In this document: positions 1 through 64,000 of the stretch, in pieces
Layout: each line of letters opens with the position of its first letter
How positions within the stretch are numbered: position 1 is the first letter of the stretch
NCBI GenBank assembly: GCA_013151735.1
Contig: JAADHR010000199.1
Location: forward strand, 82,091 to 146,090
Source: Calditrichota bacterium
Lineage (GTDB): Bacteria > Zhuqueibacterota > JdFR-76 > BMS3Abin05
Reading direction: 5' to 3'
DNA length: 64,000 nt
The notes under the pieces: generated by a model
Told to the model about the DNA's origin: nothing
The model's input: only the letters and a program-made list of their open reading frames with translations
Databases searched by the model: none
Position numbers and translations under genes: made by a program

Positions 1-123
1 GGTGTGCCCTACAAACCGCTGCTCCAACCCATTTTGGACCACAAAAAATTGTTGGTCGATTTGCCGGATCACAAGGACATTCGCGCCTACGTACTGAAGC
101 AATTACAATTCTTTCAAATGTAG
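1..123 (+). CDS. C-terminal fragment of a gene entering from the left edge; possibly nicotinate phosphoribosyltransferase
   Basis: Frame 1 is open from base 1 to TAG at 121-123 (GVPYKPLLQPILDHKKLLVDLPDHKDIRAYVLKQLQFFQM). It resembles the LL.P....KL..DLP....IR.YV..QL tail of NAPRTases, but only 40 aa are visible. Confidence 0.35.
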   Translation, partial: GVPYKPLLQPILDHKKLLVDLPDHKDIRAYVLKQLQFFQM

Positions 124-217
124 AGTAGAATATTCAAAAGGAGGGCTTCAAATCTCAAGAATTGGTACACCTTAGCAGCCGCCCGAAAGAATACACCAAT
201 TGAGGAGGTACAGTACC

Positions 218-781
218 ATGAAAAACAACACAGCCAATCAAATCTTGAGAATAAGCCTGGCCTTGGGATTTCTGGTTTTTGCCGCCCATCTTTGGGCCCA
301 GGGAATCCCGCGGAAAGCTAAAATTGCCCTTGTGTCGTTCGATTCCCGAAAGGATTGGAACCCTGCCACGACATCCGGGTTGAAGCAGGCACTGGAGGAA
401 ACGGGTTGGGTTCAGATTGTTGATTTCGAAAATTCTCCCGATTTTGTTTTTTTCATTCGTCACGCGGATACGAACACACTTCATTCCGATCTCACAGTTT
501 TTTCCGTTGCCTTCATGCAATCGCTTCCGGCTCCCTGGTTGGACGAGTTGGCGAAAGAGGAAATTTCTTACAAACTCATGCCGGCATTTAGAAATAAAAA
601 ATTACCCAAAAACGGCAAATTCGTGCGGGAGTACGTCACGCGAGAAATGTGGAAAGAATATCGCTATTTGCTCGATTTGAGAACCTACGCGTTTAAGAAA
701 AGAGAAGCGCCAACTTATTGGAAACAGGTTGCCAGTGACGGCCTGGCGGCTGTTTCACGCGTTTACCGAGTTCAGAAATAG
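218..781 (+). CDS. hypothetical exported protein
   Basis: GAGGAGG RBS at 202-208 precedes ATG 218. The N-terminus looks like a signal peptide (RISLALGFLVFAAHLWA-Q). No family recognised. Confidence 0.7.
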   Translation: MKNNTANQILRISLALGFLVFAAHLWAQGIPRKAKIALVSFDSRKDWNPATTSGLKQALEETGWVQIVDFENSPDFVFFIRHADTNTLHSDLTVFSVAFMQSLPAPWLDELAKEEISYKLMPAFRNKKLPKNGKFVREYVTREMWKEYRYLLDLRTYAFKKREAPTYWKQVASDGLAAVSRVYRVQK

Positions 782-997
782 CTAAAATCCCGGGCGGCTG
801 GCTAAGGATTGGGGAGTTTTAAAAGAATCCTTGTTTTTCTGTCGAAAAAATGACTCCCAAAAATGAAAGACCGATTCAGGCCCTTTAAGTTATTCAAAAC
901 CTGTCAGATCTGTGGCTGAGGTGTTTAAAACGATTTAAAAATGTAAGAAAGGATCAATGTTGCCTACAAAAACCAGCTTGAGTCCAGGAAATAAATC

Positions 998-1828
998 ATG
1001 CTAAAATTTTTTAAAAATTACCTCCAGAATTCCAGGAAAATTCTACACTCTTATGACAATCATTTGAAAAGAAAGGAAAATATTTATCTCAAAGATCGTT
1101 TGGAACAGGAATTTTACGACACAGAGGCAAAGAAATTCTTGGCCAATTTTGATGAGGCGCTTTTTCGATATGATGAGAATGAACCCATGCCTGCGAGCCA
1201 TCGTTTTTTCTATTCCCTATTTTCTGAAATTCGGAATAGAAGAATTTTGGATATTGGCTGTGGTCATGGATTTACATCTGTTCGGCTGGCAAAACAAGGG
1301 GCAGACGTTTACGGAATTGATATTTCTCCAAAAATGATTGAATTGGCCCGACGGAATGCAGCGTTTAATCATGTCAGTGACAAGGTCACTTTTCAGGTAA
1401 TGTCTGCTCAGGAAATGGATTTTGATTCGGATTTTTTTGATTGGGTGATAGGTTTGGGTGTTTTACATCATCTGAATCTGGAATTGGGAGGGAAGGAAAT
1501 TTTTCGGGTTTTAAAAAAAGGAGGTAAGGCTCTGTTTATAGAACCTCGAATTCCGTTTAAGGAACTTATTTTTTTAAGGAGCCTTTTTCCAGTAAAATGC
1601 CTCGAATCACCAGGCGGTTCTCAATTAACAGACAAAGAAATCCGGGAACTCGGGAAGCGTTTTTCCTTAACCCAGATAAACTATTTCCTGTTCTTACGAA
1701 AGTTGAGTCGATTGCCATTTTTGGGAAAATATGCTGAGACACTCGAGAAAATTGATCAAAAAATGATCGAAAGAATGCCCTTTCTGTATAAATTTTACTG
1801 GGCCTTTGTGGTACAATTTACAAAATGA
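998..1828 (+). CDS. class I SAM-dependent methyltransferase
   Basis: Motif I ILDIGCGHG, followed by VYGIDISPKMI and FDWVIGLGVLHHL. Confidence 0.9.
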   Translation: MLKFFKNYLQNSRKILHSYDNHLKRKENIYLKDRLEQEFYDTEAKKFLANFDEALFRYDENEPMPASHRFFYSLFSEIRNRRILDIGCGHGFTSVRLAKQGADVYGIDISPKMIELARRNAAFNHVSDKVTFQVMSAQEMDFDSDFFDWVIGLGVLHHLNLELGGKEIFRVLKKGGKALFIEPRIPFKELIFLRSLFPVKCLESPGGSQLTDKEIRELGKRFSLTQINYFLFLRKLSRLPFLGKYAETLEKIDQKMIERMPFLYKFYWAFVVQFTK

Positions 1829-1877
1829 GCTGCAACGAAGATAAATAACAAAAAGAAGTAAGGGCCCCGCTGTTCGC

Positions 1878-1948
1878 CGGTTGCTTCGACAGGCTCAGCA
1901 ACCGGTAAGGCCAAGGGCATTGAGCCTGTCGAAATGCCCGGAGTAAAA
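1878..1948 (+). repeat. 71-bp REP-like double-hairpin repeat, copy 1
   Basis: cggttgcttcgacaggctcagcaaccgg...gggcattgagcctgtcgaaatgcccggagtaaaa; 67/71 identical to 2280-2350 (counted by hand). Confidence 0.95.
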
Positions 1949-1960
1949 AGGTGAATGCCA

Positions 1961-2278
1961 ATGAGCAAAGGCTATATGTACATTCTGGAATGTGCGGATG
2001 GCACGTATTATACTGGCAGCACCAAGGATTTGGAAAGAAGACTGTGGGAGCATCAAAATTCGATCGGTGCTAATTATACGAAGAAAAGACTGCCGGTGAA
2101 ATTGGTTTACTATGAAGAATATAACAGAATTGACGAAGCATTTTATCGCGAAAAACAAGTGCAGGGCTGGAGTCGGAAAAAGAAACGGGCATTGATAGAA
2201 GAAAGGCAGCAGGATTTGCCTCTTTTATCCAAAAATTACACGCAGTTTGGAAAAACAGATACTGCAGAAAAGATGTAA
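1961..2278 (+). CDS. GIY-YIG nuclease family protein (small, UPF0213/YhbQ-like)
   Basis: GYMYILECADGTYYTGSTKDLERRLWEH...EAFYREKQVQGWSRKKKRALI has the GIY-YIG motif plus the catalytic Arg and Glu. Alternative start at 1955. Confidence 0.92.
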   Translation: MSKGYMYILECADGTYYTGSTKDLERRLWEHQNSIGANYTKKRLPVKLVYYEEYNRIDEAFYREKQVQGWSRKKKRALIEERQQDLPLLSKNYTQFGKTDTAEKM

Positions 2279-2279
2279 G

Positions 2280-2350
2280 CGGTTGCTTCGACAGGCTCAG
2301 CAACCGGCGAGGCTAAGGGCATTGAGCTTGTCGAAATGCCCGGAGTAAAA
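2280..2350 (+). repeat. 71-bp REP-like double-hairpin repeat, copy 2
   Basis: Direct repeat of 1878-1948 with 4 mismatches, starting 2 nt after the GIY-YIG stop codon. Confidence 0.95.
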
Positions 2351-2373
2351 TAGAGTGCGAGAAAAAGTGCGAG

Positions 2374-2400
2374 CGATTACTTTGGCAAGCTCAGTGACCG
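2374..2400 (+). repeat. degenerate single-hairpin copy of the same repeat family
   Basis: cgattac-tttggcaagctca-gtgaccg: the loop resembles ttcgacaggctca and the flanking stem is imperfect. Confidence 0.55.
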
Positions 2401-2448
2401 GTAATAATTAACCGCCATTCCGGTGAATGTAAAAGACCAAAGAATCCC

Positions 2449-2877
2449 ATGAAAAACACGATTCCTCGGTACCAATTTTTCGAACACACCGGCGATATGG
2501 GGCTGGAGGTTCTGGCCTCTTCGCTGAATGAACTGTTCGAATGGGCCGCCCGCGGCCTGACGGCTGTCCTGACGGAGCCCGAAACCGTTCAGCCGAAAGC
2601 GGAGCGGAACTTTTCACTCCGGGCTGATCAGTTAGACGAATTGCTCATTCGGTGGCTGAACCGGTTGAATTTCGAGTTTGAAACGGAGGGCTGGCTGTTT
2701 GCCGAGTTTCGGGTGCAGGTGAAGGAGGATTTTTCCCTGCACGCCGCAGCGCGCGGGGAACCTTTCGACCCCCAGCGGCATGAAATTCTTCGGGAGATTA
2801 AAGCGGCGACCTACCACCAATTGGTGGTAGAAAAGCGTGATGGGGTTTGGTACGCGCGTATCATTTTCGATCTTTAG
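2449..2877 (+). CDS. archease
   Basis: N-terminal EHTGD and C-terminal EIKAATYHQL...ARIIFDL archease motifs; sits directly upstream of rtcB. Confidence 0.95.
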   Translation: MKNTIPRYQFFEHTGDMGLEVLASSLNELFEWAARGLTAVLTEPETVQPKAERNFSLRADQLDELLIRWLNRLNFEFETEGWLFAEFRVQVKEDFSLHAAARGEPFDPQRHEILREIKAATYHQLVVEKRDGVWYARIIFDL

Positions 2878-2906
2878 ATTGGGTCCCAGTTAAATCTTAA
2901 ATCCAG

Positions 2907-2936
2907 CCTTGCGAAGGTTTCAAAACCTTCGCAAGG
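2907..2936. repeat. perfect 14-bp-arm palindrome (REP-like) between archease and rtcB
   Basis: ccttgcgaaggttt-ca-aaaccttcgcaagg. Confidence 0.85.
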
Positions 2937-2967
2937 TTGATCATTCGCGCAAAAAAGGAGGAGAACG

Positions 2968-4401
2968 ATGGAATTCAAGAAAATCCGCGATTACGTCTGG
3001 GAGATCCCCCGCGAGGGGAAAATGCGGGTTCCCGGGCGGATTTACGCCTCTGAGAAAATGCTGCGCGAGATTCAATCGGACGAGAGTCCGAAACAGGTCA
3101 TGAATGTGGCGCATCTTCCGGGAATCGTAAAATACTCGCTGGCCATGCCGGACATCCACTGGGGCTACGGATTTCCCATCGGTGGGGTGGCCGCTTTTGA
3201 CGTGAAGAACGGTATCATTTCGCCCGGCGGCGTGGGGTACGACATCAACTGCGGCGTGCGTCTGCTGCGTTCCAATCTCACCCGCGAAGATGTGCAGCCC
3301 AAAATTCGTGATCTGGTGGCTGCCATTTTTGCCCGTGTGCCCTCCGGGGTGGGGTCTAAAGGGCCGCTTAAACTGAGCGATTCAGATGGGCGTAACGTAC
3401 TGGTGAAGGGTGCGCGTTGGGCGGTTGAAAAAGGTTTTGGTTCGGAAGACGATCTGGAGTTCATTGAAGAGCACGGACAAATGCCTCACGCCGACCCAGC
3501 AGCCGTGAGTGCTGAAGCCTACACGCGCGGCCGCCCTCAACTGGGCACCATCGGTTCCGGTAATCACTTTGTGGAAGTGGATGTGGTGGACGAGATCTAC
3601 GACGAAACCGCTGCCCGGGCGTTTGGTCTGTTTCCGGGGCAAATTGCCGTTATTGTCCACACCGGTTCCCGGGGATTTGGCCACCAGGTGTGCGACGATT
3701 CCATTCGGAAAATGCTTCGGGCGTCGGAGAAATACGGCATCGATTTGCCGGATAAACAGTTGTGCTGTGCGCCGTTTCAATCCCCGGAAGGTCAGGAGTA
3801 TTTTGGAGCGATGAATGCAGCGATCAATTACGCCTTTGCGAACCGGCAGGTCATTTCCCAGTGGATTCGTGAAGCTTTCGAAATGGGGCTCGGCCTTTCG
3901 CCCCGCGACATTGGCCTCCAAACGGTGTACGAAGTGGCCCACAACATTGCCAAGCTGGAAACCCACATTGTGGACGGCCAAGAACGTGAATTGGTTGTTC
4001 ACCGGAAGGGAGCCACGCGTGCCTTTGGTCCGGGGCATCCGGCCGTGCCGGAGGCGTATCGGGATGTGGGACAGCCGGTTCTCATCCCCGGAGACATGGG
4101 GCGGTACTCCTTTGTTCTGGTGGGTACCCGGCAAGCTATGGAGGAAACGTTCGGCTCTTCCTGCCACGGAGCCGGTCGACGAATGAGCCGCCACCAGGCG
4201 AAAAAAACAGCAAAGGGGCGTGCCATTCACCGGGAGCTGGAGGACCGCGGCATCTATTCCATGGCGGCCAGCCGGGCAACGATGGTAGAAGAAATCCCGG
4301 AAGCCTACAAGGACGTAGCCGATGTGGTGGATGCGGTGGAAGGCGCGGGCATTGCCCGGAAAGTGGCCAAGTTGGTACCGATTGGCGTGGTTAAAGGATA
4401 A
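2968..4401 (+). CDS. rtcB: RtcB-family RNA ligase (3'-phosphate/5'-OH), archaeal/eukaryote-like subtype
   Basis: Motifs PDIHWGYGFPIG, GYDINCGVRL, GSGNHFVE, HTGSRG, HNIAK, HRKGATRA and SCHGAGR (guanylylated His) are all intact. Confidence 0.97.
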   Translation: MEFKKIRDYVWEIPREGKMRVPGRIYASEKMLREIQSDESPKQVMNVAHLPGIVKYSLAMPDIHWGYGFPIGGVAAFDVKNGIISPGGVGYDINCGVRLLRSNLTREDVQPKIRDLVAAIFARVPSGVGSKGPLKLSDSDGRNVLVKGARWAVEKGFGSEDDLEFIEEHGQMPHADPAAVSAEAYTRGRPQLGTIGSGNHFVEVDVVDEIYDETAARAFGLFPGQIAVIVHTGSRGFGHQVCDDSIRKMLRASEKYGIDLPDKQLCCAPFQSPEGQEYFGAMNAAINYAFANRQVISQWIREAFEMGLGLSPRDIGLQTVYEVAHNIAKLETHIVDGQERELVVHRKGATRAFGPGHPAVPEAYRDVGQPVLIPGDMGRYSFVLVGTRQAMEETFGSSCHGAGRRMSRHQAKKTAKGRAIHRELEDRGIYSMAASRATMVEEIPEAYKDVADVVDAVEGAGIARKVAKLVPIGVVKG

Positions 4402-4551
4402 GTGCGGTCTTTTGTAGAGGATAAAAACGGCCCGGCTTTTCTTCCGGAATTCAGCATGGGAAAGGGTTCACAACCCAAAAATGAAAAAAAATAGGACACC
4501 CCGGCTGTTAGGCGTTTCTGCAAAAATATTGTTGCAATCCCAAAATTTTTC

Positions 4552-4580
4552 TTGACATCTTTGGAAAATATTCTTACAAT
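4552..4580 (+). promoter_or_regulatory. sigma70-type promoter for ssb
   Basis: TTGACA (4552-4557), 17-bp spacer, TACAAT (4575-4580); AGGAGGG RBS at 4614-4620. Confidence 0.75.
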
Positions 4581-4625
4581 TGAATGTCATCTTGCATTTC
4601 ATTAAACCCAGTAAGGAGGGGAAAA

Positions 4626-5042
4626 ATGGCGAACGGAGTAAACAAAGTAATCCTAATTGGCAACCTTGGAAAAGACCCGGAATTGCGGTACACTCCCAAT
4701 GGAACCGCGGTGGCGAGTTTTAGCATCGCGACCAATGAGCGCTGGAAAGACAAAGAGGGAAATTTTCAGGATCACACAGAATGGCACCGCATTGTAGCCT
4801 GGCGGAAACTGGCAGAAACGGTTGGCGAGTACCTGAAAAAAGGCAGCCAGGTGTACATTGAGGGTCGACTCCGAACCCGGACCTGGGAAGATCAGAATGG
4901 AAACAAACGAACCACGACGGAAATTGTAGCTGATTCTTTGCAAATGCTGGGCAGGCGTGAAGGCGTTTCTTCTTCTGATGTGGCGGCGTCCCCCACGGCA
5001 TCGGATGACGAAATGGCCGCATCGGATGATTTACCATTTTGA
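4626..5042 (+). CDS. ssb: single-stranded DNA-binding protein
   Basis: [28 protein letters not shown] and acidic C-terminal DDLPF; ATG 4626 follows the RBS. Confidence 0.97.
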
Positions 5043-5068
5043 GTAAATGATGATCGCATTCCCAAAAG

Positions 5069-5101
5069 AATCCGAGGCTGATTAAACCTCGGATTTTTTT
5101 T
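5069..5101 (+). terminator. intrinsic terminator after ssb
   Basis: aatccgagg-9 nt loop-cctcggatt followed by a T-run. Confidence 0.75.
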
Positions 5102-5123
5102 GGCTGAAAAGAAAGAGGCTTTC

Positions 5124-5519
5124 ATGACACCAAAAAACTTGATCCAAAAAGCAAAAGACGCCCAAAAAGAAGCAATCGCACCCTATTCGAACTTTAATGT
5201 GGGCGCAGCTCTTTTGACTAAATCCGGTAAGGTTTACAGCGGCATTAACATCGAGTCCAGTTCGTACAGCCTGACCATTTGTGCCGAGCGTGTGGCCCTT
5301 TTCAAGGCCCTTTCAGAGGGGGAACGGGATTTTGATTCCATCGCAATTGTTACGGATGCCGATGAATTGTGTCCCCCGTGCGGGGCGTGCCGTCAGGTTT
5401 TGTGGGATTTTGCCCCGGACCTGAAAGTAATCCTGGCCAATAAAAAAGGGGATGTGAAAGAATACGAACTGCGGGAGTTGTTTCCCGCCGCATTTGATCA
5501 GAATTTTTTGGACCGATAA
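5124..5519 (+). CDS. cdd: cytidine deaminase (homotetrameric type)
   Basis: APYSNFNVGAAL, CAERVA and PCGACRQ zinc motifs. Confidence 0.95.
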   Translation: MTPKNLIQKAKDAQKEAIAPYSNFNVGAALLTKSGKVYSGINIESSSYSLTICAERVALFKALSEGERDFDSIAIVTDADELCPPCGACRQVLWDFAPDLKVILANKKGDVKEYELRELFPAAFDQNFLDR

Positions 5520-5535
5520 CCCATCAGAGGAAAAT

Positions 5536-6168
5536 GTGAAGAAACGAATTTTGATTGGAATTGCCGGGGGAACCGGCTCCGGAAAAACATTGGTTGCCAA
5601 AAACCTCTTTCGCGATTTGGGTTCCGATCGCGTGGTTATTCTTCAGCAAGACGCCTACTACAAAAACCTGTCTCATCTTCCGTTTGAGGAACGGGCCAAG
5701 CAAAATTTTGACCACCCGGATGCCATCGACTCCGACCTGCTGCTTCGTCATATAAAAGACCTGTTGGCCGGAAAAACGATTCAACAGCCCATTTACGACT
5801 TTACCATTCACCTGAGAAAAAACGAAACCCGGGAAATTGGCGGGCATGATATTATTATTTTGGAAGGCATTCTCATTCTTTACAATCCGGAACTCCGCAA
5901 TTTAATGGACATTAAAGTGTATGTGGACACCGATGCGGACATTCGGTTTATCCGGCGCCTTATGCGGGATACGAAAGAGCGCGGCCGCAGCATGGAATCG
6001 GTGGTTCGGCAATATAAAGAAAGCGTTCGCCCCATGCACCTTCAGTTTGTGGAGCCTACAAAGCGGTACGCCGACATCATTATTCCGGAAGGGGGAATGA
6101 ATTTTGTCGCCATTGATATTCTACGGGCAAAGATCGCCGCACTTTTAACAGAGTTGGAGGAAAAATAG
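5536..6168 (+). CDS. udk: uridine kinase
   Basis: IGIAGGTGSGKT P-loop, NFDHPDA, IIILEGIL and FVEPTKRYADIIIP; probable GTG start at 5536. Confidence 0.95.
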   Translation: MKKRILIGIAGGTGSGKTLVAKNLFRDLGSDRVVILQQDAYYKNLSHLPFEERAKQNFDHPDAIDSDLLLRHIKDLLAGKTIQQPIYDFTIHLRKNETREIGGHDIIILEGILILYNPELRNLMDIKVYVDTDADIRFIRRLMRDTKERGRSMESVVRQYKESVRPMHLQFVEPTKRYADIIIPEGGMNFVAIDILRAKIAALLTELEEK

Positions 6169-6228
6169 AGGCGTTTTCCGGGTGTGCTAAACCCCCGAAA
6201 ATCGCCCGGCTTCGGAAGTCAGGTCATC

Positions 6229-9013
6229 ATGATTCAGTCCATTGTGATCCGGGGAGCACGGGTACACAACCTCAAGAATATTACACTAAACTTACCCCGG
6301 AATGCGTTCATCGTCGTAACCGGCGTTTCCGGTTCCGGGAAATCCAGCCTGGCATTTGACACGCTTTATGCGGAAGGACAGCGCCGTTATGTGGAATCCC
6401 TTTCCGCGTACGCCCGGCAATTTCTGGAACGGATGGACAAACCCGATGTGGATGAAATCAGCGGGATCTCGCCGGCAATTGCCGTTGAACAGAAAAATAC
6501 GGTGCGAACCTCCCGATCCACCGTCGGAACGGCCACGGAAATCTACGATTATCTTCGTCTCCTGTTTGCCCGGGTCGGGAAAACCATCTGTCCCGTCTGC
6601 CAGATTGAAGTCAAACCGTACACGCGTCAGGCCATTTTTCAACTTTTGGTATCCCGCCATCTGGGAAAAACGGCCTTAGTCGGATTTAAATTTTCACCTC
6701 CGGAAAACCAGTCGGCTTTAGACTACCGAAGTTGGCTGATCCAAAATGGCTTTCACCGGGTTTGGGTCGATGGAAAACCGCTGCGCCTCCGGGATGTGAA
6801 GAATTTCCCGCCGGAGTGTGTCCAGTGGGATGTTCTGGTGGATCGTCTGCCGATTCAGACGACAGCCGAATCGCGGTGGATGGAATCCTTGGAGCTGGCT
6901 TTGGAGTTTGGACGCGGCACCGTGAGTATTCAGGTGGAAGACGGATTGTCCTACCGGTTTAGTGAAGCACGCAGATGTCCTCGCTGCGGGCGGCTATTTC
7001 CGGAGCCCCAGCCCCGGCTTTTCTCGTTCAACAATCCTTATGGAGCGTGCTCCACCTGCCGCGGTTTTGGGGATGTGATTGGAATCGATTTTGACCGTGT
7101 CGTTCCCAATCCCCAAAAGACCCTCCGCCAGGGGGCCATTGAGCCCTGGAATACCAAATCCAATGCGTACATGCTGGAATGGCTGGAAGAAGTTGCGCCG
7201 ACATTTGGAATTCCGCTGGATGTTCCGTTTGAAGAACTGACTCCCGAACAACGGGAAATTATTTTTAACGGCAGGGGGACATTCCCGGGCATCCGCGGCT
7301 TTTTTAAAGAATTGGAACGGAAGAAATACAAGATTGGTGTTCGGGTGTTTGTGAGCCGGTACCGGGGTTACACCCGATGTCCCGATTGCGGCGGCACCCG
7401 GCTCCGTCCGGAAGCCCTTACTGTTTTTGTGGGGGGAAAACACATCGGCCAAATTGCAGCGATGAGTATCAAAGAGGCCTTTCACTTCCTGAAGGAAACC
7501 AAACTTTCCGAGCAAGAGGCGGCCGTTGCGGGGCAGATCAAAAAGGAAATTCTGAACCGGATGAGCTATTTGTTGGAGGTTGGTCTGGATTACCTGACGC
7601 TCAATCGCCGCTCCTCCACCCTTTCCGGCGGCGAAATGGAGCGCATCCATCTGGCGACGGCCCTGGGGTCGAAGCTTTCCGGCAGTCTGTACATTCTGGA
7701 TGAACCGACCGTGGGACTTCACCCGCGTGATACCCGGCGCCTGATTACCGTATTGAAAGAAATTCGCGATCTCGGAAATACGGTAATTGTTGTGGAGCAT
7801 GACCCGGACGTGATGCGGGAGGCGGATTTTATTGTGGACCTCGGACCCGGTGCCGGCGAAAACGGCGGGGAAATTCTTTACGCAGGGGAGCTCTCCGGGC
7901 TTTTGCATCACCCAAATTCTCCGACCGGTCGGTATTTGGAGGGGGGATCTGGAAATTCCGGTTCCGCAGAAACGCCGAAAAGGATCGGGAGATTTTCTGG
8001 TGGTTAAAAAGGCCCGCGAACACAATCTCAAATCCCTTGATGTCCGATTTCCGCTGGGCGTGTTTTGCGTGGTTACAGGAGTCTCCGGTTCGGGAAAGAG
8101 TACTCTTGTGCACGATGTTCTTTTTGCAGGGCTCCGGAAATTACGCGGCTCATGGAGCGGACACGTGGGGGCGCACGAATCCATTGAGGGGTGGGACAAA
8201 CTGGATGGCGAAATTCTGGTGGATCAATCGCCAATTGGGCGCACACCGCGTTCCAACCCGGCAACCTACCTGAAAGCCTTTGACGGAATTCGTCAGATTT
8301 TTGCCGAAACACGGCTGAGCAAAATCCGGGGGTACAAGCCCGGGCGATTTTCGTTCAACGTTAAGGGCGGGCGCTGTGAGGTGTGTGAAGGGGCCGGAGT
8401 GGTCAAAGTAGACATGCAATTTCTTTCGGACGTTTACCTGACCTGTGAAGCCTGCGGGGGGAATCGGTACACGCGGGACATTCTGGAGGTAACCTTCCGG
8501 GGGAAAACAATCGCTGATGTGCTGGACATGACCGTGGATGAGGCGCTGACGTTTTTTGAAGAATATCCCCGGGTCACGCGGCCGCTTCAGCTGCTGGCAG
8601 ATGTGGGGCTGGGGTACCTTAAGCTGGGCCAACCGGCCACAACGCTTTCGGGCGGTGAAGCCCAACGCATCAAGTTAGCCGCCCATCTTTCAGTGAAAGC
8701 CAATCAACACATCCTCTATATTTTTGATGAACCTACCACCGGATTGCACCCGGCAGACATCTTCAAATTGCTGGGAAGTTTCGATCGTCTTATCGAAGCC
8801 GGCAATTCTGTTTTGGTGATTGAACACAATCTGGACGTCATCAAATCTGCCGATTACATAATTGATCTGGGTCCGGAGGGCGGCGACGCCGGCGGAAAAA
8901 TTGTGGCAGAAGGAACCCCGGAGGAGATCGCCCTGAATCCGCACTCCCACACCGGACATTTTCTGAAAAGCTATTTATCTTCTCCCAAAATCACACAGCA
9001 GATCCGCGCATAG
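6229..9013 (+). pseudogene. uvrA: excinuclease ABC subunit A, split into two ORFs (6184-8007 and 7832-9013) by a +1 frameshift in the G6 run at 7941-7946 (real pseudogene or assembly error)
   Basis: The first ORF carries the first Walker A (GVSGSGKSS), zinc fingers, LSGGE and DEPT. The second carries the second Walker A (GVSGSGKST), LSGGEAQR and DEPT. Removing one G gives continuous ...[21 protein letters not shown]... Confidence 0.9.
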
Positions 9014-9031
9014 AGAAATTTCAAAAAACTC

Positions 9032-9062
9032 TTGACAAATTTAATTTTGTATCGTATATATT
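9032..9062 (+). promoter_or_regulatory. probable sigma70-type promoter for the S8 peptidase
   Basis: TTGACA at 9032-9037 followed by an AT-rich -10 region (TATATA at 17 bp or TATATT at 19 bp spacing). Confidence 0.5.
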
Positions 9063-9179
9063 AAAACCCAAAAATTCGTTCTTTCTCAAAGAAGTGTTTT
9101 TTTCAGTCCAACAAAATGAAATGTCCCCGTAAACGGCATCTAAGACCTGCATTTGAGGGAGGTTTCGGAAGGAGGAACC

Positions 9180-10496
9180 ATGATTAAGTATATCCGATGC
9201 AAGGAAGACCTTTCATTGGAAGAATTGGAAGAAAAGCTGAAACCTCAGGGAATTAAAGTTCTGAAACGGATGAAATTAACGGGTCTGTACAAAGTGGATG
9301 TTCCTGAAACGGTAACCACGGAAGCTCTGCTGAAGCCGCCGGCACCGGGGATCACCGTGCTGGAGGTGTACGATGATTTTCCGGTGAAAGCGCTCCTGGA
9401 CAAGGCAATTCCCAAGGTTCGGGCCAATCTGGTTTGGGAACAGGGGGAAAAGGGGGAAGGAATGACCATCGGAATTTGCGATACGGGACTGGATGTGAAT
9501 CATCCCGACGTAAAGGGACGTGTTTCTGCAACAAAGGATTTTTCCGGCGAAGGCGACTACGACGGCAACGGTCACGGAACTCACGTGGCGACAATTGCCA
9601 TGGGTAATGGTCACGCATCCGACGGGAAGTACACCGGGGCTGCTCCGGAAGCACGAGTCGTAATGGCAAAAGGACTGAAAAGCGACGGGACGGGAATGGC
9701 CAGCGATATTGCCGACGGAATTGAATGGCTTGTAGATGAGGGTGTGGACGCCGTTTCTCTGAGTCTGGGCGGAAAAGCCCAGCCGGGAGTCCGGGATATT
9801 TTACAGCAAACAGTGGACGCCGTAGTGGATTCCGGAATCCCTGTTTTTTGTGCGGCAGGAAATGAGGGGCCGGCGTACAAAACCATTTCCACGCCGGGCG
9901 TGTCCCCCAAAGTCATTACCGTAGGTGCCTCAGATGATTCCGACCATGTGGCCGATTTCAGTTCCAGAGGACCCACCTATGAGGGTCTGAAAAAGCCGGA
10001 CATTGTTGCTCCCGGTGTCAATATCATCGCCGGGCGCGCCAAGGGGACGGCATTGGGGCACGTCATCAACGAATATTACACGGAGCTTTCAGGAACCAGT
10101 ATGGCCACCCCGCTTGCGGCAGGCTGCGGATTGCTGATCAAACAAAAATATCCGGACATCACACCAGCCGAGCTTAAGGCTCGGCTGAAAGAGTACGCGG
10201 TCAATCTTCACACCAACGATGAAAACATTGAAGGCAAGGGGCGCCTTGACGTTTACGCGGCCATTACACAAACGCAGCCGCCTCCCTCGCCGGTAGAGCC
10301 TACACCCGAGGAACCCGGATGTTTTTTATCCCGGCTGTTCGCGAAAAGTCCCGCCGTGATAATGGCTTTCCGGGCATTCCGCGATTCGGTTTTGGCAGGA
10401 AATGCTCCGGGGCGTTTTGCGATCGATTCGTACTATCGGTTGAATGGCATGCTTTTAAATGGGCAAAAAACACATCATTTGAATGCAACGGGGTAA
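9180..10496 (+). CDS. S8 (subtilisin-family) serine peptidase with a C-terminal CFI-box-CTERM-like segment
   Basis: Catalytic triad motifs CDTG, HGTHVA and GTSMATP; GGAGG RBS before ATG 9180; Pro-rich linker then GCF...FRAFRDSVL...GRFAIDSYYR. Confidence 0.92.
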   Translation: MIKYIRCKEDLSLEELEEKLKPQGIKVLKRMKLTGLYKVDVPETVTTEALLKPPAPGITVLEVYDDFPVKALLDKAIPKVRANLVWEQGEKGEGMTIGICDTGLDVNHPDVKGRVSATKDFSGEGDYDGNGHGTHVATIAMGNGHASDGKYTGAAPEARVVMAKGLKSDGTGMASDIADGIEWLVDEGVDAVSLSLGGKAQPGVRDILQQTVDAVVDSGIPVFCAAGNEGPAYKTISTPGVSPKVITVGASDDSDHVADFSSRGPTYEGLKKPDIVAPGVNIIAGRAKGTALGHVINEYYTELSGTSMATPLAAGCGLLIKQKYPDITPAELKARLKEYAVNLHTNDENIEGKGRLDVYAAITQTQPPPSPVEPTPEEPGCFLSRLFAKSPAVIMAFRAFRDSVLAGNAPGRFAIDSYYRLNGMLLNGQKTHHLNATG

Positions 10497-10770
10497 AGTA
10501 GATTAAAAAGTGGTCGACATAGAATTAATACAGATGATCTTTTTAAAACGTGTTGTATACGCTTGAGAAAACAGAGGGTAAAACATGTTTTTCACCTGTG
10601 AGAAACAAAAACGAGTGATTTCTGAATTTTATTGGGAACCCGGGATTTGCATCCATCGTACAAATGCTACATTTTATAAAAAGGGTAATTCTCTGAGTGA
10701 CCCGGAAGAGGTCTGGAATGATTGGTAACAAAATTTAAAATCTGAACAGAAACAGAGTGAGGTGAGGGCT

Positions 10771-11184
10771 ATGGATAAAAAGCAGCTTGAAAAAATTCGC
10801 GAACTTCTGCTGGATCGCCAACGTGAATTACTGAGCGATGCAGGCGCAAGTGTGGAGGACATCGATCAATTGCAGAGCGCCCCGGCTGCCGATTGGGTCG
10901 ATCGCGTGACGGTAGACAGTGCGGTTTCCTCAATGATTGCACGGGAAAGCGGCTTGGCCAAGGAATTGGAAGATATTAAAGATGCGCTGATCAAGATTGA
11001 AAAAGGCACATACGGCATCTGTGAACGATGTGGCCAGGAAATTAATCAGGAACGCCTGGAAGCGATTCCAACCGCGCGATTGTGCCGGGAATGCCAGCAA
11101 CAGGAAGAAAAGAATATGCGCCGGGGAGAAGATTTCAGAGGGGCGGGCAACATTCCGAAAGAGGTCTTTGAATGGTACGAATGA
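10771..11184 (+). CDS. TraR/DksA-family C4 zinc-finger regulator
   Basis: Coiled coil with DWVD tip, then YGICERCGQEINQERLEAIPTARLCRECQ. Confidence 0.92.
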   Translation: MDKKQLEKIRELLLDRQRELLSDAGASVEDIDQLQSAPAADWVDRVTVDSAVSSMIARESGLAKELEDIKDALIKIEKGTYGICERCGQEINQERLEAIPTARLCRECQQQEEKNMRRGEDFRGAGNIPKEVFEWYE

Positions 11185-11215
11185 TCTTTCAACGGTCTGA
11201 AGAGATCCGTTTTTA

Positions 11216-12403
11216 ATGTCTTCTTTTGCGCGGGTCATTTTAAAAAGGGGTGCCGAGAAACGAATTTTAGCGGGGCACGTCTGGATTTTTGAGAGCCTGC
11301 TGCTGAAAACAAAGGGCCCCCTTAAAGACGGGGATATTGTGGAGGTTGAGTCCTATCGCGGGGATTTCCTGGGGCGGGGGTATTTTAATCATCACTCCAA
11401 TATTGTAGTCCGCCTTCTTACCCGAAAGCGTGAACCCATTGATTTTGAGTTTTTTAAAAATCGCATTCACCGTGCCTTTCAACGGCGCCACCCCCTGTTA
11501 CAAGCAACAAATGCCTACCGTGTAATTTTTTCAGAAGCCGATTTTCTTCCCGGGTTAATTATTGATCGCTACGGGGACATTTTTGTCCTGCAAATTCTCA
11601 CATTGGGAATAGAACGATTCAGGAACGAAATTGTAGATGTGCTGGTTCAGCTTTTTCAGCCTGCGGGAATTTTCGAGCGCAGCGATGCCAGGCAGCGTAC
11701 CTTCGAAGGACTTCCTCTGCTCAAACAGGACGTGTGGGGGTCCGTTCCTGAACGGGTGGAATTTTTGGAAAACGGGCTTACTTTTTTTGCGGACGTGCGC
11801 GAAGGTCAAAAAACCGGCTTCTTTTTAGATCAACGGGACAACCGCCTGCTTGTACGTCAGATCAGTGCCCGTGCACGGGTTTTGGATTGTTTCAGCTATT
11901 CCGGCGGGTTCTCCGTTTCGGCGGCCAAGGGCGGTGCAAGAGAAGTCATTGCCGTAGACATTTCCGAAACCGCTATTGAACAGGCCCGGGAAAACGCACG
12001 TCGGAACCATGTGGCGGATAAAATAACCTTTCGCCCGGAAAATGTCTTCGATCTCTTGAAACACTTCGATAAAGAGGGTGAAAAGTTTGATGTGATTATT
12101 CTCGATCCGCCGGCTTTTGTAAGGAGCAAAAAGGCCATCGAAGGGGCCCTGCGGGGCTACAAAGAAATTAATCTCAGAGCCATGCGGCTTTTAAATCCAA
12201 ATGGCTATTTATTGACCTCGTCGTGTTCTCACAATCTCTCGGAAAACCAATTTCATCACGTTCTTTTTCAGGCGGCCGCAGACGTTCACCGCTCGTTTCA
12301 GGTGTTACAAAAGATCATGCAGCCTCTGGACCATCCCATCCTGCTGACTATTCCTGAAACGTACTATCTTAAATCCGTTTTGCTGCAATATCTTGAGTTT
12401 TAA
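11216..12403 (+). CDS. PUA-domain class I SAM-dependent rRNA methyltransferase (RlmI-like)
   Basis: GHVWIF PUA start, EADFLPGLIIDRYG, GQKTGFFLDQRDNR, VLDCFSYSGGF and DVIILDPPAF. Confidence 0.92.
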   Translation: MSSFARVILKRGAEKRILAGHVWIFESLLLKTKGPLKDGDIVEVESYRGDFLGRGYFNHHSNIVVRLLTRKREPIDFEFFKNRIHRAFQRRHPLLQATNAYRVIFSEADFLPGLIIDRYGDIFVLQILTLGIERFRNEIVDVLVQLFQPAGIFERSDARQRTFEGLPLLKQDVWGSVPERVEFLENGLTFFADVREGQKTGFFLDQRDNRLLVRQISARARVLDCFSYSGGFSVSAAKGGAREVIAVDISETAIEQARENARRNHVADKITFRPENVFDLLKHFDKEGEKFDVIILDPPAFVRSKKAIEGALRGYKEINLRAMRLLNPNGYLLTSSCSHNLSENQFHHVLFQAAADVHRSFQVLQKIMQPLDHPILLTIPETYYLKSVLLQYLEF

Positions 12404-12604
12404 AAATTTCTGGTATTCTACCGGATTTTTTTATATATTTTTAAAAAAATCATCATTGAAGCCGTTCCAATTCGTAAAACCAACTGTGGATTATGGTGTT
12501 GCGGGATCAGCGGTTTCGCTGTGAGTGCGGGGCTTGTGTACGGATTCCATTCTGAAACTCTTCGAGCTTTTGGTGAAAAACAAATTTAGACAGGAGGTTT
12601 CACC

Positions 12605-13063
12605 ATGCCTTTCAAAGATACAACGTTCAGATATTTTCAGAGCGAAACGAATAAAATGGACAAAGAGGTTGAACGACTTTTAAAAGACTTCTTCGTCTCA
12701 AAAAATCCGCTGCTGATGATGTCCAAATCGGGTTGGACACCTCACATCGATGTGTATGAAACCCGGGATGCCTATATTATTAAAGTGGAAATAGCCGGCG
12801 TTTCGCCTGAAGATGTTCGGCTTCAATTGGACAATCGGACAATAACCATTCGTGGATATCGAATGGATGAAGTTCCGGAGGAAAGAGAGCACTTCCATTT
12901 AATGGAGATTAGTTACGGGAAATTCTCGCGTAGTATTGAATTACCTCAGGAATTGGATGGTGAGCATGTGAAGGCGGTATACAACAAAGGGATTCTAAAG
13001 ATCGTGGTACCAAAATCAGATTCGAAAATGCAGGGCCCCGTGCACGTTCCCATTGAAGACTAA
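12605..13063 (+). CDS. Hsp20/alpha-crystallin small heat-shock protein
   Basis: PHIDVYET...EIAGVSPEDV...MEISYGKFSRSIELP...AVYNKGILKIVVPK; AGGAGG RBS. Confidence 0.93.
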   Translation: MPFKDTTFRYFQSETNKMDKEVERLLKDFFVSKNPLLMMSKSGWTPHIDVYETRDAYIIKVEIAGVSPEDVRLQLDNRTITIRGYRMDEVPEEREHFHLMEISYGKFSRSIELPQELDGEHVKAVYNKGILKIVVPKSDSKMQGPVHVPIED

Positions 13064-13094
13064 TTTATGAACAGGCCAATTGGAGGGAAAAACT

Positions 13095-15596
13095 ATGCGA
13101 CGAATTCAGCAGATGAGTGTTGATAGATTTGATGAAGAAACAACTCCCCTTGAAGAGCGGCTGGATGAAGAAGCCATTTCCGAAATAAAAGATGAAGATG
13201 AAATTGAGCAAATAAAAATTCCAAGAGAAATTCCTATTTTGCCTCTTCGGGACACGGTTATTTATCCCTTCATGGTTTCCCCTCTTTTTGTGGCCCGTCC
13301 CAAATCCATTCAATTGATTGAAGATGTCCTGAACCAGGATCGCATTTTGGGATTGGTGGCACAAAAGAAAGCCGAAATTGAAGATCCGAAACCCTCGGAC
13401 TTGTTTGATTACGGAACGGCTGCTACCATACTGAAAATGTTGAAACTGCCGGACGGCTCCATGCGAATCCTGGTACAGGGAATGAGCCGGATTCAGATTG
13501 TCGACTATTTACAGATGACCCCCTATTTCAAGGCCCGTGTCCGGCCCCTGCATGACGTGATTGAAGAAAGCCTGGAGCTGGAAGCGCTGGCAAAGAATGT
13601 GACCATTCAATTCCAAAAGATCGTTTCGCTGGTTCCTCACCTTCCCGATGAGCTTCAAATTGCCGTCATGAATATTCATGATCCCGGGAAACTGGCCGAT
13701 TTGGTTGCCTCCAATCTTAATTTGAGTCTTGAAGAAAAACAGGAAATCCTGGAGCTCATCGATGTAAAACGCCGTCTGGAAAAACTCACGGTGTTCATCA
13801 ATCGGGAATTGGAAGTTCTGGAGATTGGAAATAAGATTCAGAGCAAAGTACAGTCGGAGCTGAGCAAAAATCAGCGGGAATATTTCCTCCGTCAGCAACT
13901 GGAAGCCATCAAAAAAGAGCTGGGTGAGGAAGATGAGCGCACCATGGAAATCAAGGAGCTTCGGGAGAAAATAAAAAAGGCCAAAATGCCGAAAGAGGCC
14001 GAAAAAGAAGCCATGCGGGAATTGGATCGTCTGGCTAAAATGCCGCCCGGAGCCGCCGAATACACCGTTGCCCGCACGTATCTGGATTGGCTGATTGCCA
14101 TCCCCTGGGCAAAATCGACGCGGGACAACCTGGATATTGCCAAAGCCCGAAAAGTACTGGATGAGGATCACTATGATCTGGAAAAAATAAAGGAACGCAT
14201 CCTCGAATATCTGGCCGTGCGGAAGTTAAAATCGGATATGAAAGGGCCTATTCTTTGTTTTGTGGGCCCTCCGGGTGTCGGCAAAACCTCGCTTGGGCGC
14301 TCTATCGCCCGGGCATTGGGGCGGAAATTTGTGCGAATCTCTTTGGGCGGAGTGCGTGATGAGGCGGAAATACGCGGCCACCGACGGACCTACATCGGGG
14401 CTTTGCCCGGCCGAATCATTCAGGGGATTCGAAATGCCGGTTCGAACAATCCCGTGTTTATGCTGGATGAGGTGGATAAATTGGGCATGGATTTCAGGGG
14501 AGATCCCTCCTCTGCCCTGCTTGAGGTTCTGGATCCGGAGCAAAACAACACCTTTGTGGATCACTATCTGGACGTGCCGTTCGATTTGAGCAAAGTCATG
14601 TTTATCACAACGGCCAATTTACTGGATCCGATTCCTTCGGCTCTGCGCGACCGGATGGAAGTGCTGGAGCTGCCCGGCTACATTGAAGAAGAGAAACTCC
14701 TGATTGCCCAAAAATATTTGATTCCGCGACAAATAAAAGCCCATGGCCTTCGGAAAACGCAATTGAAAATTGAAGACGACGCCGTTTTACGAATCGTGCG
14801 CGAGTACACCAAAGAGGCCGGTCTTCGGAATCTGGAGCGCGAAATCGCCAATATTTGTCGTCGGGTGGCCATGTGGATTGTGGAGGAAAAGACCCAAAAA
14901 GAGGTGGTTACCGCAAAGCGCATTCCCGAGTTTCTGGGGCCTCCGCGCTTTTTCTTCGATGTGGCCGAACGCATTCAGGAACCCGGTGTGGCCACCGGAC
15001 TGGCCTGGACGCCGGTGGGCGGCGATATTCTGTTCATTGAAGCGTCAAAAATGAAAGGGAGCAAAGGGCTTCTTTTAACCGGACAGCTGGGTGACGTGAT
15101 GAAGGAATCCGCTCAGGCAGCCCTTTCTTACATTCGGGCCCACGCGCGGGACTACGGTCTTAAAGAGGATTTTTTCGAAAAGGTTGATATTCACATCCAT
15201 GTCCCGGCAGGTGCTATTCCCAAAGACGGGCCTTCGGCCGGTGTAACCATTGCCACGGCGCTGCTTTCGCTTCTGACCGATACACCGGTACGGAATGATC
15301 TGGCCATGACCGGGGAAATTACCCTGCGGGGGAAAGTTCTTCCCGTAGGCGGGATTAAGGAAAAGGTTTTGGCCGCCAAACGAGCGGGTATCAGCACCAT
15401 TATTCTTCCGGAAAAGAATAAAAAGGATCTTGAGGAAATTCCCGAGCAAGCCCGCAAGCAGATGACCTTTCACTTTGTTAATAATTTGAATGAGGTCTTT
15501 GAGTTGGCGCTTCGGGAGGAGAAATGGAAGAGAAAAGCCGCCGCAAAGAATCAAAAAAAACAGAGTACGCTGAAAAAAGCTGAGGTCCAGGGGTAA
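13095..15596 (+). CDS. lon: Lon (La) ATP-dependent protease
   Basis: LON N-domain, GPPGVGKT Walker A, DEVDK Walker B, and PKDGPSAG catalytic Ser with downstream Lys ([10 protein letters not shown]). Confidence 0.97.
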
Positions 15597-15665
15597 TCCT
15601 TCCTCTGGCCGCGTGTTTGTTTTTTGTATGTATCATAATTGAAAACTCAGCTCAATTTTGGGAGG

Positions 15666-15704
15666 AAAAAGGCCGATTTGAAAACAGAACCAATCGGCCT
15701 TTTT
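15666..15704. terminator. intrinsic (probably bidirectional) terminator after lon
   Basis: aaaaaggccgatt-13 nt-aatcggccttttt. Confidence 0.75.
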
Positions 15705-15784
15705 AAGTGAAACACAATCAATTTCATTCCTACAATTCCTGTTGCACATGATTTGAGAGACATTCGAGAAGGAGGCGGGTTATT

Positions 15785-17203
15785 ATGCAGGACTGGAAAA
15801 CACTAAAAGAATCTTTTGAAAAAGCGGGACAGGGGCATGTTTTCCGATTTTGGGACGACTTAACAGAGAAAGAGCAGAAGAGATTTCTTGAACAGCTCAA
15901 AAAAATAGATCTGGATTTAATTAATCATCTGGTGGAAACCTTTATCCGTAATCCCAGGCCCCGCCGGTTTGATGGTGAATTGGAACCCCCCCAGACCATT
16001 CCGATCCCAAAAACCAAAGCGGAAATTGCCCGGGCCCGGGAAGCGAAAAAAATCGGAGAAGAGGCCCTTCGAAGCGGTAAAGTGGGGCTTATCCTGGTGG
16101 CGGGGGGCCAGGGCACGCGGTTGGGTTACCCCGGACCCAAAGGAATGTTTCCGATCACTCCGGTGAAAAATAAATCGCTCTTCCAATGGCATGCCGAAAA
16201 AATCAGGGCCCTTGAAAAACGCTACGGTGTGGAACTGCCCTGGTACATCATGACCAGCGAATCCAATGATCAGCCGACACGGGAATTTTTCGAGGCAAAT
16301 AACTATTTTGGGCTAAAGGCTTCACAGATCGTTTTCTTTGTTCAGGATATGCTGCCCGCCGTGGACAAGGAGGGACGGATTCTTTTGGATGAAAAGGGAC
16401 ACGTGTTTACCAGCCCAAACGGGCACGGGGGGACGCTGCTGGCTCTTTACGAGAGCGGTGCCCTCGAGGATATGAAAAGAAGGGGGGTGGAACAACTCTT
16501 CTATTTTCAGGTCGATAATGTGCTGGTAAAAATTGCTGATCCCATTTTCCTGGGGTACCACATTCAACAAAATGCAGAGATGTCCAGTAAGGTCGTTCCA
16601 AAACGTGATCCGTTTGAAAAATTGGGGGTTATTGGGATTTACAACGGGAAGCTTTCGGTGGTTGAATACAGTGATCTGTCAGAAGAAGACATGCTGGCGC
16701 GGAATCCGGATGGCACGTTGAAATACAATGCCGGAAGCATTGCCATCCACTTTTTTCGCAGGGATTTTCTGGAAGCCGAAACGGAAAAAGGGTTTAAACT
16801 CCCGTACCACGTGGCCCATAAAAAGATTCCGTACCTGGATGAAACCGGGCGCCGAATTGAACCGGACGCACCCAACGGCTACAAATTTGAAACGTTTATC
16901 TTTGATGCGCTCCGGGATACCACGTCGTCAGTTGTCATGGAGGTTGTGAGAGAAGAGGAATTCAGCCCGGTGAAAAACAAAGAAGGAGAAGATTCTCCGC
17001 AAACCGCACGCCGGGATTTGACGGATCTATTCGGCCGGTGGTTGGAAAAGGCCGGCGTAAAAATACCCAGAGACGAATTCAACCATGTCATCGGGGCCAT
17101 TGAAATCAGCCCCCTTTTTGCCCTGGATGAAGAGGAACTGATCCGGAAAATAGGTTCCCGCAAAATTGTATTTCATGAAAAACTTTATTTGGGAGACGAT
17201 TAA
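15785..17203 (+). CDS. UDPGP-family UDP-sugar pyrophosphorylase (UAP1-like UDP-GlcNAc pyrophosphorylase)
   Basis: LVAGGQGTRLGYPGPKG, SPNGHGG, QVDNVL and NGYKFETFIFD are UAP/UDPGP motifs, not GlmU. Confidence 0.88.
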   Translation: MQDWKTLKESFEKAGQGHVFRFWDDLTEKEQKRFLEQLKKIDLDLINHLVETFIRNPRPRRFDGELEPPQTIPIPKTKAEIARAREAKKIGEEALRSGKVGLILVAGGQGTRLGYPGPKGMFPITPVKNKSLFQWHAEKIRALEKRYGVELPWYIMTSESNDQPTREFFEANNYFGLKASQIVFFVQDMLPAVDKEGRILLDEKGHVFTSPNGHGGTLLALYESGALEDMKRRGVEQLFYFQVDNVLVKIADPIFLGYHIQQNAEMSSKVVPKRDPFEKLGVIGIYNGKLSVVEYSDLSEEDMLARNPDGTLKYNAGSIAIHFFRRDFLEAETEKGFKLPYHVAHKKIPYLDETGRRIEPDAPNGYKFETFIFDALRDTTSSVVMEVVREEEFSPVKNKEGEDSPQTARRDLTDLFGRWLEKAGVKIPRDEFNHVIGAIEISPLFALDEEELIRKIGSRKIVFHEKLYLGDD

Positions 17204-18123
17204 TGCTTTTGCTTTTGGGCCTAAACCCATCCAACATTTCGCTGGAACCCATCGTTGAACAGATTAAACAGGCGCTGGGGTTTCTGGATGTCACGCAATT
17301 GTTTACGAAACTTTTGCTGTATTTGCCCAACTTGATAGCGGCTGCCATTATTGTTTTAATGGGCTACTTCTTTTATCTGGTGGCCCGTTATTTCATTTTG
17401 CGGGCTTTTAAACGCTCCGGCGTGGGAGAGAGCGTCTCAAACGTAATCGTTAAAACCATCCGTTTGCTCTTTATGGGAACAGCCCTGGTTATGGCCTTGA
17501 ATCAAATGCAGATAAAGGTCATTACGCTTATCTCAACCCTTGGGGTTGCCGGCATTGCCCTGGGTCTGGCGGCCCAGCAAACCCTGTCCAACATGATTGC
17601 CGGAATTATTATCCTGATTGATCACCCGTTCAGGGAAGGGGATTTTGTTGAACTGGATGGTACGTACGGCCGCGTTGAAAAAATTACCATGCGCTCCACG
17701 CTTCTTCGTACGCTGGATAACACAAAAGTGGATTTGCCGAATCACAAGATTATTGAATCGCGCATTGTAAATCACAGCGACTACCCTTTTCTTCGGGTGC
17801 GAATTCCGTTTGGAATCGCTTACAAGGAATTCATCCCCAAAGCGCAGGAAGTGGTGCTGAAATCCATTGAAAACATGCCGCAAATTTTGAAAAACCCGGA
17901 GCCCGAGGTCAATGTGACCAATATCGGCGAGTCCAGTATTGACATGGAGTTGATGATCTGGATTGACAATCCGGCCATTGAGATTCCGCTGGGATATGAA
18001 CTTCGGAAACGGATCAAAATGGTTCTGGATGAAGCCGGAATTGAGATTCCTTTTCCACACCGGCAGATTTTTCTGGAAAAGATTAATTTGGGTGATTTAA
18101 AGCCCGACCTTCCCAAGTCGTAG
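17203..18123 (+). CDS. MscS-family mechanosensitive channel
   Basis: TM region ending in GVAGIALGLAAQQTLSNMIAGIIILIDHPFREGD, then GRVEKITMRST and EIPFPHRQI. Confidence 0.92.
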   Translation: MLLLLGLNPSNISLEPIVEQIKQALGFLDVTQLFTKLLLYLPNLIAAAIIVLMGYFFYLVARYFILRAFKRSGVGESVSNVIVKTIRLLFMGTALVMALNQMQIKVITLISTLGVAGIALGLAAQQTLSNMIAGIIILIDHPFREGDFVELDGTYGRVEKITMRSTLLRTLDNTKVDLPNHKIIESRIVNHSDYPFLRVRIPFGIAYKEFIPKAQEVVLKSIENMPQILKNPEPEVNVTNIGESSIDMELMIWIDNPAIEIPLGYELRKRIKMVLDEAGIEIPFPHRQIFLEKINLGDLKPDLPKS

Positions 18124-18157
18124 GCCGAAAGAATGGCCGCGAATGAAAGGGGGGCAA

Positions 18158-18222
18158 AAAAGGGGCGTTCTGGCAGAGCCGATCAGACGATCGAGGTCCT
18201 TTGCCAACCGCCAGCCCCTTTC
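18158..18222. terminator. long imperfect stem-loop between convergent genes (bidirectional terminator candidate)
   Basis: aaaaggggc ... gcccctttt outer arms enclose an inner tggca/tgcca pair. Confidence 0.55.
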
Positions 18223-18885
18223 TTAATTCTCTTTCTTCGCTTCGTCAGTTTCTTCCGCTTCAACCTCCACAACCGGTGGTGTTCCGGCAATTAACGGGAT
18301 GGTTTTGTCCACATCGTCTTTTTTCCCGAGCAGCGTAACCTTGTCTCCCACCTTAAACTCGTAAGTACCATCGGGGATAACCACCGTTTCCTCGCGAAGA
18401 ATGGTGCCCACAAGCACCTCTTTCGGAAGCTCCACATCCTTTAGCTTTTTGCCCACAACGGGTGAATAATCATAAATAATGACCTGTTCGATGGCGCCTC
18501 CGCCCGATTCCAGATCCTTTCGCAATTCTTTCACGCGGCTGGAGTCGATGGTGGTCTTTTCCGTTTCCTGCCGGTTTAATTCGATTTCCAGCTCTTTTTG
18601 TGTAAGCTCTTCTTTCACAGATCCGATCTGGCTTAAGAGGCTCGATAATTTCGCCTCCATTTCGTCAAATTTCTTTTCTGTGATCAAGGGGTAAGCCTCT
18701 TTTCCGAGTTCCTCAAACAGGGAATCCAGTTTCTTTTGTAATTTCAAAATGTCCAGTTTGGTTTTCCCCAGTTTGGATAACTCACCGGCCTTTTCTGAAA
18801 GCTTATCCAGGCCTTCCTTGGCCACCTCTGTGCTGGCTTTTGAAAATTTATCGAGTGAGTCCTGCACTTTTTTTAGAAAATCCAT
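18223..18885 (-). CDS. coiled-coil protein with a C-terminal TrkA-C (RCK_C) domain
   Basis: GGAGGG RBS before ATG 18885; helical Lys/Glu-rich N-terminus; C-terminal SPVVGKKLKDVELPKEVLVGTILRE...IPDGTYEFKVGDKV. Confidence 0.85.
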   Translation of the reverse strand: MDFLKKVQDSLDKFSKASTEVAKEGLDKLSEKAGELSKLGKTKLDILKLQKKLDSLFEELGKEAYPLITEKKFDEMEAKLSSLLSQIGSVKEELTQKELEIELNRQETEKTTIDSSRVKELRKDLESGGGAIEQVIIYDYSPVVGKKLKDVELPKEVLVGTILREETVVIPDGTYEFKVGDKVTLLGKKDDVDKTIPLIAGTPPVVEVEAEETDEAKKEN

Positions 18886-19122
18886 TGTTACCCTCCCTTT
18901 TTGATTGAAACCAACAAAATGTGTTCGAATGTTTCTTTTGGGTCCAAAAAACAACAGGCTGATTTTGAGTTGAAATTCATTTACTTAAACTTATAAATTT
19001 TTCTTGTAAAAAGCAAAATATTTTTATATCTTTTAACAAAAGAAAGAACAAAAAGTTAGAACCCTTTTTTGGATGGAATTCTCTCTGGCCAGTCACCCAA
19101 ATTTTGAAAGAATCCCAACTTT

Positions 19123-22100
19123 ATGAGAAAAGCTTTACGAATCACAAGCTTGATCGCGGTGCTGTTTTTAGGGATTCTGATCATTCTTTATGCGTATCTC
19201 AGAATAAAATTTCCGCCGGACAAAGTCCAAACCCTGATTTTAGAACAGCTTCGGGAAAACACCCACCGGAAGATCACGGCAACCTCCCTTCGTATTCATC
19301 CCTTTTCTGGTTTCGAATTGCACGATCTGGTTGTTTATGATACGACCCGTTTTCCCAAACGGGTTTTCCTGACCGTGAAATCCGTTCAATTGAATTATCG
19401 GCTATGGTCCCTCTTTAAGAAAAAAATTGAAATTAAACGGATTGAGGTCGTTGAACCCCATCTGTTTCTTCGCCGGAACCGAAACGGAGTCTGGAATTTT
19501 GAGGATTTGATTTCGCCTTCTGCAAATTCTCCCGCGCCGGATTCTTCTTCACAGGAATTGAAAATTCCCGGAATTGTGAAGAAAATCTCGCTTCGTTTGC
19601 GGGAGTTCTCTGTACGGGATGCGGGAATGAATGCCGAAATTGCCGATTCACTCGGAGAAGCCGTCGCAAAAATTGGCCCCATTTCTGTTCAACTGGATCA
19701 TTTTGTCCTTAAGGGACTGAATCCCGCAACCCTTCTTGATCATTTGTCCTTTCAATTGTCGGTGTTTTCCAGACGCGGAAAAATTCAGGTGTCGCTGGTG
19801 CCTGCGAGGGGTGTTCCTTTGCCCGGGTTCTTTCTAAAGAAGATCGAAGCCTCGGGGGAATGGACCCTGCAAACGGAATTCCGCACGCCCGAACAGCCGG
19901 ATTCAACCGAAGGCGACACGTTGGCGCGTCCATCCGCCCGCGTTCGTGTGGCCGGTGCGTTTCATCTGAAGCCCATGGCCATTCGGCTTTTCGGAACCCG
20001 CGTATCTTCGGCCGATTCCCTCATTCGCCTCGTCAACAACCTGCCGGACGTTCGGACTGAGCTGAAGGGTGAGGTGGCTCCGAAAACCCTTTCCGTGAAA
20101 TTCCTGAACATACAAGCAGCGGTGGGGGCTTTTTTGCGCACGGCAATTCGGGTGTCTGCCGACAGCCTCTCAAGTACTCCGGATGTGAGGGTCGCCTGTC
20201 AGCAGGGACGGGTCAACCTCACGGAACTGAGTACGTATCTCAAAACCCTTCCGCTTTTGGGTAACAATCCCCTGAAATCGGCCCGGTTGTCCGGAATAAT
20301 CGATTTTTCAGATTTTCGTGCCCGCGCAACATCTGCGGAAAACCACTTCAACGGCTCCTACCGGTTGCAGCCGCTGGTTCAGCATCTTTCACTTGCCATT
20401 CCTGAAATCGGGGCACAAATAACCCGTTTTTCTGCGAAACTTTTGGCCACCGGACAAATCAGGGATTCAAACTTTATTCGGGGAGATGTAAAGGCTTCAT
20501 TTGTTTTGCCTTCATTGTCTGTGGCTCCTGCGGAAAGCCTGGAAATTTCCGGGAAAAATATCCTCGGTTCGTCTCATTTTGTGCTGGGGAGAAATGGGGT
20601 TCCGAAAAAAATAAATTTTATGTTTTCTGCCGACAGCCTGCTGGGGGCACAAATCTCCAGTTATTCGGAATTTACAGTGGCTTCCGTTCCGTATTTGAAA
20701 AATCTGAAAATTGAGGACTTCGATGGATCGACGCAAATTCAGATCCAGGGATTGGACGTGGGGGGGATTTCAGGCGGCAGTGCCCGGGGGCATCTGAGCG
20801 CCAGCGGACTTCTGGTGGCCAGTTACGGAATGAATGCCTTTGTTCAGGCAACCGTGCATTCAAATGACCTCCAATATCGTTATGCCCCGGGTATTTTTGA
20901 ATCCCTTCCTGAAATTGATTTTACGGGAAAGGGAAATCTGAAAAGTGCACCGGGTTTTCAAAAGGTTTTTCTGAATGATTTCAGACTAACCCTCAACGAT
21001 TTTGTCAATGGGGTTATTCGCGCCACCGTTGAGCCGCTTCAGAAAAAAGCCAATGCACAATTGGAGGAATTTTCGGTTGACCTCTCCAGGGTGCGCCCCT
21101 TCCTTCCGTCGGATATTCTGGAAAGCCTTCAGTTTGCGGATTGGAATGGACGGGTGACGGTTCAGGCGGAAGCTCAGGCAGCCCTGAATCCGGAGACGGA
21201 TTCTTTGAAGGTGACCGTTAACGGACAGGCAACGGTTACGGTTCCTTATTTTATTGATTCGGAACTCCTGTTGAATGTGAATGACCTTGCCCTGCAAGCC
21301 GATTTCGGCGGTACACCGGACCATTTAAACGCCCGGTTTCAGGGCGATGTCCGATCGGCATTTTTGAGGGATGTGCTGGCAGGGCCCGTCAAAAATACAC
21401 ATTTTGAGGGCCGGGCAGAGATCAGGGATCTGGATAGCATTCACCTGAAGCATTTTTCTCTCAACCAGCCGGATCTCCACGCGGTTGTTCAGGCAAGCGG
21501 CGATGTTACCCATTTGAGCGAGACCTTTCCGCGGCTGAACCTGGCAGGCGATTTTAGCGTGCATTCCTCTCAGCCCTTTCCAACCCTTGTAGGCATAACC
21601 CTTTCAGGAAATCTTCTGGGGCATTTTCGGGTGAAAACCGATTCGCTTACTCCTGAAAATGTGTGTGCAGACGGGGCAATCACGCTTAAAGGATTTAATG
21701 TAGCCATTGAGAAAACAGCGACGATCAGAGGAATTCGCGGGGAGATTCCCTTTCGCATGGGGGTGGATATCGAAAGAAGTCTTTTAATTTCGAACAAGAC
21801 GGCTGTTCCGATTTCGCTGACGCTGTACCCGGTTTTCCAACCGTATTATTTTCGATCCGATTCTCTTTTTCGAACCATTGGCGTAGATACCATTTCTGTT
21901 TTGAATTACACGCTTACAAATCTGCGAAGCGACATCCGGGTGGAAAATGGGCGTATTTTACTGCCCAATACCCGAATAAATTTGTACGACGGAAACCTTG
22001 TTTCGCAAATGTGGTTAAATTTGGGTACGGGGCAGTTGAAGGATATGTCATACGAAATTCGGGCTCAGATTGCACGGGTAAATTCGGCCAAATTTCCCGG

Positions 22101-22488
22101 CTCGCGGAACCGGAAAAAGAAACAGTCCCAAATTGCGGCTTCTTTTCACTTTAAAGGAAAAGGCCTGGATCTTGAAAAGGGTCTGGATATACAGGGGGGT
22201 GCTGAGGTAACGGAGATTGGCCCCGCAACCACAGACAATTTGTTGAGAAGCCTGGATCCCCAGGGTCTTGACAAGAGTATTCAACAGGTGCGTCAGCTCA
22301 TTCGCTTCGGGGCAAAACCCAAGCTGATTTCCTTCCGTATCCGGCACGGAAACCTGTACCCAACGATTCTTCTGTCGCAGCCCTGGTATTATCCCTTTAA
22401 AATATCCGGCGGAAAAGTGTCGTTGGTGCGAATTCCGCTGTCGTTTGCGATTAATATGGCGCTGCAGACGTCAGAACCGATTCAGTAG
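19123..22488 (+). CDS. AsmA-like (AsmA/DUF748/YdbH-type) envelope protein
   Basis: Single N-terminal TM, FPPDKVQTLILEQL...IEVVEPHLFLRRNRNGVWNFEDL AsmA N-terminus, a long beta-rich body and an AsmA-like C-terminal region. Confidence 0.8.
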   Translation: MRKALRITSLIAVLFLGILIILYAYLRIKFPPDKVQTLILEQLRENTHRKITATSLRIHPFSGFELHDLVVYDTTRFPKRVFLTVKSVQLNYRLWSLFKKKIEIKRIEVVEPHLFLRRNRNGVWNFEDLISPSANSPAPDSSSQELKIPGIVKKISLRLREFSVRDAGMNAEIADSLGEAVAKIGPISVQLDHFVLKGLNPATLLDHLSFQLSVFSRRGKIQVSLVPARGVPLPGFFLKKIEASGEWTLQTEFRTPEQPDSTEGDTLARPSARVRVAGAFHLKPMAIRLFGTRVSSADSLIRLVNNLPDVRTELKGEVAPKTLSVKFLNIQAAVGAFLRTAIRVSADSLSSTPDVRVACQQGRVNLTELSTYLKTLPLLGNNPLKSARLSGIIDFSDFRARATSAENHFNGSYRLQPLVQHLSLAIPEIGAQITRFSAKLLATGQIRDSNFIRGDVKASFVLPSLSVAPAESLEISGKNILGSSHFVLGRNGVPKKINFMFSADSLLGAQISSYSEFTVASVPYLKNLKIEDFDGSTQIQIQGLDVGGISGGSARGHLSASGLLVASYGMNAFVQATVHSNDLQYRYAPGIFESLPEIDFTGKGNLKSAPGFQKVFLNDFRLTLNDFVNGVIRATVEPLQKKANAQLEEFSVDLSRVRPFLPSDILESLQFADWNGRVTVQAEAQAALNPETDSLKVTVNGQATVTVPYFIDSELLLNVNDLALQADFGGTPDHLNARFQGDVRSAFLRDVLAGPVKNTHFEGRAEIRDLDSIHLKHFSLNQPDLHAVVQASGDVTHLSETFPRLNLAGDFSVHSSQPFPTLVGITLSGNLLGHFRVKTDSLTPENVCADGAITLKGFNVAIEKTATIRGIRGEIPFRMGVDIERSLLISNKTAVPISLTLYPVFQPYYFRSDSLFRTIGVDTISVLNYTLTNLRSDIRVENGRILLPNTRINLYDGNLVSQMWLNLGTGQLKDMSYEIRAQIARVNSAKFPGSRNRKKKQSQIAASFHFKGKGLDLEKGLDIQGGAEVTEIGPATTDNLLRSLDPQGLDKSIQQVRQLIRFGAKPKLISFRIRHGNLYPTILLSQPWYYPFKISGGKVSLVRIPLSFAINMALQTSEPIQ

Positions 22489-22514
22489 ATGCAACGGTCA
22501 GAGGCATTAGTAAA

Positions 22515-23363
22515 ATGATGAAGAAGCCCTTAATTATTTTTTCTGCGCTGGAAAATGTGTTGGTAAACCCGCGGAGCTTTCAATGGGAGGATGCCCGGGA
22601 CATCCTCAATCGGGCGTATCTGAGAGGGATCCCCTGGGTAGTGTGGTCCCGCTGGCCTGTTCAGCAAGTGATCTATTTTCGCGGGCAGTTGGGACTCACC
22701 GATCCGTTTATTGTCGAAAGTGGAGGCGCGCTTTACATTCCCTTTGGCTATTTTGATGTTGAAATAAAGGCCGTTGAAAAAGAGGGGTGTGAGGTTATTG
22801 AAAATGGATTGCCTGTTGCGCCAATCAGGGAATTTATGGAGGAATTCAGGCGTGTGAATCATTTACCCATTCGGTTTGCTGAGGAATTTTCGGTAGAGGA
22901 ATTCGCCCAAATTGCGGGGATTCCATTGCATCTGGCGGGCTTTTACCAAAACGCCCGCTATTCACTTGCATTTTATGTGGATCCTTACGCCGGCGGGGAG
23001 TGGAGGGACAAACTAAATGTGCAGGCCTCAAAACGAGGAATCCGGATTCGAAAGGAAGGCTCGTTTTATATGGCCGTTGGAAGGAATAATGAAAGCGTTC
23101 TGGTTGCAAAATTGAAAAAGTGGTTTGAGATGAGCTGGGGTACGAACCCTGAAGTCATGGCCATTGGCGCCGCCCCTCCGGATACGCCCTATCTGAGGCA
23201 TGCGGATCGTACAATTGTGTTCAAAAACAAGGGAATGCCTGCAGCCAGTGAGCCTGCTGAAAAGGGTACGGTAACCGTGATGAGTTCGGCCAATCCGGAA
23301 AGATGGGAAGGGATTGCGAAACTTTTTGAAACAAACAGTGAGGAAGAAAGAGATGATCAATAG
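22515..23363 (+). CDS. HAD-IIB / mannosyl-3-phosphoglycerate phosphatase-like protein with degenerate catalytic motifs
   Basis: Scaffold matches MPGP (RGIP..., LGLTDPFIVESGGALYIP), but motif I reads FSALEN instead of FTDLDG and motif IV reads GAAPPD instead of GDSxND. Confidence 0.75.
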   Translation: MMKKPLIIFSALENVLVNPRSFQWEDARDILNRAYLRGIPWVVWSRWPVQQVIYFRGQLGLTDPFIVESGGALYIPFGYFDVEIKAVEKEGCEVIENGLPVAPIREFMEEFRRVNHLPIRFAEEFSVEEFAQIAGIPLHLAGFYQNARYSLAFYVDPYAGGEWRDKLNVQASKRGIRIRKEGSFYMAVGRNNESVLVAKLKKWFEMSWGTNPEVMAIGAAPPDTPYLRHADRTIVFKNKGMPAASEPAEKGTVTVMSSANPERWEGIAKLFETNSEEERDDQ

Positions 23364-24819
23364 ATTTCGAAAAGTATGGATATGGGGATTGGTTCTTCTG
23401 ATCGTTGGTGCCGTTTTGGCACCCGGTTGCGGGCAGAGGTCTCCCCGGGAGATGACCGTGCTCATTCAGGGGTCTGATGCGTACGCAAAATGGCTGCAGG
23501 AAAAATTGTCGGGTCTGGGAAAATCCTTTGGGTGGAAGATTACGGTTTCCGCCTATTTTCAGGATGAAGACCTCCTGGATATGCTTAATCTGGAAAAGGA
23601 TGGCCGTTCCAATAAAATGGGTGTGATTGAGGTCCCCCTGGAATTGTCGGATTATTTGCGCAAGAAAAAAATGATTATTCCTCTGAAACAGGCCGTGTCC
23701 GAGGAACAGTTACGGCAGGACCTCAGAATGTACGATTTTAGCCTTTTCCCGGAGGAGAACAATGCTCAAAAGGTGACTTTCCTTCCTGAACGCGGGACGC
23801 TTTTTCTAATGGCCTATTTTAAACCGGCTGTTCGCGAGGTACTCCGGGATTGGAGATTGTATGAAAGAGAGTTTTCTTTTGTCATGCAAAAATACAATCA
23901 TTGGGGGCTTCCTGTGGGGTACGCCATGGAAAAAAATCCCGAAAAATGGGATTTTTATGATTTGGCCTTTATGGCCTATTACTGGGCTGCCAAGCCCAGT
24001 CAGGGGTTGTTGATTCCCAGAATGGCGCATTCGGGGGCTCCCACAACCGGAACACTCAATGATTTGTCAACACGCGCTTTTGAATTGGGTGCTTCAACAA
24101 ATGATCTGTTCCATCCACTCAATACATCCGTGATAGACATGTTTCAATGGGAAAGCCTTTTTATAAAAGAGGGTCTTTACAATCCGGAGATGTGGGAGAA
24201 TAACTGGTTGGGAACCGATTTGATTTCTGAATTTCTATCGGAGAATATATTTCTGTCCTTCTTTGACCAATCCCAACTGTTCACGCTTTTTGGGGGGTTA
24301 GCGTCGGATACACTTCACGTTCCTCTAAAATTGAGTGAGGTTGGAATATCTACTCTCCCAAAAGGTTGTTCACTCCTGCTGGGGAAAAATCTTGTTTCTG
24401 AACGCGCGGGCAAAAAGGTGTCGGGATTCTATCTGTGGTCGCTCGGCATTCCATCCCGATTTCGAAATCCTCAATTGGCCTATAAAGTGATTCGCTTTAT
24501 AACGGGAGAAAATCTGCAGAAACAAGCCATGAACACCTTTGGGTATCTGCCGTCCCGGAAGAACATTCTTGCGGCGTCGGATTCCGTTCTGGATCGCCGC
24601 TGGAAACGGGAGATTTTTCGGGTTGTGAAAAAGCAATTAGCCATAGGTGTACAGCCATTTCCATCAGATTTCAAATGGAATAAGATTGGTGCCCTGTATT
24701 TGGCGGCATGGGAAAATATTTGTGTGGAGAAACAAACCACGCGTTGGAACGCGATTGAAAACGCGCTGAAATCCATGGATAACGAGGTGAAACAAATCGA
24801 AAAAACCGGTCAAAAATAA
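23353..24819 (+). CDS. extracellular solute-binding lipoprotein (family 1-like, sugar-binding type)
   Basis: Lipobox-like LAPG-C; SBP-like C-terminus (WSLGIP...NPQLAYKVIRFITG..LQ...FGYLPSRK). The start overlaps the upstream stop. Confidence 0.7.
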   Translation: MINRFRKVWIWGLVLLIVGAVLAPGCGQRSPREMTVLIQGSDAYAKWLQEKLSGLGKSFGWKITVSAYFQDEDLLDMLNLEKDGRSNKMGVIEVPLELSDYLRKKKMIIPLKQAVSEEQLRQDLRMYDFSLFPEENNAQKVTFLPERGTLFLMAYFKPAVREVLRDWRLYEREFSFVMQKYNHWGLPVGYAMEKNPEKWDFYDLAFMAYYWAAKPSQGLLIPRMAHSGAPTTGTLNDLSTRAFELGASTNDLFHPLNTSVIDMFQWESLFIKEGLYNPEMWENNWLGTDLISEFLSENIFLSFFDQSQLFTLFGGLASDTLHVPLKLSEVGISTLPKGCSLLLGKNLVSERAGKKVSGFYLWSLGIPSRFRNPQLAYKVIRFITGENLQKQAMNTFGYLPSRKNILAASDSVLDRRWKREIFRVVKKQLAIGVQPFPSDFKWNKIGALYLAAWENICVEKQTTRWNAIENALKSMDNEVKQIEKTGQK

Positions 24820-24848
24820 GTGCTTTTGTCACAGCGAAGGAGGCAAAA

Positions 24849-25409
24849 ATGAAAAAGGTCATAGGGTTTGGACTGTTGGCGATTCTGAGTGTCGGATTAT
24901 ACAGCTGCAGTATCAAAGCCCCCGAAGTCACCATTACAGGTGAGAAAACAACCCTTGAAAAGCAGGTTGAGGGGACGTATCAGGAGATTGAGAACGATGC
25001 CGATATGGTGGCCTCTACCCGGGCCCTTGAGGGCAAGCGGAAACCGGTGATGTCCATTGAAAAACGGCTGGTTTTAAAAGCCATTCAGAATCGCAAATTC
25101 AATCAGGATGATGTGGAAGAATTTAAACGCATGGGGATTTTTGGCGAAAATAATCAGGGACTACTGGAAATACGGAACCCGGATAAATTGGAAAAGAACC
25201 CGGAGCTCAAGAAACGGGCCCTCATGATTCTAAATGAAGAAAATCATGATCGTAAAATTATTATGAATCGAATTATCCAGGTAAACGAGAATCTAAAGAA
25301 CGCTTCTCCGGAAGAGGTTCAAGCCGTTTTTGCAAAAATGAATCGCGAGAATTCCAGACCCGGAACATGGATTCAGCTTCCAAATGGAAAATGGGTGAAA
25401 AAGAAATAA
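24849..25409 (+). CDS. DUF1318 / YdbL-family lipoprotein
   Basis: Lipobox LYS-C; GIFGENNQGLLE, EENHDRKIIM and PGTWIQLPNGKWVKK are DUF1318 motifs; AGGAGG RBS. Confidence 0.85.
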   Translation: MKKVIGFGLLAILSVGLYSCSIKAPEVTITGEKTTLEKQVEGTYQEIENDADMVASTRALEGKRKPVMSIEKRLVLKAIQNRKFNQDDVEEFKRMGIFGENNQGLLEIRNPDKLEKNPELKKRALMILNEENHDRKIIMNRIIQVNENLKNASPEEVQAVFAKMNRENSRPGTWIQLPNGKWVKKK

Positions 25410-25604
25410 CCCTTATTCAGGGTTGGCCGTGCATTTTCTCGCATGAATCGGCACGTTTTCAACCCAGTTTAATTAAGCGTGGGGAAGCGGATGTTTACGC
25501 GTGAGGCGAAAGGGAAATGACGGGCTTTCCGCGAGCGTCAGGTCATGGCAGTAAGGGGTTTTCGCGTGTTTGAAAAGGACGTCAAATAAAAAAGGATTAT
25601 TTGT

Positions 25605-28600
25605 TTGCGTTTCAAGACCCAAAATCAGTTTTCCATCCTTCAGATTTTTCCGTTTTTTGCAGGATTTTTGTTGGCTGTTCTCTGGGCTTCAACGGCCGTA
25701 TCGCAGGAAGCCGGACTTTCTTCCTATTATGAAAAATTGTTTTCTCCGCGCTTGGAGGGGCTGCAGCACCTAACGACCCACCCGAAAAATGATATCTTTC
25801 CTTCGCTTTCACCCCGGGGGAAGTGGCTGGTGTTTGCCTCGGACCGCAATCAAAACTATGACATCTGGGCCAAAAACACTCAGACGGGAGACCTGTTTCA
25901 ACTCACCACTCACAAAAGTGAAGACACTCAGCCGGTCTGGTTTCCAAACGGGAAACAAATTGTTTTTATCTCCAAACGATCGGATGGGTTGGGAGATCTG
26001 TATCTTCTTTCTGTGCGCCTCTTTCGGGGTTATCTCCTCTCAAAAAAAACGACGCAATTAAACGACTATCTGGGGTACGATGGCGAGCCGGCCGTCTCTC
26101 CCGACGGGAAATGGGTGGCGTTTGTCAGTGACCGGCAAACCGGACGAAAAAATATCTGGCTCCTGAGAATGAAAACCCGCAAGGTCTTTCAGGTAACGAC
26201 CAACGGCGGATTCTCGCCGGCATTTTCTCCGGGAGGCCGGTGGCTGACCTTTACCAAATTCTCGAAGGGACGCTGGCAAATTGTTAGAATCCCGTTTTCT
26301 CCCGAAGAATTTCCTGTCTCTCCCGAAAAGGAATCTGTTGTTTTTTCGTCAGGCAATCCTTCAGGTTTTTCCGCCTGGAGCGATTCATCCCACATTTTAG
26401 TCGTAACCTATCCCTACGACACCAACGGGGATGGGAAGAAAACGGTTTCAGATCATGGTGTTCTGGTCGAATGTTCCTCAACCCCGCCAAAAGACGGCCA
26501 TTTTGACGAAGCCAATCTTCCGGTGTTTAAAACCTCGGGAATCTGGGGATCCTATTTTCCCGTTTGGGGGAAAACCGGGAAGATCCTTTTTTCATCGGAC
26601 TTTGAGGGAAATAAGGATATCTGGGCCATGGAGCCGTTTGGCGAGATTCGCATTCCGGATACCCCCTGGGCCATTTCAGCGTTTGCCGAGCAGAAATTTC
26701 CCCTTCAACCGGTGCGGTATTTTCAGGTTCTGAATGATTCTTCGTTTCAAACGGTCTGGCGGAGAGCCCGAAAGACCTACCTCTTGCAGCGCCTGTTTGT
26801 TTTGAGAAAGGGTTTACAGCGTGCCCAGGGCTCCCCGGATTTCTTTTCTCAATTTGCCTTTAAAATGGGAGAGACGGCGGAAAAGCTCGGCTGGAACAAC
26901 TTAGCCGACACGTATTATTCCCGGGCCATTCAGGATGGGGCAACGCAGACTCCCTGGGCGCTCCGGGCGCAACTGGCGCTCTGGAGGTTGGGTACCCTTC
27001 ACCCGGCCGCTGAAATGGTTGAAATCGATTCGCTTCTTTCCCAGACAATTCGGGACAAGACGTCCCGGGCGCTGCTGTATCTGGAACAGGCAAGGCTTTT
27101 CAGGAAACTGGGAAAATACAATCAGTCGCTGGAAAGGCTTCAATCCGTCCTGAATGAAAAAGCCATTGCCGTGGATGTAATTTTTCGTGCGGGCCTTATG
27201 CTGGGGGAAATCTACACGGAACTACAGAATTTTCAATTGGCTGTCAAAACAGAGGCCGCTCTTCTGCGCCTGCACCCCGATGCCTTTTACTGGAATCAGG
27301 TGGTTCTTCAAAAAATAAAATGGATCCTGTCTCAAAATCCGGAGTGGTCCGATCCGGTTCAGGAGTATCAGTTTTTTATTCAAACCTATTCGGACATCCC
27401 GCAGCTCGCCGCATGGGCTCAATACGAGATCGGGTACACGTACGAGAAGCAGGGAGATTTTCGGGTAGCCATTCGTGAATTCGTGCGTACCCGGACCCAC
27501 TATTCCACGGAGCGGGAAGCCTATTTCAGGGCGACCGTTGGTTTGATTGCAATAAACCATTTCATGAAGGATTCGCAGGCTCTGATTCGCGTGTGCCGGG
27601 AGACGCTTCAAAAGGGCACTCTTTTGGATTCCACACAGGTCTGGTGGGTACGGCAGAATTTGGTTCGTGCCCTGTTGAATAAAGGGGAAAAACTCCTTTC
27701 ACAAAATGACTGGCAACTGGCACGTTCGGCTTTTCAATCGGTGCTTGCAACCGATTCCCTGAATGTAGAGGCCCACCGGGGGATTGTGAAGTGTGCCGAC
27801 CGGGGAAATCAATTAGCAGCCGTAATCGGTCACTATCGGGAGAAAATCCTCAAAAGTCCCGAAAATGATGTTTACCTGTACACCCTGGGTCTGGCCTATT
27901 CTTATCTGGCAACGCGGCAGGAGCGGCTTTCGGAGGAATATCGTCTTTTGCGGCTTTCAAATCGTTACCTCGAAAACGCCCTCAAGCGTAATTACCGGTT
28001 GGTTTACGCGTACCTGACACTGGGATTCAATTATGAAACTCTGGCGGGCCTGGAGCGAATGCTGAAAAATCAAAAGGAACCGTTGGTTTCGCGCATTACA
28101 AAGGGTGTTCTGGCTCCGGTCTTCTGGGCCGTTCGGACGCTTACGTTCCAAAAAGCCCCCGCACAACACCTCTGGTATGAAAAAGCCATTGACCTTCTCA
28201 CCGTAGGTGTGTCCATTAATAACGAGAAAAAAAATCCGACCTTAGAGGCCCAGCTCACCCTGAATTTGGCCAATAATTATTATCAAATGGGTGAATTTGG
28301 TTTTGAGAAGGCCTTTCATTACTACCGCATCCGCATGCAATTGGACTCCACATTCCGCTCCGTTCAGCAAGAAGCGCTTGTGTATGAGCGGATGGGGCAT
28401 TGCGCCATTATCCTCGAAAACTGGCCGGAAGCGGTAAAGGATATTTCGAAAGCGATTTCACTGTATCGGCAGCAGAAAAACACCCCGAAAATTCTGGAAA
28501 ATACGGATCGTCTGGCCTGGGCCTATTTCATGTCGGGGGAGTACGATCTTGCGGTTGAAAACTATCTGGATATTCTGAGAACGGTGCGAACGCTTCAAAA

Positions 28601-31600
28601 TCTCCCGGAAAAGGAACGAACCCTGGAGAGACTCCATCGGAATTTGGCCAATGCGTATCTGTATTTACACGATTTTCGGAGTTCGCTGAAGCATTTGCAA
28701 ATCGCATTAAATCTCCTGGATTCGGGGAAGATCAAGGACAAGCATTCGTTAAAAGGATATTTGCGCATCGAGTTTTTGGGTTACTCCATCCCGGTTTTTA
28801 ATATCAACAAACTTCTTGAACAAGGGGGAAGTAAAGGGGTGTTAACCGTGGCCGATGAGCGGGCCCTTCTCTACACGCTTCTAAAAAAGAATTATGTCGA
28901 ACAAAAGTATCTCTTACAGGCCATCCGGGTTTTGGAAGAAAAGAGAAGGCTGTTTCACCAGAAGAAAGACCATTTGGCCGAGGCGGTTACCGAAAATAAT
29001 CTGGGGTTTCTCTACTCCTTTTATGGGGATTATGAAAGTGCCTGGAAAAAATTTAGTCGTTCATTTTCCATTTGCCGGGATAGGAAGTATTGGTCCGGTG
29101 CGGTGATTAATCTTAATAATATCGCCCGACTGACCCTTGCTTTTTGGACAAAAGAAAAACTGACCGGAGAAACGCCGCAAACCATTACGGTGGATTACAA
29201 GCGGGTTTTGGCCCTTCTGATGACGGGCCGCAGCTATCTGGAAAACATTCCCTATGGAATGGCCAAAGAACGGGTGGCCCTGTTGTACCAGACAGGAATT
29301 TTGAAAACACTTTTGTATCTTTTGCCGTTGCGCACGCAGCAGGACACGTCATCGGTACGCACGATTCAGCGTTACGCGGCGGCCACAGACGTTTTGCAAA
29401 TTTATGGCCGCGCGCTGGACTGGGCGGCACGGCTGCATTTGATGCGCGAACAAATTATTCTTCGGAAAAATCGGGCGGATATTTATCTGTTCTTGGGGTG
29501 GCCGGACGAAGCCAGAGCCGATCTGCAGGCCGCCCGGCAGCTGGCTCTTCAAACAGGAGCCTCCAATTTGCTGTGGCGGATCGATTTTGCAATGAGTACC
29601 CTGAGTCAGCCGGGGGAAAGGCCCCTGGCACCTGATTCGACCGCCTTCCGCTTGCTTGAAGAAGCCGTTCAGATTCTCGAAACGACACCGGACACAACCG
29701 GAGGTCGCCAGTTTATTGGCGAGCCCCGCCTGGATCAGGAACTTGTGTACGAAACCTACTTGAACAAGGAGGCTCGTGCCGGGCGGGTGAAGAAGGCCCT
29801 TGAAATCAGTGAGAGGCGTGAAGAAAAGTGGTTTTTGGATGATCTGAGCGGATACAGGCTGAAATTGAAATTGGAATCGCACAAAATATTTTACGGCAAT
29901 GCCCGCTATTTACTCCTTGAAATAGCCCGGCAGAAAAACAGCCTGCGAGAATTGTCGGCTCGAAAAATCCCCGATATTAAGCGTCAATCCCGCATAAAGG
30001 CTCATCTGGACAGTCTTCAGACAGAATACACGCAGATGATCCGGCAGTACCTTCAGACCGAACCCGAATTGGTTGCACTTGTTCAGCCCGTTACCATTCC
30101 GGTCAAAAAGATTCAGGCCATTTTAAAACCGCGTACCGCGTTGATCAGGTATGATCTGGGTCTGAAAGACAGCTGGGCCTGGATGGTAACACGCGACACC
30201 GTTTTGCAGGCAGCCCTGCCGGTTTCGAAGGCGGAGGTGGTTTCGCGTGCCAAAAAAGCCCTGGCAATGAAAGGAGTCTGCGCGGAACCCGATTCAAATT
30301 TTCACTGGCTAAGCCAAAATTTGATTGATCCGCTCCTCAAGCAAGGCCAGCCCTTTTCGCGGCTCATTTTTGTTCCGGACAGAAGCCTGCTGGAATTTCC
30401 CTTCGGTCGTTTACCTTACAAAAACGGGTGTCTTTCCGATTCTGTTTCCATTCAGTATGCTGCGGATTTAATGAGTTTCTATTTTCAGTTTCAGAAGAGG
30501 CATATCCCCCAGAAAAAAATCGCATTTGTTTCCCCGGGAAAGGCCGTATTTGATTTTTCGGTTCCTTCCAAAGCAACCCTGGTACGGGATGTCCGGCGGT
30601 CAGCCACAGAGCTAAATCTCCGAAAGGTGGTGCAGGATGCGGATATCATTCACCTGAAGGTACCACTCCTTACGGATCGGTTTCAGCCCATGCGGATGGC
30701 ATTTGGATTGCGCTATCCAAATGTGAAATGGCGCAAAATGTCCACACTGATTTCACCTTTTCCTCCAAACAACGACGGCCGGCTTCACATGCACGAGGTT
30801 TTCGGATTGGATTCCCGGGCAAATGTGCTGATTCTCGAGAGGGATCCTTCTCAAGGGCAGACTCCAATTCCCTCGTCCGATTTAATGACCCTTGTTCATG
30901 CGTTTACTTACGCCGGGGTTCCCTCGTTTATCTTCCAGATGCACACTCTTCCCGAAAAAGCCAGGCGCCTGTTTTTTAATGAATTTTACAAGCACGTGTT
31001 TACTGAGCGTCCCTTTGACGCATTCGAAATGGCTCAGAAGAAAGTCAGGCAGGTTTTCCCCGATCCGGATGTGTGGGATGCGTATCGTTGGTTTGGATTT
31101 GAAGGCATGTCCCCCGGGGAGGAGGTGCAATTTGCAAAGAGCCGGCTCAACCGGATGTTTGCAATGGGGTACCGTTTTGCACAGAAGGGCTACTGGTGGG
31201 ATGCCATTCGCAATTATGAGCAGGCCCTCCGGATGGCCAAGCTGCTGAAACAAACGGCGAAGGTGGTTATTCTGTATCAGCAATTGGTAGAGGCAAGTGC
31301 CAATGGAAAATACTGGCCGCGCGCCGCCCATTATCAAGAGCTTTTGAATCGGTTTTACGAAAATCAAAAAGACTGGGAATCTCTTCTGGAAGGAACCCAT
31401 GCGGCGCTGGTTTTTTACAGTCACCTCCACAATCGAAAAAAAATGGCTTTCTACCAAAAGAAATACGAAAAATTGCTGGCCCAGTTGGGGACGCATGCGG
31501 AACAGGCACAGGCCTTTCGGCAAATTGCGCTCTTGCAGGAGCGAAATAAGAATTACTCCGAGGCGCTTTCCTTTTTGAAAAAGGCCCTCCGGATCTACCA

Positions 31601-34019
31601 AAAACTGGGAAAACCGGCTGAAAGCGCACAAATTCTGCTGGATTTGAGTCGGATTCATCTGAAATATCTGGATGCCTACAGTCAGGCCATTGCGTATGCT
31701 GAAAAGAGTTTGTCGCTTGTTAAGAATGAACCCCCTGCAAAAATACACATGCGAATTTACCAGTATCTGGGGCTGGCGTACGAGAAAATTGGTTCGTACC
31801 AAACATCGCTTGATTTCCAGATGAAAGCGGCGGCGTTGTCTCGAAACCTTGGGAATTTGAGTGATCAGGGACTGGAACACCAATTTTTGGCCAACATTTA
31901 CTGGAAGATGGGAGATTACCTCCACGCCCTGAAAGAGCAGGAGAAGGCCATCGAGATCTTCCAAAAATTGAAGGACCCCCGGCTCTTGAAACTGGCCTAT
32001 TCAACCAAAGGCCTTATTTTCATGAGTTTGAATGAAATTCCAAAGGGCCTGTCCCTTGAAATGCAGGCCCTGGCTCTGGCCAGATCCCTTGGGGACAGCC
32101 TGGACGAAGCGACTATTCTTAAAAACATTGGCAACGGATATGCCCGGCAGGCCAATTGGGATTCTGCCCGAACAGCCTATCGGCAGGCGATAAAAATTGA
32201 CAGTCTGATTTCGGCCAAACGGGGACTGGGGTACGATTTTCGAAATCTGGGTCTTTTCTTTTTGCAGGAGAAAAAGAATAAAGCGGCATTGGGGTATATG
32301 AAGCGGGCCCTTGCCATGAGCCGGCGCATTCGCGACCGCCGGAATGAGGCGTCCTGTTTATTGGGATTGGGGCGTATCTATCACCAAATGGGCCGGGTGG
32401 ATTCCGCCCTTGCGTATGGGAAAGAGGCCGTTCGTTTGGCGCAACAATTGGAAATCCCGGAAATCACCTGGCAGGCCTTTGAGTTTTTAGGGGACACCTG
32501 GACACAGAGGGATTCATTGCAAAAGGGCTTGCAGGCGTACGAAAAAGCCATTGATGTGATTGAAAAACAACGCGCGCAGATTCGGGTGGAAAGTTTTCAA
32601 ACCGGCTTTCTGGCGGATAAAATGGGGGTGTACGGGAAGGTCATCAATTTGCTGGTGCGACAGCATAAACCGCGGAAAAGCTTCGAATTTGCAGAGCGGG
32701 CAAAATCCAGAAGCTTTATCGACATGCTGGGCAATCGAAAAATAAATTTTCGGGAGGGCGCCGATTCAACAGCTCTAAAACAGGGAAATCACATCCAGAA
32801 TACCATTCAACGGTGGCAAAACATTCTGGCGCAAGTGTACCAAACACCCGAAATGACGCCCGCTCTGAAAGACAGTATTTCCCGCATCCGCGCCACGCTT
32901 GACCGCTTGCGAGCCCGTTACCGGGATTTTTTGGATCGGCTTCGAATGGACAATCCGGAACTGGCGTCGATGGTGTCTGTGGAGCCGTTTCGGGTCGGGG
33001 ACATTCAACGCTCTCTCGACGACTCAACAGCGCTTTTGGCGTATTACGTTCTTCCCAAAAAACTGATTCTCTGGACGCTTCGGAAAGATACCATCGCCGT
33101 GTCGTCTGTACCGATTTCCTCCAAAAAATTGATTAATCTGGTCAGGATGTTTCGGGCGGATTTGCAGAAGAAACTTCCCATTGATGACCAGGCCAGGCGC
33201 CTGTACCGTATTCTCATTCGTCCGGCGGGAAATTTTCTGAAACCGTGCTCGCAGCTCATTCTGGTGCCGCACGGTGTGCTTCATTATCTGCCCTTCGGGG
33301 CCCTGATGGACGGCAAGGGCCGATATGTGCTGGAGCGGTTCCGTCTGGCAAATGCCCCCAGCGCCACGGTCCTGAAATTCTGCCTGCAAAAGGGGGATCA
33401 TTTTCAAAAGACAAAAGGCGTTATCCGAAAGGTTCTGGCCGTTGGTGATCCGGATTTGGGTAATCCTCGCTACGACCTGCCGTTTGCCGAAAAAGAGGCG
33501 GAAAGCCTGAAACGCACCTTTTCGGAAACAACCGTTCTTTTGCGAAAACGAGCAACGGAAACCCGGGTAAAACGGATTATCGGAGAATATGACCTGGATC
33601 TCTTTTCGACCCACGGGGAATATGACCCGGTGAATCCGCTTTTTTCGGCCCTGCGGCTGACGCCCGACTCCTTGAACGACGGCCGTCTGGAAGCGTGGGA
33701 AATATTTGGCCTTCGGATGAACGCATTTTTGGTCACAATGAGCGCCTGCGAAACGGGTCTGGGAAAGATAACCCGAGGAGATGAAGTGATCGGGTTATCG
33801 CGCAGTTTTATTTTTGCGGGAACACCTGCCGTGGTAGCCTCCCTCTGGAAGGTCGATGATCTGACAACGGCAGTCATTATGAAGCGATTTCATCGGTACC
33901 TGCATCAGGGGCTTTCCCGGGCTCAGGCCTTGAAAGAGGCTCAAAACTATGTCCGGCAGTACATCCATCCGTATCCCTATTTCTGGGCGGCGTTTTATCT
34001 GACGGGGGATCCGCGGTAG
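25605..34019 (+). CDS. 2804-aa exported PD40/TolB-like propeller - TPR - CHAT (inactive) - TPR - CHAT (intact) protein
   Basis: Signal-peptide-like N-terminus; repeated PSLSPRGKWLVFASDR / PAVSPDGKWVAFVSDR PD40 units; long TPR arrays; C-terminal CHAT with STHG (His2670) and SACETG (Cys2715); internal CHAT-like domain lacking both. Confidence 0.88.
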   Translation: MRFKTQNQFSILQIFPFFAGFLLAVLWASTAVSQEAGLSSYYEKLFSPRLEGLQHLTTHPKNDIFPSLSPRGKWLVFASDRNQNYDIWAKNTQTGDLFQLTTHKSEDTQPVWFPNGKQIVFISKRSDGLGDLYLLSVRLFRGYLLSKKTTQLNDYLGYDGEPAVSPDGKWVAFVSDRQTGRKNIWLLRMKTRKVFQVTTNGGFSPAFSPGGRWLTFTKFSKGRWQIVRIPFSPEEFPVSPEKESVVFSSGNPSGFSAWSDSSHILVVTYPYDTNGDGKKTVSDHGVLVECSSTPPKDGHFDEANLPVFKTSGIWGSYFPVWGKTGKILFSSDFEGNKDIWAMEPFGEIRIPDTPWAISAFAEQKFPLQPVRYFQVLNDSSFQTVWRRARKTYLLQRLFVLRKGLQRAQGSPDFFSQFAFKMGETAEKLGWNNLADTYYSRAIQDGATQTPWALRAQLALWRLGTLHPAAEMVEIDSLLSQTIRDKTSRALLYLEQARLFRKLGKYNQSLERLQSVLNEKAIAVDVIFRAGLMLGEIYTELQNFQLAVKTEAALLRLHPDAFYWNQVVLQKIKWILSQNPEWSDPVQEYQFFIQTYSDIPQLAAWAQYEIGYTYEKQGDFRVAIREFVRTRTHYSTEREAYFRATVGLIAINHFMKDSQALIRVCRETLQKGTLLDSTQVWWVRQNLVRALLNKGEKLLSQNDWQLARSAFQSVLATDSLNVEAHRGIVKCADRGNQLAAVIGHYREKILKSPENDVYLYTLGLAYSYLATRQERLSEEYRLLRLSNRYLENALKRNYRLVYAYLTLGFNYETLAGLERMLKNQKEPLVSRITKGVLAPVFWAVRTLTFQKAPAQHLWYEKAIDLLTVGVSINNEKKNPTLEAQLTLNLANNYYQMGEFGFEKAFHYYRIRMQLDSTFRSVQQEALVYERMGHCAIILENWPEAVKDISKAISLYRQQKNTPKILENTDRLAWAYFMSGEYDLAVENYLDILRTVRTLQNLPEKERTLERLHRNLANAYLYLHDFRSSLKHLQIALNLLDSGKIKDKHSLKGYLRIEFLGYSIPVFNINKLLEQGGSKGVLTVADERALLYTLLKKNYVEQKYLLQAIRVLEEKRRLFHQKKDHLAEAVTENNLGFLYSFYGDYESAWKKFSRSFSICRDRKYWSGAVINLNNIARLTLAFWTKEKLTGETPQTITVDYKRVLALLMTGRSYLENIPYGMAKERVALLYQTGILKTLLYLLPLRTQQDTSSVRTIQRYAAATDVLQIYGRALDWAARLHLMREQIILRKNRADIYLFLGWPDEARADLQAARQLALQTGASNLLWRIDFAMSTLSQPGERPLAPDSTAFRLLEEAVQILETTPDTTGGRQFIGEPRLDQELVYETYLNKEARAGRVKKALEISERREEKWFLDDLSGYRLKLKLESHKIFYGNARYLLLEIARQKNSLRELSARKIPDIKRQSRIKAHLDSLQTEYTQMIRQYLQTEPELVALVQPVTIPVKKIQAILKPRTALIRYDLGLKDSWAWMVTRDTVLQAALPVSKAEVVSRAKKALAMKGVCAEPDSNFHWLSQNLIDPLLKQGQPFSRLIFVPDRSLLEFPFGRLPYKNGCLSDSVSIQYAADLMSFYFQFQKRHIPQKKIAFVSPGKAVFDFSVPSKATLVRDVRRSATELNLRKVVQDADIIHLKVPLLTDRFQPMRMAFGLRYPNVKWRKMSTLISPFPPNNDGRLHMHEVFGLDSRANVLILERDPSQGQTPIPSSDLMTLVHAFTYAGVPSFIFQMHTLPEKARRLFFNEFYKHVFTERPFDAFEMAQKKVRQVFPDPDVWDAYRWFGFEGMSPGEEVQFAKSRLNRMFAMGYRFAQKGYWWDAIRNYEQALRMAKLLKQTAKVVILYQQLVEASANGKYWPRAAHYQELLNRFYENQKDWESLLEGTHAALVFYSHLHNRKKMAFYQKKYEKLLAQLGTHAEQAQAFRQIALLQERNKNYSEALSFLKKALRIYQKLGKPAESAQILLDLSRIHLKYLDAYSQAIAYAEKSLSLVKNEPPAKIHMRIYQYLGLAYEKIGSYQTSLDFQMKAAALSRNLGNLSDQGLEHQFLANIYWKMGDYLHALKEQEKAIEIFQKLKDPRLLKLAYSTKGLIFMSLNEIPKGLSLEMQALALARSLGDSLDEATILKNIGNGYARQANWDSARTAYRQAIKIDSLISAKRGLGYDFRNLGLFFLQEKKNKAALGYMKRALAMSRRIRDRRNEASCLLGLGRIYHQMGRVDSALAYGKEAVRLAQQLEIPEITWQAFEFLGDTWTQRDSLQKGLQAYEKAIDVIEKQRAQIRVESFQTGFLADKMGVYGKVINLLVRQHKPRKSFEFAERAKSRSFIDMLGNRKINFREGADSTALKQGNHIQNTIQRWQNILAQVYQTPEMTPALKDSISRIRATLDRLRARYRDFLDRLRMDNPELASMVSVEPFRVGDIQRSLDDSTALLAYYVLPKKLILWTLRKDTIAVSSVPISSKKLINLVRMFRADLQKKLPIDDQARRLYRILIRPAGNFLKPCSQLILVPHGVLHYLPFGALMDGKGRYVLERFRLANAPSATVLKFCLQKGDHFQKTKGVIRKVLAVGDPDLGNPRYDLPFAEKEAESLKRTFSETTVLLRKRATETRVKRIIGEYDLDLFSTHGEYDPVNPLFSALRLTPDSLNDGRLEAWEIFGLRMNAFLVTMSACETGLGKITRGDEVIGLSRSFIFAGTPAVVASLWKVDDLTTAVIMKRFHRYLHQGLSRAQALKEAQNYVRQYIHPYPYFWAAFYLTGDPR

Positions 34020-34095
34020 GAAATCCTTTACGGATTTTTCCGCAAATGCGTACAATAGCCGGGAGTGAAAGAACCATCTGACCATAGAGGCAGAC

Positions 34096-35196
34096 ATGTT
34101 AGCCAAACGATTAAAGTATTTAAAACCGTCGGGTATCCGAAAAATATTCGATCTGGCCCAATCCATTGAAAATCCCGTAAATCTGAGCATTGGAATGACC
34201 GATTTTAATGTGCCGGAACCCATTCGGGCGGAGGCCAAGCTCTGGATGGATCGGGGATTGAATCAATACGTGAACACCCAGGGGTTACCCGAACTACGGG
34301 AGCAGCTCAGCCAAAATCTTCAAGAGGAGGGCGTACAGTTTGATGATGTCATCATTACCAGCGGCGTAACCGGCGGATATGTCATCAGCATTATGGCTCT
34401 GGTCAATCCCGGAGATGAAGTGCTCATCCCTGACCCCCGGTTTGTTATGTACAGTTTCGTCGTTGAGTTGTTCGGCGGTATTCCCCGATTTATTGACACG
34501 TATCCCGATTTTAAGCTGCGCCCGGAACAGATTGAAGCAATGATTTCACCTAAGACCCGGGTGCTGGTCCTCAACAATCCCAACAACCCGACGGGGGTGG
34601 TTTTGTCACCGGATGAGGTGAAAGCCATTGCGGAAGTGGCTAAAAAACACAATCTTTATGTGATTTCCGATGAGATTTACAATAAATTTCTGTACGACGA
34701 TATACCTTACACAAGCATTGCCAATTTTTATGAGAAGGCGGTTGTTCTTCGGGGATATGCCAAAAGCTGGGGAATGAGCGGTTGGCGCATCGGCTATGTG
34801 GCAGCAGCGAATGAATTAATGACGTATTTCAAGATGCTTCAGCATTACACGTACGTGTGTGCCCCGCCGTTTTTGCAAAAAGCGGCCATGGTTGCTGAAA
34901 ATTTTGACGGATCGGAAATTATTCGGGACTATCAGGAGAAGAGGGATTTTATTTACCACGGATTGAGCGGCTTTCTGGACGTGCAAAAGCCGCAGGGAGC
35001 GTTTTATATTTTTCCAAAAGTACCCCAAGGAACAGCCACGGAGCTGGTTGAACAAGCCGTTAAACGAAAATTGCTGATGGTGCCGGGACAGGCGTTTTCG
35101 GAAAAAGACACCCATTTTCGGATTTCTTTTGCCGCTTCCAGGGAAGCCCTTGAAAAAGGGATTGAAATTTTATATGATTTAGTCAACGGACACTAA
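34096..35196 (+). CDS. PLP-dependent aminotransferase class I/II
   Basis: NNPNNPTG, ISDEIY, AKSWGMSGWRIG (PLP Lys) and HFRISFA. Confidence 0.93.
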   Translation: MLAKRLKYLKPSGIRKIFDLAQSIENPVNLSIGMTDFNVPEPIRAEAKLWMDRGLNQYVNTQGLPELREQLSQNLQEEGVQFDDVIITSGVTGGYVISIMALVNPGDEVLIPDPRFVMYSFVVELFGGIPRFIDTYPDFKLRPEQIEAMISPKTRVLVLNNPNNPTGVVLSPDEVKAIAEVAKKHNLYVISDEIYNKFLYDDIPYTSIANFYEKAVVLRGYAKSWGMSGWRIGYVAAANELMTYFKMLQHYTYVCAPPFLQKAAMVAENFDGSEIIRDYQEKRDFIYHGLSGFLDVQKPQGAFYIFPKVPQGTATELVEQAVKRKLLMVPGQAFSEKDTHFRISFAASREALEKGIEILYDLVNGH

Positions 35197-35272
35197 GTCG
35201 GTAAAAATCCTGCACGCATGAAGAAAATCCCTTGGCGCTTTTTGGGACGTAAAAATTTTTGGAGATTAACAC

Positions 35273-36631
35273 ATGACCGATGAAGTTTCAATTCTCATTG
35301 CGGATGACGAAGAAGATTTTCGAATCATCTTTTCGGATATTATTCAAAAAATGGGCTACCATGTGGAAACCGCCCAAAATGGGCAGGAAGCCCTTGCCGT
35401 AGTGGAACGTCATCCCATTGACATTGCGTTAGTCGATTTTAAAATGCCCGGCATGAGCGGACTGGAGCTATTGAAGGAAATAAAATCACGAAAACCCCAG
35501 ATTGAGGTGATTTTAATTACCGGAATGGGAACCATTGATTCGGCTGTGGAGGCCATGAAATCGGGGGCGTATGATTATATCACGAAGCCGGTTAATTTTG
35601 AAGAGCTGGAGAATGTCCTCCGGCGAATTATTCAGACCCAATCGCTCATTCGAGAAAACCAAATTTTAAAGGAAGCGGTCCGCCAAAAATACAAATTCCA
35701 GAATCTGATCGGGGCCACGCCTCAGATGCAGAAGGTTTTTCAGATTATTGAAAAGATCAGCAAAAACCGAAGTACCGTTCTGATTCAGGGAGAAAGCGGA
35801 ACCGGAAAGGAGCTTATCGCGCGAGCCATTCATTTTAACGGGCCCTGGGCAGATAAGCCGTTCTTGCCGGTGGATTGCAGTGCCATTCCTGCGAATTTGG
35901 TGGAAAGTGAGCTGTTCGGGCACGAAAAGGGATCATTTACGGGGGCCCTCTATTCCAAGAAAGGTCTTTTCCGCCTGGCGGAGGGAGGGACCGTTTTTCT
36001 GGATGAGATTGGCGAACTGCCGCGGGACGTCCAGCCCAAACTCCTGCGTGCGCTGCAGGAACGGGAGGTGAAACCGGTTGGCGGTTCCAGGCCGATTCCC
36101 GTCGATGTCCGAATTATTGCAGCGACCAATCAGAATCTGGAAGAGGCCATTTCCGAAGGCCGCTTTCGGGAAGACCTGTTCTATCGCCTGAATGTGGTCC
36201 AAATCGACGTGCCTCCTTTGCGGGAAAGGCGCGATGACATTCCGCTGTTGGTTCAGCACTTCATTGAAAAATACCGAAAAAAGCAGGCTAAATCCGGAAT
36301 TAAGCGAATCTCCCCGGAAGCCCTTCAGGTACTTATGTTGTATCATTGGCCCGGAAATGTGCGGGAACTGGAAAATGTGATTGAGCGCACATTTGCTCTT
36401 GGCGGCACAGAAACCATTCAAGTTTCAGATTTGCCCGATTATTTGATCCAGCAAATTCCGAAAGATAATCCGCCTGAAAGGACTGTTCTGCGTTCTTTAA
36501 GAGAAATTGAGAAAGAGGCCATCGATCGCACCCTCCGTGCCGTCAAGGGGGACCGGAGTCGGGCGGCCGAAATCCTGAAAATCGATCGGACAACCCTCTA
36601 TCGGAAAATAAAGCGCTACAAGTTATCGTGA
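35273..36631 (+). CDS. sigma54-dependent response regulator (NtrC/AtoC family)
   Basis: Receiver domain (ADDE...DFKMPG...KP), GESGTGKE, ESELFGHEKGSFTGA, FREDLFYRLNV, WPGNVRELEN and a Fis-type HTH. Confidence 0.96.
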   Translation: MTDEVSILIADDEEDFRIIFSDIIQKMGYHVETAQNGQEALAVVERHPIDIALVDFKMPGMSGLELLKEIKSRKPQIEVILITGMGTIDSAVEAMKSGAYDYITKPVNFEELENVLRRIIQTQSLIRENQILKEAVRQKYKFQNLIGATPQMQKVFQIIEKISKNRSTVLIQGESGTGKELIARAIHFNGPWADKPFLPVDCSAIPANLVESELFGHEKGSFTGALYSKKGLFRLAEGGTVFLDEIGELPRDVQPKLLRALQEREVKPVGGSRPIPVDVRIIAATNQNLEEAISEGRFREDLFYRLNVVQIDVPPLRERRDDIPLLVQHFIEKYRKKQAKSGIKRISPEALQVLMLYHWPGNVRELENVIERTFALGGTETIQVSDLPDYLIQQIPKDNPPERTVLRSLREIEKEAIDRTLRAVKGDRSRAAEILKIDRTTLYRKIKRYKLS

Positions 36632-36674
36632 AAATTGTGCCCCACTCCATTCCCATTTCTTTTTAATCTGCCTG

Positions 36675-36882
36675 TGCAAAATGCCACTGAGTGGCAATTT
36701 GCAACGGAAGGCACCGCGCATGTATTCTTTGAAAAACAGGTGGATTCCTTCTCATATTACGCTTTAATAAACAGCAGGTTGTATAAAACAGAAGTGTTCT
36801 TGAGCAAATACTGAAGGCTGATCTGACCCATTTTTCCCGCTTTTCTGGCCAAACACCCCATGCCCTGAATGCAAATAGCCAC
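36675..36882. promoter_or_regulatory. three copies of the motif TGCAAAwwGCCAC (candidate enhancer sites)
   Basis: tgcaaaatgccac at 36675-36687 (+), tgcaaattgccac at 36691-36703 (-), tgcaaatagccac at 36870-36882 (+). Confidence 0.5.
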
Positions 36883-37067
36883 ATTCTTTCCTTTTTGTCA
36901 CATACAAAACATTTTTGTAATCTTTTGAAAATTGTCTAACTCCTTAATAATCAACCGACTTATTTTTTCTGCTCGACTGGCCGAAATTATTAAATGGAAC
37001 ACTATTTGTGGTACAACAGGCAAAGGAGTAATTTTTGTCATCCCAAAAATAGGCCGCGCAGGGAATA

Positions 37068-37517
37068 ATGGCGAAAGAATTAAACGCGAGGATTATAATG
37101 ACTCACTATCGGCCAGTGGTTGCTATTGTTGGCAATCAAAAAGAAGAAGTGGAAAAAATCTATTCTTTATTGGGTGCTCCCAGATATCGGGTTTGGAAGC
37201 TGACGTCGGGGGAGGAATTGCTGAGTTTGGTCAGGAATGAACGTGTGGATGTGGTGATTATGGATTATTTTTTACAGGATATGAAGGTCCCCCTGTCCAT
37301 TGAAAAAATTAAGGGTATTGACCGAAATATCCGAATAATTATAATGATAGAAAAGCCTTCCGAATACCTGGAACGGTCGGCCAGGATGCAGGGGATTTCA
37401 TTTTTTGCAATTAAACCGAATGATCTGAAATATATTCGCGATGCTGTTCGGACAGCCATTTTGAGTCGTCAGAGGCAAAATTATTTAATTCGTAAAAATG
37501 AACCACAAGTTGCCTGA
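37068..37517 (+). CDS. atypical single-domain response regulator
   Basis: Receiver fold with VVIMD and KP retained; the acidic DD pair is replaced by GN and the switch Thr/Ser is absent. Confidence 0.75.
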   Translation: MAKELNARIIMTHYRPVVAIVGNQKEEVEKIYSLLGAPRYRVWKLTSGEELLSLVRNERVDVVIMDYFLQDMKVPLSIEKIKGIDRNIRIIIMIEKPSEYLERSARMQGISFFAIKPNDLKYIRDAVRTAILSRQRQNYLIRKNEPQVA

Positions 37518-37645
37518 TTCACTGCAGACGGAGGTAATGGGACATATCAGAGGTTTTTTGAACACGTCCGGCATGTGTATTAATTGGAAGATGTCGGTAA
37601 ACAGGATTCCAACTGCGGAAATGAAACACGAATAAAATAGAAGGA

Positions 37646-37975
37646 ATGCTCTCAATGGAACTTTCCACTGAAAAGCAGGGAGTTTACACAGCGGTCAACA
37701 TTGATGATACCCGAATTGATGTGCAAAATGCAACCCAGATCAGGACTTACCTGCTGAACCTAATTGCCGAGGGAAATCAGAACATTGTTGTCGATCTAAA
37801 ACATGTCACATTTATTGATAGTTCAGGGCTGGGTGCTTTGGTTTATGCCCTTCGGGAAGCGAAAATGAACGGCGGGGATGTCAAAATTTCCAATCTGAAG
37901 TCTCAGGTCCAATCCATATTTAAGGTTACCCGGTTAAACAAGATTTTCAATATCATTGACTTGCCTGAAGATTGA
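37646..37975 (+). CDS. STAS-domain anti-sigma factor antagonist (RsbV/SpoIIAA-like)
   Basis: IVVDLKHVTFIDSSGLGALV contains the phosphorylatable Ser. Confidence 0.93.
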   Translation: MLSMELSTEKQGVYTAVNIDDTRIDVQNATQIRTYLLNLIAEGNQNIVVDLKHVTFIDSSGLGALVYALREAKMNGGDVKISNLKSQVQSIFKVTRLNKIFNIIDLPED

Positions 37976-38412
37976 ATGTGTTGCCAATGGAAAAATTCAA
38001 GATAGATGTATCTTTTTCGGGGAAACGGGAAAATATTCGAATAGTCAGTATTGGAGTGCACGATTTACTCCAACAACTCTTGCCGAATCAGGAAAAATTT
38101 GTCCAGGATATGGAGCTGTGCCTGACCGAAGGCCTGTCGAATGTCCTGTTTCATGCCCATCAAAATGATTCAAGAAAAAAGATACGCTTTCAAATTATTA
38201 TTGAGAATGAATGCGTAACGATCCGGATTTTCGATTCTGGCCCTGGTTTTTTATTTGATCCCAAAACCGTGCAGCTCCCAGGGAGTGGTCAAAGCGGAGG
38301 GCGGGGACTCTTTATTATTTCACGGCTAATGGATGAGGTTGAGTATAAAATGAACCGGAAGATAAATTATTTGCAGATTACCAAACGCCTCAATAAGTGG
38401 AAGGAAGAATAG
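37972..38412 (+). CDS. anti-sigma factor Ser kinase (RsbW/SpoIIAB-like)
   Basis: ELCLTEGLSNVLFHA, IFDSGPGF and GGRGLFIISRLMDEVEY. Confidence 0.92.
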   Translation: MNVLPMEKFKIDVSFSGKRENIRIVSIGVHDLLQQLLPNQEKFVQDMELCLTEGLSNVLFHAHQNDSRKKIRFQIIIENECVTIRIFDSGPGFLFDPKTVQLPGSGQSGGRGLFIISRLMDEVEYKMNRKINYLQITKRLNKWKEE

Positions 38413-38421
38413 AGAGAAAAT

Positions 38422-40026
38422 ATGGCTCTGGATATCAAAATGGTTTTTGATGAGATTTTTCAACACAGGGAAACGGTTCGAGTGTTGAATTCGGTTTGTC
38501 GAATGAACCGCCTGTCTGCAAAAATTCTGAATACCCATGGTTCGGTTTTGTGGACCTTCCCCGAAAATGTGTCCGATGGTGATCCCGCCACATACCCGGT
38601 TACCTATCAGGATATCCTGCTTGGCGAATTACAGTTGCAACCCCAGACTGGAAAAACAAAACGAAAATCCTTATTGGATAAGGCGGCCGAAGCACTGCAC
38701 CAAATTCTTCAATTGTGCATGGCCAATGAGTATGAGCTTGAAAATTTATCAGAAGAAATTCTGGATAAGTATGAAGAAATCAATCTCCTGTTTGAAATGA
38801 GTGAATCGCTGGGGGCCATCTTCGAGCTTCAATTGATTTATGAAATTCTCCTGGATAAAATTGTTCAGGCACTGGATGTCAAAAAGGCCAGTATTCTCAG
38901 CTATGATGAAACCAATGATCGGCTTGTGCTGGAAGCTTCCCGCGGGCTGCCGAATGAAATTATTAAAATTGTTGTGCCGATTGAAGGAACCGTCAGCGGG
39001 TATGTGCTCAGGAGAGGGGCTCCGCTTCTTGTTGAGGATATTGGTCATTTGCCGCAAGAGATCCATCCGAATGTAGAGGGGAGATATTCCAGCTTCGGAT
39101 TTATTTCCGTTCCTATGCTGTGTTCGCCCGTAAAGGTAAGGGATAAACGAATAGGGGTTATCAATGTAACGGATCGACGGGATGGCCGCCCGTTCTCCAC
39201 GAATGATTTAATGCTTTTAAACAGTATTTCCTCCATTGCCGCAATATCCATTTATAATGCCCATCTTATTGAGGAACTAAAAGATACCGAGCGCGTTCAC
39301 CGGGAACTGGAAATCGCCGAAACCATCCAGATGAGTTTGTTGCCGTCACAGCCGCCATCCGTTGCCGGACTGGATATTTACGGGGATTGTAAAACGGCCA
39401 AAAATGTGGGGGGGGATTATTTTGATTATTTCAAGAATGAACAGGGCTGTGTAGACATGATTATTGCCGATGTCTCCGGGCACAGCATCGGATCGGCTCT
39501 GATGATGGCCATTTCCAGAAGCGTGATGCGATCGGTTATTCAACAGGAACATTCAGTGGCCGACATTTTGAAGCAAACCAACCACCTTCTTTTCCCGGAT
39601 TTGGATCGTGCGGGCCTGTTTATTTCCTTGTTTTTGGGGCGGTACAATCCGCAAACCCGCTGGTTTAGTTATGGAAATGCCGGACATCCTCCCCTGTTGG
39701 TTTACAAAGCGGCCACCAAAGAGGTTATTGAGTTGGATGCCGAGGGAATGATCATCGGCATTCTGGATCAAATGGATTTTGAAGAAAAGAACATACGTTT
39801 GGATGTGGGAGATATCATCGTTTTTTATACAGACGGAATTATGGAAGCGGTCAATCCGTACAAGGAGCAATTTGGCCTGGATCGTCTTGCAGAAATTATC
39901 AAGATCTTCCACGATGAATCAGCCAGAGATATCGTCCATAATCTTTATAATCAACTGGATATCTTTGTAAATCGAAAAGAACAGGAAGATGATGTGACCG
40001 TTATCGTTGCCAAAGTGACCGAATGA
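38422..40026 (+). CDS. GAF-containing PP2C/SpoIIE phosphatase (RsbU-like)
   Basis: GAF domain, then VGGDYFD, IADVSGHS, FYTDGIMEA and DDVTVI. Confidence 0.93.
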   Translation: MALDIKMVFDEIFQHRETVRVLNSVCRMNRLSAKILNTHGSVLWTFPENVSDGDPATYPVTYQDILLGELQLQPQTGKTKRKSLLDKAAEALHQILQLCMANEYELENLSEEILDKYEEINLLFEMSESLGAIFELQLIYEILLDKIVQALDVKKASILSYDETNDRLVLEASRGLPNEIIKIVVPIEGTVSGYVLRRGAPLLVEDIGHLPQEIHPNVEGRYSSFGFISVPMLCSPVKVRDKRIGVINVTDRRDGRPFSTNDLMLLNSISSIAAISIYNAHLIEELKDTERVHRELEIAETIQMSLLPSQPPSVAGLDIYGDCKTAKNVGGDYFDYFKNEQGCVDMIIADVSGHSIGSALMMAISRSVMRSVIQQEHSVADILKQTNHLLFPDLDRAGLFISLFLGRYNPQTRWFSYGNAGHPPLLVYKAATKEVIELDAEGMIIGILDQMDFEEKNIRLDVGDIIVFYTDGIMEAVNPYKEQFGLDRLAEIIKIFHDESARDIVHNLYNQLDIFVNRKEQEDDVTVIVAKVTE

Positions 40027-40037
40027 GAGAGGAGAAA

Positions 40038-40562
40038 ATGCTCAGCAACCGATCAGACGCCATACTTGAACAGATTTCCCGGACAAACAAGTCCGATTCC
40101 AAGGCATTGAGTCAGCCGAAAGATGCCTATATTGCGTTTCGCATTTTCAATGAATACTTTGCGCTCCCCATCCAGAATGTGCGCTATTCCATGCCCATTG
40201 GAAAAATCACCCCCGTTCCGGATGTTCCGCGATTTTTGCTGGGCATTACAAACGTTATGGGCGAGATTATTTCGGTGGTAGACATATTCGACTTTATTTT
40301 TCAAAAGCCCCTTCCACTGGATCAGCAAAAGTGTTTTTTATTGCTGATTAAATGGAAAGACATTGATACAAGTTTTGTGGTGTCCGATCTCATGGATATG
40401 CTTTTGTTCGAAAAGTCTGAAATTCAATCCGATCTGCTTCCGCTGAGTAAGGAAAAAAGACGCTATTTTGTTGGGGGGGCATTTTGGGAGGGAAAAATTA
40501 TTGGCGTTTTGAATCTTGAAAATATTTTGGCATCAGAAAGAATGCGGTTTGGTGAAGATTAG
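40038..40562 (+). CDS. cheW: CheW adaptor
   Basis: ITPVPDVPRFLLGITNVMGEIISVVD; RBS before ATG 40038 (ORF open from 40023). Confidence 0.88.
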   Translation: MLSNRSDAILEQISRTNKSDSKALSQPKDAYIAFRIFNEYFALPIQNVRYSMPIGKITPVPDVPRFLLGITNVMGEIISVVDIFDFIFQKPLPLDQQKCFLLLIKWKDIDTSFVVSDLMDMLLFEKSEIQSDLLPLSKEKRRYFVGGAFWEGKIIGVLNLENILASERMRFGED

Positions 40563-40688
40563 ATGGCGGACTATTTATTCCCCGGCATCTGCCGGTATCC
40601 GGGAAAGGGAGGAACACCCGTTACCCGTTTGGGTGAGGTTTGGACCGTTTGAGTTGGCTGCAAGTCATCAATAAGTGTGGAGTTTAAC

Positions 40689-42026
40689 ATGAGAAAGAGA
40701 TCGTTTAAACAGGAAATGGGGATGCTCCTGGGGATGAATCTGATCGGCTTTTTTGTTTTGGCCATTATTTACTGGACGGGTTATTACTATCTGTTCAACC
40801 ACAGCCATGAAGTAGCCAAGATTGGCTGGTTCTTGTTCCTGATGTTCATTTATATGGGATTTCAATATGCCCTCTTTCGAAAATATGTTGACCGAATTTT
40901 AATCCCTTTGCAGGATTTTTATCAGGTGCTCAGCAACATCCAAAAGGGAAACTATGATCTGATGCTTCAGGAATCAGATATCATTGAAATTAACGAATTG
41001 GCACAACTCATTAATGGAATGATTGCCTATTTCAATAATTTCATTAAGAATTTGCAGCGAATGGCCGTAGGGGACCTGGATATTCAATTTCAGGAAAATG
41101 GTGCTCTCAATCATTCGCTTGAGGCGGTGGTTGTAAATTACAAGGAGCTGTTGAATGGAATAAAAACTGCGATTCAGCAAATGAACGAGGCGGCAGAAGA
41201 GACCTCTTCGGCCACACAGCAATTGTCCAGCGGCATTAATGAACAGGCAAGTAGTGCCAATGAGATGGATGCCTCTGTGGAGGAAATGTCGCAAACCGCT
41301 CAAAGCATTGCCAGTACCGCCGAGAAGCTTAAAGAATCGACCGATCAGGTTTATGGCCTGGTCGAAATAGGGCGGGCCATGCTGGAAAGTCACCGGAAAG
41401 AAATGGAACAGACAAAAGAAATTGCCAAAGAAAATCAAAAAACGGTGGCCGCCCTGATTGAAAATATCCGGAAAATCGAAGGGATTTTTCATCGGATTAC
41501 GGATATTGCCACGGAAACCAAAATGCTGTCACTGAATGCGTCTATTGAGGCTATCAAAGCGGGCGAAGAGGGTAAGGGATTCTCCGCCGTGGCGATTGAA
41601 ATTCGAAAATTGGCGGAAAATATTCTGCATTTTACAAATGAGGTTCATTCGGTTGTAACCATGACAAATAATTCCGTCAATGAAGTCAAAATAACATCGG
41701 GTAAAACGGAAAGCGAAATTGATCATATTTATCAGCAATCTATTGAGCTGGATGATCGGTTCGGAAAAATTGACGAGGAAACCAGTGAAATTGTGAAAGT
41801 GTCTCAATTCTTGTCGGAGGCGTCCAGTCAACAAAAAATTGCCACGCTGGAAATGACAAAAGCAATTCAGGAGGCGTCGGTCACACTAAAGGAATCGGCA
41901 AAAAGCGCTACAAGTATTGCAAATTCGATGCGACAGTTGCGGGATTTTATTGACCACTATACGGAAGAAGTGAATTCATATTTTATTAACAAAGGAAATG
42001 TGCACCATGAAATTATCCAAAATTAG
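40689..42026 (+). CDS. methyl-accepting chemotaxis protein (2 TM, HAMP)
   Basis: Two adjacent TM helices, HAMP, and signalling tip LSLNASIEAIKAGEEGKGFSAVAIEIRKLA. Confidence 0.9.
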   Translation: MRKRSFKQEMGMLLGMNLIGFFVLAIIYWTGYYYLFNHSHEVAKIGWFLFLMFIYMGFQYALFRKYVDRILIPLQDFYQVLSNIQKGNYDLMLQESDIIEINELAQLINGMIAYFNNFIKNLQRMAVGDLDIQFQENGALNHSLEAVVVNYKELLNGIKTAIQQMNEAAEETSSATQQLSSGINEQASSANEMDASVEEMSQTAQSIASTAEKLKESTDQVYGLVEIGRAMLESHRKEMEQTKEIAKENQKTVAALIENIRKIEGIFHRITDIATETKMLSLNASIEAIKAGEEGKGFSAVAIEIRKLAENILHFTNEVHSVVTMTNNSVNEVKITSGKTESEIDHIYQQSIELDDRFGKIDEETSEIVKVSQFLSEASSQQKIATLEMTKAIQEASVTLKESAKSATSIANSMRQLRDFIDHYTEEVNSYFINKGNVHHEIIQN

Positions 42027-44163
42027 CATTTATTTGTTAATTGAAATTGTTGCCGCCTATCTGGTCATTATTGTTGGGTTTGGCATTTCGCTTTTTTTGA
42101 GTAATTTGGCTTTCAGTCCCGAGCAGGTGGCTTTTTTTAAACGGCTGTATATGGACTTGGGGGGAATCGCCTTTTTACTGACGGTGGCGGTTCCGGTCTA
42201 TTTTATGGAATCCATTTTGAGGGAACTTCATCGATTAAAACACAAAGAAGGCACGGCCCTGGAAGAAAAATGGATCAAACGCATTACCCGCGGGCACTAT
42301 TTTATGGGATTTTTTGAATTCTTACTCCATTTTTCGGCCTATCTGATCGGCATTCTCTTTATGAAAATGGGACCGGGAATCAGCCAAATTCAAGTGTACC
42401 AGGCGGTTAGTGCTTCACTGGCCATCAGCATTACGTTTGCAATAATTATTACGCTGCTTTCAAAACGGGCCATTACCGCCGGCATTGCGTCCTCGAATTC
42501 TTTAACCAATCTTTTGGATGTGAGAGAAAGTATTTTCAAGAAACTGCTGACGCTCAATTCGGGATTCTTTTTGATTGTCGTTTTTGTGCTCGGTTTTATC
42601 AATCTGTCCAGCAATTTTAAAATTCTGAAAAAGAATCAAATGGACGAAATCCTAATGACTGATCACAACCTGAGCGCCTTTTTCGACACACTCGATCTCG
42701 AAAATTTGTCCGATTTGTCGCGTGCCAAAACATATCTTACCCGGTTTTTTCGCTCCCAGTTCAAGGAATTTCTTTTGGTGGGGCCGTCCGGAAAGGTTCT
42801 GGGTTCCAGTCAGGATACGAATCCTTTGAAAGAAATTCCTTTTTCCGAATTGCAGAAGAAATCCTTTCTCAATTATAAAAGTACCGGGCTTTCCTATTAT
42901 CCCGATTATCCCAACAGCAAAATCTACCTTTGGAAGCCGGTGGATGGCGGAAGCGTATTTTTTGTTTCCGTTATTCACGAAGATATTATCGGTTCTCTTC
43001 TCATTTCGAATTTTCTTCATCAAGCCTGGATTTACATCGGAATTATTTTGTTAGGCCTTCTTCTGCTAAGCTACATGGCGTATGACCTCATTCAGCCTAT
43101 TCGAAATATTATTAATAAGGCAACAAGGATTTCTGAAGGGGATTTGACCCAGCCCGTGCCGATCGAAACCTGGGATGAATTACTCCTGCTGGCCCGTGCG
43201 TTTGAAAACATTCGTGTGAGTTTCCAAAAGATCACCAGTCGGATTCGGGGCTCGGCCGAAAAAATGCAGGATATTTCCGATTCGATCGCAGAAGCGACCA
43301 ATCAGGAGGCTTCTGCCGTTGTGGAATATGCCTCTTCCGTCAACGAGGTACTGGCCACATTGGAGGAATTGGCCCAAACCAGCAAGAAGGTTTCAGACAG
43401 CGCAGCTGGTGTTTCCGGTTTAACGGAAAAGAACCTGCAAAAGGTTGAAGACAGTAACCAGATCATTCAGGAATATTTTCAGCAATCTCAGCAAATTGAA
43501 GATCAATTTGAAAAAAATGTCCGACAGATGAAGGAGCTGAACAAAAAGATTCAGGACATCTCCCGCATATTGGAATTAATCGAAAATATTTCGGGAGAAA
43601 CAAAAATCCTTTCCATTAATGCCTCAATCGAGTCCGCCAGAAGCGGTGACAATGGCAGAGGATTTGGTGTAGTGGCTTCTGAGATTCGAAAACTTACGGA
43701 TCGGGTGGTCAACTCCACATCAACCATTCGGCAGTATATTCGTGAGGTACAAAATTTATCGGACGAAACAATGTCCATTACACAAAAAACCTGGGAGGGA
43801 TTGCAAAAACAACTGGGATCCATTGAAATTATCCGCGATTCGTTTGATGAAATTCTTCAACACACGGAAAATGTTTCGGAGGTCGCCAATCATATCTCGG
43901 AAAGCATTCAACAGCAGTCGATCGCAACACATCAGGTCAGAAATACCATGGAGGAAATTTCACAGGTGATACGGGATTCTTCGGAAATGATTCAGCGAAC
44001 GAAAAATCAGGTACAGGATTTCAACATCCTTTCAACGGAATTTCTTAACCTGGTTGCGGTTTTTAAATTTAACCAGGAGGACCCCTCCCGTTCACGTCAA
44101 CAAGAGTCCAGACCAACCCCGCAGATTCCAGAAACCCTTTTGGATGAGGTGTATAACTCATGA
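42007..44163 (+). CDS. methyl-accepting chemotaxis protein (multi-TM)
   Basis: Several N-terminal TM helices, HAMP (RISEGDLTQPV...DELLLLARAF), and tip LSINASIESARSGDNGRGFGVVASEIRKL. Confidence 0.92.
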   Translation: MKLSKISIYLLIEIVAAYLVIIVGFGISLFLSNLAFSPEQVAFFKRLYMDLGGIAFLLTVAVPVYFMESILRELHRLKHKEGTALEEKWIKRITRGHYFMGFFEFLLHFSAYLIGILFMKMGPGISQIQVYQAVSASLAISITFAIIITLLSKRAITAGIASSNSLTNLLDVRESIFKKLLTLNSGFFLIVVFVLGFINLSSNFKILKKNQMDEILMTDHNLSAFFDTLDLENLSDLSRAKTYLTRFFRSQFKEFLLVGPSGKVLGSSQDTNPLKEIPFSELQKKSFLNYKSTGLSYYPDYPNSKIYLWKPVDGGSVFFVSVIHEDIIGSLLISNFLHQAWIYIGIILLGLLLLSYMAYDLIQPIRNIINKATRISEGDLTQPVPIETWDELLLLARAFENIRVSFQKITSRIRGSAEKMQDISDSIAEATNQEASAVVEYASSVNEVLATLEELAQTSKKVSDSAAGVSGLTEKNLQKVEDSNQIIQEYFQQSQQIEDQFEKNVRQMKELNKKIQDISRILELIENISGETKILSINASIESARSGDNGRGFGVVASEIRKLTDRVVNSTSTIRQYIREVQNLSDETMSITQKTWEGLQKQLGSIEIIRDSFDEILQHTENVSEVANHISESIQQQSIATHQVRNTMEEISQVIRDSSEMIQRTKNQVQDFNILSTEFLNLVAVFKFNQEDPSRSRQQESRPTPQIPETLLDEVYNS

Positions 44164-46451
44164 TTTTCAGACTGGATAGCAACGAATTCGACTGGTCAGA
44201 ATTGCTGCCGAGTTTTATTGAATCGGCAGAAGAAAACTTATCCTTTCTCGCCGAAGACCTGATGAATCTGGATGAGGACAATAAAAACTCTGACCTGTTT
44301 GAAGATATTTACCGCCGCGCCCACAATTTGAAAGGCTCTGCCTACACAATCGGATTCAAAGACCTGGGAGATCTGGCGCACAGCATGGAAAATATACTAA
44401 AAGCCTATTTTCAGGGGGAACGAACGCCGTCTTCACAGGACATTGACCTGCTTATGAGGGGGCTGGATAAATTAAAAGAGATGCTCGATGAGCTGAAGAA
44501 AAAGGGTTGGGTGGATGACCACAAGGAAGAAATTTTGGAATTGGAAAGCCAATTTGATGCCTGCCTGCAATCTGCAGGGAACGAGAACTCTGAAAGGAAT
44601 ACGGCAAAATCGTCCCCCGCAGGTGCTTCGGGCGTATCCAAAAAATCGAAAAATGGAACAGCTTCATCCATTCATCAACCGGAGATTTTGTTTGATTCTG
44701 TACGGGTCAAAACGGTCTATCTGGAAAAAATCATGAATTTGCTGGGCGAACTGGTCATCTTAAAAAATTCCCGATCGGATGATACCAAACACCTGGCAAA
44801 CAGCAAGAAGATAATGAGGGATTTTTTTGCCGAATTTTTGCATTTTCAGGAAAAACACAATCCTGTGCAGGAGTCCGGGGCCTGTTTGGGGGACAAAAGA
44901 CAGATGCAAATTCTTGCCAAAAAAGGCAGTGACGTTCTGAAAACAATGGATACCCTCTTTGAGAGGATTGTAGAAAATTTCGATCGCTTCAGCAATTTGC
45001 TGGACCAGCTTCAGAACAATGTGGTCAATATTCGAATGGTCCCCTTTTCCATTATTTTTCGGGGATTTCAACGAACGATTCGTGATTTGGCCAAAGAATT
45101 TGGCAAAGAGATTCATTACGTGCAGGAAGGCGGAGAAACGCAGATTGACCGGGGGATTTTGGAGGGGTTGGTTGATCCTATGGTCCATCTTATCCGCAAT
45201 TCTATTGACCATGGTATTGAAACCGTGGACGAACGGAAGCGGGCCGGAAAACCCGAAAAAGGGATTATTCGCATTGCGGCCACCCAGGAAAACGGACAAA
45301 TCAGGGTTGTGATAGAGGATGACGGCCGCGGAATAGATAGTGAGCGAATCAAAGAAACGGCTTTGGCGAAAGGCCTGCTCACGCAGGAGCAGCTGGAGGC
45401 GATGACAGAAAAAGAAGCGCTGGATTTGATTTTTGAGTCGGGTTTTAGCACAAAGAAGGTGGCCAACCAGATTTCGGGGCGAGGAATCGGGATGAGTGTG
45501 GTTAAACAGAACATCTCGAAATTGAACGGAGATATTACCATTGAAACGGCCCCCGGCAAAGGAACAAAATTTATTTTGAGTCTGCCCCTTACCCTACTGA
45601 TTTCACGAGCCTTGCTGGTCAAAGTAAAGGAACACGTCTATGTGCTCCCAACATCTTTTGTCAAAAAGATTTTGACCTTTCAGCATTCCGACCTCATGTA
45701 CTTTTCCAGTTATCCGGTGATTCTGATAGGAAAAGAGGCCATTCCGCTGGCATCCATTTATGAAATTCTGAATAATCAGAAGAATGGTTATTTTGATAAG
45801 CTTAATGCCCGTTATGAAGGGATTTTGGTCCAGGCAAATAATCAAAAGCTCATTCTCTGTGTGGATCAAATCCTGGAAGAACAGGGAATTGTGGCGAAAT
45901 CTTTGGGAACACATATTAAACACATTCCGAAAATTTCGGGTTCAACCGTCCTTGCCGACGGCAGCCTGGGGCTTATTCTGGATATTCCCGCCATTTTAAG
46001 AGCGCTGAAAGAGGATTTTCTTGAGTCCGGGTTGTCCGGAACGTTGATTCAGAAGAATCTTGAAGAAGAGAATCACCGCGCCGGGGGAAATCATATTCTT
46101 CTGGTGGAGGATGAACTGGCCACACAGCAACTGGAGAAATCCATTCTGGAAAGTGCGGGTTTTCATGTGGAGGTTGCCAATAATGGATTAGAAGCCCTGA
46201 GAAGACTTGAATCGAGTCCTGTGGATTTGGTGATTACGGACATTAATATGCCGGAAATGGACGGGCTTAATCTGACGAAGAGCATTCGAAGCAAGGATCA
46301 GTTTTCCCACCTGCCTGTTATTGTGGTGTCATCAATGGATAACCCGGAGGACAGGCAAAAGGGAATTTCGGTTGGAGCGGATGCCTATATTTCGAAGAAT
46401 CGATTTAGCAGGGGTGAATTGGTCGATGTTGTCAAATCATTTATGGAGTGA
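44160..46451 (+). CDS. cheA: hybrid CheA histidine kinase (Hpt-HATPase-CheW-REC)
   Basis: Hpt RRAHNLKGSA, HLIRNSIDHG, DDGRGID, SGRGIGM, a CheW domain and a C-terminal receiver (ITDINMPEMDG). Confidence 0.95.
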   Translation: MIFRLDSNEFDWSELLPSFIESAEENLSFLAEDLMNLDEDNKNSDLFEDIYRRAHNLKGSAYTIGFKDLGDLAHSMENILKAYFQGERTPSSQDIDLLMRGLDKLKEMLDELKKKGWVDDHKEEILELESQFDACLQSAGNENSERNTAKSSPAGASGVSKKSKNGTASSIHQPEILFDSVRVKTVYLEKIMNLLGELVILKNSRSDDTKHLANSKKIMRDFFAEFLHFQEKHNPVQESGACLGDKRQMQILAKKGSDVLKTMDTLFERIVENFDRFSNLLDQLQNNVVNIRMVPFSIIFRGFQRTIRDLAKEFGKEIHYVQEGGETQIDRGILEGLVDPMVHLIRNSIDHGIETVDERKRAGKPEKGIIRIAATQENGQIRVVIEDDGRGIDSERIKETALAKGLLTQEQLEAMTEKEALDLIFESGFSTKKVANQISGRGIGMSVVKQNISKLNGDITIETAPGKGTKFILSLPLTLLISRALLVKVKEHVYVLPTSFVKKILTFQHSDLMYFSSYPVILIGKEAIPLASIYEILNNQKNGYFDKLNARYEGILVQANNQKLILCVDQILEEQGIVAKSLGTHIKHIPKISGSTVLADGSLGLILDIPAILRALKEDFLESGLSGTLIQKNLEEENHRAGGNHILLVEDELATQQLEKSILESAGFHVEVANNGLEALRRLESSPVDLVITDINMPEMDGLNLTKSIRSKDQFSHLPVIVVSSMDNPEDRQKGISVGADAYISKNRFSRGELVDVVKSFME

Positions 46452-47095
46452 CCATGTCACGTTTATTGGACCAAAAGTTTCAGGAGATGGATGCGGCAAT
46501 TGAAAAACTAAATTCGGTTGTCAATTCATATTGTCTCATTGCCATTGGTTCCTCAACGGGGGGGCCAAAGGCGTTACGAACAATTTTTGAAAAATTGCCA
46601 TCCAATTTTCCCGTCCCGATTATTGTGGCACAGCACATGTCGCGCGGATTCATGAAGAATCTTGTTGAGCATATCAACAAAATTTGCTCCTTGCGCGCAT
46701 GTCTGGCGGAAACCGGAATGAAACTGGAAGCAGGTGCGATCTATTTTTCTCCTGACGACCAGCATGTGCGTGTAACCCGGAAAATGACTCTTGAACTGGT
46801 TCAGTTTGCGAATGGGAAATTATATGTTCCTTCGGTGGATGTGTTGTTTGAATCGGTGGCCGAATCTCTGGGAAAACGCGCCATCGGGATTATTTTAACG
46901 GGAATGGGAAATGACGGGGCCGCCGGTTTGCGCAAAATGGCCGATGTAGGGGCATTTACCATTGCCGAAAGTGAAGAAACATCTGTTGTTTTCGGAATGC
47001 CAAAGGTTGCCATTGAAAAAGGCGCAGCCCGCGAAGTTTTACCGATTTATGAAATTGCCAATCGAATTATTGAACTGACAGGACTTTCAAATTAG
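46448..47095 (+). CDS. cheB: CheB methylesterase without a receiver domain
   Basis: GSSTGGP, AQHM and TGMGNDGA form the catalytic triad; no N-terminal REC. Confidence 0.93.
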   Translation: MTMSRLLDQKFQEMDAAIEKLNSVVNSYCLIAIGSSTGGPKALRTIFEKLPSNFPVPIIVAQHMSRGFMKNLVEHINKICSLRACLAETGMKLEAGAIYFSPDDQHVRVTRKMTLELVQFANGKLYVPSVDVLFESVAESLGKRAIGIILTGMGNDGAAGLRKMADVGAFTIAESEETSVVFGMPKVAIEKGAAREVLPIYEIANRIIELTGLSN

Positions 47096-47108
47096 TGTGG
47101 TTAGAGGA

Positions 47109-48623
47109 ATGAACTCATCTGAATACGCAGTTTATAAACGGAAAATTTCAGACTTTATTCAGGAACACTATGCCATTCGAACGACGGATATGAATTTGCA
47201 CTCGCTGGACTATTTTATTTTGACGCGCCTGAAGGTGCTGGGAAAACCCATCTCAGAGTACTACGATTATCTTCTTCAAAATTATCATGAAAACGGAGAA
47301 GAAATCAGACTCTTTTTGGATGAAATAACCGTACAGGAAACCTATTTTTTCCGGGATCAAGGTCAATTTCAGGCACTTATCGAATATGTTTTGCCCGCAC
47401 TGATTGAGCAAAAGCGGAACAGGGACGAATCGCTTCGGATCTGGAGCGCCGGTTGTTCCACCGGCGAAGAGCCGTATACGATTGCCATTATTTTAAACGA
47501 ATATTTTCAAAATATTTTGGATTGGAATATTCTTATCCGAGCCACCGATGTGAATATGGTGGCGCTTCAGAAAGCCAAAAAAGGAGTGTACCGAAAACAC
47601 TCGTTTCGGGGCGTTTCGGAATCCATCAAATCCAAATATTTTTTTTCCGAAGGGAATTCCTATTTTTTAAAAGAATCCATTAAAACGATGGTCAGTTTTG
47701 ATTATTTTAATCTGGCCTCCGATACCTTTTTGCCCGTGGGCAGGGGGAATACATGGGATATTATTTTCTGCCGAAATGTTTTGATTTATTTCCATAAGGA
47801 ACGAATTAGGAGCCTGTTGAAACGGTTCCACAGAGCGCTTCATGAAAAGGGATTTTTATTTCTCGGGTTTTCAGAGAATATCTTTTCCTATTCAAGGGAT
47901 TTTGAGTCCGTTCATTATGAAAATAGTTTTTTTTACAAAAAGAAATTTCCGGGCAAAAAACCGGTTCGCGAGCCGAACCTTCGAAAATCATACCCGGAAC
48001 GCGCAAAGGGGCGGGCAACGGGACATGAAGGAGGCCGGCTTACCCATCGGGAATCCCGGAAGGGCAAAAAAACATTTGATGAGCAATTGGAAGTTATTAA
48101 GGGCCTCTTTTCCCTGGAAAAATACGAACAGGCACACCGGATGATGAGTGAAATTCGGATTGTTCCTCCGGAAAAGGAAATAGAATATCTGTTTTTAAAG
48201 GCCCGTATTTCGTCCAATTTGTCGAAATTGGACGAAGCCAATCATGCCATTAACCTTATTCTTTCGAAAAATGCGCTTGACAAAGAGGCCTATTTTCTAA
48301 AAGCCCTGATCCTTTTCCGGTCGAATAATGTGAACGGGTCGATTGAAAATTTCAAAAAGGTGTTATATGTTGATCCCGATTATGTGTTGGCACGGCTCTA
48401 TCTGGGAGATTTATACCGCATGAAAGACCGGTTCAAACTGGCTCAACGGGAATATCAAAATGCACTCATTACACTGGAAAAAAATCTACAGATCGATTTG
48501 GGGCCTTTTGCTGCGGGTTTTTCCTCGGAAATATTGGCTCAAACCTTTATCAACAAAATCAAAAGTCTCGAAAAATCACATGAAACATATGGAAACAGGC
48601 GGATGGCCGTTTCCGGGAGGTAA
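47109..48623 (+). CDS. cheR: CheR methyltransferase with C-terminal TPRs
   Basis: ETYFFRD, IWSAGCSTGEEPYTIA and DIIFCRNVLIYF, followed by TPRs (KVLYVDPDYVLARLYLG). Confidence 0.93.
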   Translation: MNSSEYAVYKRKISDFIQEHYAIRTTDMNLHSLDYFILTRLKVLGKPISEYYDYLLQNYHENGEEIRLFLDEITVQETYFFRDQGQFQALIEYVLPALIEQKRNRDESLRIWSAGCSTGEEPYTIAIILNEYFQNILDWNILIRATDVNMVALQKAKKGVYRKHSFRGVSESIKSKYFFSEGNSYFLKESIKTMVSFDYFNLASDTFLPVGRGNTWDIIFCRNVLIYFHKERIRSLLKRFHRALHEKGFLFLGFSENIFSYSRDFESVHYENSFFYKKKFPGKKPVREPNLRKSYPERAKGRATGHEGGRLTHRESRKGKKTFDEQLEVIKGLFSLEKYEQAHRMMSEIRIVPPEKEIEYLFLKARISSNLSKLDEANHAINLILSKNALDKEAYFLKALILFRSNNVNGSIENFKKVLYVDPDYVLARLYLGDLYRMKDRFKLAQREYQNALITLEKNLQIDLGPFAAGFSSEILAQTFINKIKSLEKSHETYGNRRMAVSGR

Positions 48624-48625
48624 AA

Positions 48626-49012
48626 ATGACAAAAGGCAAAATTCTGGTGGTAGACGATGAGCCCTTTATCAGGCGTTCTCTTGAATTTGTTCTAAAAAAG
48701 CAGGGATACGAGGTGCATACCGCAACCAACGGAGAAGAAGCCCTTGAATTCCTGAACCGTGCCAATGGGGGCAAACCCGACCTGATGTTTTTGGATGTTA
48801 TGATGCCCAAAGTGAATGGTTTCCAGGTGGTTGAGACGGTAAAAAATACCCCCGATTTAAGCAATATTTATGTGATTTTATTAACGGCAAAAGGGCAGGA
48901 AGCCGATCGGCAAAAGGGCTTTGAACTGGGTGCCGATGATTTTATGATTAAGCCCTTTAGTCCGTCACGTTTGCTGGAAAAAGTAGCCACCATTTTATCG
49001 GAAGAAGGATAG
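48626..49012 (+). CDS. single-domain response regulator
   Basis: LVVDDE, LDVMMP, LLTAKG and KPFS are all intact. Confidence 0.95.
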   Translation: MTKGKILVVDDEPFIRRSLEFVLKKQGYEVHTATNGEEALEFLNRANGGKPDLMFLDVMMPKVNGFQVVETVKNTPDLSNIYVILLTAKGQEADRQKGFELGADDFMIKPFSPSRLLEKVATILSEEG

Positions 49013-49014
49013 CA

Positions 49015-49869
49015 ATGGACGCCGCTCTGCAACGTATTGTAACTGAGATAAATAATCTTCCGACATTGCCTCAGGTGGTGGAGTCCGTCATGAGTATGGT
49101 CGAAGATCCCACGACAACGGCAACACAATTGGCGGCGATCATTTCAAAGGATCAGGCGCTGATGTCGAAGGTGCTGAAAGTGGTGAATTCGGCCTACTAC
49201 GGAATGCCGCGCAAAATTACCACCCTTAATCAGGCTACCGTCATTCTTGGATTTAATACGATTAAAAATCTGGTCTTAAGCGCTTCAATTTTTGGTGCAT
49301 TTGACGATCATTATTCGAATCGGCGCTTCAGCCGAATCAAATTCTGGGAGCATTCCATTGGAACAGCCGTGGGTGCCCGGGTCCTTTCGAGACGTATCGG
49401 ATTGGGAAATCCGGAGGAATTGTTTGTGGCCGGGCTGGTACACGACATCGGAAAAGTTGTTATTGACGAATATCTTCATGACGATTTTCTCAAAATACTG
49501 GATATTGTTGAGACACGGCCTGTCCGCATTCTGGATGCCGAGAAGGAAGTTCTTAGTTTTGGGCATCCAATCCTTGGAGAATGGGTCGCCACCAAGTGGA
49601 ATCTGCCTCAAAATTTGGTAACGGTTATTGCTTATCATCACACACCGAGCCTTGCCCATGATTATAAAAAGATGGTCTCCGTTGTTCATCTGGCGGACGC
49701 CATTTCCCGGATCGAAGGGATTGGCTATGGCGGCGATTTACAGACACCGGTTATTGACCCCCAAAGTTGGGAAACGCTCCAAATCCCTGCTGAGGAATTG
49801 GGAGAATTAATTCTTAAAATTAAAGAAGAGTTCAAAAAGGCCACTGTTTTTTTGGCCATGGCAAATTAA
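49015..49869 (+). CDS. HDOD domain protein
   Basis: LPTLPQVV, DQALMSKVLKVVNSAYYG, AGLVHDIGK and KWNLP. Confidence 0.93.
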   Translation: MDAALQRIVTEINNLPTLPQVVESVMSMVEDPTTTATQLAAIISKDQALMSKVLKVVNSAYYGMPRKITTLNQATVILGFNTIKNLVLSASIFGAFDDHYSNRRFSRIKFWEHSIGTAVGARVLSRRIGLGNPEELFVAGLVHDIGKVVIDEYLHDDFLKILDIVETRPVRILDAEKEVLSFGHPILGEWVATKWNLPQNLVTVIAYHHTPSLAHDYKKMVSVVHLADAISRIEGIGYGGDLQTPVIDPQSWETLQIPAEELGELILKIKEEFKKATVFLAMAN

Positions 49870-49933
49870 TTCCTGCGGAAAGATTCTCGATAAGGAACAA
49901 AATGGCAGGCGTACAGAAATCCAGCAGAGGCCA

Positions 49934-51610
49934 ATGACTACAGATAAAATGAACATGCCCGTAATTGACCATTTGGACCCAATAGCAGAAATGGCCAGAC
50001 CCGAATCTGAGGCAGAAGCCTTAAAGGCGGCCTATGAGGATTACAAGCGTCTGTACGGCCTGTCAACGGTTTTTTATGAATCTCATCAGATTTCTGTCGT
50101 TCTGGACCGGGTATTGGAGGCCTTTGGCGAGATTGTGCGTTTTTCGGGAGCCGCTCTTTTTCTCATGGATCCGGCTACAAAGGAAGTTCAGCTCTCCGAG
50201 AGCAGGGATCTTTCTCCTGCGGCTATCCGAAAATTGGAAAATTTCAAGGCGGAAGGTTTTCTGAAATGGGCGCTTAAAAATGACCGAATTTTTCTCTTGC
50301 CAGACAAGGCTATGGCGTCGAAAGCAGCGACCCTTTTTATTCCTCTTGTTGTCAATTCCCTTCCTCTTGGAATTTTGTTGATTTTTGTTGAGTCGGGCGG
50401 GGAAGAAATCTCCGCCAAATTAATGGACCAGTTTACTCTGCTGGCCACACAAGGCGCCATGGCCATTGCAAATGCCAAACTTTACAGAGATTTGCAGCGA
50501 AAAAACCGCACGGTTTCCGAAATCAGAAATTTTCTCACCGGCATCTTAAGCAATATGGCTGACCCGCTCATTGTTTTCAATGAGCGTCAGGAAATCAGGG
50601 TTTTTAACCCCGCAGCCGAGGCCCTCTTTCAGTTGCCGTTAAACCGGGTAATTCACAAGAGATACGAAAATGTTCTGCCGCGAGCCCTTACCACACTATT
50701 TAACAAGGCCTTTCAGTTGGCTCAGCAAGGCGAGAGTTTCCAGGAAGATGATATTCCTTATTTAAATAACGGCCATTTGATTCCACTGGGTATTCGGGCC
50801 TCATCCATTAAATCCCCATCGGGTGCATTTGGAGGCGTAATCATTTCGGTTCGGGATTTATCGGAAGCCAGAGAATTGGTGAATCTGCGAAGAATCGATC
50901 AATTGAAGGATGAATTCATGTCGTCAATTTCCCACGAATTGCGCACGCCGTTAACGGCCATTCAATCCTTCACCGAAATTCTCCTGGATTATAATGAGGA
51001 CGATCCCGAAACCCGGCAGGAGTTTTTGCAGGTGATTCAGAGCCAATCCCATCGATTGTTAACGATTATCGATAACATTCTAATGGTTGCGGAAATCAAT
51101 CGCGAGGGTCTCTCTGTTTCAATCTCTCAATTTTCTTTGCCGGAATTGATACAGGAAATCATCCGTCTCTTTCAGGAAAGAGTGCAAGAAAAATCCATAG
51201 AATTAAAGATTCTCATTCAGGAGGGACTTTCGGAGATCACGACGGACATCCGGTATATTAGGCAGGCGCTTGTAAATATTATGGATAATGCAATCAAATT
51301 CTCTCCGAAGGGGGGTACCATCAAAATCGGGGCAACGGAAACGCCTGCCAACACGGTACAAATTTCCGTGAGCGATTCCGGTGTGGGGATTCCCCCTGAT
51401 AGCACACAGATAATTTTTGAACGGTTTAAACAGTTGGGAAATACGCTAACGGACAAACCCGACGGAACCGGATTGGGGCTCTATATTGCCAAAAAGTTGA
51501 TTGAGAAAATAGGCGGGAGAATATGGGTGGAAAGTGAAAAGGGATCCGGAGCCACGTTTTTTATTGTGTTGCCCCTTGTGAGAATACAGAAAGGTGCGCG
51601 AAATGCCTGA
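49934..51610 (+). CDS. cytoplasmic GAF/PAS sensor histidine kinase
   Basis: GAF, PAS, H-box ISHELRTPL, N-box DNAIKF, G1 DSGVG and G2 GTGLGL are all intact. Confidence 0.93.
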   Translation: MTTDKMNMPVIDHLDPIAEMARPESEAEALKAAYEDYKRLYGLSTVFYESHQISVVLDRVLEAFGEIVRFSGAALFLMDPATKEVQLSESRDLSPAAIRKLENFKAEGFLKWALKNDRIFLLPDKAMASKAATLFIPLVVNSLPLGILLIFVESGGEEISAKLMDQFTLLATQGAMAIANAKLYRDLQRKNRTVSEIRNFLTGILSNMADPLIVFNERQEIRVFNPAAEALFQLPLNRVIHKRYENVLPRALTTLFNKAFQLAQQGESFQEDDIPYLNNGHLIPLGIRASSIKSPSGAFGGVIISVRDLSEARELVNLRRIDQLKDEFMSSISHELRTPLTAIQSFTEILLDYNEDDPETRQEFLQVIQSQSHRLLTIIDNILMVAEINREGLSVSISQFSLPELIQEIIRLFQERVQEKSIELKILIQEGLSEITTDIRYIRQALVNIMDNAIKFSPKGGTIKIGATETPANTVQISVSDSGVGIPPDSTQIIFERFKQLGNTLTDKPDGTGLGLYIAKKLIEKIGGRIWVESEKGSGATFFIVLPLVRIQKGARNA

Positions 51611-52061
51611 TACAGATGTAAACACATTGGATATTCTTTTGTTTACGTCGGGAAATTTTTGGTGGGGCGTGGATGTTTATTTTGTCCAGTTTGTGAAATG
51701 GGGAATTCGGGGGAAAGATCTGAAACCCCTGAAACCCACACAAGCGGCAAGTATCCTGGGAATTCCGCCGGCGCTTGGTTTGGAAGACCAGGGTCAGTTT
51801 TTTCCGGCTATTTTTTTAGCCGGAGCTTCGGAGGATTTTGATTTAAAATCCTTTCAGGGAACGGCCATCTTTTTGGGACATCACCGGAAAAATTTTGTTG
51901 TACTGGCCGATGAAATTGTTGGAACCGAAACCCTGAAAGTTCCCGGTCACATTCGGTCACTGCCTGAACATCTCAAGCCTGTATTTTCCGGAAAAAATAT
52001 CTGGGCTGTGGCCGACATTCGGGGGAATTTGGTTTATTTATTTGAGCCGCCGACGGATTAG
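51603..52061 (+). CDS. divergent CheW-like protein
   Basis: WWGVDVYFVQ, FVVLADEIVG...IRSLPEHL...IWAVA...LVYLFEP follow the CheW pattern. Confidence 0.6.
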   Translation: MPDTDVNTLDILLFTSGNFWWGVDVYFVQFVKWGIRGKDLKPLKPTQAASILGIPPALGLEDQGQFFPAIFLAGASEDFDLKSFQGTAIFLGHHRKNFVVLADEIVGTETLKVPGHIRSLPEHLKPVFSGKNIWAVADIRGNLVYLFEPPTD

Positions 52062-52269
52062 CCCGGCCGTTTTTCAGCCCCGGTTTTAGGGCCGGGGATA
52101 GCCTGCACAAAAAACAGGGGTCCGGCAGACAAATTCTTCCGGCCTGATAGAAAGAAGGAGCTCCAGTATTTTTGGAGATCGGTGGGTGATGCAGCCTGCA
52201 GATGGCATTGCCTCGTGCAGTGTCTGCCATTTTTGACAAAAACAGGACTTGAAACGCGCGATTGGTATT

Positions 52270-53967
52270 ATGGAATACACACAGAATAATAATTACCGCA
52301 ACAAGCGTCTGGGTGAAATTCTTGTTGAAAAGGGTTTGATTTCTCCTGAAGATTTGGAAAAGGCGTTCCGGATGCAGAAAAAAACAGGAGAACGCCTGGG
52401 GAAAATTTTGGTTGATCAGGGTTTTTTAAGCGAAGAAGATTTATTAAAGGCGCTGAGTCTGAAACTCAATATCCCCACGGCAAAAATCGATTCGTATGCC
52501 ATCGATCCCTCCGTGGTTGAAATTATCACCCGCGATATTGCCGAAAAACACAAAATAATTCCCCTGTTCAAGGTGAATGATACACTCACAGTTGCCATGG
52601 CCGATCCCCTGGATGTTTACGTGGTCGATTATTTGCGCCATAAAACAGGACTGAACATTCAGACCGTTCTGGCATCCGAGTCCGATATCCAAAAGGCCAT
52701 TGAAAAATACTATCGTGTACAGAATTCGCTGGATAAAGTCATTCACGACATTCAAATGGACGACACCCTGCTCGAAGAGCCCGCCGCGGAAATGTTTGAG
52801 GACTCTTCAGAAGAAGGGTCCTCCATCGTCAAAGTCGTAAACCTGATTCTCACTCAAGCCATTCGCGATCGGGCCAGCGATATTCATATTGAGCCGGATG
52901 AAAAAATTATGCGGATTCGCAACCGTATTGACGGGATTTTGCACCAGGCATTTACCCTGCCGTTCAAGTTTCATGCCATGGTGGTCTCACGAATTAAAAT
53001 AATGTCGAACCTGGATGTGTCGGAGAGGCGACTTCCACAGGATGGGCGCTTTCAATATAAGGCGGGCGAAAAAATTGTAGATTTGCGGGTTTCTGTTTTG
53101 CCAACGGTGCGGGGTGAAAAGGTCGTGATGCGAATTCTGGATAAATCCGGATTTATTCTGGATCTTTCCCGAATGGGGTTTTCCCCGGAGGTATCGAAAA
53201 AATGGGATTACTTAATCCATCGGCCCCAGGGGCTTATTCTGATTACCGGTCCCACCGGAAGCGGAAAAACGTCGACTCTGTACGCGTCACTCAATGAAAT
53301 TAACACCCCCGACAAAAATATCATTACGGTTGAAAATCCTGTGGAATATAATTTCCCGCTGATTAACCAGGTTCAGGTGAATCCCAAAGCCGGGCTGACA
53401 TTTGCGGCCGGGCTTCGTTCGATTCTCCGCCAGGACCCGGATGTCATTATGGTTGGAGAAATTCGGGATCCGGAGTCGGCGGAAATTGCGCTGAGGGCGG
53501 CACTTACCGGCCATCTTGTGCTGAGTACGCTTCACACAAATGATGCGCCAAGCGCCGTGACGCGGCTGGTTGATATGGGCCTGGAACCTTTTCTGGTGGC
53601 TTCTTCCCTTTTGGGCGTGCTGGCACAGCGTCTTGCTCGGCGGTTGTGTGATGTTTGCAAAACGGAAGTCATATTGTCTCCGGAAAAAATAAGAAGCCTG
53701 GGATTGGGAGAAGATTATCTGACCAAAACATTTTATAAGGCTGAAGGTTGCAGAGAATGCCATCGTTCCGGATACAAGGGGCGGGTAGGCATTCATGAAT
53801 TGCTTCTTGTGGATGATGAACTCCAACGCCTCATCCTGAAAAATGCTACGGATCATCAAATTCGTGAGGTCGCCATCAAACGGGGTATGCGTCCTTTGCG
53901 CTTGGACGGCCTCCGAAAAGCCGCAGAGGGATTAACATCGGTTGAAGAGATCCTTCGGGTAACATAA
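52270..53967 (+). CDS. GspE/PilB-family assembly ATPase
   Basis: RLGEILV N-terminal repeats (MshEN-like), RASDIHIEP, GPTGSGKT, RQDPDVIMVGEIRD, LSTLHTND and a C4 zinc motif. Confidence 0.95.
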   Translation: MEYTQNNNYRNKRLGEILVEKGLISPEDLEKAFRMQKKTGERLGKILVDQGFLSEEDLLKALSLKLNIPTAKIDSYAIDPSVVEIITRDIAEKHKIIPLFKVNDTLTVAMADPLDVYVVDYLRHKTGLNIQTVLASESDIQKAIEKYYRVQNSLDKVIHDIQMDDTLLEEPAAEMFEDSSEEGSSIVKVVNLILTQAIRDRASDIHIEPDEKIMRIRNRIDGILHQAFTLPFKFHAMVVSRIKIMSNLDVSERRLPQDGRFQYKAGEKIVDLRVSVLPTVRGEKVVMRILDKSGFILDLSRMGFSPEVSKKWDYLIHRPQGLILITGPTGSGKTSTLYASLNEINTPDKNIITVENPVEYNFPLINQVQVNPKAGLTFAAGLRSILRQDPDVIMVGEIRDPESAEIALRAALTGHLVLSTLHTNDAPSAVTRLVDMGLEPFLVASSLLGVLAQRLARRLCDVCKTEVILSPEKIRSLGLGEDYLTKTFYKAEGCRECHRSGYKGRVGIHELLLVDDELQRLILKNATDHQIREVAIKRGMRPLRLDGLRKAAEGLTSVEEILRVT

Positions 53968-54049
53968 TTCCTGTGGAAATACCTTTTTGCGGAAACGATA
54001 CCTCACGGGTCAATTTTGAACGGGATTCCAATCAAAAAGTGAAGTCAGA

Positions 54050-55261
54050 ATGGAAAAATACAAATTTCGCGCGCGTGATTTAACCGGAAATGTTCACAAA
54101 GGGATCATTTCTGCCGAATCTCTGGATGATGCCGTTCATTCTTTGCGAGAAAAGAACTACTATCCTGTCGTTTTAACCCGGCAACGCGGAAACCGGCTGG
54201 ACAAACTCTCGGCTGGCAGTGCCGTGCGGATTTCCTCCAAAGAATTGATGTTGTTTTGCACGCAATTGGCAACCCTTCTCGGAGCGGGGGTATCGCTGGC
54301 ATCGGCATTATCCACGGTGACAAAACAAATCAAAAATCTTCCCTTTCAAAAAATTGTATCCCATCTGGAAAATGATGTCACTCAGGGGCACTCCTTTTCT
54401 GCCGCGTTGTCAAAATATCCCAAAATATTTCCGCCCCTGCTGGTGAATATGATCAAAGCGGGCGAGGAAAGCGGCCAACTGGATAAAGTACTTGAGAATT
54501 ACGCCCATTTTCAGGAAAGAAAGGAAGCCGTTAAATCGGAAATCAAAAATGCCATGATGTACCCCATTTTTTTGGTCATTTTGTCGGTTGGAATTATGGC
54601 GTTTTTGTTGATCTATATTCTTCCCAAGTTTGTTTCGGTTTTAAAAGAATCTCATGCGCAACTTCCGGTAACCACCCGAATCATGATCGGAAGCAGCGAA
54701 TTTCTTCAGCATTATTATGCCCATATCTTCTTTGGGGCTATAGTTTTTCTTCTGGTTGGCCGACAAATAATAAAAACCCGCTCCGGCAGAAAGATGTGGG
54801 ATTACCTGAAGCTGCATCTTCCCATTATGGGGAGTTTGGTGTACAAAATGGCTCTGGTGCGTTTTTGCAACGTATTTGGAGTGCTGATTCGCAGCGGGGT
54901 TCCCATTCTTCGATCTCTTGGCATGGCCCAAAATGTGGTGAATAATGTGATCTTTGAAAATGTGCTTCGTCAAATCAATTCAAATTTGACAATGGGCAAA
55001 AATCTGGGGGATGAAGTCGTCCGAACGCGCTTTTTTCCGCCCATGTTTGTTCAAATGGTAATTGTGGGAGAAAAGACCGGCCGCCTGGATCAAATGATGA
55101 TGAAGATAGCCGATTATTACAACAAGGAAGCCAATCATACACTTAAGCGCCTGGTTGCCGCGCTGGAACCCACGATGCTGGTGGTCATGGCTTTATTGGT
55201 CGGCTTTATTGCATTGTCTCTTGTTTCCGCATTAATGAGCGTGCTTAATACAATTAAATAG
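54050..55261 (+). CDS. PilC/GspF inner-membrane platform protein
   Basis: QLATLLGAGV, GEESGQLD, YP, GEKTGRLD and LEP. Confidence 0.95.
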   Translation: MEKYKFRARDLTGNVHKGIISAESLDDAVHSLREKNYYPVVLTRQRGNRLDKLSAGSAVRISSKELMLFCTQLATLLGAGVSLASALSTVTKQIKNLPFQKIVSHLENDVTQGHSFSAALSKYPKIFPPLLVNMIKAGEESGQLDKVLENYAHFQERKEAVKSEIKNAMMYPIFLVILSVGIMAFLLIYILPKFVSVLKESHAQLPVTTRIMIGSSEFLQHYYAHIFFGAIVFLLVGRQIIKTRSGRKMWDYLKLHLPIMGSLVYKMALVRFCNVFGVLIRSGVPILRSLGMAQNVVNNVIFENVLRQINSNLTMGKNLGDEVVRTRFFPPMFVQMVIVGEKTGRLDQMMMKIADYYNKEANHTLKRLVAALEPTMLVVMALLVGFIALSLVSALMSVLNTIK

Positions 55262-55351
55262 AAAAACAGGCCTGTAACACAAGATGTCGGGGGACAGGAA
55301 GAATAGATAGATCATCGCAAAACACGAACAAGAAAAAGGAGGACTGTCAAC

Positions 55352-55882
55352 ATGTTTCGAAAAGTTCAAACTGAAAAGGGTTTTTCCCTGGCTGAACTGC
55401 TCATCGTGATTGCCATTATCGGCATTCTGGCCGGAATTGTTATCATGAATATGAACGGCTCGGAGAAAAGCGCGAAAGCAGCCAAACTTCGGGGAAATCT
55501 GGTAACCCTGAGAGAAGCGGTTTTGGCTTACAAAATGGATCATGGACATTACCCGTGTGTAAGTTCCGATTACAACCACAGTGGGAATGAAACCGTTTTT
55601 AAGGAACAATTGACCTGGTTTACGGACAAGAGCGGCAGACCCTCAAAAACCCGAACAGCCACCTATGCTTACGGACCCTATTTGCAATCGTTTCCGGATG
55701 AACCCATTACCGGTTCCACGAAAGTGGTTATTGATCGGACCCATGAACGCATTCTGGACGATCTCAAGAATTATGTGTACAATTCGAGCAGTGCCACGGG
55801 GGGCTGGTACTATGAAGCAAAAACCGGACAGGTTGTGGCGAACCTGAATAAGAACTTTGGCAAAGAATATGCCTTTTATTAA
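55352..55882 (+). CDS. major pilin / GspG-like pseudopilin
   Basis: Class III signal peptide KG|FSLAELLIVIAIIGIL with E5; AGGAGG RBS; LREAVLAYKMDHGHYP. Confidence 0.9.
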   Translation: MFRKVQTEKGFSLAELLIVIAIIGILAGIVIMNMNGSEKSAKAAKLRGNLVTLREAVLAYKMDHGHYPCVSSDYNHSGNETVFKEQLTWFTDKSGRPSKTRTATYAYGPYLQSFPDEPITGSTKVVIDRTHERILDDLKNYVYNSSSATGGWYYEAKTGQVVANLNKNFGKEYAFY

Positions 55883-55906
55883 TGGGTTAAGGGGGAAAGA
55901 ACAGAG

Positions 55907-56329
55907 ATGCGCTTTCCCCTTTTTTCTCTATCGGATTCAAGGTTCATACGTGCAATGAAAAACGATGAAGCAGGCTTTTCGCTGACGGAAATGGTTGTGT
56001 CGATTGCTCTGCTGGGGATCATTTCCACATCATTGCTTATGGCTTTGCAGATCCTGTCAGCCCGAACAATTGACCTCCAGAAGCGAACGCAGGCGTTGAT
56101 GTTGGTACAATCGGGTTTGGAAAAGGTTGTATTTGAAAACAATCGAAATGGTTTTGACTGGCTTCAAGCCAGGAATTTCCCCGATGAACAGGATGCGGAG
56201 GGTCTAAAGGGTTTTGTTCGCAGCACCTCATTCAAAAAACTCTCTTCCACTCTTAAGGAGGTTGTTGTTCGTGTTTCCTGGAAAGGAGGCCGGAAAGTTA
56301 CGGCGCTATGGGTAAGAAAAACAAAATGA
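55907..56329 (+). CDS. minor pilin (PilV/GspI-like)
   Basis: AG|FSLTEMVVSIALLGII; alternative start at 55955. Confidence 0.85.
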   Translation: MRFPLFSLSDSRFIRAMKNDEAGFSLTEMVVSIALLGIISTSLLMALQILSARTIDLQKRTQALMLVQSGLEKVVFENNRNGFDWLQARNFPDEQDAEGLKGFVRSTSFKKLSSTLKEVVVRVSWKGGRKVTALWVRKTK

Positions 56330-56829
56330 TTCTCCGACAAAAATGGGAAAGTGCGGAACGTGGTTTTACGCTTATTGAGCTTTTGCTGGTTGCTTCTCTT
56401 TCCGGTATTTTGTTTGGAATTATTTTTCAGCTTATCCACGTGAGTGAAATCGGGTTTAACCGTGGCTGGCATAAATCCGATTTCTACCGAAGTGCCCAGA
56501 GAGCCCTTTTGCTTATTTCTTCTGAAGCAAGGGGCGCAAATGAGCTTGCCGTTATCAATCCCGAAACGCTTCAACTCACAACAAATAAAGAAACCATCCG
56601 ATATAAAATTCAGACGGATTCAGAATCGCAATGGATTGTACGGCAGCTCTACCAACCTGTTCAGAAGGAATGGATCAACGATCCCACAGAACCAATCGCC
56701 GCTGTTCAAATGAATTCTTCCATTGGAAACTTGCAATTCATACTTACAAGAATCGCGTCCGGTTACTATCAAATTACTCTGAAGAACAACACGGATCAAT
56801 TGTTTGTTTCATGCTTTTTGCGAAAATAA
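56326..56829 (+). CDS. minor pilin (PilW/GspJ-like)
   Basis: RG|FTLIELLLVASLSGIL. Confidence 0.85.
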   Translation: MILRQKWESAERGFTLIELLLVASLSGILFGIIFQLIHVSEIGFNRGWHKSDFYRSAQRALLLISSEARGANELAVINPETLQLTTNKETIRYKIQTDSESQWIVRQLYQPVQKEWINDPTEPIAAVQMNSSIGNLQFILTRIASGYYQITLKNNTDQLFVSCFLRK

Positions 56830-56852
56830 GGGCGTATGATATCAGACAGCCA

Positions 56853-57260
56853 ATGAAACGGGTTTATTCAAATGAAAATGGGGGACTGTTGATTGTTCTG
56901 CTGCTGCTGTTTGTGCTGCTGATGGGAATCATCATCGCCCTAACCGGGTTTTTATGGGCACAACATGAGGCGCTGCAGAATTCGGAAACCGCGACAAAGG
57001 CATTTTATTTTGCACAATCGGGACTGGCAGATTGCCTGGCCAACCCAACCATTCATGCGATTGATACGACCAATGTTGGCGAAGGGCAATTTGTTGTGAC
57101 AGTGCAGTCCCTTGGCAGCGGTGGAAAATATTGGATTCGTTCGACAGGGATGTACAGGCAAAAAAAACGAACCCTTTCGGTTTTGATTGTGAAGCGAAAA
57201 AAATCGGGTATTAAAATCCTCGATTGGCAGGATTCTTACATTAAACAAGTGATTGACTGA
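56853..57260 (+). CDS. PilX/GspK-like minor pilin
   Basis: ENG|GLLIVLLLLFVLL (no E5) and KAFYFAQSGL...IRSTG; true start probably ATG 56853, not 56631. Confidence 0.75.
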   Translation: MKRVYSNENGGLLIVLLLLFVLLMGIIIALTGFLWAQHEALQNSETATKAFYFAQSGLADCLANPTIHAIDTTNVGEGQFVVTVQSLGSGGKYWIRSTGMYRQKKRTLSVLIVKRKKSGIKILDWQDSYIKQVID

Positions 57261-58976
57261 ATGATGGGCAGACGTTTACATTTTACATCCAGGACAACCG
57301 TTTTCGGAATGGATTGGGGACATCACTCTGTAAAAGTGGTCGGTCTGCAAAAGAAAGGCGGCACATTCAGGTTAACCCACTGTGCTGTTTTTACCGTGCC
57401 CTCCGATAAAGAGAGTGTTTCTGTTGAGGAAAAGATTGCTCAAAAAATAGATGCCTGGCATGGAAGGGACGCGGCTATCGTTGTTGGTGTGGGTGGAAAC
57501 GATGTGATTGCCCGCTATATAAAATTGCCGGATATGCCTGAAGGAGAGTTTCGAAAAGCAGCGCTCTGGGAGGTCCGCGATCAATTATATTTTGGGGTGG
57601 AAGACGCAATATTGTGGGCGGATTACCTGGGGAAGATTACGGAAGGAGCGGTGAAAAAAACACACGGTGTGGTTTATGCCGTTCGAAAAAGCGCGGTCTT
57701 CGACAGACTGCGGAACCACCAAAAATCCACCTTACAGCCCCGGATGATTGTTCTCTCGGCGGAAGCCGATCGTCTGGCCTGGCACCGTCATACAAAAGAG
57801 CCCGTTCTGCTCCTGAATATCGGATATTCACGGACCCAAATTTCAATTGTCCGGCAGAGGAAGGTTGTTTTTCTTCGGGATGTTAATTTTGGCACCGGGC
57901 AAATTCAGACTGAGATTTCCTCAAATCTGGGAATTTCTGACCGCGAAGCGGAATCGGTTATGAAGCGGATTCGTTTGGAAAACGGTGTAATCACGCTTCC
58001 CGGCTCATCATATTCCAAGCAGGATATGGAATTTCTATTTCATTTTATTGAGATAGCCCTTGAACCTCTGGTCGATGAAATTCAATTATCGCTGCAATTT
58101 TTTTCAAGCCAGCTTCACGAGAGTGTAATAGAGATCAGTTTGCTGGGTGGAGGAGCGCTGATAAGCGGCTTTAAGCCGTATCTGGAAGACAAAATTGGTT
58201 TGCCGGTTGATATTAATAATCCGTTTCAATCCATTGAAATAGATGAAAATGATTTTGACAGAGAGTCGCTTTATAAAATAGCATCCCTTTTTTCCACAGC
58301 CGTTGGTTTGGCCAAGAGCCGGTTTGCGTCAAATAAACAGTCTCTCAACCTGTTGGAAATTATTAAAGAAAAGGAAAAAACCGAGAGAAAAAAGGGTGCC
58401 GCTTTCCGAATCGCATCGTTGTCTGCAGTCCTTTTTATATTGATTCTTGGATTTTTCTTTTCTCAAAAAACAACAGCCCTGCAGAACAAAAAGATTGTTC
58501 TGGATGCAAAATACAAAGCAATTCAAAATCGTTTGAAATTATTGAAAGAGCTGGAGGAAAAAACCGGATTACTGAGCTCAAAGTTCAAAACATTACTGGA
58601 GATTAAGGGAGAGCAGCCGCGCTGGTCCATTATTCTGAAATCTCTGGGACGCACGCTTCCGGAAGGCACGTGGATTACGGATTTTAAGGGGGCACGTGCA
58701 GAGCAAACAGACACTGCGGGAGGCGATCCGGATAGTCCCGAAGAAGAAACGGATGCGGCCTATTGGCAATTGAGCCTCAAGGGGAGATCCTTTTCAGGGG
58801 CAAACGTGCGGATTTTTTACAATCAATTGCAGAACATGCCCTATTTTTCGGATGTCATCATTACCCGCATCGCCCGTGCGGAAAACGAGCAGGCCGATAA
58901 TCTCCTTGAATTTGAGATCAACTGTCAAATGGCAAAGAATTTTAGTCAGACCGTACAGGCAAGAGATGAACATTAA
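57261..58976 (+). CDS. fused PilM-PilN alignment protein
   Basis: N-terminal PilM (FGMDWGHHSVK, LNIG, LLGGGA, INNPF, AVGLA), then TM, coiled coil and PilN (LPEGTWIT, LKGRS, MPYFSDV) in one frame. Confidence 0.88.
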   Translation: MMGRRLHFTSRTTVFGMDWGHHSVKVVGLQKKGGTFRLTHCAVFTVPSDKESVSVEEKIAQKIDAWHGRDAAIVVGVGGNDVIARYIKLPDMPEGEFRKAALWEVRDQLYFGVEDAILWADYLGKITEGAVKKTHGVVYAVRKSAVFDRLRNHQKSTLQPRMIVLSAEADRLAWHRHTKEPVLLLNIGYSRTQISIVRQRKVVFLRDVNFGTGQIQTEISSNLGISDREAESVMKRIRLENGVITLPGSSYSKQDMEFLFHFIEIALEPLVDEIQLSLQFFSSQLHESVIEISLLGGGALISGFKPYLEDKIGLPVDINNPFQSIEIDENDFDRESLYKIASLFSTAVGLAKSRFASNKQSLNLLEIIKEKEKTERKKGAAFRIASLSAVLFILILGFFFSQKTTALQNKKIVLDAKYKAIQNRLKLLKELEEKTGLLSSKFKTLLEIKGEQPRWSIILKSLGRTLPEGTWITDFKGARAEQTDTAGGDPDSPEEETDAAYWQLSLKGRSFSGANVRIFYNQLQNMPYFSDVIITRIARAENEQADNLLEFEINCQMAKNFSQTVQARDEH

Positions 58977-59523
58977 AGAAAAGAAAATTTCTCCCAAGGG
59001 CCGACTCCTTATTCTGCCTGCAGCAGCCACAGGTATCAGCCTGCTGCTGATTATTTTTTTCCTGTGGCCAAAAGTGAGAGAATACCATCGCGTGAGAGCT
59101 GATTATGAGCACGAACGTTCCATTGTAGAAGGGATTTCGGGTCGCTGGGCCGAGATATCGCGGAAGGAAAACGACTACCGCGAAATCTACCGCAATTTGC
59201 AAGAGATTTCCAGGCGTGTTGGAAAATCCTGGACAAAAATCGATTATATGAAAATCTTTATTGATCGCTCGCATTCAAGCCGGGTAAAGATTATCTCATT
59301 TTCACAGAGTCGGGAGAAAACAACAGACACAAGGCGGGAAATTACCTTTTGGCTTACGATGCGCGGACGGTATAAAGCCATCGGGAATTATCTGAAATAT
59401 CTGGAATCAACGTATCCTATTGTTGATATTCAATCGCTTTCTATTCGGCCTCAATCGACACGGTCGAAAAGAAATGTCCCATTAAATATTCGGATATCCG
59501 GGAAAATTATTTTTCTCATTTAA
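58966..59523 (+). CDS. pilO: PilO-like alignment protein
   Basis: N-terminal TM, coiled coil and GRYKAIGNYLKYLE ferredoxin-like motif; follows PilN. Confidence 0.8.
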   Translation: MNIKEKKISPKGRLLILPAAATGISLLLIIFFLWPKVREYHRVRADYEHERSIVEGISGRWAEISRKENDYREIYRNLQEISRRVGKSWTKIDYMKIFIDRSHSSRVKIISFSQSREKTTDTRREITFWLTMRGRYKAIGNYLKYLESTYPIVDIQSLSIRPQSTRSKRNVPLNIRISGKIIFLI

Positions 59524-59538
59524 GGCAGTAAAATAACA

Positions 59539-60009
59539 ATGACGCATAAAAAATTGGCGGTCTACAGTTTTATTTTGGCGGTTCTTTTTTTGATGCTGAC
59601 GTTTAGCGTCGTAAAAAGAAATGCCCGATTTTCGGCCGAAAACACATCTGAAACGTTTTCCACAGAGCCAGGCGATTTTTTTTTCACATCACCTGATACA
59701 AACTTTTCGGAGATTCAGATTGAAAAAATAACGCCAATTTTTGCAGGAGTTTCTCCGGATTTTGATCAGGAGTGGGGGCGGAATCCTTTTCAGCCCTTTT
59801 TCTACAGCCGCCCAATACATAAAAAACGCCTTCGACAGCGCGCTCTGCAATTGGAAGGGATTATTCAAAAGGGCGGCCTCAGAAAAGTGATCATTAATGG
59901 AAAGATACTGACTATCGGCGACAAAATAGAAAATTATCGGGTCAAGTTGATTCTTGAGAATATGGTTGCGTTGACAAATGGGAATAGGGAAATCTATTTG
60001 AAGTTTTGA
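59539..60009 (+). CDS. PilP/GspC-like protein
   Basis: N-terminal TM, WGRNPF, and LQLEGII...VIINGKILTIGDKI; lies between pilO and the secretin. Confidence 0.7.
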   Translation: MTHKKLAVYSFILAVLFLMLTFSVVKRNARFSAENTSETFSTEPGDFFFTSPDTNFSEIQIEKITPIFAGVSPDFDQEWGRNPFQPFFYSRPIHKKRLRQRALQLEGIIQKGGLRKVIINGKILTIGDKIENYRVKLILENMVALTNGNREIYLKF

Positions 60010-60022
60010 CAGGATGGAACAC

Positions 60023-61366
60023 ATGAAAAAATTAATTCCGATTGCGTGGCTGGGTCTCTTGCTGGTCGGATGTGCCGGAACAGCGCCGAAAACCTATCAT
60101 TTTCCGGATGCTCCCTGGCTGGTTCAACCAAGCGATCTGGCAAAAAATGAACCTCGGGTCCCTCAAAGGATCGATCCTTTCTCTGGCGAACGCCTTTCGT
60201 TCACATTCAAAGACGCACCCATTCAGCAGGTTTTGTTAGCCGTGACACAGGAGTTTGGTGCAACCCTGATCAGCAGTTCCTCGCTCACCGGAAATGTGAC
60301 CGTTTCATTACGAAATGCGTCACTTCCCGAAGCGCTCAATCGGATTTTGGCCGGTTCCCCCTATGGATACATTATCGACGGTACGTTGGTTCGTGTCTTA
60401 AAGGGAACAGATCAAATCACCCAAATACTTCGTCTCCACTATGCCCGGGCGACTGATATTGTTGATAATCTAAAGGGCATGTCGGAGAAAGCAGCCATTT
60501 TGGCGGACAAACGCACCAACAGCATTATTGTTCGAGATACCTGGAACAGGGTGAAAGAGTTGGAAGCGGTCATCAAAAAGATGGATGTGCCCGTACCGCA
60601 GGTCTTAATCGAAGCTGAAATGATAGAGATTAATGCGGACGACAAGAGGAACCTGGGTCTTCAATTGTCTGCCGCCTGGGAAAAAGCCGGCCAGACGTTG
60701 CAGGCCGCCTCACCTTTCCAGGTCAATCCCTTATCTGTTCTGATGAGTTACGGGAATCTGAAGCGGGGGCAGGCTCAAGCACTGATTGAAGCGCTTGAAG
60801 ACCGTACGCACGGTCAACTCCTTTCAAGTCCCCGCATTGTGGCATCCAACGGGCAAACGGCACACATCTTAATTGGGGAAAAAGTGCCTTACCAGCGCCA
60901 GACTTCTGAAACCGCTGCGGGAGGAATTATTGCCGACGTGGAATTTGTTGATGTTGGAATAAAATTAGAGGTAACGCCAACGGTCAATCTTGCCGATAAT
61001 TCTATAGTGATTGATGTATCGCCGGAGGTGAGTGAGGTTATGGATCAGGCTGTGCAGGGGGTTCCAAGGATTTCCACCCAGGAGGCGCATACACGGGTTT
61101 CTGTAAAAGACGGGGAGACCGTGGTAATTGGCGGGTTGATGCGGGATAACAAGCGAAAAACGGGGAAATCGATTCCGATTTTAGGGCGTATTTTCTTGTT
61201 GAAGTATCTGTTCTCGCACACAGAAAAGCATGATGATCGAAGAGAATTAATTGTTTTTATTACACCGCACATTATCAATAAGGAACAGATTCTCCAAATG
61301 GGGCGGGTACAACAAAAGATCCACGAACACCTGAAACTTGGAAAAGATTGGAATCTCTTCAAATAG
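60023..61366 (+). CDS. secretin (PilQ/GspD family), lipoprotein type
   Basis: Lipobox LVG-C, STN/N domains, PQVLIEA, LSSPRI...NGQTAHILIG, VGIKLEVTP and IPILGRIFLLKYLF. Confidence 0.95.
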   Translation: MKKLIPIAWLGLLLVGCAGTAPKTYHFPDAPWLVQPSDLAKNEPRVPQRIDPFSGERLSFTFKDAPIQQVLLAVTQEFGATLISSSSLTGNVTVSLRNASLPEALNRILAGSPYGYIIDGTLVRVLKGTDQITQILRLHYARATDIVDNLKGMSEKAAILADKRTNSIIVRDTWNRVKELEAVIKKMDVPVPQVLIEAEMIEINADDKRNLGLQLSAAWEKAGQTLQAASPFQVNPLSVLMSYGNLKRGQAQALIEALEDRTHGQLLSSPRIVASNGQTAHILIGEKVPYQRQTSETAAGGIIADVEFVDVGIKLEVTPTVNLADNSIVIDVSPEVSEVMDQAVQGVPRISTQEAHTRVSVKDGETVVIGGLMRDNKRKTGKSIPILGRIFLLKYLFSHTEKHDDRRELIVFITPHIINKEQILQMGRVQQKIHEHLKLGKDWNLFK

Positions 61367-61380
61367 GTAAATAATAAAAG

Positions 61381-62583
61381 ATGACGCTTTCACAATTGCA
61401 AAATTCTCTGGATGAAAATGAGTTAAAACGACGCTGGGAACTATCCCAAAAACAAATGCTTCTTTTTAGTCGCGATTTTGCCCGGATTTATCGGGCCGAA
61501 AAAGCCAAGCGGGAACTGCTGGAAGTTCTTCATAAAAAACTTCGGGCTATTGTTGATGCTATGTTCGACGGAATGGTTGCGACCAATGAAGAACGGATCG
61601 TCCTGGATGTGAATAAAACATTTGAACGAATGTTTCATATCAAACAGGAGGATATCCGTGGATATCCTTTGGGGGAAATTTTACCGTATCCCGAAATCAT
61701 TCGAGCCATTGAGACCATGCAGGCATCGAATAAACATTTTCAATCCATGGAATTGCATTTCAGACGCGACCGGGAGCACTATTTTGAGATTAATATTTCT
61801 CGCATTCGGGGCGCCCGGGAAGAACCCATGGGGTATGTTCTTCTTTTTCAGGATGTGACCGACCGCATGCGCTTTGACCGCATTAAAAGCCGGTTTATTA
61901 CATTTGCCTCCCATGAAATTCGTACGCCTCTGCATGGCTTGCTTGGATTTTTGAATTTAATTTATGAAAATCTTCAGGATCGGCTTCGCGATGAGGAAAA
62001 AAAACACTTTCAATTCCTTCTGGATTCCGGCGAGAATTTGCGCGAGGTTGTGGAAGAAATGCTCCAGATGTCCACCCTTCAAAAAGAGGACTCCAGGCTG
62101 CGGCGGAGCCATGTGTCTGTTCAGGATCTCATTCAGTCGGCCATTGAAAAAGTTTCCCTGGAGCAGGAGGCCATGGGAGTTACGGTGAAATTTAACCCGC
62201 CAGAGCAAGAGATGATCTTGTTTGTTGAGCCCGATTTGTTGTTGAAATCTTTCGAAAGTATCTTGAAAAATATCATTATTTATACCCTTCCTGAAGGGAT
62301 TATTTTTATTCGTGTGGAAGAGGCGCAGGAACACTATAAAATTCTTTTTGTCTGTCCCGACATCACGCTGACTCGGGATGAGGTGGATATTATGGTAAAC
62401 GATTTTTACAATATGGAGTCGCAGATTACAAAAGGGGTTGACGGATTGGAACTGGGATTTCCCCTGGCAAAAGACATTGTGGAATGGCATGGAGGACAAT
62501 TGTGGGTTCCGGATAACGGCGATTTCTCAATCGTAATCACACTGCCGCGGTTCTTGTCTCAAGAAAAAGGACATCTTTCATGA
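61381..62583 (+). CDS. PAS histidine-kinase-like protein with a degenerate ATP-binding domain
   Basis: PAS and H-box ASHEIRTPL are intact; G1 is replaced by CPDIT and G2 by DGLELG. Confidence 0.85.
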   Translation: MTLSQLQNSLDENELKRRWELSQKQMLLFSRDFARIYRAEKAKRELLEVLHKKLRAIVDAMFDGMVATNEERIVLDVNKTFERMFHIKQEDIRGYPLGEILPYPEIIRAIETMQASNKHFQSMELHFRRDREHYFEINISRIRGAREEPMGYVLLFQDVTDRMRFDRIKSRFITFASHEIRTPLHGLLGFLNLIYENLQDRLRDEEKKHFQFLLDSGENLREVVEEMLQMSTLQKEDSRLRRSHVSVQDLIQSAIEKVSLEQEAMGVTVKFNPPEQEMILFVEPDLLLKSFESILKNIIIYTLPEGIIFIRVEEAQEHYKILFVCPDITLTRDEVDIMVNDFYNMESQITKGVDGLELGFPLAKDIVEWHGGQLWVPDNGDFSIVITLPRFLSQEKGHLS

Positions 62584-63038
62584 ACAAATGGGAAGAATTG
62601 AAACCATTCGTCAAGGAGTTGCGGTTTGACGATTGTTTTGTCGATTTTAGAATAGAAAATGCCATTACATCGCCTGCCCGCAAAATATTGATTGTGGATG
62701 ATGAAAGGGAAATTCGCGAGCTGGTTCGTGAAACGGTCATGATTGACAATTTTGAAATTCTGGAAGCAGAAACCGGAGACGCAGCGTACGATATCATTTT
62801 AAAAGAGCACCCTGATCTGATTATTCTGGATGTAAAGATGCCCGGTACACTGGATGGACTTTCATTAACTCAAAAAATAAAGGGTGATCCCACTATGAGA
62901 GACATTCCCATCATTCTGCTCACGGCCGTCCCCGTGGATCTGGAACAAAACTCCCGGCTAAATCCAGATGCGATCTTCTATAAGCCATTCAGCCCGATAG
63001 ATTTGCTGGATCGAATCTCAGATATATTCGGGGAATAG
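62580..63038 (+). CDS. single-domain response regulator with a short N-terminal extension
   Basis: LIVDDE, LDVKMP, LLTA and KPFS. Confidence 0.92.
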   Translation: MNKWEELKPFVKELRFDDCFVDFRIENAITSPARKILIVDDEREIRELVRETVMIDNFEILEAETGDAAYDIILKEHPDLIILDVKMPGTLDGLSLTQKIKGDPTMRDIPIILLTAVPVDLEQNSRLNPDAIFYKPFSPIDLLDRISDIFGE

Positions 63039-63070
63039 AATGGGTGGGACTGTCTGAAGGAGTGTAAAAA

Positions 63071-64000
63071 ATGAGTCAGGACTTTGAAAAAAACATGAAA
63101 ATTTGGCGGGAAAAATATGCGGATCCAGAAATGAGAATTGAAGAGCTTTTTAGAAATTACAATGTCAGCACCGAGATGATTAAACGAACGCCGAATCTTC
63201 ACGACTTATTGGATCTGGTACTTTTGGAATATATTAAGCGCCTGGATGAAATTCCGGGAAAGGATTTGTCACGCCCTTCTGGCTCCGAATTTTCGGAATA
63301 TGATCGCGAAAAACTTCGCTCATTAATCATGTTTTCCAGTCAGGCGGTTCTGTTGAAAGAAAACAGTGAGATTTTCAATGCGCTCGAGATAAAGAACAAA
63401 GAGCTGGAAGAAACCACGCAAGAATTGGAAAAGGCCAATACAGAATTAAAATCGCTAAACCGGCAATATTTAAACATGCTGGGCTTTGTGTCTCACGAAC
63501 TTCGAAGTCCGCTGATTTCTATTTTGGGTTTTGCAGAATTATTGGATGAAAATCTTCTCGGAACATTAAGCGACGAGCAAAAAAAAGCCGTACAAATTAT
63601 CATGCGTTCCAGCAAGAATCTTATCGAAATGATTCGCAATTATCTGGATCTCTCAAAAATTGAACAGGGCGAGTTGAAAATGGAAAAACGCCCGCTCGAA
63701 TTTGTGGGCACAATCCTGAAACCCACTCTGGAAGAAATGAACGAACAATTCAACAAAAAGAATATGTCCGTTTGGGTGGACAGCAACCAGGAAGAAGTGT
63801 GGCTTTTTGCCGATGAAAAACTGCTGCGGATTGTCATGGTCAATATTCTCTCAAATGCAGTCAAATATGGCCAAGAGGGCGGAGATATTCACATTGAGTT
63901 TTCAATTGTAAATAAAGAACTTGAAGTACGTGTGACCAATACGGGCCGCGGTGTGGAGGAAAGTGAAGTCGGAAAGGTTTTTGACAAATTTACACAATTG
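63071..64000 (+). CDS. sensor histidine kinase, partial (runs off the right edge; absent from the ORF track)
   Basis: Open frame from ATG 63071: MSQDFEKNMK...FVSHELRSPL (H-box)...ILSNAVKYG (N-box)...NTGRG...VFDKFTQ. Confidence 0.9.
   Translation, partial: MSQDFEKNMKIWREKYADPEMRIEELFRNYNVSTEMIKRTPNLHDLLDLVLLEYIKRLDEIPGKDLSRPSGSEFSEYDREKLRSLIMFSSQAVLLKENSEIFNALEIKNKELEETTQELEKANTELKSLNRQYLNMLGFVSHELRSPLISILGFAELLDENLLGTLSDEQKKAVQIIMRSSKNLIEMIRNYLDLSKIEQGELKMEKRPLEFVGTILKPTLEEMNEQFNKKNMSVWVDSNQEEVWLFADEKLLRIVMVNILSNAVKYGQEGGDIHIEFSIVNKELEVRVTNTGRGVEESEVGKVFDKFTQL

Follow-up and report, generated by a model that had tools for sequence, protein, structure and literature searches.

The closest described counterpart of the locus reported here is the Ssn system. 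SsnA of Neisseria meningitidis is a 94-aa single-domain GIY-YIG protein (CDD cd10448, GIY-YIG_unchar_3) which cuts single-stranded DNA (ssDNA) only, beside the NTS hairpin, and is inactive on RNA (PMC11893778). Three further Ssn homologues were found to be ssDNA-specific endonucleases cutting beside their own flanking repeats, and the system is widespread among the phyla, with SRM present near 71% of the ssn homologues and on both sides of the gene in 42% (PMC11893778). Chenal et al. (2025) drew an explicit parallel between the NTS-ssnA-NTS arrangement and both insertion sequences and REP/RAYT systems (PMC11893778). Another relevant group is that of the CGTC-tagged REPs, extragenic palindromes of several phyla with 8-9 bp stems and 4-5 nt loops, which occur as head-to-head dimers and for which no dedicated transposase was known then (Di Nocera et al. 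2013, PMC3733652). In our study, gonococcal ssnA was recovered among nine NTS of alternating orientation, and a canonical SRM-ssn-SRM cassette of Azospirillum lipoferum AZO_p3 (1376-1857 of locus L240), with two alternating SRM on each side of the gene, was found between sufB and sufC of a suf operon, a clear case of such a cassette in an operon spacer.

A related arrangement is present in the window, i.e. the whole 64-kb stretch of DNA which was analysed. The locus is best explained, with a probability of about 0.6, as an Ssn-type nuclease-hairpin module, in which a GIY-YIG endonuclease gene lies within a short array of its own cognate hairpins. The parts of the locus are given below, with the strand in brackets and the scores of the covariance model R1 in bits.

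1877-1905 (+): hairpin module 1; loop TTCGACAGGCTCA at 1885-1897 (+ strand), stem CCGGTTGC/GCAACCGG, R1 39.5 bits
1878-1948 (+): direct repeat copy 1, a hairpin doublet plus the GGAGTAAAA tail, from the repeat search
1915-1939 (-): hairpin module 2, inverted; loop TGAGCCTGTCGAA at 1921-1933 (+ strand), stem GGGCAT/ATGCCC, R1 31 bits on the - strand
1949-1954 (+): likely Shine-Dalgarno AGGTGA, 6 nt 5' of the ATG, read off the sequence
1961-2278 (+): ORF of a single-domain GIY-YIG nuclease of 105 aa, Ssn-like/UPF0213-like, from Pfam, PDB and alignment
2280-2306 (+): hairpin module 3; loop TTCGACAGGCTCA at 2287-2299, stem CGGTTGC/GCAACCG, R1 39.7 bits
2280-2350 (+): direct repeat copy 2, from the repeat search
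2317-2341 (-): hairpin module 4, inverted; loop TGAGCTTGTCGAA at 2323-2335 (+ strand), stem GGGCAT/ATGCCC, R1 31 bits
2372-2402 (+): degenerate fifth module, TTTGGCAAGCTCA, with a weak stem and no stable fold, R1 18.4 bits (E about 0.02)

The initial annotation had described 71-bp direct repeats bracketing a GIY-YIG ORF, and the repeat search over the 64-kb window recovered the same pair, 67/71 identical (94%) and starting 402 nt apart. Between the end of copy 1 and the ATG at 1961 are 12 nt, of which 1949-1954 form the AGGTGA Shine-Dalgarno, and copy 2 starts one base past the TAA stop (2276-2278). This start codon is backed by the Shine-Dalgarno and by the MSKGYMYIL N-terminus, which is conserved among the homologues. 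With the covariance model and pattern taken together, the gene is bracketed by two hairpin modules on the 5' side and three on the 3' side. An unfiltered R1 scan of the entire 64 kb gave the four modules, at 31-40 bits, and the degenerate fifth, with no other credible copy; a borderline match at 57690-57714 was rejected, as it covers only part of the loop and has no proper hairpin. Moreover, the 13-mer core at 0-1 mismatch gave four matches in the window, every one at the nuclease locus, and with up to two mismatches it gave six against 1.26 expected, a count reached in 0 of 100 shuffles; chance does not account for the pair.

Structurally, the 71-nt repeat is made up of two hairpin modules facing opposite ways rather than of a single palindrome, and the alternating orientation of the modules gives REPIN-like doublets. 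The 13-nt loop (TGAGCYTGTCGAA / TTCGACARGCTCA) is conserved and the stems of 3-8 bp covary freely. Single modules fold as ssDNA at about -6 to -10 kcal/mol (module 1, -9.9 with z -3.9; module 2, -6.3; module 3, -8.2), and in an alternative ssDNA fold of the doublet (-19.3 kcal/mol) the two loops pair as a 13-bp duplex, which gives a single long hairpin. In 80 related loci, 93 of 106 core occurrences are closed by at least three Watson-Crick pairs, as is the case for about 2% of random positions, and 38 distinct stems were counted among these occurrences. The pairing and covariation test was made on a gap-free alignment of 94 distinct modules, where 73% of cells were paired as compared to 45% after shuffling and 25-36% when the register was slid. 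Pairing reached 95-98% at the three positions next to the loop, each with 3-6 pair types, and the covariation score was 0.655 against 0.19, a value reached in 0 of 500 shuffles.

Loci without the exact 13-mer bear related loops, either TGAGCGRAGTCGAA or TGAGT-(inner hairpin)-GTATCGAR. At the gathering threshold, Rfam returned only tRNAs and noise for the window and 20 related loci, and with E up to 10 on 1700-2600 no family match beyond noise was obtained. A 'COG2827 RNA motif' found no confirmation in the Rfam matches or in the paper text, and the searchable literature gave no relevant match to the loop sequence. The hairpin type differs from the published Ssn hairpins and is apparently undescribed so far. 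A tandem array of doublets with a period of about 183 nt was observed in Lacihabitans soyangensis (L075, 1118-1908), directly 3' of the GIY-YIG gene; the end of L076 is identical to the start of L075 over 1147 nt, and hence these two are probably one locus split at the array.

The ORF at 1961-2278 matches the Pfam GIY-YIG family (PF01541, E=1.2e-17) over residues 3-75, and this is the only domain in the 105 aa. The active site is intact, as had been read earlier from the catalytic residues, since Y7, Y17, G19, R27, H31 and E64 are all invariant in a 14-sequence alignment including SsnA and UPF0213 proteins. The best matches among solved structures are the UPF0213 proteins BH0048 (PDB 1zg2) and EF2693 (PDB 1ywl), with E=1.5e-14. 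Identity is 36% to gonococcal SsnA as against 44% to BH0048, and UPF0213 scores slightly better. In pairwise comparison with the window protein, the Methylobacterium and Sphingomonas homologues score 74-95 bits, canonical Ssn 50-72 bits and UPF0213 53-65 bits. Judged by these scores, the clade including the Methylobacterium and Sphingomonas homologues appears as a separate cluster, roughly equidistant from Ssn and UPF0213. At about 50 bits to SsnA, the protein would by our estimate probably miss the whole-genome tblastn homologue cut-off (E<1e-10) of Chenal et al. The score for TIGR01453 was 21 bits against a cut-off of 56, and no match was found among the PADLOC defence systems or the PHROG phage families.

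Homologues of 50-90% identity were found in Calditrichota/KSB1-like MAGs, Ignavibacteriota, Bacteroidota, Chloroflexota, Cyanobacteria and Geobacteraceae, and further ones in Methylococcales, Rickettsiales, Spirochaetota, Cloacimonadota, CPR and others; the Sphingomonas homologue is flanked by type-B hairpins. Many of the homologue gene calls (P0003-P0120) are 130-180 aa long instead of about 100. One of them, P0094, ends in '...PEPVEG', which is an in-frame hairpin loop, so at least some of the over-long calls look like read-through into stop-free arrays.

The association between gene and hairpin was examined from both sides. The gene-first set had 80 relatives from many phyla at 50-90% identity, which makes 81 loci with the window, and ORF-flanking direct repeats are present in about 50 of the 80 homologue loci. 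The initial annotation had raised the question of an enrichment of this GIY-YIG clade next to such repeats, and it is borne out: with a generalised loop pattern over the 81 loci, 147 modules were counted at up to 600 nt from the gene and 17 in the 262 kb beyond 1 kb, an approximately 19-fold higher density. Exactly one of three related loop types occurs within 450 nt in 68 of the 81 loci (84%), and mixed loci were not found among them. The hairpin type is the same in the nearest protein neighbour in 60 of these 68 cases, an excess reached in 0 of 2000 permutations; the hairpin type thus tracks the protein tree, and some of this correlation could arise from physical linkage alone.

The hairpin-first set, collected with the doublet pattern, had 30 viral and at least 120 metagenomic loci. 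Among the matches listed, a GIY-YIG gene lies within 600 nt of the doublet in 7 of 150 loci (about 5%), which is a weak adjacency, yet a strong enrichment over the base rate of a gene present 1-3 times per genome; the other 95% of the listed doublets have no adjacent nuclease gene, and additional modules more than 1 kb off are present in 23 of the 150. Since most doublets lie away from the gene, the hairpin is a dispersed REP-like element for which the nuclease gene is one privileged location. [quoted passage not shown] No RAYT, transposase-like or other enzyme family recurs beside the 150 doublet loci among the matches listed. The earlier proposal of a REP-like element serviced by a GIY-YIG nuclease instead of a RAYT is therefore supported in its association, by the density, the 68 of 81 loci and the lack of a nearby RAYT; as a concept it is not new, since REP-like repeats with a GIY-YIG partner have already been published for Ssn (PMC11893778).

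The 30 viral contigs (L084-L113, IMG/VR; e.g. L102, L103 and L105) carry the doublet with GIY-YIG not adjacent. Several of the doublet-bearing viral contigs have high-GC head-gene clusters of the HK97/GTA type, judging by ORF translations alone. In a Methylomonas MAG (L049), a canonical NTS-like hairpin, CGTCATTCCCGCGAAGACGGGAATCCAT, is present at 4136-4163, about 0.9 kb from a clade gene with type-B hairpins, so both hairpin families occur in one locus.

The boundaries of the cassette can be seen by comparison with its closest relative, L001, in which the protein is 90% identical (93% at the nucleotide level) and the upstream gene is different. Nucleotide homology with the window starts at the upstream GGGCAT hairpin (module 2) and stops past module 4 and its GGAGTAAAA tail, at about 2356; the flanks are unrelated, and no window orthologues were found among the neighbouring genes of L001. 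The initial annotation had derived the direct repeats from insertion of a repeat-plus-ORF circle into a resident repeat. This reading is not supported: L001 has one module upstream, without the CGGTTGC module, and an expanded set with extra partial modules downstream, and the enzyme is a hydrolase without strand-joining chemistry. As the module set of L001 differs, the 402-bp unit is not a conserved unit, and a better description of the flanking repeats is that of adjacent members of an array of alternately oriented hairpins, as around gonococcal ssnA.

These observations also bear on the first alternative, an autonomous selfish cassette, which is a close variant of the Ssn-type explanation. 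Here the hairpins would be the own ends or targets of a minimal mobile element rather than a host-serving population, and the element would spread either by homing or recombination into resident arrays, initiated by the nuclease, or as a repeat-plus-ORF circle which is excised and reinserted. We regard this reading as possible and rather doubtful. The same block is found in unrelated contexts at 93% nucleotide identity, as in L001, and paralogues inside single MAGs (L017/L043 and L022/L025) share the cassette only, with the 93-94% identity confined to the hairpin and gene block; the same holds for L065/L068 from different MAGs. The nuclease keeps 60-90% identity across many phyla, whereas the methyltransferase adjoining it upstream has no relative more than 63% identical. 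The canonical ssn cassette wedged between sufB and sufC and the restriction of the hairpins to the surroundings of the gene in the 64-kb window also favour mobility.

On the other hand, the gene is syntenic in six locus groups (L041/L048/L055/L057/L058; L027/L032/L033; L045/L047; L059/L061; L062/L063/L066/L067; L077/L080) though the flanks have diverged to 78-92% nucleotide identity, which indicates long vertical persistence, RAYT-like, in some lineages. With copies in unrelated contexts as well as syntenic groups, both movement and long vertical persistence occur. GIY-YIG enzymes hydrolyse DNA and cannot rejoin strands, hence transposition would depend on host repair, and the cassette has no fixed ends because the number and order of the flanking modules differ between close copies. 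The empty site (single repeat) suggested earlier was sought by matching both flanks of the gene-bearing loci against all fetched loci, and each two-flank match carried the gene, so no empty site, solo-repeat allele or circle was found among the loci compared. The upstream methyltransferase gave no comparable empty-site junction either, since even its best relatives reach about 63% identity only, with other genes downstream in each. Both GIY-YIG cassettes of Melioribacter sp. Ez-97 adjoin a 2.1-kb repeat (approximate length; 85.5% identity; L022, 3320-5447, and L025, 834-2964), which lies downstream of one and upstream of the other.

Downstream of the cassette in the window are the genes of archease (2449-2877) and RtcB (2968-4401), as identified by Pfam, followed by ORFs whose translations resemble a single-strand-binding protein (4584-5042), a cytidine deaminase (5100-5519) and a uridine kinase (5494-6168). 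This neighbourhood (2449-6168) is not tied to the cassette, as the neighbours differ in every other GIY-YIG locus; for the same reason a link to archease-RtcB RNA repair, considered because the loop begins with TTCGA like a tRNA T-loop, was ruled out. The spacer between the archease gene and rtcB contains a near-perfect palindrome at 2904-2939 (CAGCCTTGCGAAGGTTT / AAACCTTCGCAAGGTTG), with 17-nt arms, 94% complementary, and a 2-nt gap.

It is unlikely that the hairpins act at the RNA level, as 5'-UTR regulators, terminators or mRNA stabilisers in the transcript, with the protein not being their partner. In its favour, the distance from a module to the start codon is often 1-30 nt, and that from the stop codon to the next module 1-40 nt; the doublet also has a stable RNA fold (z -3.6), and mRNA stabilisation by REP-type hairpins is known (PMC3733652). 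However, with respect to the gene the modules point either way equally often (74 against 73), which fits a DNA-level element, and the hairpins have no T-tract, with none called in the terminator scan. The window and the 20 related loci gave no Rfam match, and the SsnA enzyme is inactive on RNA. Moreover, generic stabilisers would leave unexplained a cross-phylum 13-nt loop which travels with one nuclease clade. A mere coincidence, in which an abundant generic REP family has accumulated beside a housekeeping UPF0213-type repair nuclease, is very improbable: the doublet is indeed very common in metagenomes (at least 120 loci) and 95% of its listed copies are without the gene, but all five modules of the 64-kb window are at the gene, the modules are about 19 times denser near it over 81 loci, the three loop types segregate with the protein subclades without mixed loci, and hairpins of this kind are absent from true UPF0213 genes like yazA.

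In the Ssn-type explanation, the protein would most likely bind the hairpin when it is exposed in single-stranded DNA, during replication, transformation or conjugation, and would most likely cut at or near it, by analogy with SsnA. The free-to-vary stem would serve to present the conserved 13-nt loop, so that recognition may be based on the loop; as the loop is dispensable in NTS, it is uncertain whether the recognition mode of SsnA can be transferred to this protein. The gene and hairpin block of about 450 bp acts as a compact cassette: copies have moved into other contexts and genomes, and inheritance is stable in several lineages, as with RAYTs and their REPINs. As a tentative extension, the clade with its TGAGC...GTCGAA-loop hairpins may constitute a second, independently specified partnership reading a single-stranded loop instead of a stem and tag. 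Its block of about 450 bp would then rank with the smallest bacterial units that move autonomously, and it would spread between phyla and give rise to REP-like hairpin populations; the protein could represent a new programmable specificity class of ssDNA endonuclease; we consider this stronger proposal speculative.

The discovery of Ssn (2025) paired long-orphaned repeats (CGTC-tagged REPs and dRS3/NTS) with a tiny ssDNA-specific nuclease, and the present locus suggests the same logic for a second, very widespread hairpin superfamily, found in Bacteroidota, Ignavibacteriota, Chloroflexota, Cyanobacteria, Desulfuromonadota, Proteobacteria, CPR and viral contigs. At present this superfamily surfaces only as spurious reading frames, such as the '...PEPVEG' tail. 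If the protein cuts these hairpins, another large population of unexplained bacterial repeats would be accounted for, and a loop-reading class of practical interest would join the few known site-specific ssDNA nucleases. The pair would also be a tractable one for studying the spread and domestication of small nuclease-repeat modules.

In comparison to other known systems, the window protein differs from the I-TevI-type homing endonucleases in having no separate C-terminal DNA-binding domain. [quoted passage not shown] The UPF0213/COG2827 proteins have the same size and the same single-domain fold. However, B. subtilis yazA belongs to the conserved operon trmNF-yazA-rsmI, where a search with the three loop-type patterns revealed no hairpin, whereas the window gene is repeat-flanked and the contexts vary among its close homologues. 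With the CGTC-tagged REPs there is a resemblance in the Bacteroidota subfamily, whose hairpins bear a TGTCA tag by the stem, reminiscent of CGTC/TGTC, whereas the window copies are without the tag.

The likeness to the REPIN-RAYT systems lies in the short dispersed hairpins, the inverted doublets and a usually single-copy partner gene which is itself repeat-flanked and, in some lineages, vertically inherited. REPIN-like dispersed doublets were found at 150 independent loci among the matches listed, and in the 64-kb window only at the gene. The partner here is a GIY-YIG hydrolase rather than a HUH/Y1 (TnpA_REP) tyrosine transposase, and hence it is without covalent strand-transfer chemistry. 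Further, the loop is common to several phyla, whereas REPs are typically lineage-specific.

The likeness to Ssn is the most extensive. Both have a small GIY-YIG protein, about 95-105 aa in one domain and with its active site intact, whose gene lies between hairpins of alternating orientation, and dispersed copies of these hairpins also exist. The gene is flanked 5' and 3' by hairpin-forming inverted repeats within the 20-50 nt range used for Ssn, and this is general in the clade. The SRM consensus (HGTCWYN(0-2)YYVSBRHN(0-5)WNVSBRGN(0-2)RNCYNB) was matched nowhere in the window, nor next to the gene in any of the loci L001-L080, whereas the same regular expression gave nine matches in the gonococcal locus and four in Azospirillum. 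NTS keeps an 8-bp stem and a 5' CGTC tag and its 4-5 nt loop is dispensable; on the other hand, the window clade keeps a loop of 13-14 nt and its stem is free to vary, i.e. the conservation is reversed. Hence, what appears to be new in the present locus, as compared to the Ssn system, is the hairpin class, the reversed conservation pattern and the distinct protein clade.

Follow-up and report, generated by a model that had tools for sequence, protein, structure and literature searches.

What does an AsmA-like membrane protein do beside a small DUF1318 lipoprotein and a giant exported protein with CHAT domains, and how many of the genes around these 3 belong to the same unit? AsmA-like family members are periplasm-spanning, groove-shaped bridges believed to deliver phospholipids to the outer membrane, and the route of phospholipids to that membrane is itself an open question. 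To our knowledge, such bridges and their helpers YnbE and YdbL were characterized no earlier than 2021-2026 and in E. coli alone.

In the 64-kb stretch of DNA analyzed here (the window), we identified 5 consecutive ORFs on the + strand with gaps of 26, -11, 29, and 195 bp, in agreement with the 5 co-oriented genes described in an earlier note on this DNA. Gene 1 (19123..22488) encodes an AsmA-like protein of 1121 aa (Pfam AsmA, DUF748); gene 2 (22515..23363), a HAD-IIB (mannosyl-3-phosphoglycerate phosphatase-like) protein without the nucleophile Asp, assigned by NCBIfam and PDB matches; gene 3 (23353..24819, starting at an ATG within an ORF that opens at TTG 23314), a divergent family-1 solute-binding-protein (SBP)-like lipoprotein of 488 aa, assigned by a profile match to 5ci5; gene 4 (24849..25409), a DUF1318/YdbL-fold lipoprotein of 186 aa (Pfam DUF1318); and gene 5 (25605..34019), a giant exported PD40/TPR/CHAT protein of 2804 aa, assigned by Pfam and its signal peptide. 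The same note had 4 of the 5 products membrane-anchored or exported, and we found a TM segment in the product of gene 1, lipoprotein-type signals in those of genes 3 (..LAPGC) and 4 (..GLYSC), and a signal peptide in that of gene 5. The 195 bp that separate the DUF1318 and giant genes (25410..25604, + strand) contain no ORF of more than 24 codons and no + strand terminator-like or promoter-like site in a promoter scan that was sigma-70-based and may not fit the phylum; an AGGA lies 9 nt upstream of the TTG start of the giant gene at 25605. The locus is set among housekeeping genes in stable synteny. Nearly all genes of the window lie on the + strand, so the co-orientation of the 5 genes carries no weight, and the evidence for a grouping beyond chance comes from other genomes and not from the 64-kb window.

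Those genomes were found with a single peptide pattern, so divergent lineages are undersampled, and most of the genomes sampled belong to one phylum. Among the giant loci flanked by 5 kb or more on each side (n=21), an AsmA-like gene was identified in 17/21, a DUF1318 gene in 15/21, and at least one of the two in 19/21. The DUF1318 gene was upstream of the giant gene in 28 of the 38 loci whose upstream flank reached 900 bp or more. Starting from DUF1318 in metagenomes, the N-terminus of a giant followed downstream in 39 of the 51 loci that had 1 kb or more of sequence on that side (12/51 had no giant), and among the 32 DUF1318 loci with an upstream flank of 3.5 kb or more, 15 had an AsmA-like gene upstream. 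The AsmA-like, DUF1318, and giant genes form a tight trio, with ORFs that often overlap, in Zixibacteria, a Spirochaetota MAG, 4 further lineages, and many KSB1 and Calditrichota genomes, and the giants of Zixibacteria, Spirochaetota, and further trio lineages are only ~19-31% identical to that of the window. At one locus (L133; L numbers denote the comparison loci), both neighbors were missed by Pfam and matched by our family HMMs at E 5.7e-37 and 2.4e-38. Further, the linkage is kept where the order has changed to DUF1318-giant-FecR-AsmA or giant-FecR-AsmA (L020, L021, L022, L037, and L048), and in L008 and L009 the giant stands without either partner.

The conserved entity is a three-gene core of AsmA-like, DUF1318, and giant genes, not a five-gene unit. 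The co-occurrence of the giant CHAT gene with AsmA and DUF1318 genes, proposed from the window, recurs in many genomes of several phyla, also after changes of order, and the refuting case named in the earlier note, a CHAT gene that is not found with these genes elsewhere, is not borne out. Literature searches on DUF1318 with CHAT, CHAT with AsmA, AsmA-like with DUF1318, and periplasmic CHAT returned no description of the module, in line with the earlier note, whose author knew of no characterized system so composed.

The DUF1318 lipoprotein has the fold of E. coli YdbL. Its DUF1318 match (PF07027; aa 87-185) scored 47.1 bits against a cutoff of 27, hhalign aligned it with E. coli YdbL at a probability of 93% (E 2.6e-7), and the best PDB match of its AF2 model (pLDDT 83.8) was 28oj, the crystal structure of E. 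coli YdbL, with TM 0.82 on the target, rmsd 2.6 A, and prob 1.00. From the N-terminus, the protein consists of the lipobox with Cys20, which is invariant in 24 homologues, a conserved extension (aa 20-58) with the consensus CS-x-K-x-PE-x-x-x-TGEKTALE-x-Q-x-x-G-x-Y, modeled as a low-confidence segment and then a helix, a linker, and the YdbL-like domain (aa 87-185). Both N-terminal elements, lipobox and extension, are kept from KSB1 to Zixibacteria and Spirochaetota, and an exact look-up of the window protein in public assemblies found nothing. In E. coli, YdbL binds the YnbE helix, with R61 and E60 of YdbL reported as YnbE contacts (PMC13464000). The Arg aligned to R61 is invariant in our 24-sequence DUF1318 alignment, and an acidic residue aligned to E60 precedes it in the window protein and in the family consensus.

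We identified no ynbE-sized ORF in the gaps of the locus. That the lipoprotein might be a YnbE-YdbL fusion was considered and rejected, with an hhalign probability of 0.4% for the extension against E. coli YnbE and no YnbE-family Pfam match for the protein at E<=1. The extension resembles YnbE in layout alone, having a lipid anchor, a low-confidence segment, and an acidic helix with high model confidence.

The AsmA-like protein matched Pfam AsmA (PF05170) at 64.5 bits (cutoff 29.8) and DUF748 (PF05359) at 66.1 bits (cutoff 50) within aa 1-190, where the chorein-N-like N-terminal domain of the family lies. It has an N-terminal TM anchor (aa ~7-29, in a TM segment at aa 2-31) and a beta-rich body, followed by its own strongly conserved C-terminus at aa ~1010-1105 (consensus of 20 homologues); no C-terminal AsmA_2, TamB DUF490, or YdbH-like domain was identified by Pfam. 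An AF2 model from a 7-sequence alignment, of low confidence overall (mean pLDDT 54, with aa 670-880 at pLDDT 70-88), consists past the TM helix of nearly all long beta strands. Its Foldseek matches (ApoB100, LptD) were uninformative, and a PDB profile search of the protein gave nothing useful. Orthology to YdbH was rejected: the 20-sequence family profile aligned with E. coli YdbH at an hhalign probability of 0.3%.

The giant begins with a signal peptide (aa 1-33), a PD40 beta-propeller (~40-350), and a TPR array (~420-1050), continues through a stretch without domain assignment (aa ~1051-1566), and ends with CHAT1 (1567-1826), a second TPR array (~1960-2330), and CHAT2 (2529-2802). Its single hydrophobic segment is N-terminal, the maximum KD19 beyond residue 60 being 1.45, and its homologues bear signal peptides or lipoboxes. 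The family is colinear at ~2,500-2,900 aa and forms at least 77 clusters (50% identity) at E<=1e-30. The 2 CHAT domains (PF12770) scored 53 bits (CHAT1) and 216 bits (CHAT2). CHAT1 is degenerate and lacks the His-Cys dyad because the Cys is absent at the catalytic column in every one of 21 aligned family members. In CHAT2, the dyad motifs FSTHGEYD and MSACETGLG could be aligned across the 21 members, and the predicted catalytic residues His2670 (codon 33612-33614) and Cys2715 (codon 33747-33749; dyad span 33612..33749, + strand) are kept in 17/21. The C-terminal CHAT domain or its catalytic dyad has been lost in some trios. With CHAT1 dead in every member and CHAT2 lost in some trios, the scaffold looks like the conserved part, and the protease activity, judged from these alignments, may not be essential.

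The nearest relative of the core in organization is the E. coli ydbH-ynbE-ydbL operon, which encodes the YdbH-YnbE-YdbL intermembrane bridge and in which YdbL is a chaperone-like factor controlling the docking of the lipoprotein YnbE onto AsmA-like YdbH (PMC11126948, PMC13464000). Free YdbL is removed there by the periplasmic protease DegP, which controls YdbL levels (PMC13464000). Both loci encode an AsmA-like inner-membrane protein beside a periplasmic protein of the DUF1318/YdbL fold. In contrast to E. coli, however, our locus has no ynbE, its DUF1318 protein is a lipoprotein that bears a conserved extension of 65 residues, its AsmA-like protein is not YdbH-like and is ~1,100 aa long vs 879, and it co-encodes a giant PD40-TPR-CHAT third partner with nothing comparable in E. 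coli.

The giant also shares parts with other systems. CHAT domains had been presented in the earlier note as best known from cytoplasmic systems, which needs qualifying, as a periplasmic TPR-CHAT protein is known in Myxococcus DdvA (PMC11506125). DdvA is a single-pass membrane protein of ~1,000 aa with a cytoplasmic zinc anti-sigma domain and an ECF sigma partner, and it regulates defense genes (PMC11506125). Like the giant, it has a periplasmic TPR-CHAT module with a His/Cys dyad, but the giant, at 2,800 aa, is secreted without a TM segment and has a PD40 propeller, 2 TPR-CHAT units, and no adjacent sigma factor gene. The TPR plus CHAT architecture is likewise that of Craspase Csx29 and separase-type proteases, which are cytoplasmic and controlled by RNA-guided Cas7-11 or securin. 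Csx29 was the nearest solved structure to CHAT2 by sequence, weakly (E 0.0019); unlike type III-E Craspase, the giant has a signal peptide and the locus has no CRISPR genes, with no cas genes in the window annotation. With TolB of the Tol-Pal system, the giant shares an exported PD40 beta-propeller; the overlap is confined to the propeller repeats, however, and the giant has no TolB N-terminal domain, no adjacent tol-pal genes, and a score of 88 bits against the TolB model TIGR02800, far under its cutoff of 343.

We consider it an evenly balanced proposition that the core is a conserved three-protein envelope module in which a YdbH/YnbE/YdbL-like bridge is joined by a giant periplasmic scaffold/protease. 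From the domain identities, export signals, and cross-phylum linkage observed, we infer that the 3 proteins would interact physically in lipid transport. The AsmA-like protein, anchored in the inner membrane, would be the bridge, and the DUF1318 lipoprotein would be its partner or assembly factor on the outer-membrane side, a location predicted for it here. The lipid anchor of the lipoprotein, together with its conserved N-terminal segment and helix, may stand in for YnbE, for which no separate gene is present. The giant would be a periplasmic scaffold that binds the lipoprotein, the conserved C-terminus of the bridge, or both; in members with an active protease, it would cut back or clear components that are not engaged, its presumed substrates, much as DegP acts on free YdbL. 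The earlier proposal of an AsmA/YdbL-type bridge coupled to an exported scaffold protease is partly supported, by the YdbL fold, the export of the giant, and the linkage; on the other side, the AsmA-like protein is not orthologous to YdbH, ynbE is missing, and protease activity may not be essential.

A bolder form of this bridge model, which we regard as possible but somewhat unlikely, would make the giant a stoichiometric structural partner of the AsmA-like bridge, forming its outer-membrane-side terminus or collar, recruited via the YdbL-like lipoprotein and using its protease to license or dismantle the bridge. If true, a bridge-like lipid-transfer system would for the first time be seen to have its own protease/scaffold subunit, and the YdbL fold would serve AsmA-like machines as an adaptor in general, far outside Proteobacteria.

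The functional unit could also be smaller, with the DUF1318 lipoprotein tethering, chaperoning, or inhibiting a periplasmic scaffold/protease that acts on other envelope substrates, and with the AsmA-like gene as a frequent neighbor of independent function, left over from an ancestral ydbH/ydbL-type arrangement. Within the core, the DUF1318 and giant genes are joined most tightly, often overlapping or within 100 bp, and the 2 genes abut or overlap in most related loci, compared with 195 bp in the window, where 2 unrelated genes (2.4 kb) part the AsmA-like gene from the pair. The high frequency of the giant at DUF1318 loci (39/51) fits this smaller unit, as do L029 and L043, where the 8-10 kb to each side of the pair contain no AsmA-like gene, and the upstream side of L005, where none was identified in 7.8 kb and 1.7 kb of downstream sequence is on hand. 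However, the AsmA-like gene stays linked after moving to the other side of the giant (L020-L022, L037, and L048), it sits next to its partners in all deep lineages sampled with a trio, and the giant also occurs with an AsmA-like gene and without DUF1318 (L020-L022 and L048), and we hold the two-protein unit to be rather doubtful. The absence of any functional relationship, with the genes being neighbors by chance or inherited synteny, is already disfavored and highly improbable. It would draw on the co-orientation of the whole window, on the origin of most comparison genomes in one phylum, and on upstream UDPGP and MscS genes shared between the window and L001, and synteny that extends past the trio in this way means that the loci of the main phylum are not independent. 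Yet the linkage holds where the giants are ~19-26% identical, it outlasts insertions and order changes among entirely different flanking genes, and stop/start codon overlaps are common.

A periplasmic sensing or signaling role, in which the giant would recognize a protein of envelope or phage origin and answer by proteolysis, with output via nearby FecR-domain or response-regulator proteins, appears unlikely to us. DdvA, the anti-sigma factor of Myxococcus, offers a precedent for a periplasmic TPR-CHAT protein of this kind (PMC11506125), and a FecR-domain gene lies directly 3' of the giant gene in L005, L020-L022, L037, L047, and L048 and nearby in L132. Receiver-domain genes are present just downstream of the giant in several loci, overlapping its stop codon in L132, but their density downstream of the giant (0.069 vs 0.010 per kb) is biased and not trusted, as these very genes went into the search model. 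Sensing of the DdvA type is further opposed by the absence of an ECF sigma gene at the locus, of sigma or anti-sigma domains in the giant or its neighbors, and of a TM segment in the giant, by a PADLOC defense-system search that returned a generic TPR match alone, by the stable housekeeping surroundings of the locus, and by the loss of the catalytic dyad in some trios.

The AsmA-like/YdbL pairing on which the proposed three-protein bridge module would be built is ancient and spread over distant diderm phyla, where the partners differ, YdbL being lipid-anchored and joined by an exported giant scaffold/protease. These lineages provide a natural comparison for the general role of YdbL-fold proteins, and in some of them control of bridge assembly by proteolysis may be built in, echoing the link between DegP and YdbL. 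The core is also the first testable context for a giant family so far annotated merely as "TPR/CHAT domain protein."

The 2 genes between the AsmA-like and DUF1318 genes of the window are lineage-specific inserts and local passengers, not parts of the core. No Pfam match past threshold was found for the SBP-like protein (SBP_bac_8 at E 0.017, in a C-terminal stretch only), and a profile of 3 sequences matched 5ci5 at E 1.4e-5 (partial) and maltose/trehalose binding proteins. The suggestion that the system is gated by the SBP has no comparative support because the SBP-like gene is confined to near relatives of the window (L001-L004, L011, L028, and L052). No ABC transporter genes were identified in the neighborhood. 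The pseudo-phosphatase, earlier counted as part of the system, drops out of it: the window and L011 alone have its gene, most trios lack it, and the protein, which has no signal peptide, is predicted to be cytoplasmic. In its place, L001-L004 encode a glycerate kinase, and the same slot in L028 matched neither the HAD-like nor the SBP-like protein. The best NCBIfam score of the HAD-like protein was 106 bits against a cutoff of 165; GAAPPD replaces its GDSxND motif and IIFSALENVLV its DxDxT motif, and FSALEN is found in the DxDxT position of the L011 orthologue as well.

The locus comprises five consecutive open reading frames on the + strand, and the gaps of 26, -11, 29, and 195 bp between them are exactly those given in the earlier note. 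Its domain calls were confirmed by Pfam and NCBIfam. Gene 1 (19123-22488) encodes a 1121-aa protein with AsmA/DUF748 matches at its N-terminus; gene 2 (22515-23363), a HAD-IIB mannosyl-3-phosphoglycerate-phosphatase-like protein scoring below the family cutoffs; gene 3 (23353-24819), a 488-aa protein without a Pfam family; gene 4 (24849-25409), a 186-aa DUF1318 protein; and gene 5 (25605-34019), a 2804-aa giant with PD40 repeats, TPR arrays, and 2 CHAT domains. A hydropathy scan found a single N-terminal hydrophobic segment in the products of genes 1, 3, 4, and 5 and none in that of gene 2, and the signals of genes 3 and 4 terminate in Cys, indicative of the lipoprotein type. Co-orientation of the 5 genes is uninformative in a 64-kb window with almost every gene on the + strand. 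Housekeeping genes flank the locus, with Lon, UDP-glucose pyrophosphorylase-type (UDPGP), MscS, and minus-strand TrkA-C genes upstream and aminotransferase and sigma-54 response regulator genes downstream. Judged from sequence comparison and gene order, the real feature is a cross-phylum envelope module of 3 genes (AsmA-like, DUF1318, and giant), not of 5.

Homologues of the DUF1318 protein pointed to candidate division KSB1. One relative, at 56% identity, has AsmA-like, glycerate kinase, 488-aa-gene homologue, and DUF1318 genes, in that order, followed by a 2871-aa PD40/TPR/CHAT giant whose start overlaps the DUF1318 gene, and in another at 36% identity, DUF1318 abuts a 2765-aa giant amid unrelated genes, with a FecR-domain gene next. 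Searching from the giant recovered a family of colinear proteins, about 2,450-2,870 aa long. Among its distant members we found the bare trio, its ORFs frequently overlapping, in a genome with a 26% identical giant, a Zixibacteria MAG (21% identical), an 825-kb contig, a Spirochaetota MAG, and 2 further metagenome contigs. Both neighbors of the giant in one trio (L133) escape Pfam, and family HMMs matched them at E values of 5.7e-37 and 2.4e-38. Scanning a single genome for each species, followed by mapping with HMMs built for the families, gave 40 loci, mostly KSB1/Zhuqueibacterota but also Calditrichota, Delongbacteria, and GN15. Of the 38 loci in which upstream sequence reaches 900 bp or more, 28 have DUF1318 immediately before the giant; where at least 5 kb was available on both sides (21 loci), AsmA-like was present in 17, DUF1318 in 15, and at least 1 of them in 19. 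Conversely, when metagenomes were scanned with the DUF1318 alignment as seed, a giant N-terminus followed DUF1318 in 39 of the 51 loci that extend 1 kb or more downstream. In a set of 1.84 billion representatives, the giant's central region matched 77 clusters (50% identity) at E ≤ 1e-30, almost all of them 2.5-2.9k aa and colinear. The carriers identified here are known only through metagenome assemblies.

The 2 remaining genes did not hold up as members of the system. Across the mapped loci, the HAD-like gene was found only in the window and in L011, a related locus, and the 488-aa gene was confined to the window's near relatives; the latter's product matched family-1 solute-binding proteins weakly and partially. 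The label "pseudo-phosphatase" is fair for the gene 2 product, since 'IIFSALENVLV' stands in place of the nucleophile motif DxDxT and 'GAAPPD' in place of GDSxND; the former is kept in its sole orthologue found (L011). This degenerate homologue sits between the AsmA-like and SBP-like genes in the window and L011, a position taken by a glycerate kinase (DUF4147/MOFRL) in the related loci L001-L004 (L001 7101-8447, in that locus's own coordinates, as for all L-numbers); the window and L001 loci also share UDPGP and MscS genes just upstream. Both genes found in this position relate to glycerate-type compatible-solute metabolism, and together with UDPGP/MscS they may represent an osmoadaptation context unrelated to the trio.

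The giant consists of a signal peptide, a PD40 propeller (about aa 40-350), TPRs (420-1050), an unassigned region, CHAT1 (1567-1826), further TPRs (1960-2330), and CHAT2 (2529-2802), with no further membrane-spanning candidate beyond the N-terminal segment in the hydropathy scan. The database gene call (2782 aa) begins 22 codons late and cuts off the signal peptide (25605-25670); a TTG start at 25605, with AGGA 9 nt upstream, restores it and agrees with orthologue N-termini, which across the family are signal peptides or lipoboxes. The catalytic Cys is missing from CHAT1 in all 21 aligned family members, and CHAT2 His2670/Cys2715 is kept in 17 of them. The Zixibacteria and Spirochaetota giants have lost the CHAT2 dyad yet remain within trios. 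A Craspase-type defence protein was rejected as an identity for the giant.

The AF2 model of the DUF1318 protein (pLDDT 83.8) had as its best PDB match 28oj, the E. coli YdbL crystal structure from 2026 (TM 0.82 normalized to target), and hhalign aligned it to YdbL with 93% probability. A 24-sequence DUF1318 alignment has an invariant Arg at the position of YdbL R61; just before it, both the family consensus and the window protein carry an acidic residue aligned to E60. In E. coli, E60 and R61 touch YnbE (PMC13464000). The Cys at the signal end is also invariant in 24 homologues. YdbL is not a lipoprotein, whereas all giant-linked DUF1318 members are predicted from their signals to be lipidated, and each carries a conserved extension after the Cys, 'CS.K.PE...TGEKTALE.Q..G.Y', recognizable across KSB1, Zixibacteria, and Spirochaetota. 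The model is of low confidence at residues 21-30 and shows a confident helix at residues 35-58. This extension resembles the layout of YnbE (lipid anchor, strand augmenting YdbH, acidic helix bound by YdbL), but sequence similarity to YnbE was undetectable. The AsmA-like protein has a TM anchor, an AsmA/DUF748 N-terminal domain, and a C-terminus strongly conserved within its family; it showed no specific similarity to E. coli YdbH or, by sequence, to any solved structure. Its model (mean pLDDT 54, low confidence from a shallow alignment) is nearly all long beta strands past the TM helix.

The closest characterized system is YdbH-YnbE-YdbL. In E. coli, AsmA-like proteins are inner-membrane-anchored grooved bridges implicated in phospholipid transport; YdbH requires the outer-membrane lipoprotein YnbE, YdbL binds the C-terminal helix of YnbE and tunes assembly, and DegP degrades free YdbL (PMC11126948, PMC13464000). 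Of our 3 parts, 2 are homologous to this system, all 3 are predicted to be exported, and their gene linkage persists; unlike it, the locus lacks YnbE, its YdbL-like protein is lipidated and extended, its AsmA-like protein is not of the YdbH type, and the giant is a third partner. The lipid-anchored YdbL-like protein would be the bridge's outer-membrane-side partner or assembly factor, and the giant a periplasmic scaffold binding this lipoprotein and/or the conserved C-terminus of the bridge, with CHAT2 exerting proteolytic control where active. Because trios persist without an intact CHAT2 dyad, scaffolding is probably the giant's conserved role. The central inference of the earlier note, an AsmA/YdbL-type bridge with a giant scaffold/protease, survives without its pseudo-phosphatase and SBP gate; we give the module reading roughly even chances, and the specific protease-substrate idea far lower ones. 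No paper connecting CHAT proteins with DUF1318 or AsmA-like proteins turned up in full-text literature searches. For the rapidly advancing AsmA/YdbL field, the trio adds a conserved partner that was not expected, and it gives a large protein family without annotation a context that can be tested.

One phylum supplies most loci, and its synteny also takes in the upstream UDPGP and MscS genes, so the case for linkage rests on deep lineages, differing flanks, and rearrangements; with the trio recurring in such settings, plain synteny with no function in common appears highly improbable. The lipoprotein-giant pair might instead stand alone, with the AsmA-like gene an inherited neighbor, which we consider rather doubtful. 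In the metagenome scan, AsmA-like lay upstream of DUF1318 in 15 of 32 loci with at least 3.5 kb upstream. In one subclade (L020, L021, L022, L037, L048), it sits downstream of the giant, past a FecR-domain gene.

This FecR-domain gene, encoding roughly 260-320 aa directly after the giant in one subclade (L005 16192-16998; L020 19073-19864; L021 18915-19718; L022 18185-19153; L037 11540-12316; L047 19166-19990; L048 18505-19329) and near the giant in the Spirochaetota locus (L132 18685-19713), may be a fourth, lineage-specific component; one more ORF separates it from AsmA-like in L020, and the contigs of L005 and L047 end soon after it. A periplasmic TPR-CHAT module is already known in DdvA (PMC11506125), and the trio could be a similar sensing device, signaling via FecR-domain or receiver proteins; we judge this unlikely, and the giant differs from DdvA in having no anti-sigma domain, TM helix, or sigma partner. 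The bridge-and-scaffold reading remains our preferred one.

Receiver-domain genes lie directly downstream of the giant in several loci (L132 17371-18576; L001 19324-19719; L011; L039), and the one in L132, encoding RR-SpoIIE, overlaps the stop codon of the giant; an apparent sevenfold enrichment is biased, because the search model was built from those same genes. A PMT_2 (GT-C-type glycosyltransferase-like) membrane protein gene separates DUF1318 and giant in 2 KSB1 genomes (L014 5674-7218; L039 8259-9857). The Zixibacteria locus L007, and only this locus, has the outer-membrane biogenesis gene LptD (L007 2349-5663) 2 genes upstream of the trio, in the order LptD, HU, AsmA-like, DUF1318, and giant. 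Leptospiraceae encode roughly 2,700-aa PD40-TPR lipoproteins, distant kin of the giant without a CHAT domain, and AsmA-like/DUF1318 neighbors were absent at the one such locus inspected (L009 10001-18028, Leptospiraceae MAG). In a minority of cases, a lipoprotein-type DUF1318 gene lacks a nearby giant and is followed by a roughly 310-360-aa ORF (L071 4798-6428; L072 9749-11427; L074 8509-10892). Downstream of the locus (38422-48623, 49015-51610, 52249-58976), the window carries a chemosensory cluster of SpoIIE-GAF phosphatase, CheW, 2 MCPs, CheA-CheW-receiver hybrid, CheB, and CheR-TPR genes, followed by an HDOD protein, a GAF/PAS histidine kinase, and type IV pilus/T2SS genes (T2SSE, T2SSF, and a PilM-PilN fusion).

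What the first reader, a model, noticed from the sequence alone, without database searches (positions are those of the whole stretch)
25605..34019. 2804-aa exported protein with tandem dead and active CHAT (caspase-fold) domains
The architecture is signal peptide, PD40 propeller (with a DTNGDG Ca-binding-type loop), TPR, CHAT-1, TPR, CHAT-2. CHAT-2 keeps the dyad (His2670 in STHG at 33612; Cys2715 in SACETG at 33747). CHAT-1 (about 29.7-31.1 kb) keeps the scaffold (LIFVPD..L..FPF, DADIIHL, DGRL...EVFGL, AF.YAG.P, W..Y...G) but THG becomes KVP and SAC becomes ERD. A pseudo-protease next to an active protease recalls separase-like regulation. An extracytoplasmic location is unusual for this protease clan, and there are no cas genes here, so it is not a Craspase.
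Basis: partly seen in the sequence, partly recalled or inferred. Interest (0 to 1): 0.78.

Follow-up and report, generated by a model that had tools for sequence, protein, structure and literature searches.

The report
Giant exported tandem dead/live CHAT protease
This gene encodes a 2,804-residue protein sent out of the cytoplasm that carries a TolB-like propeller and two copies of a separase/Csx29-type protease module, only the second of which can still cut; it belongs to a large unstudied family that in many bacteria sits next to genes for an outer-membrane lipid-bridge system.

Summary
ORF 25605-34019 (+) encodes 2,804 aa: signal peptide, TolB-like beta-propeller with a conserved EF-hand-like loop, about 1,050 aa of TPR-like solenoid, then two TPR-CHAT modules. 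These two modules are a tandem duplication of a ~930-aa unit (23% identity over 973 columns). CHAT-2 keeps His2670/Cys2715 and is the most conserved part of the protein. CHAT-1 passes the Pfam threshold and its model matches Csx29 and separase, but it has neither catalytic residue, here or in any of 78 orthologous ORFs.

Export is well supported: 61/66 orthologues have a signal peptide. It is not unprecedented, because DdvA is a periplasmic TPR-CHAT. The separase analogy is loose, because a single TPR-CHAT module already has its own pseudo-caspase subdomain.

New here:
- The protein belongs to a large family of 2,550-2,880-aa proteins in KSB1, Calditrichota, Zixibacteria and Nitrospinota.
- Outside Nitrospinota the gene lies beside an AsmA-like gene and/or a YdbL-family (DUF1318) lipoprotein gene in 35/43 loci.

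Most likely it is a periplasmic, scaffolded, single-site cysteine endopeptidase acting in envelope homeostasis, with the dead module as a built-in non-catalytic partner. This is a new variant of a known kind. No substrate is known.

The parts
25605..34019 (+). Whole gene: 2,804-aa exported PD40/TolB-like propeller - TPR - dead TPR-CHAT - live TPR-CHAT protein, TTG start, stop included
   Evidence: AAGGA lies 9-13 nt upstream of the TTG. The 85%-identical orthologue P0002 was called from the homologous TTG.
25605..25706 (+). Signal peptide (aa 1-34: MRFKTQNQ + hydrophobic FSILQIFPFFAGFLLAVLWASTAV + S|QE). The h-region is long, so an uncleaved signal anchor is not excluded.
   Evidence: Only hydrophobic segment in the protein. 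A start codon + K/R + hydrophobic stretch lies just upstream of the propeller in 61/66 orthologous loci. SignalP not run.
25752..26639 (+). TolB-like beta-propeller (aa ~50-345; four PD40 repeats recognised by Pfam)
   Evidence: Pfam PD40 E 3e-36 on aa 1-432. AF2 model of aa 36-440: pLDDT 92.3, pTM 0.90. Foldseek top hits are TolB (2w8b_A, E 9e-15, rmsd 3.1 A over 246 columns), then S9 peptidase propellers.
26418..26453 (+). EF-hand-like D-x-N-x-D-G-x5-D loop (DTNGDGKKTVSD, aa 272-283) inside the propeller region
   Evidence: D272, T273, D276 and D283 are at least 90% conserved in 24 family members. Alignment shown. Ca2+ binding is inferred from the motif only.
26640..29801 (+). TPR-A: ~1,050-aa TPR-like helical solenoid (aa 346-1399), with the family signature LNLANNYYxxGEFG near aa 884
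   Evidence: Pfam TPR_12, TPR_2, TPR_1 and TPR_16 hits. Colinear in all family members. Signature peptide used.
29802..31184 (+). CHAT-1 module (aa 1400-1860): helical hairpin + small beta subdomain + caspase-fold core (Pfam CHAT aa 1567-1826, nt 30303-31082). Catalytically dead: Pro1687 (nt 30663) at the His column, no Cys.
   Evidence: Pfam E 7e-14. AF2 pLDDT 88.3, pTM 0.88. Foldseek hits Csx29 (7y8t_B, E 1.3e-11), separases (E ~1e-8) and SAVED-CHAT. 0/78 orthologous ORFs have His+Cys.
31185..32621 (+). TPR-B (aa 1861-2339): TPR array of the second module
   Evidence: Pfam TPR_12 x8 and the TPR_2, TPR_1 and TPR_MalT best stretches lie here. It aligns colinearly with the distal part of TPR-A.
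32622..34016 (+). CHAT-2 module (aa 2340-2804; Pfam CHAT aa 2529-2802, nt 33189-34010) with catalytic His2670 (nt 33612-33614) and Cys2715 (nt 33747-33749). The protein ends with the last strand of the fold; no extra C-terminal sorting domain.
   Evidence: Pfam CHAT E 3.5e-77. phmmer aligns STHGEYD and SACETG with the Csx29 catalytic motifs. Dyad kept in 72/78 aligned orthologous ORFs, of which five exceptions are truncated contigs. Most conserved region, 92% down to 48% identity.
24849..25409 (+). Upstream neighbour: 186-aa DUF1318 (YdbL-family) predicted lipoprotein, 195 bp before the giant gene
   Evidence: Pfam DUF1318 E 3.5e-12. The C-terminus aligns with E. coli YdbL, PDB 28oj. The N-terminus MKKVIGFGLLAILSVGLYSC is lipoprotein-like. 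Found upstream on the same strand in 29/36 non-Nitrospinota loci.
19123..22488 (+). Upstream neighbour: 1,121-aa AsmA-like/DUF748 protein with an N-terminal membrane anchor
   Evidence: Pfam AsmA E 1.2e-17 and DUF748 E 2.3e-18. Linked to the giant gene upstream in 24/36 and downstream in 7/32 non-Nitrospinota loci.
22515..24819 (+). Two genes of unknown function between the AsmA-like and DUF1318 genes (282 aa; about 488-501 aa, a predicted lipoprotein). Conserved only in the closest relatives.
   Evidence: No Pfam family at E <= 0.001. Present in L001, L006, L007 and L009; only the larger one in L002.

Best explanation
The gene encodes a Sec-exported, periplasm-resident giant cysteine endopeptidase of the TPR-CHAT (separase/Csx29) kind with one live active site.

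Shown:
- An N-terminal signal peptide, a TolB-like propeller and a long TPR solenoid.
- A tandem duplication of a ~930-aa TPR + linker + CHAT module.
- The first copy has lost His and Cys in every family member.
- The second copy keeps both residues and is the most strongly conserved part of the protein.

Inferred:
- The propeller (with its EF-hand-like loop) and the TPR arrays dock the protein onto envelope partners and present a specific substrate to CHAT-2.
- The dead module is kept as a non-catalytic partner of the live one. It may act as a fused pseudo-dimer, comparable to the DdvA homodimer or to FLIP(L)/caspase-8, that gates or completes the single active site.
- The gene sits beside an AsmA-like bridge protein and a YdbL-family lipoprotein. 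The protein therefore most likely acts in outer-membrane or envelope homeostasis, by limited proteolysis of an envelope protein or of itself, rather than in defence or nutrition.
For: Architecture and dyads.

Duplication: aa ~950-1832 align colinearly with aa ~1867-2801, E 4e-22.

Fold of the dead module: AF2 pLDDT 88.3; Foldseek finds Csx29 at E 1e-11 and separases at E 1e-8.

Ancient pseudo-enzyme state: 0/78 orthologous ORFs have His+Cys in CHAT-1, against 72/78 in CHAT-2. The CHAT-2 core is 92-48% identical to orthologues, against 78-19% for the CHAT-1 core. The same dead-TPR-live tandem occurs in ~1,600-aa lipoproteins that lack the propeller.

Export:
- Single N-terminal hydrophobic segment.
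- Signal peptides in 61/66 orthologues, some with lipoprotein-type Cys.
- The propeller's best structural match is periplasmic TolB.

Housekeeping character:
- 111 relatives among GTDB species representatives, nearly all full length.
- About 100 of the best 150 hits in the 50%-identity cluster library have the giant two-module architecture.
- Ordinary chromosomal context and GC content.
- No defence-gene hits.

Envelope link:
- An AsmA-like and/or DUF1318 gene lies beside the gene in 35/43 non-Nitrospinota loci, at giant-protein identities down to 24%.
- The link survives rearrangement: in L018 and L023 the order is giant -> FecR-domain protein -> AsmA-like.
- The genes overlap or are 5 nt apart in L002 and L003.
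- In E. coli, YdbL modulates the YdbH-YnbE lipid bridge and is turned over by a periplasmic protease, DegP (PMC13464000).
Against: - No experiment exists for any member, and no substrate is identified.
- Nitrospinota orthologues show no AsmA-like or DUF1318 linkage (0/26), so the link is not universal.
- One full-length orthologue (L079) and two metagenome members (P0017, P0023) lack the CHAT-2 dyad. Distant spirochaete relatives lack a recognisable catalytic CHAT. Part of the function is therefore non-catalytic.
- The pseudo-dimer role of CHAT-1 is pure inference. The two CHAT cores could not be modelled together (1,219 aa against a 1,200-aa limit; no coordinates or PAE are returned).
- The 24-residue h-region could be a signal anchor rather than a cleaved signal peptide.
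- The 195-bp spacer to the DUF1318 gene gives no clear evidence for or against co-transcription.
Confidence: 0.6

Rival explanations
1. Mainly a non-catalytic periplasmic scaffold or tether, for example a TolB-like and TPR platform organising an envelope complex. The CHAT-2 dyad would serve only for self-processing or be a dispensable relic.
For: More than 60% of the protein is propeller plus TPR. CHAT-1 is a conserved pseudo-enzyme. The CHAT-2 dyad is lost in L079, P0017 and P0023. Colinear spirochaete relatives have no recognisable catalytic CHAT.
Against: CHAT-2 is by far the most conserved region. Its dyad is kept in every full-length orthologous ORF aligned except one (72 of 78 aligned; five of the six exceptions are truncated contigs). 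This is the signature of a working enzyme.
Confidence: 0.2
2. A periplasmic sensor-protease of a defence or conflict pathway, like DdvA, Craspase, or gasdermin- or SAVED-CHAT-type systems. It would fire on a phage- or competitor-derived protein.
For: Several characterised bacterial CHAT proteases act in defence (PMC11506125, PMC10028731, PMC9729208). The closest structural matches are Csx29 and SAVED-CHAT. DdvA shows that a periplasmic TPR-CHAT can be such a sensor.
Against: No cas, CBASS, gasdermin, ECF sigma or anti-sigma gene, and no PADLOC hit, in the gene or its neighbours. No CRISPR-like repeats. The family keeps a fixed length and a conserved housekeeping-type neighbourhood across phyla. 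That pattern is unlike mobile, patchy defence genes.
Confidence: 0.1
3. A secreted or surface protease for protein degradation and nutrition, with the propeller gating substrate access as in Tricorn or S9 peptidases.
For: The precomputed Pfam hits include Tricorn_N and Tricorn_2nd. S9 peptidase propellers are the second-best structural matches. A subtilase gene lies elsewhere in the window.
Against: There is no C-terminal secretion or sorting domain: the protein ends with the last CHAT strand. TolB is a better match than the peptidase propellers. Characterised CHAT/separase-type enzymes are specific endopeptidases. The synteny is with envelope-biogenesis genes, not with uptake systems.
Confidence: 0.06
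4. A cytoplasmic protein: the true start is the TTG at codon 23, as in the database gene call, so there is no signal peptide.
For: The public gene call P0001 is 2,782 aa and starts at codon 23, which also has an AGGA upstream.
Against: The upstream 22 codons are conserved as protein in orthologues at 85% and 78% identity. One of these was called from the homologous TTG and the other from an ATG three codons further upstream. 61/66 orthologues have a complete signal peptide. A start at codon 23 would leave half a hydrophobic segment at the N-terminus.
Confidence: 0.03

Closest known systems
Csx29 / TPR-CHAT of type III-E Craspase
   Same: An N-terminal TPR array followed by a linker and a caspase-fold CHAT protease with a His-Cys dyad. 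It is the best structural match of the CHAT-1 module (7y8t_B, E 1.3e-11, TMq 0.53). The catalytic motifs of CHAT-2 align with it.
   Different: Csx29 is a ~700-aa cytoplasmic protein bound to Cas7-11 and activated by RNA. Here there are no cas genes. The protein is exported and four times larger, with a propeller and two modules, one of them dead. Sequence similarity is marginal (E 0.0014).
Separase (peptidase C50)
   Same: A giant helical-repeat scaffold plus a caspase-fold protease with a pseudo-protease element. Structural hits 9hms_C, 5mz6 and 7nj1 at E 1e-8 to 1e-6. Weak Pfam Peptidase_C50 hit on CHAT-2 (E 0.009, below cut-off).
   Different: Separase's pseudo-protease domain is directly adjacent to the active domain inside one protease region. 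Here the dead unit is a full duplicated TPR-CHAT module ~700 aa upstream. Separase is eukaryotic, nuclear/cytoplasmic and regulated by securin.
DdvA periplasmic TPR-CHAT anti-sigma factor (Myxococcus xanthus; PMC11506125)
   Same: An extracytoplasmic TPR-CHAT of the separase/craspase type. Two TPR-CHAT units work as a pair (a homodimer), with the active sites facing the partner. This is the best precedent for the tandem modules here.
   Different: DdvA has a cytoplasmic zinc anti-sigma domain, a TM helix and an ECF sigma partner, and it regulates a defence island. Both of its CHATs keep the dyad. Here there is a cleavable-type signal peptide and a propeller, with no sigma/anti-sigma parts. The two units are fused in one chain and one is dead.
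TolB (Tol-Pal system)
   Same: A periplasmic PD40 beta-propeller. It is the best structural match of aa ~50-345 (rmsd ~3 A over ~250 columns). NCBIfam gives a partial match (88 bits).
   Different: The score is far below the TolB equivalog cut-off (343 bits). No TolB N-terminal domain is matched (the NCBIfam TolB hit covers only propeller repeats), the gene is not in a tol-pal operon, and it is fused to 2,400 further residues.
Pseudo-protease/protease pairs: FLIP(L)-caspase-8 (PMC7586951), pseudo-orthocaspases (PMC6426788), fused CspB-CspA of C. difficile (PMC7200643)
   Same: A catalytically dead paralogue kept next to, or paired with, a live protease of the same fold and used for regulation.
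   Different: These are different protease families or separate chains. None is a TPR-CHAT and none is a tandem within an exported giant protein. This comparison is an analogy of logic only; nothing here tests it.

Membership tests
CHAT domain (Pfam PF12770) | HMM match above the curated gathering score | tested here: met
   Whole protein 260 bits against a cut-off of 24. CHAT-1 alone scores 52.4 bits, E 7e-14, over profile positions 5-283 of 289.
CHAT domain (Pfam PF12770) | Caspase-haemoglobinase fold | tested here: met
   The CHAT-1 module model (pLDDT 88.3) matches Csx29, separases and SAVED-CHAT. CHAT-2 was not modelled; this rests on the HMM and on motif alignment to Csx29.
Active CHAT/clan CD peptidase | His-Cys catalytic dyad at the conserved positions | tested here: met
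   CHAT-2 has His2670 (STHG) and Cys2715 (SACETG), conserved in 72/78 orthologous ORFs. The same feature is NOT met in CHAT-1, which has Pro1687 and Ser1749 and 0/78 with His+Cys. CHAT-1 is therefore a pseudo-enzyme domain. Enzymatic activity itself cannot be tested with these tools.
Separase/Csx29-type TPR-CHAT module | TPR array N-terminal to the protease region; pseudo-caspase subdomain directly preceding the active caspase domain | tested here: inconclusive
   TPR before each CHAT is met. The CHAT-1 model has a helical hairpin and a three-stranded beta subdomain before the core, and it aligns to Csx29 over 395-521 columns. Residue-level correspondence to the Csx29 pseudo-caspase (PMC10028731) could not be inspected.
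Type III-E Craspase (Cas7-11 + Csx29 + Csx30) | Adjacent cas7-11/gRAMP, csx30/rpoE genes and a CRISPR array | tested here: not met
   No such genes among the window ORFs of 200 aa or more. PADLOC finds only a generic TPR hit. No spaced direct repeats.
DdvA-type TPR-CHAT anti-sigma factor | N-terminal zinc anti-sigma domain + single TM helix + cognate ECF sigma gene | tested here: not met
   The N-terminus is a signal peptide followed directly by a propeller. The neighbours are a DUF1318 gene and an aminotransferase gene; the only regulator nearby is a sigma-54 activator.
TolB (TIGR02800) | Full-length equivalog score; N-terminal alpha/beta domain + propeller; tol-pal operon | tested here: not met
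   88 bits against a cut-off of 343. Only the propeller fold matches. No tol/pal genes lie adjacent.
New family: giant exported propeller - TPR - dead CHAT - TPR - live CHAT proteins | Colinear five-part architecture over ~2,550-2,880 aa with a signal peptide | tested here: met
   The order prop-tprA-m1-tprB-m2 holds in P0001-P0025, P0028 and in 60+ of the best 150 representatives. 78 GTDB loci are nearly all full length. Signal peptide in 61/66.

The most novel reading that the evidence does not exclude
The family is a dedicated periplasmic protease/pseudo-protease machine of an AsmA-like lipid-bridge system. In this reading:
- The TolB-like, Ca2+-loop-bearing propeller and the TPR-A array dock on an outer-membrane lipoprotein or on the bridge itself.
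- The live CHAT-2 clips the YdbL-family lipoprotein, or the AsmA-like protein, to license or dismantle bridge assembly. It would take the role that DegP plays for YdbL in E. coli.
- The dead CHAT-1 module is an intramolecular FLIP-like or DdvA-like partner that keeps CHAT-2 off until the right partner binds.

This would be the first caspase-fold protease assigned to outer-membrane lipid homeostasis.
Probability: 0.15. Interest if true: 0.8.

Novelty: new variant of a known kind. Interest (0 to 1): 0.55.

Why it matters
Several bacterial CHAT proteases have been characterised (Csx29, SAVED-CHAT, DdvA, HetF). Most act in defence, and Csx29 and separase are described as cytoplasmic units (PMC11506125).

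This finding defines a large, phylum-spanning family found in KSB1, Calditrichota, Zixibacteria and Nitrospinota. Its features are:
- It places a separase-type protease in the periplasm.
- It fuses that protease to a TolB-like propeller.
- It always pairs the live protease with a full-length dead copy of itself.

The family offers a natural, single-chain system for asking what a pseudo-protease does for its live twin.

Its repeated genetic coupling to AsmA-like and YdbL-family genes gives a concrete, testable lead. The question is how envelope lipid-bridge systems are controlled outside the Proteobacteria.

It also flags a recurring annotation error: the start codon is called inside the signal peptide.

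Tried and rejected
- The search for related loci with the 24-sequence alignment A1 failed, because no conserved 7-10-column stretch was found. It was repeated with the 11 closest sequences (A2).
- I looked for a YnbE-like lipoprotein domain in the N-terminal 90 aa of the DUF1318 protein, and for any family in the 282-aa and 488-aa neighbours. Nothing usable came up, only SBP_bac_8 at E 0.017.
- The PADLOC scan of the gene and six neighbours found only a generic TPR model, plus RtcR/PspF-type hits that simply reflect the sigma-54 activator. The defence reading was therefore marked down.
- A search for CRISPR-like spaced repeats found none.
- The promoter/terminator scan of the 195-bp spacer and of the 3' end found no + strand site in the spacer. 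This is uninformative about co-transcription.
- A possible sigma-54-type promoter in the spacer was considered. The match to the consensus is poor and the spacer is poorly conserved in L006, so it was dropped.
The span is 1,219 aa against a 1,200-aa limit, and the tool returns no coordinates or PAE.
- A literature search for 'two CHAT domains', 'tandem CHAT', 'inactive CHAT' or 'second CHAT domain' found no paper. A search combining CHAT domain with PD40, TolB or AsmA found nothing relevant.
- Direct sequence search of CHAT-2 against the PDB gave only Csx29, at E 0.0014.
Full report

Yes. The window has one uninterrupted frame from the TTG at 25605 to the stop at 34019 on the + strand, 2,804 codons.
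- DTNGDG at aa 272 (nt 26418).
- STHG at aa 2668, so His2670 = nt 33612.
- SACETG at aa 2713, so Cys2715 = nt 33747.
- LIFVPD at aa 1587, DADIIHL at 1678, DGRL at 1724 and 2692, LILERD at 1742.

Pfam on the whole protein gives CHAT (E 3.5e-77, two stretches, best aa 2529-2802), PD40 x4 (E 1e-31) and a dozen TPR families. The internal region scanned alone passes the CHAT gathering score: 52.4 bits against 24, E 7e-14, profile positions 5-283 of 289, aa 1567-1826.

BLASTP of CHAT-1 against CHAT-2 gives 26% identity and E 4e-11. It puts Pro1687 in the His column and Ser1749 in the Cys column.

**2. Start codon and export**

The only strongly hydrophobic 19-residue window in the whole protein is aa 8-33. 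It is preceded by Arg2/Lys4 and followed by A-V-S|Q-E. The TTG at 25605 has AAGGA 9-13 nt upstream.

The public database calls this same protein from codon 23 (P0001, 2,782 aa). That start would cut the hydrophobic segment in half. The longer start is supported in three ways:
- The 85%-identical orthologue P0002 was called from the homologous TTG (MRFKIKNFF...).
- The 78%-identical P0003 was called from an ATG three codons further upstream.
- The coding sequence and the AAAAAGGAT motif upstream of it are conserved in all three DNAs.

Across orthologous loci that include the N-terminus, 61 of 66 have a start codon, basic residues and a hydrophobic stretch immediately before the propeller. Several have lipoprotein-type Cys residues instead. 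SignalP could not be run. The h-region here is long (24 residues), so an uncleaved signal anchor is not excluded. Either way the bulk of the protein is outside the cytoplasm.

**3. Anatomy**

An AF2 model of aa 36-440 (16-sequence alignment) is confident: pLDDT 92.3, pTM 0.90. Its best PDB matches are TolB propellers (2w8b_A, E 9e-15, rmsd about 3 A over 246 columns), followed by the propellers of S9 peptidases.

Inside this domain the loop D-T-N-G-D-G-x5-D (aa 272-283) is nearly invariant across the family.

Residues ~346-1399 are a TPR-like solenoid. The remaining ~1,900 residues are a tandem duplication: aa ~950-1832 align colinearly with aa ~1867-2801 (23% identity over 973 columns, E 4e-22). 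Each copy consists of a TPR array, a helical linker and a CHAT domain.

The AF2 model of the first copy's C-terminal part (aa 1400-1860) is also confident: pLDDT 88.3, pTM 0.88. It matches Csx29/TPR-CHAT of Craspase (E 1.3e-11), separases (E about 1e-8) and SAVED-CHAT. The internal region really has the CHAT fold.

**4. The family**

A protein search found about 25 full-length homologues of 2,437-2,871 aa with the same Pfam content. Local HMMs for the five parts (propeller, TPR-A, module 1, TPR-B, module 2) hit them all in the same order.

A scan of one genome per GTDB species found 111 relatives. The 78 loci kept nearly all cover query residues ~50-2804. They come from MAGs labelled KSB1, Calditrichota, Nitrospinota/Nitrospina, 'Cytophagia', 'Deferribacteres' and unclassified bacteria. 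Zixibacteria appear.

In the library of 50%-identity representatives, about 100 of the best 150 hits to the CHAT-1 module profile are proteins of 2,500-2,880 aa with two or three matched stretches.

Dyad census:
- CHAT-2 has His+Cys in 72 of 78 aligned ORFs. Five of the six exceptions are truncated contigs in which the aligned piece is really CHAT-1. One full-length protein (L079) has lost the dyad. Two metagenome members (P0017, P0023) have lost it too.
- CHAT-1 has His+Cys in 0 of 78.

The CHAT-2 core is the most conserved region of the protein (92% to 48% identity across ten orthologues). The CHAT-1 core is among the least conserved (78% to 19%) but is never deleted.

The same dead-CHAT - TPR - live-CHAT tandem also occurs in ~1,600-aa predicted lipoproteins without the propeller and TPR-A (P0094, P0105, P0108, P0120). 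The dead+live pair therefore behaves as a unit.

**5. Genomic context**

The window is ordinary chromosome:
- RtcB, UvrA, a subtilase, Lon, MscS.
- A partner-switching module and a chemotaxis operon.
- Type IV pilus and secretin genes.

GC content across the gene is unremarkable. There are no cas genes among the window ORFs of 200 aa or more, no CRISPR-like spaced repeats and no PADLOC hit beyond a generic TPR model.

Upstream on the same strand lie four genes:
- An AsmA-like/DUF748 protein of 1,121 aa with an N-terminal membrane anchor.
- Two genes without family assignment.
- A 186-aa DUF1318 (YdbL-family) predicted lipoprotein that ends 195 bp before the giant gene.

This linkage recurs:
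- AsmA-like -> DUF1318 -> giant is found next to orthologues at 85%, 38%, 28% and about 26% identity. The DUF1318 and giant genes overlap or lie 5 nt apart in L002 and L003.
- In the non-Nitrospinota GTDB loci, DUF1318 lies upstream in 29/36, AsmA-like upstream in 24/36 and AsmA-like downstream in 7/32. One or the other is present in 35/43.
- In L018 and L023 the order is giant -> FecR-domain protein -> AsmA-like -> ParA-like ATPase. The association survives rearrangement.
- In Nitrospinota it is absent (0/26). There the gene stands alone next to a divergent antiporter-like gene.

In E. coli, YdbL is a periplasmic modulator of the YdbH-YnbE intermembrane lipid bridge and is degraded by DegP (PMC13464000, PMC11126948).

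**6. How it most likely works**

Shown: an exported protein with one intact caspase-fold active site at its C-terminus, preceded by a conserved dead copy of the same module, a long TPR scaffold and a TolB-like propeller.

Inferred:
- The propeller and the TPR arrays recognise envelope partners and substrates.
- CHAT-2 performs limited, specific proteolysis, as separase, Csx29 and HetF do.
- The dead module is retained because it is needed by the live one.

The best precedent for the last point is DdvA. Its two periplasmic TPR-CHAT units form a dimer with each active site facing the partner, and the authors propose that the adjacent monomer completes each active site (PMC11506125). A tandem duplication followed by loss of one dyad would give a fused, asymmetric version of such a pair. 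The logic resembles FLIP(L)-caspase-8 (PMC7586951).

In separase and Csx29 the pseudo-caspase is an adjacent subdomain of a single protease region (PMC10028731), and each module here appears to carry its own equivalent.

The synteny points to envelope or outer-membrane homeostasis as the field of action. My confidence is about 0.9 for the anatomy and export, about 0.4 for the envelope role and about 0.3 for the pseudo-dimer role.

**7. Rivals**

- A mainly structural scaffold. It is supported by the occasional loss of the CHAT-2 dyad and by spirochaete relatives with no recognisable catalytic CHAT. It is opposed by the extreme conservation of CHAT-2.
- A defence sensor of the DdvA or Craspase kind. 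It is opposed by the context, the PADLOC result and the phylum-wide vertical pattern.
- A nutritional secreted protease. There is no sorting domain, and TolB is a better match than peptidase propellers.
- A cytoplasmic protein through a later start. Orthologues contradict this.

**8. Novelty**

The open literature library holds no paper mentioning two, tandem or inactive CHAT domains. None links CHAT with PD40, TolB or AsmA. Source annotations are generic: 'CHAT domain-containing protein' or 'tetratricopeptide repeat protein'.

The components are all known kinds, and extracytoplasmic TPR-CHAT has a precedent. I therefore rate this a new variant of a known kind: a new, large architectural family with a built-in pseudo-protease and a new genomic association. 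No substrate, phenotype or structure of the pair is available yet.

Noticed in passing
window 19123-25409: Same-strand cluster upstream of the finding: an AsmA-like/DUF748 gene, two genes with no family assignment (282 aa; ~488-501 aa, a predicted lipoprotein with a weak SBP_bac_8 hit) and a DUF1318/YdbL-family predicted lipoprotein. It resembles a ydbH-ynbE-ydbL-type lipid-bridge locus, but no YnbE-like domain was detected.
   Followed up: yes
window 25605-25673: The public gene call for this protein (P0001, 2,782 aa) starts at the TTG of codon 23, inside the signal peptide. Orthologues support the start at 25605. This is a likely systematic annotation error for this family.
   Followed up: yes
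window 6184-9013: uvrA appears split into two overlapping ORFs in different frames: 6184-8007 (UvrA_inter, UvrA_DNA-bind, ABC) and 7832-9013 (ABC_tran). This is a frameshift, either real or an assembly error.
   Followed up: no
P0094, P0105, P0108, P0120, P0159, P0164 (representative library): ~1,600-aa predicted lipoproteins carry the same module-1 - TPR - module-2 tandem without the propeller and TPR-A. The first module lacks His/Cys in the four where it could be aligned (P0094, P0105, P0108, P0120). The second keeps both in all six.
   Followed up: partly
P0029, P0032, P0037, P0038-P0047 (Spirochaetota / Leptospiraceae): Proteins of 2,440-2,720 aa, several of them predicted lipoproteins, share the propeller; P0029, P0032, P0037 and P0038 also share TPR-A. 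P0029 still has His and Cys. The others show no recognisable catalytic CHAT and may be fully non-catalytic relatives.
   Followed up: partly
L018 18283-24390; L023 18172-23740: Alternative gene order in some KSB1-like or 'Cytophagia'-labelled MAGs: giant gene -> FecR-domain protein -> AsmA-like protein -> ParA/MinD-like ATPase.
   Followed up: partly
L041, L043 and other Nitrospinota loci: Nitrospinota orthologues lack the AsmA-like/DUF1318 neighbours. The divergent upstream neighbours are a Proton_antipo_M membrane protein and a TPR protein. In L041 a convergent 312-aa ORF downstream has a sub-threshold DUF748 hit.
   Followed up: partly
window 35273-48623: Downstream signalling block: a sigma-54 response regulator, a stand-alone receiver, a STAS / HATPase_c_2 / GAF-SpoIIE partner-switching set, CheW, two MCPs, CheA-CheW-receiver, CheB and CheR-TPR. 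It is syntenic in the closest relative, L001.
   Followed up: no
window 30882-31964 (-): A 360-aa antisense ORF lies entirely inside the CHAT-1/TPR-B coding region. It is listed mechanically only, and there is no evidence that it is a gene.
   Followed up: no
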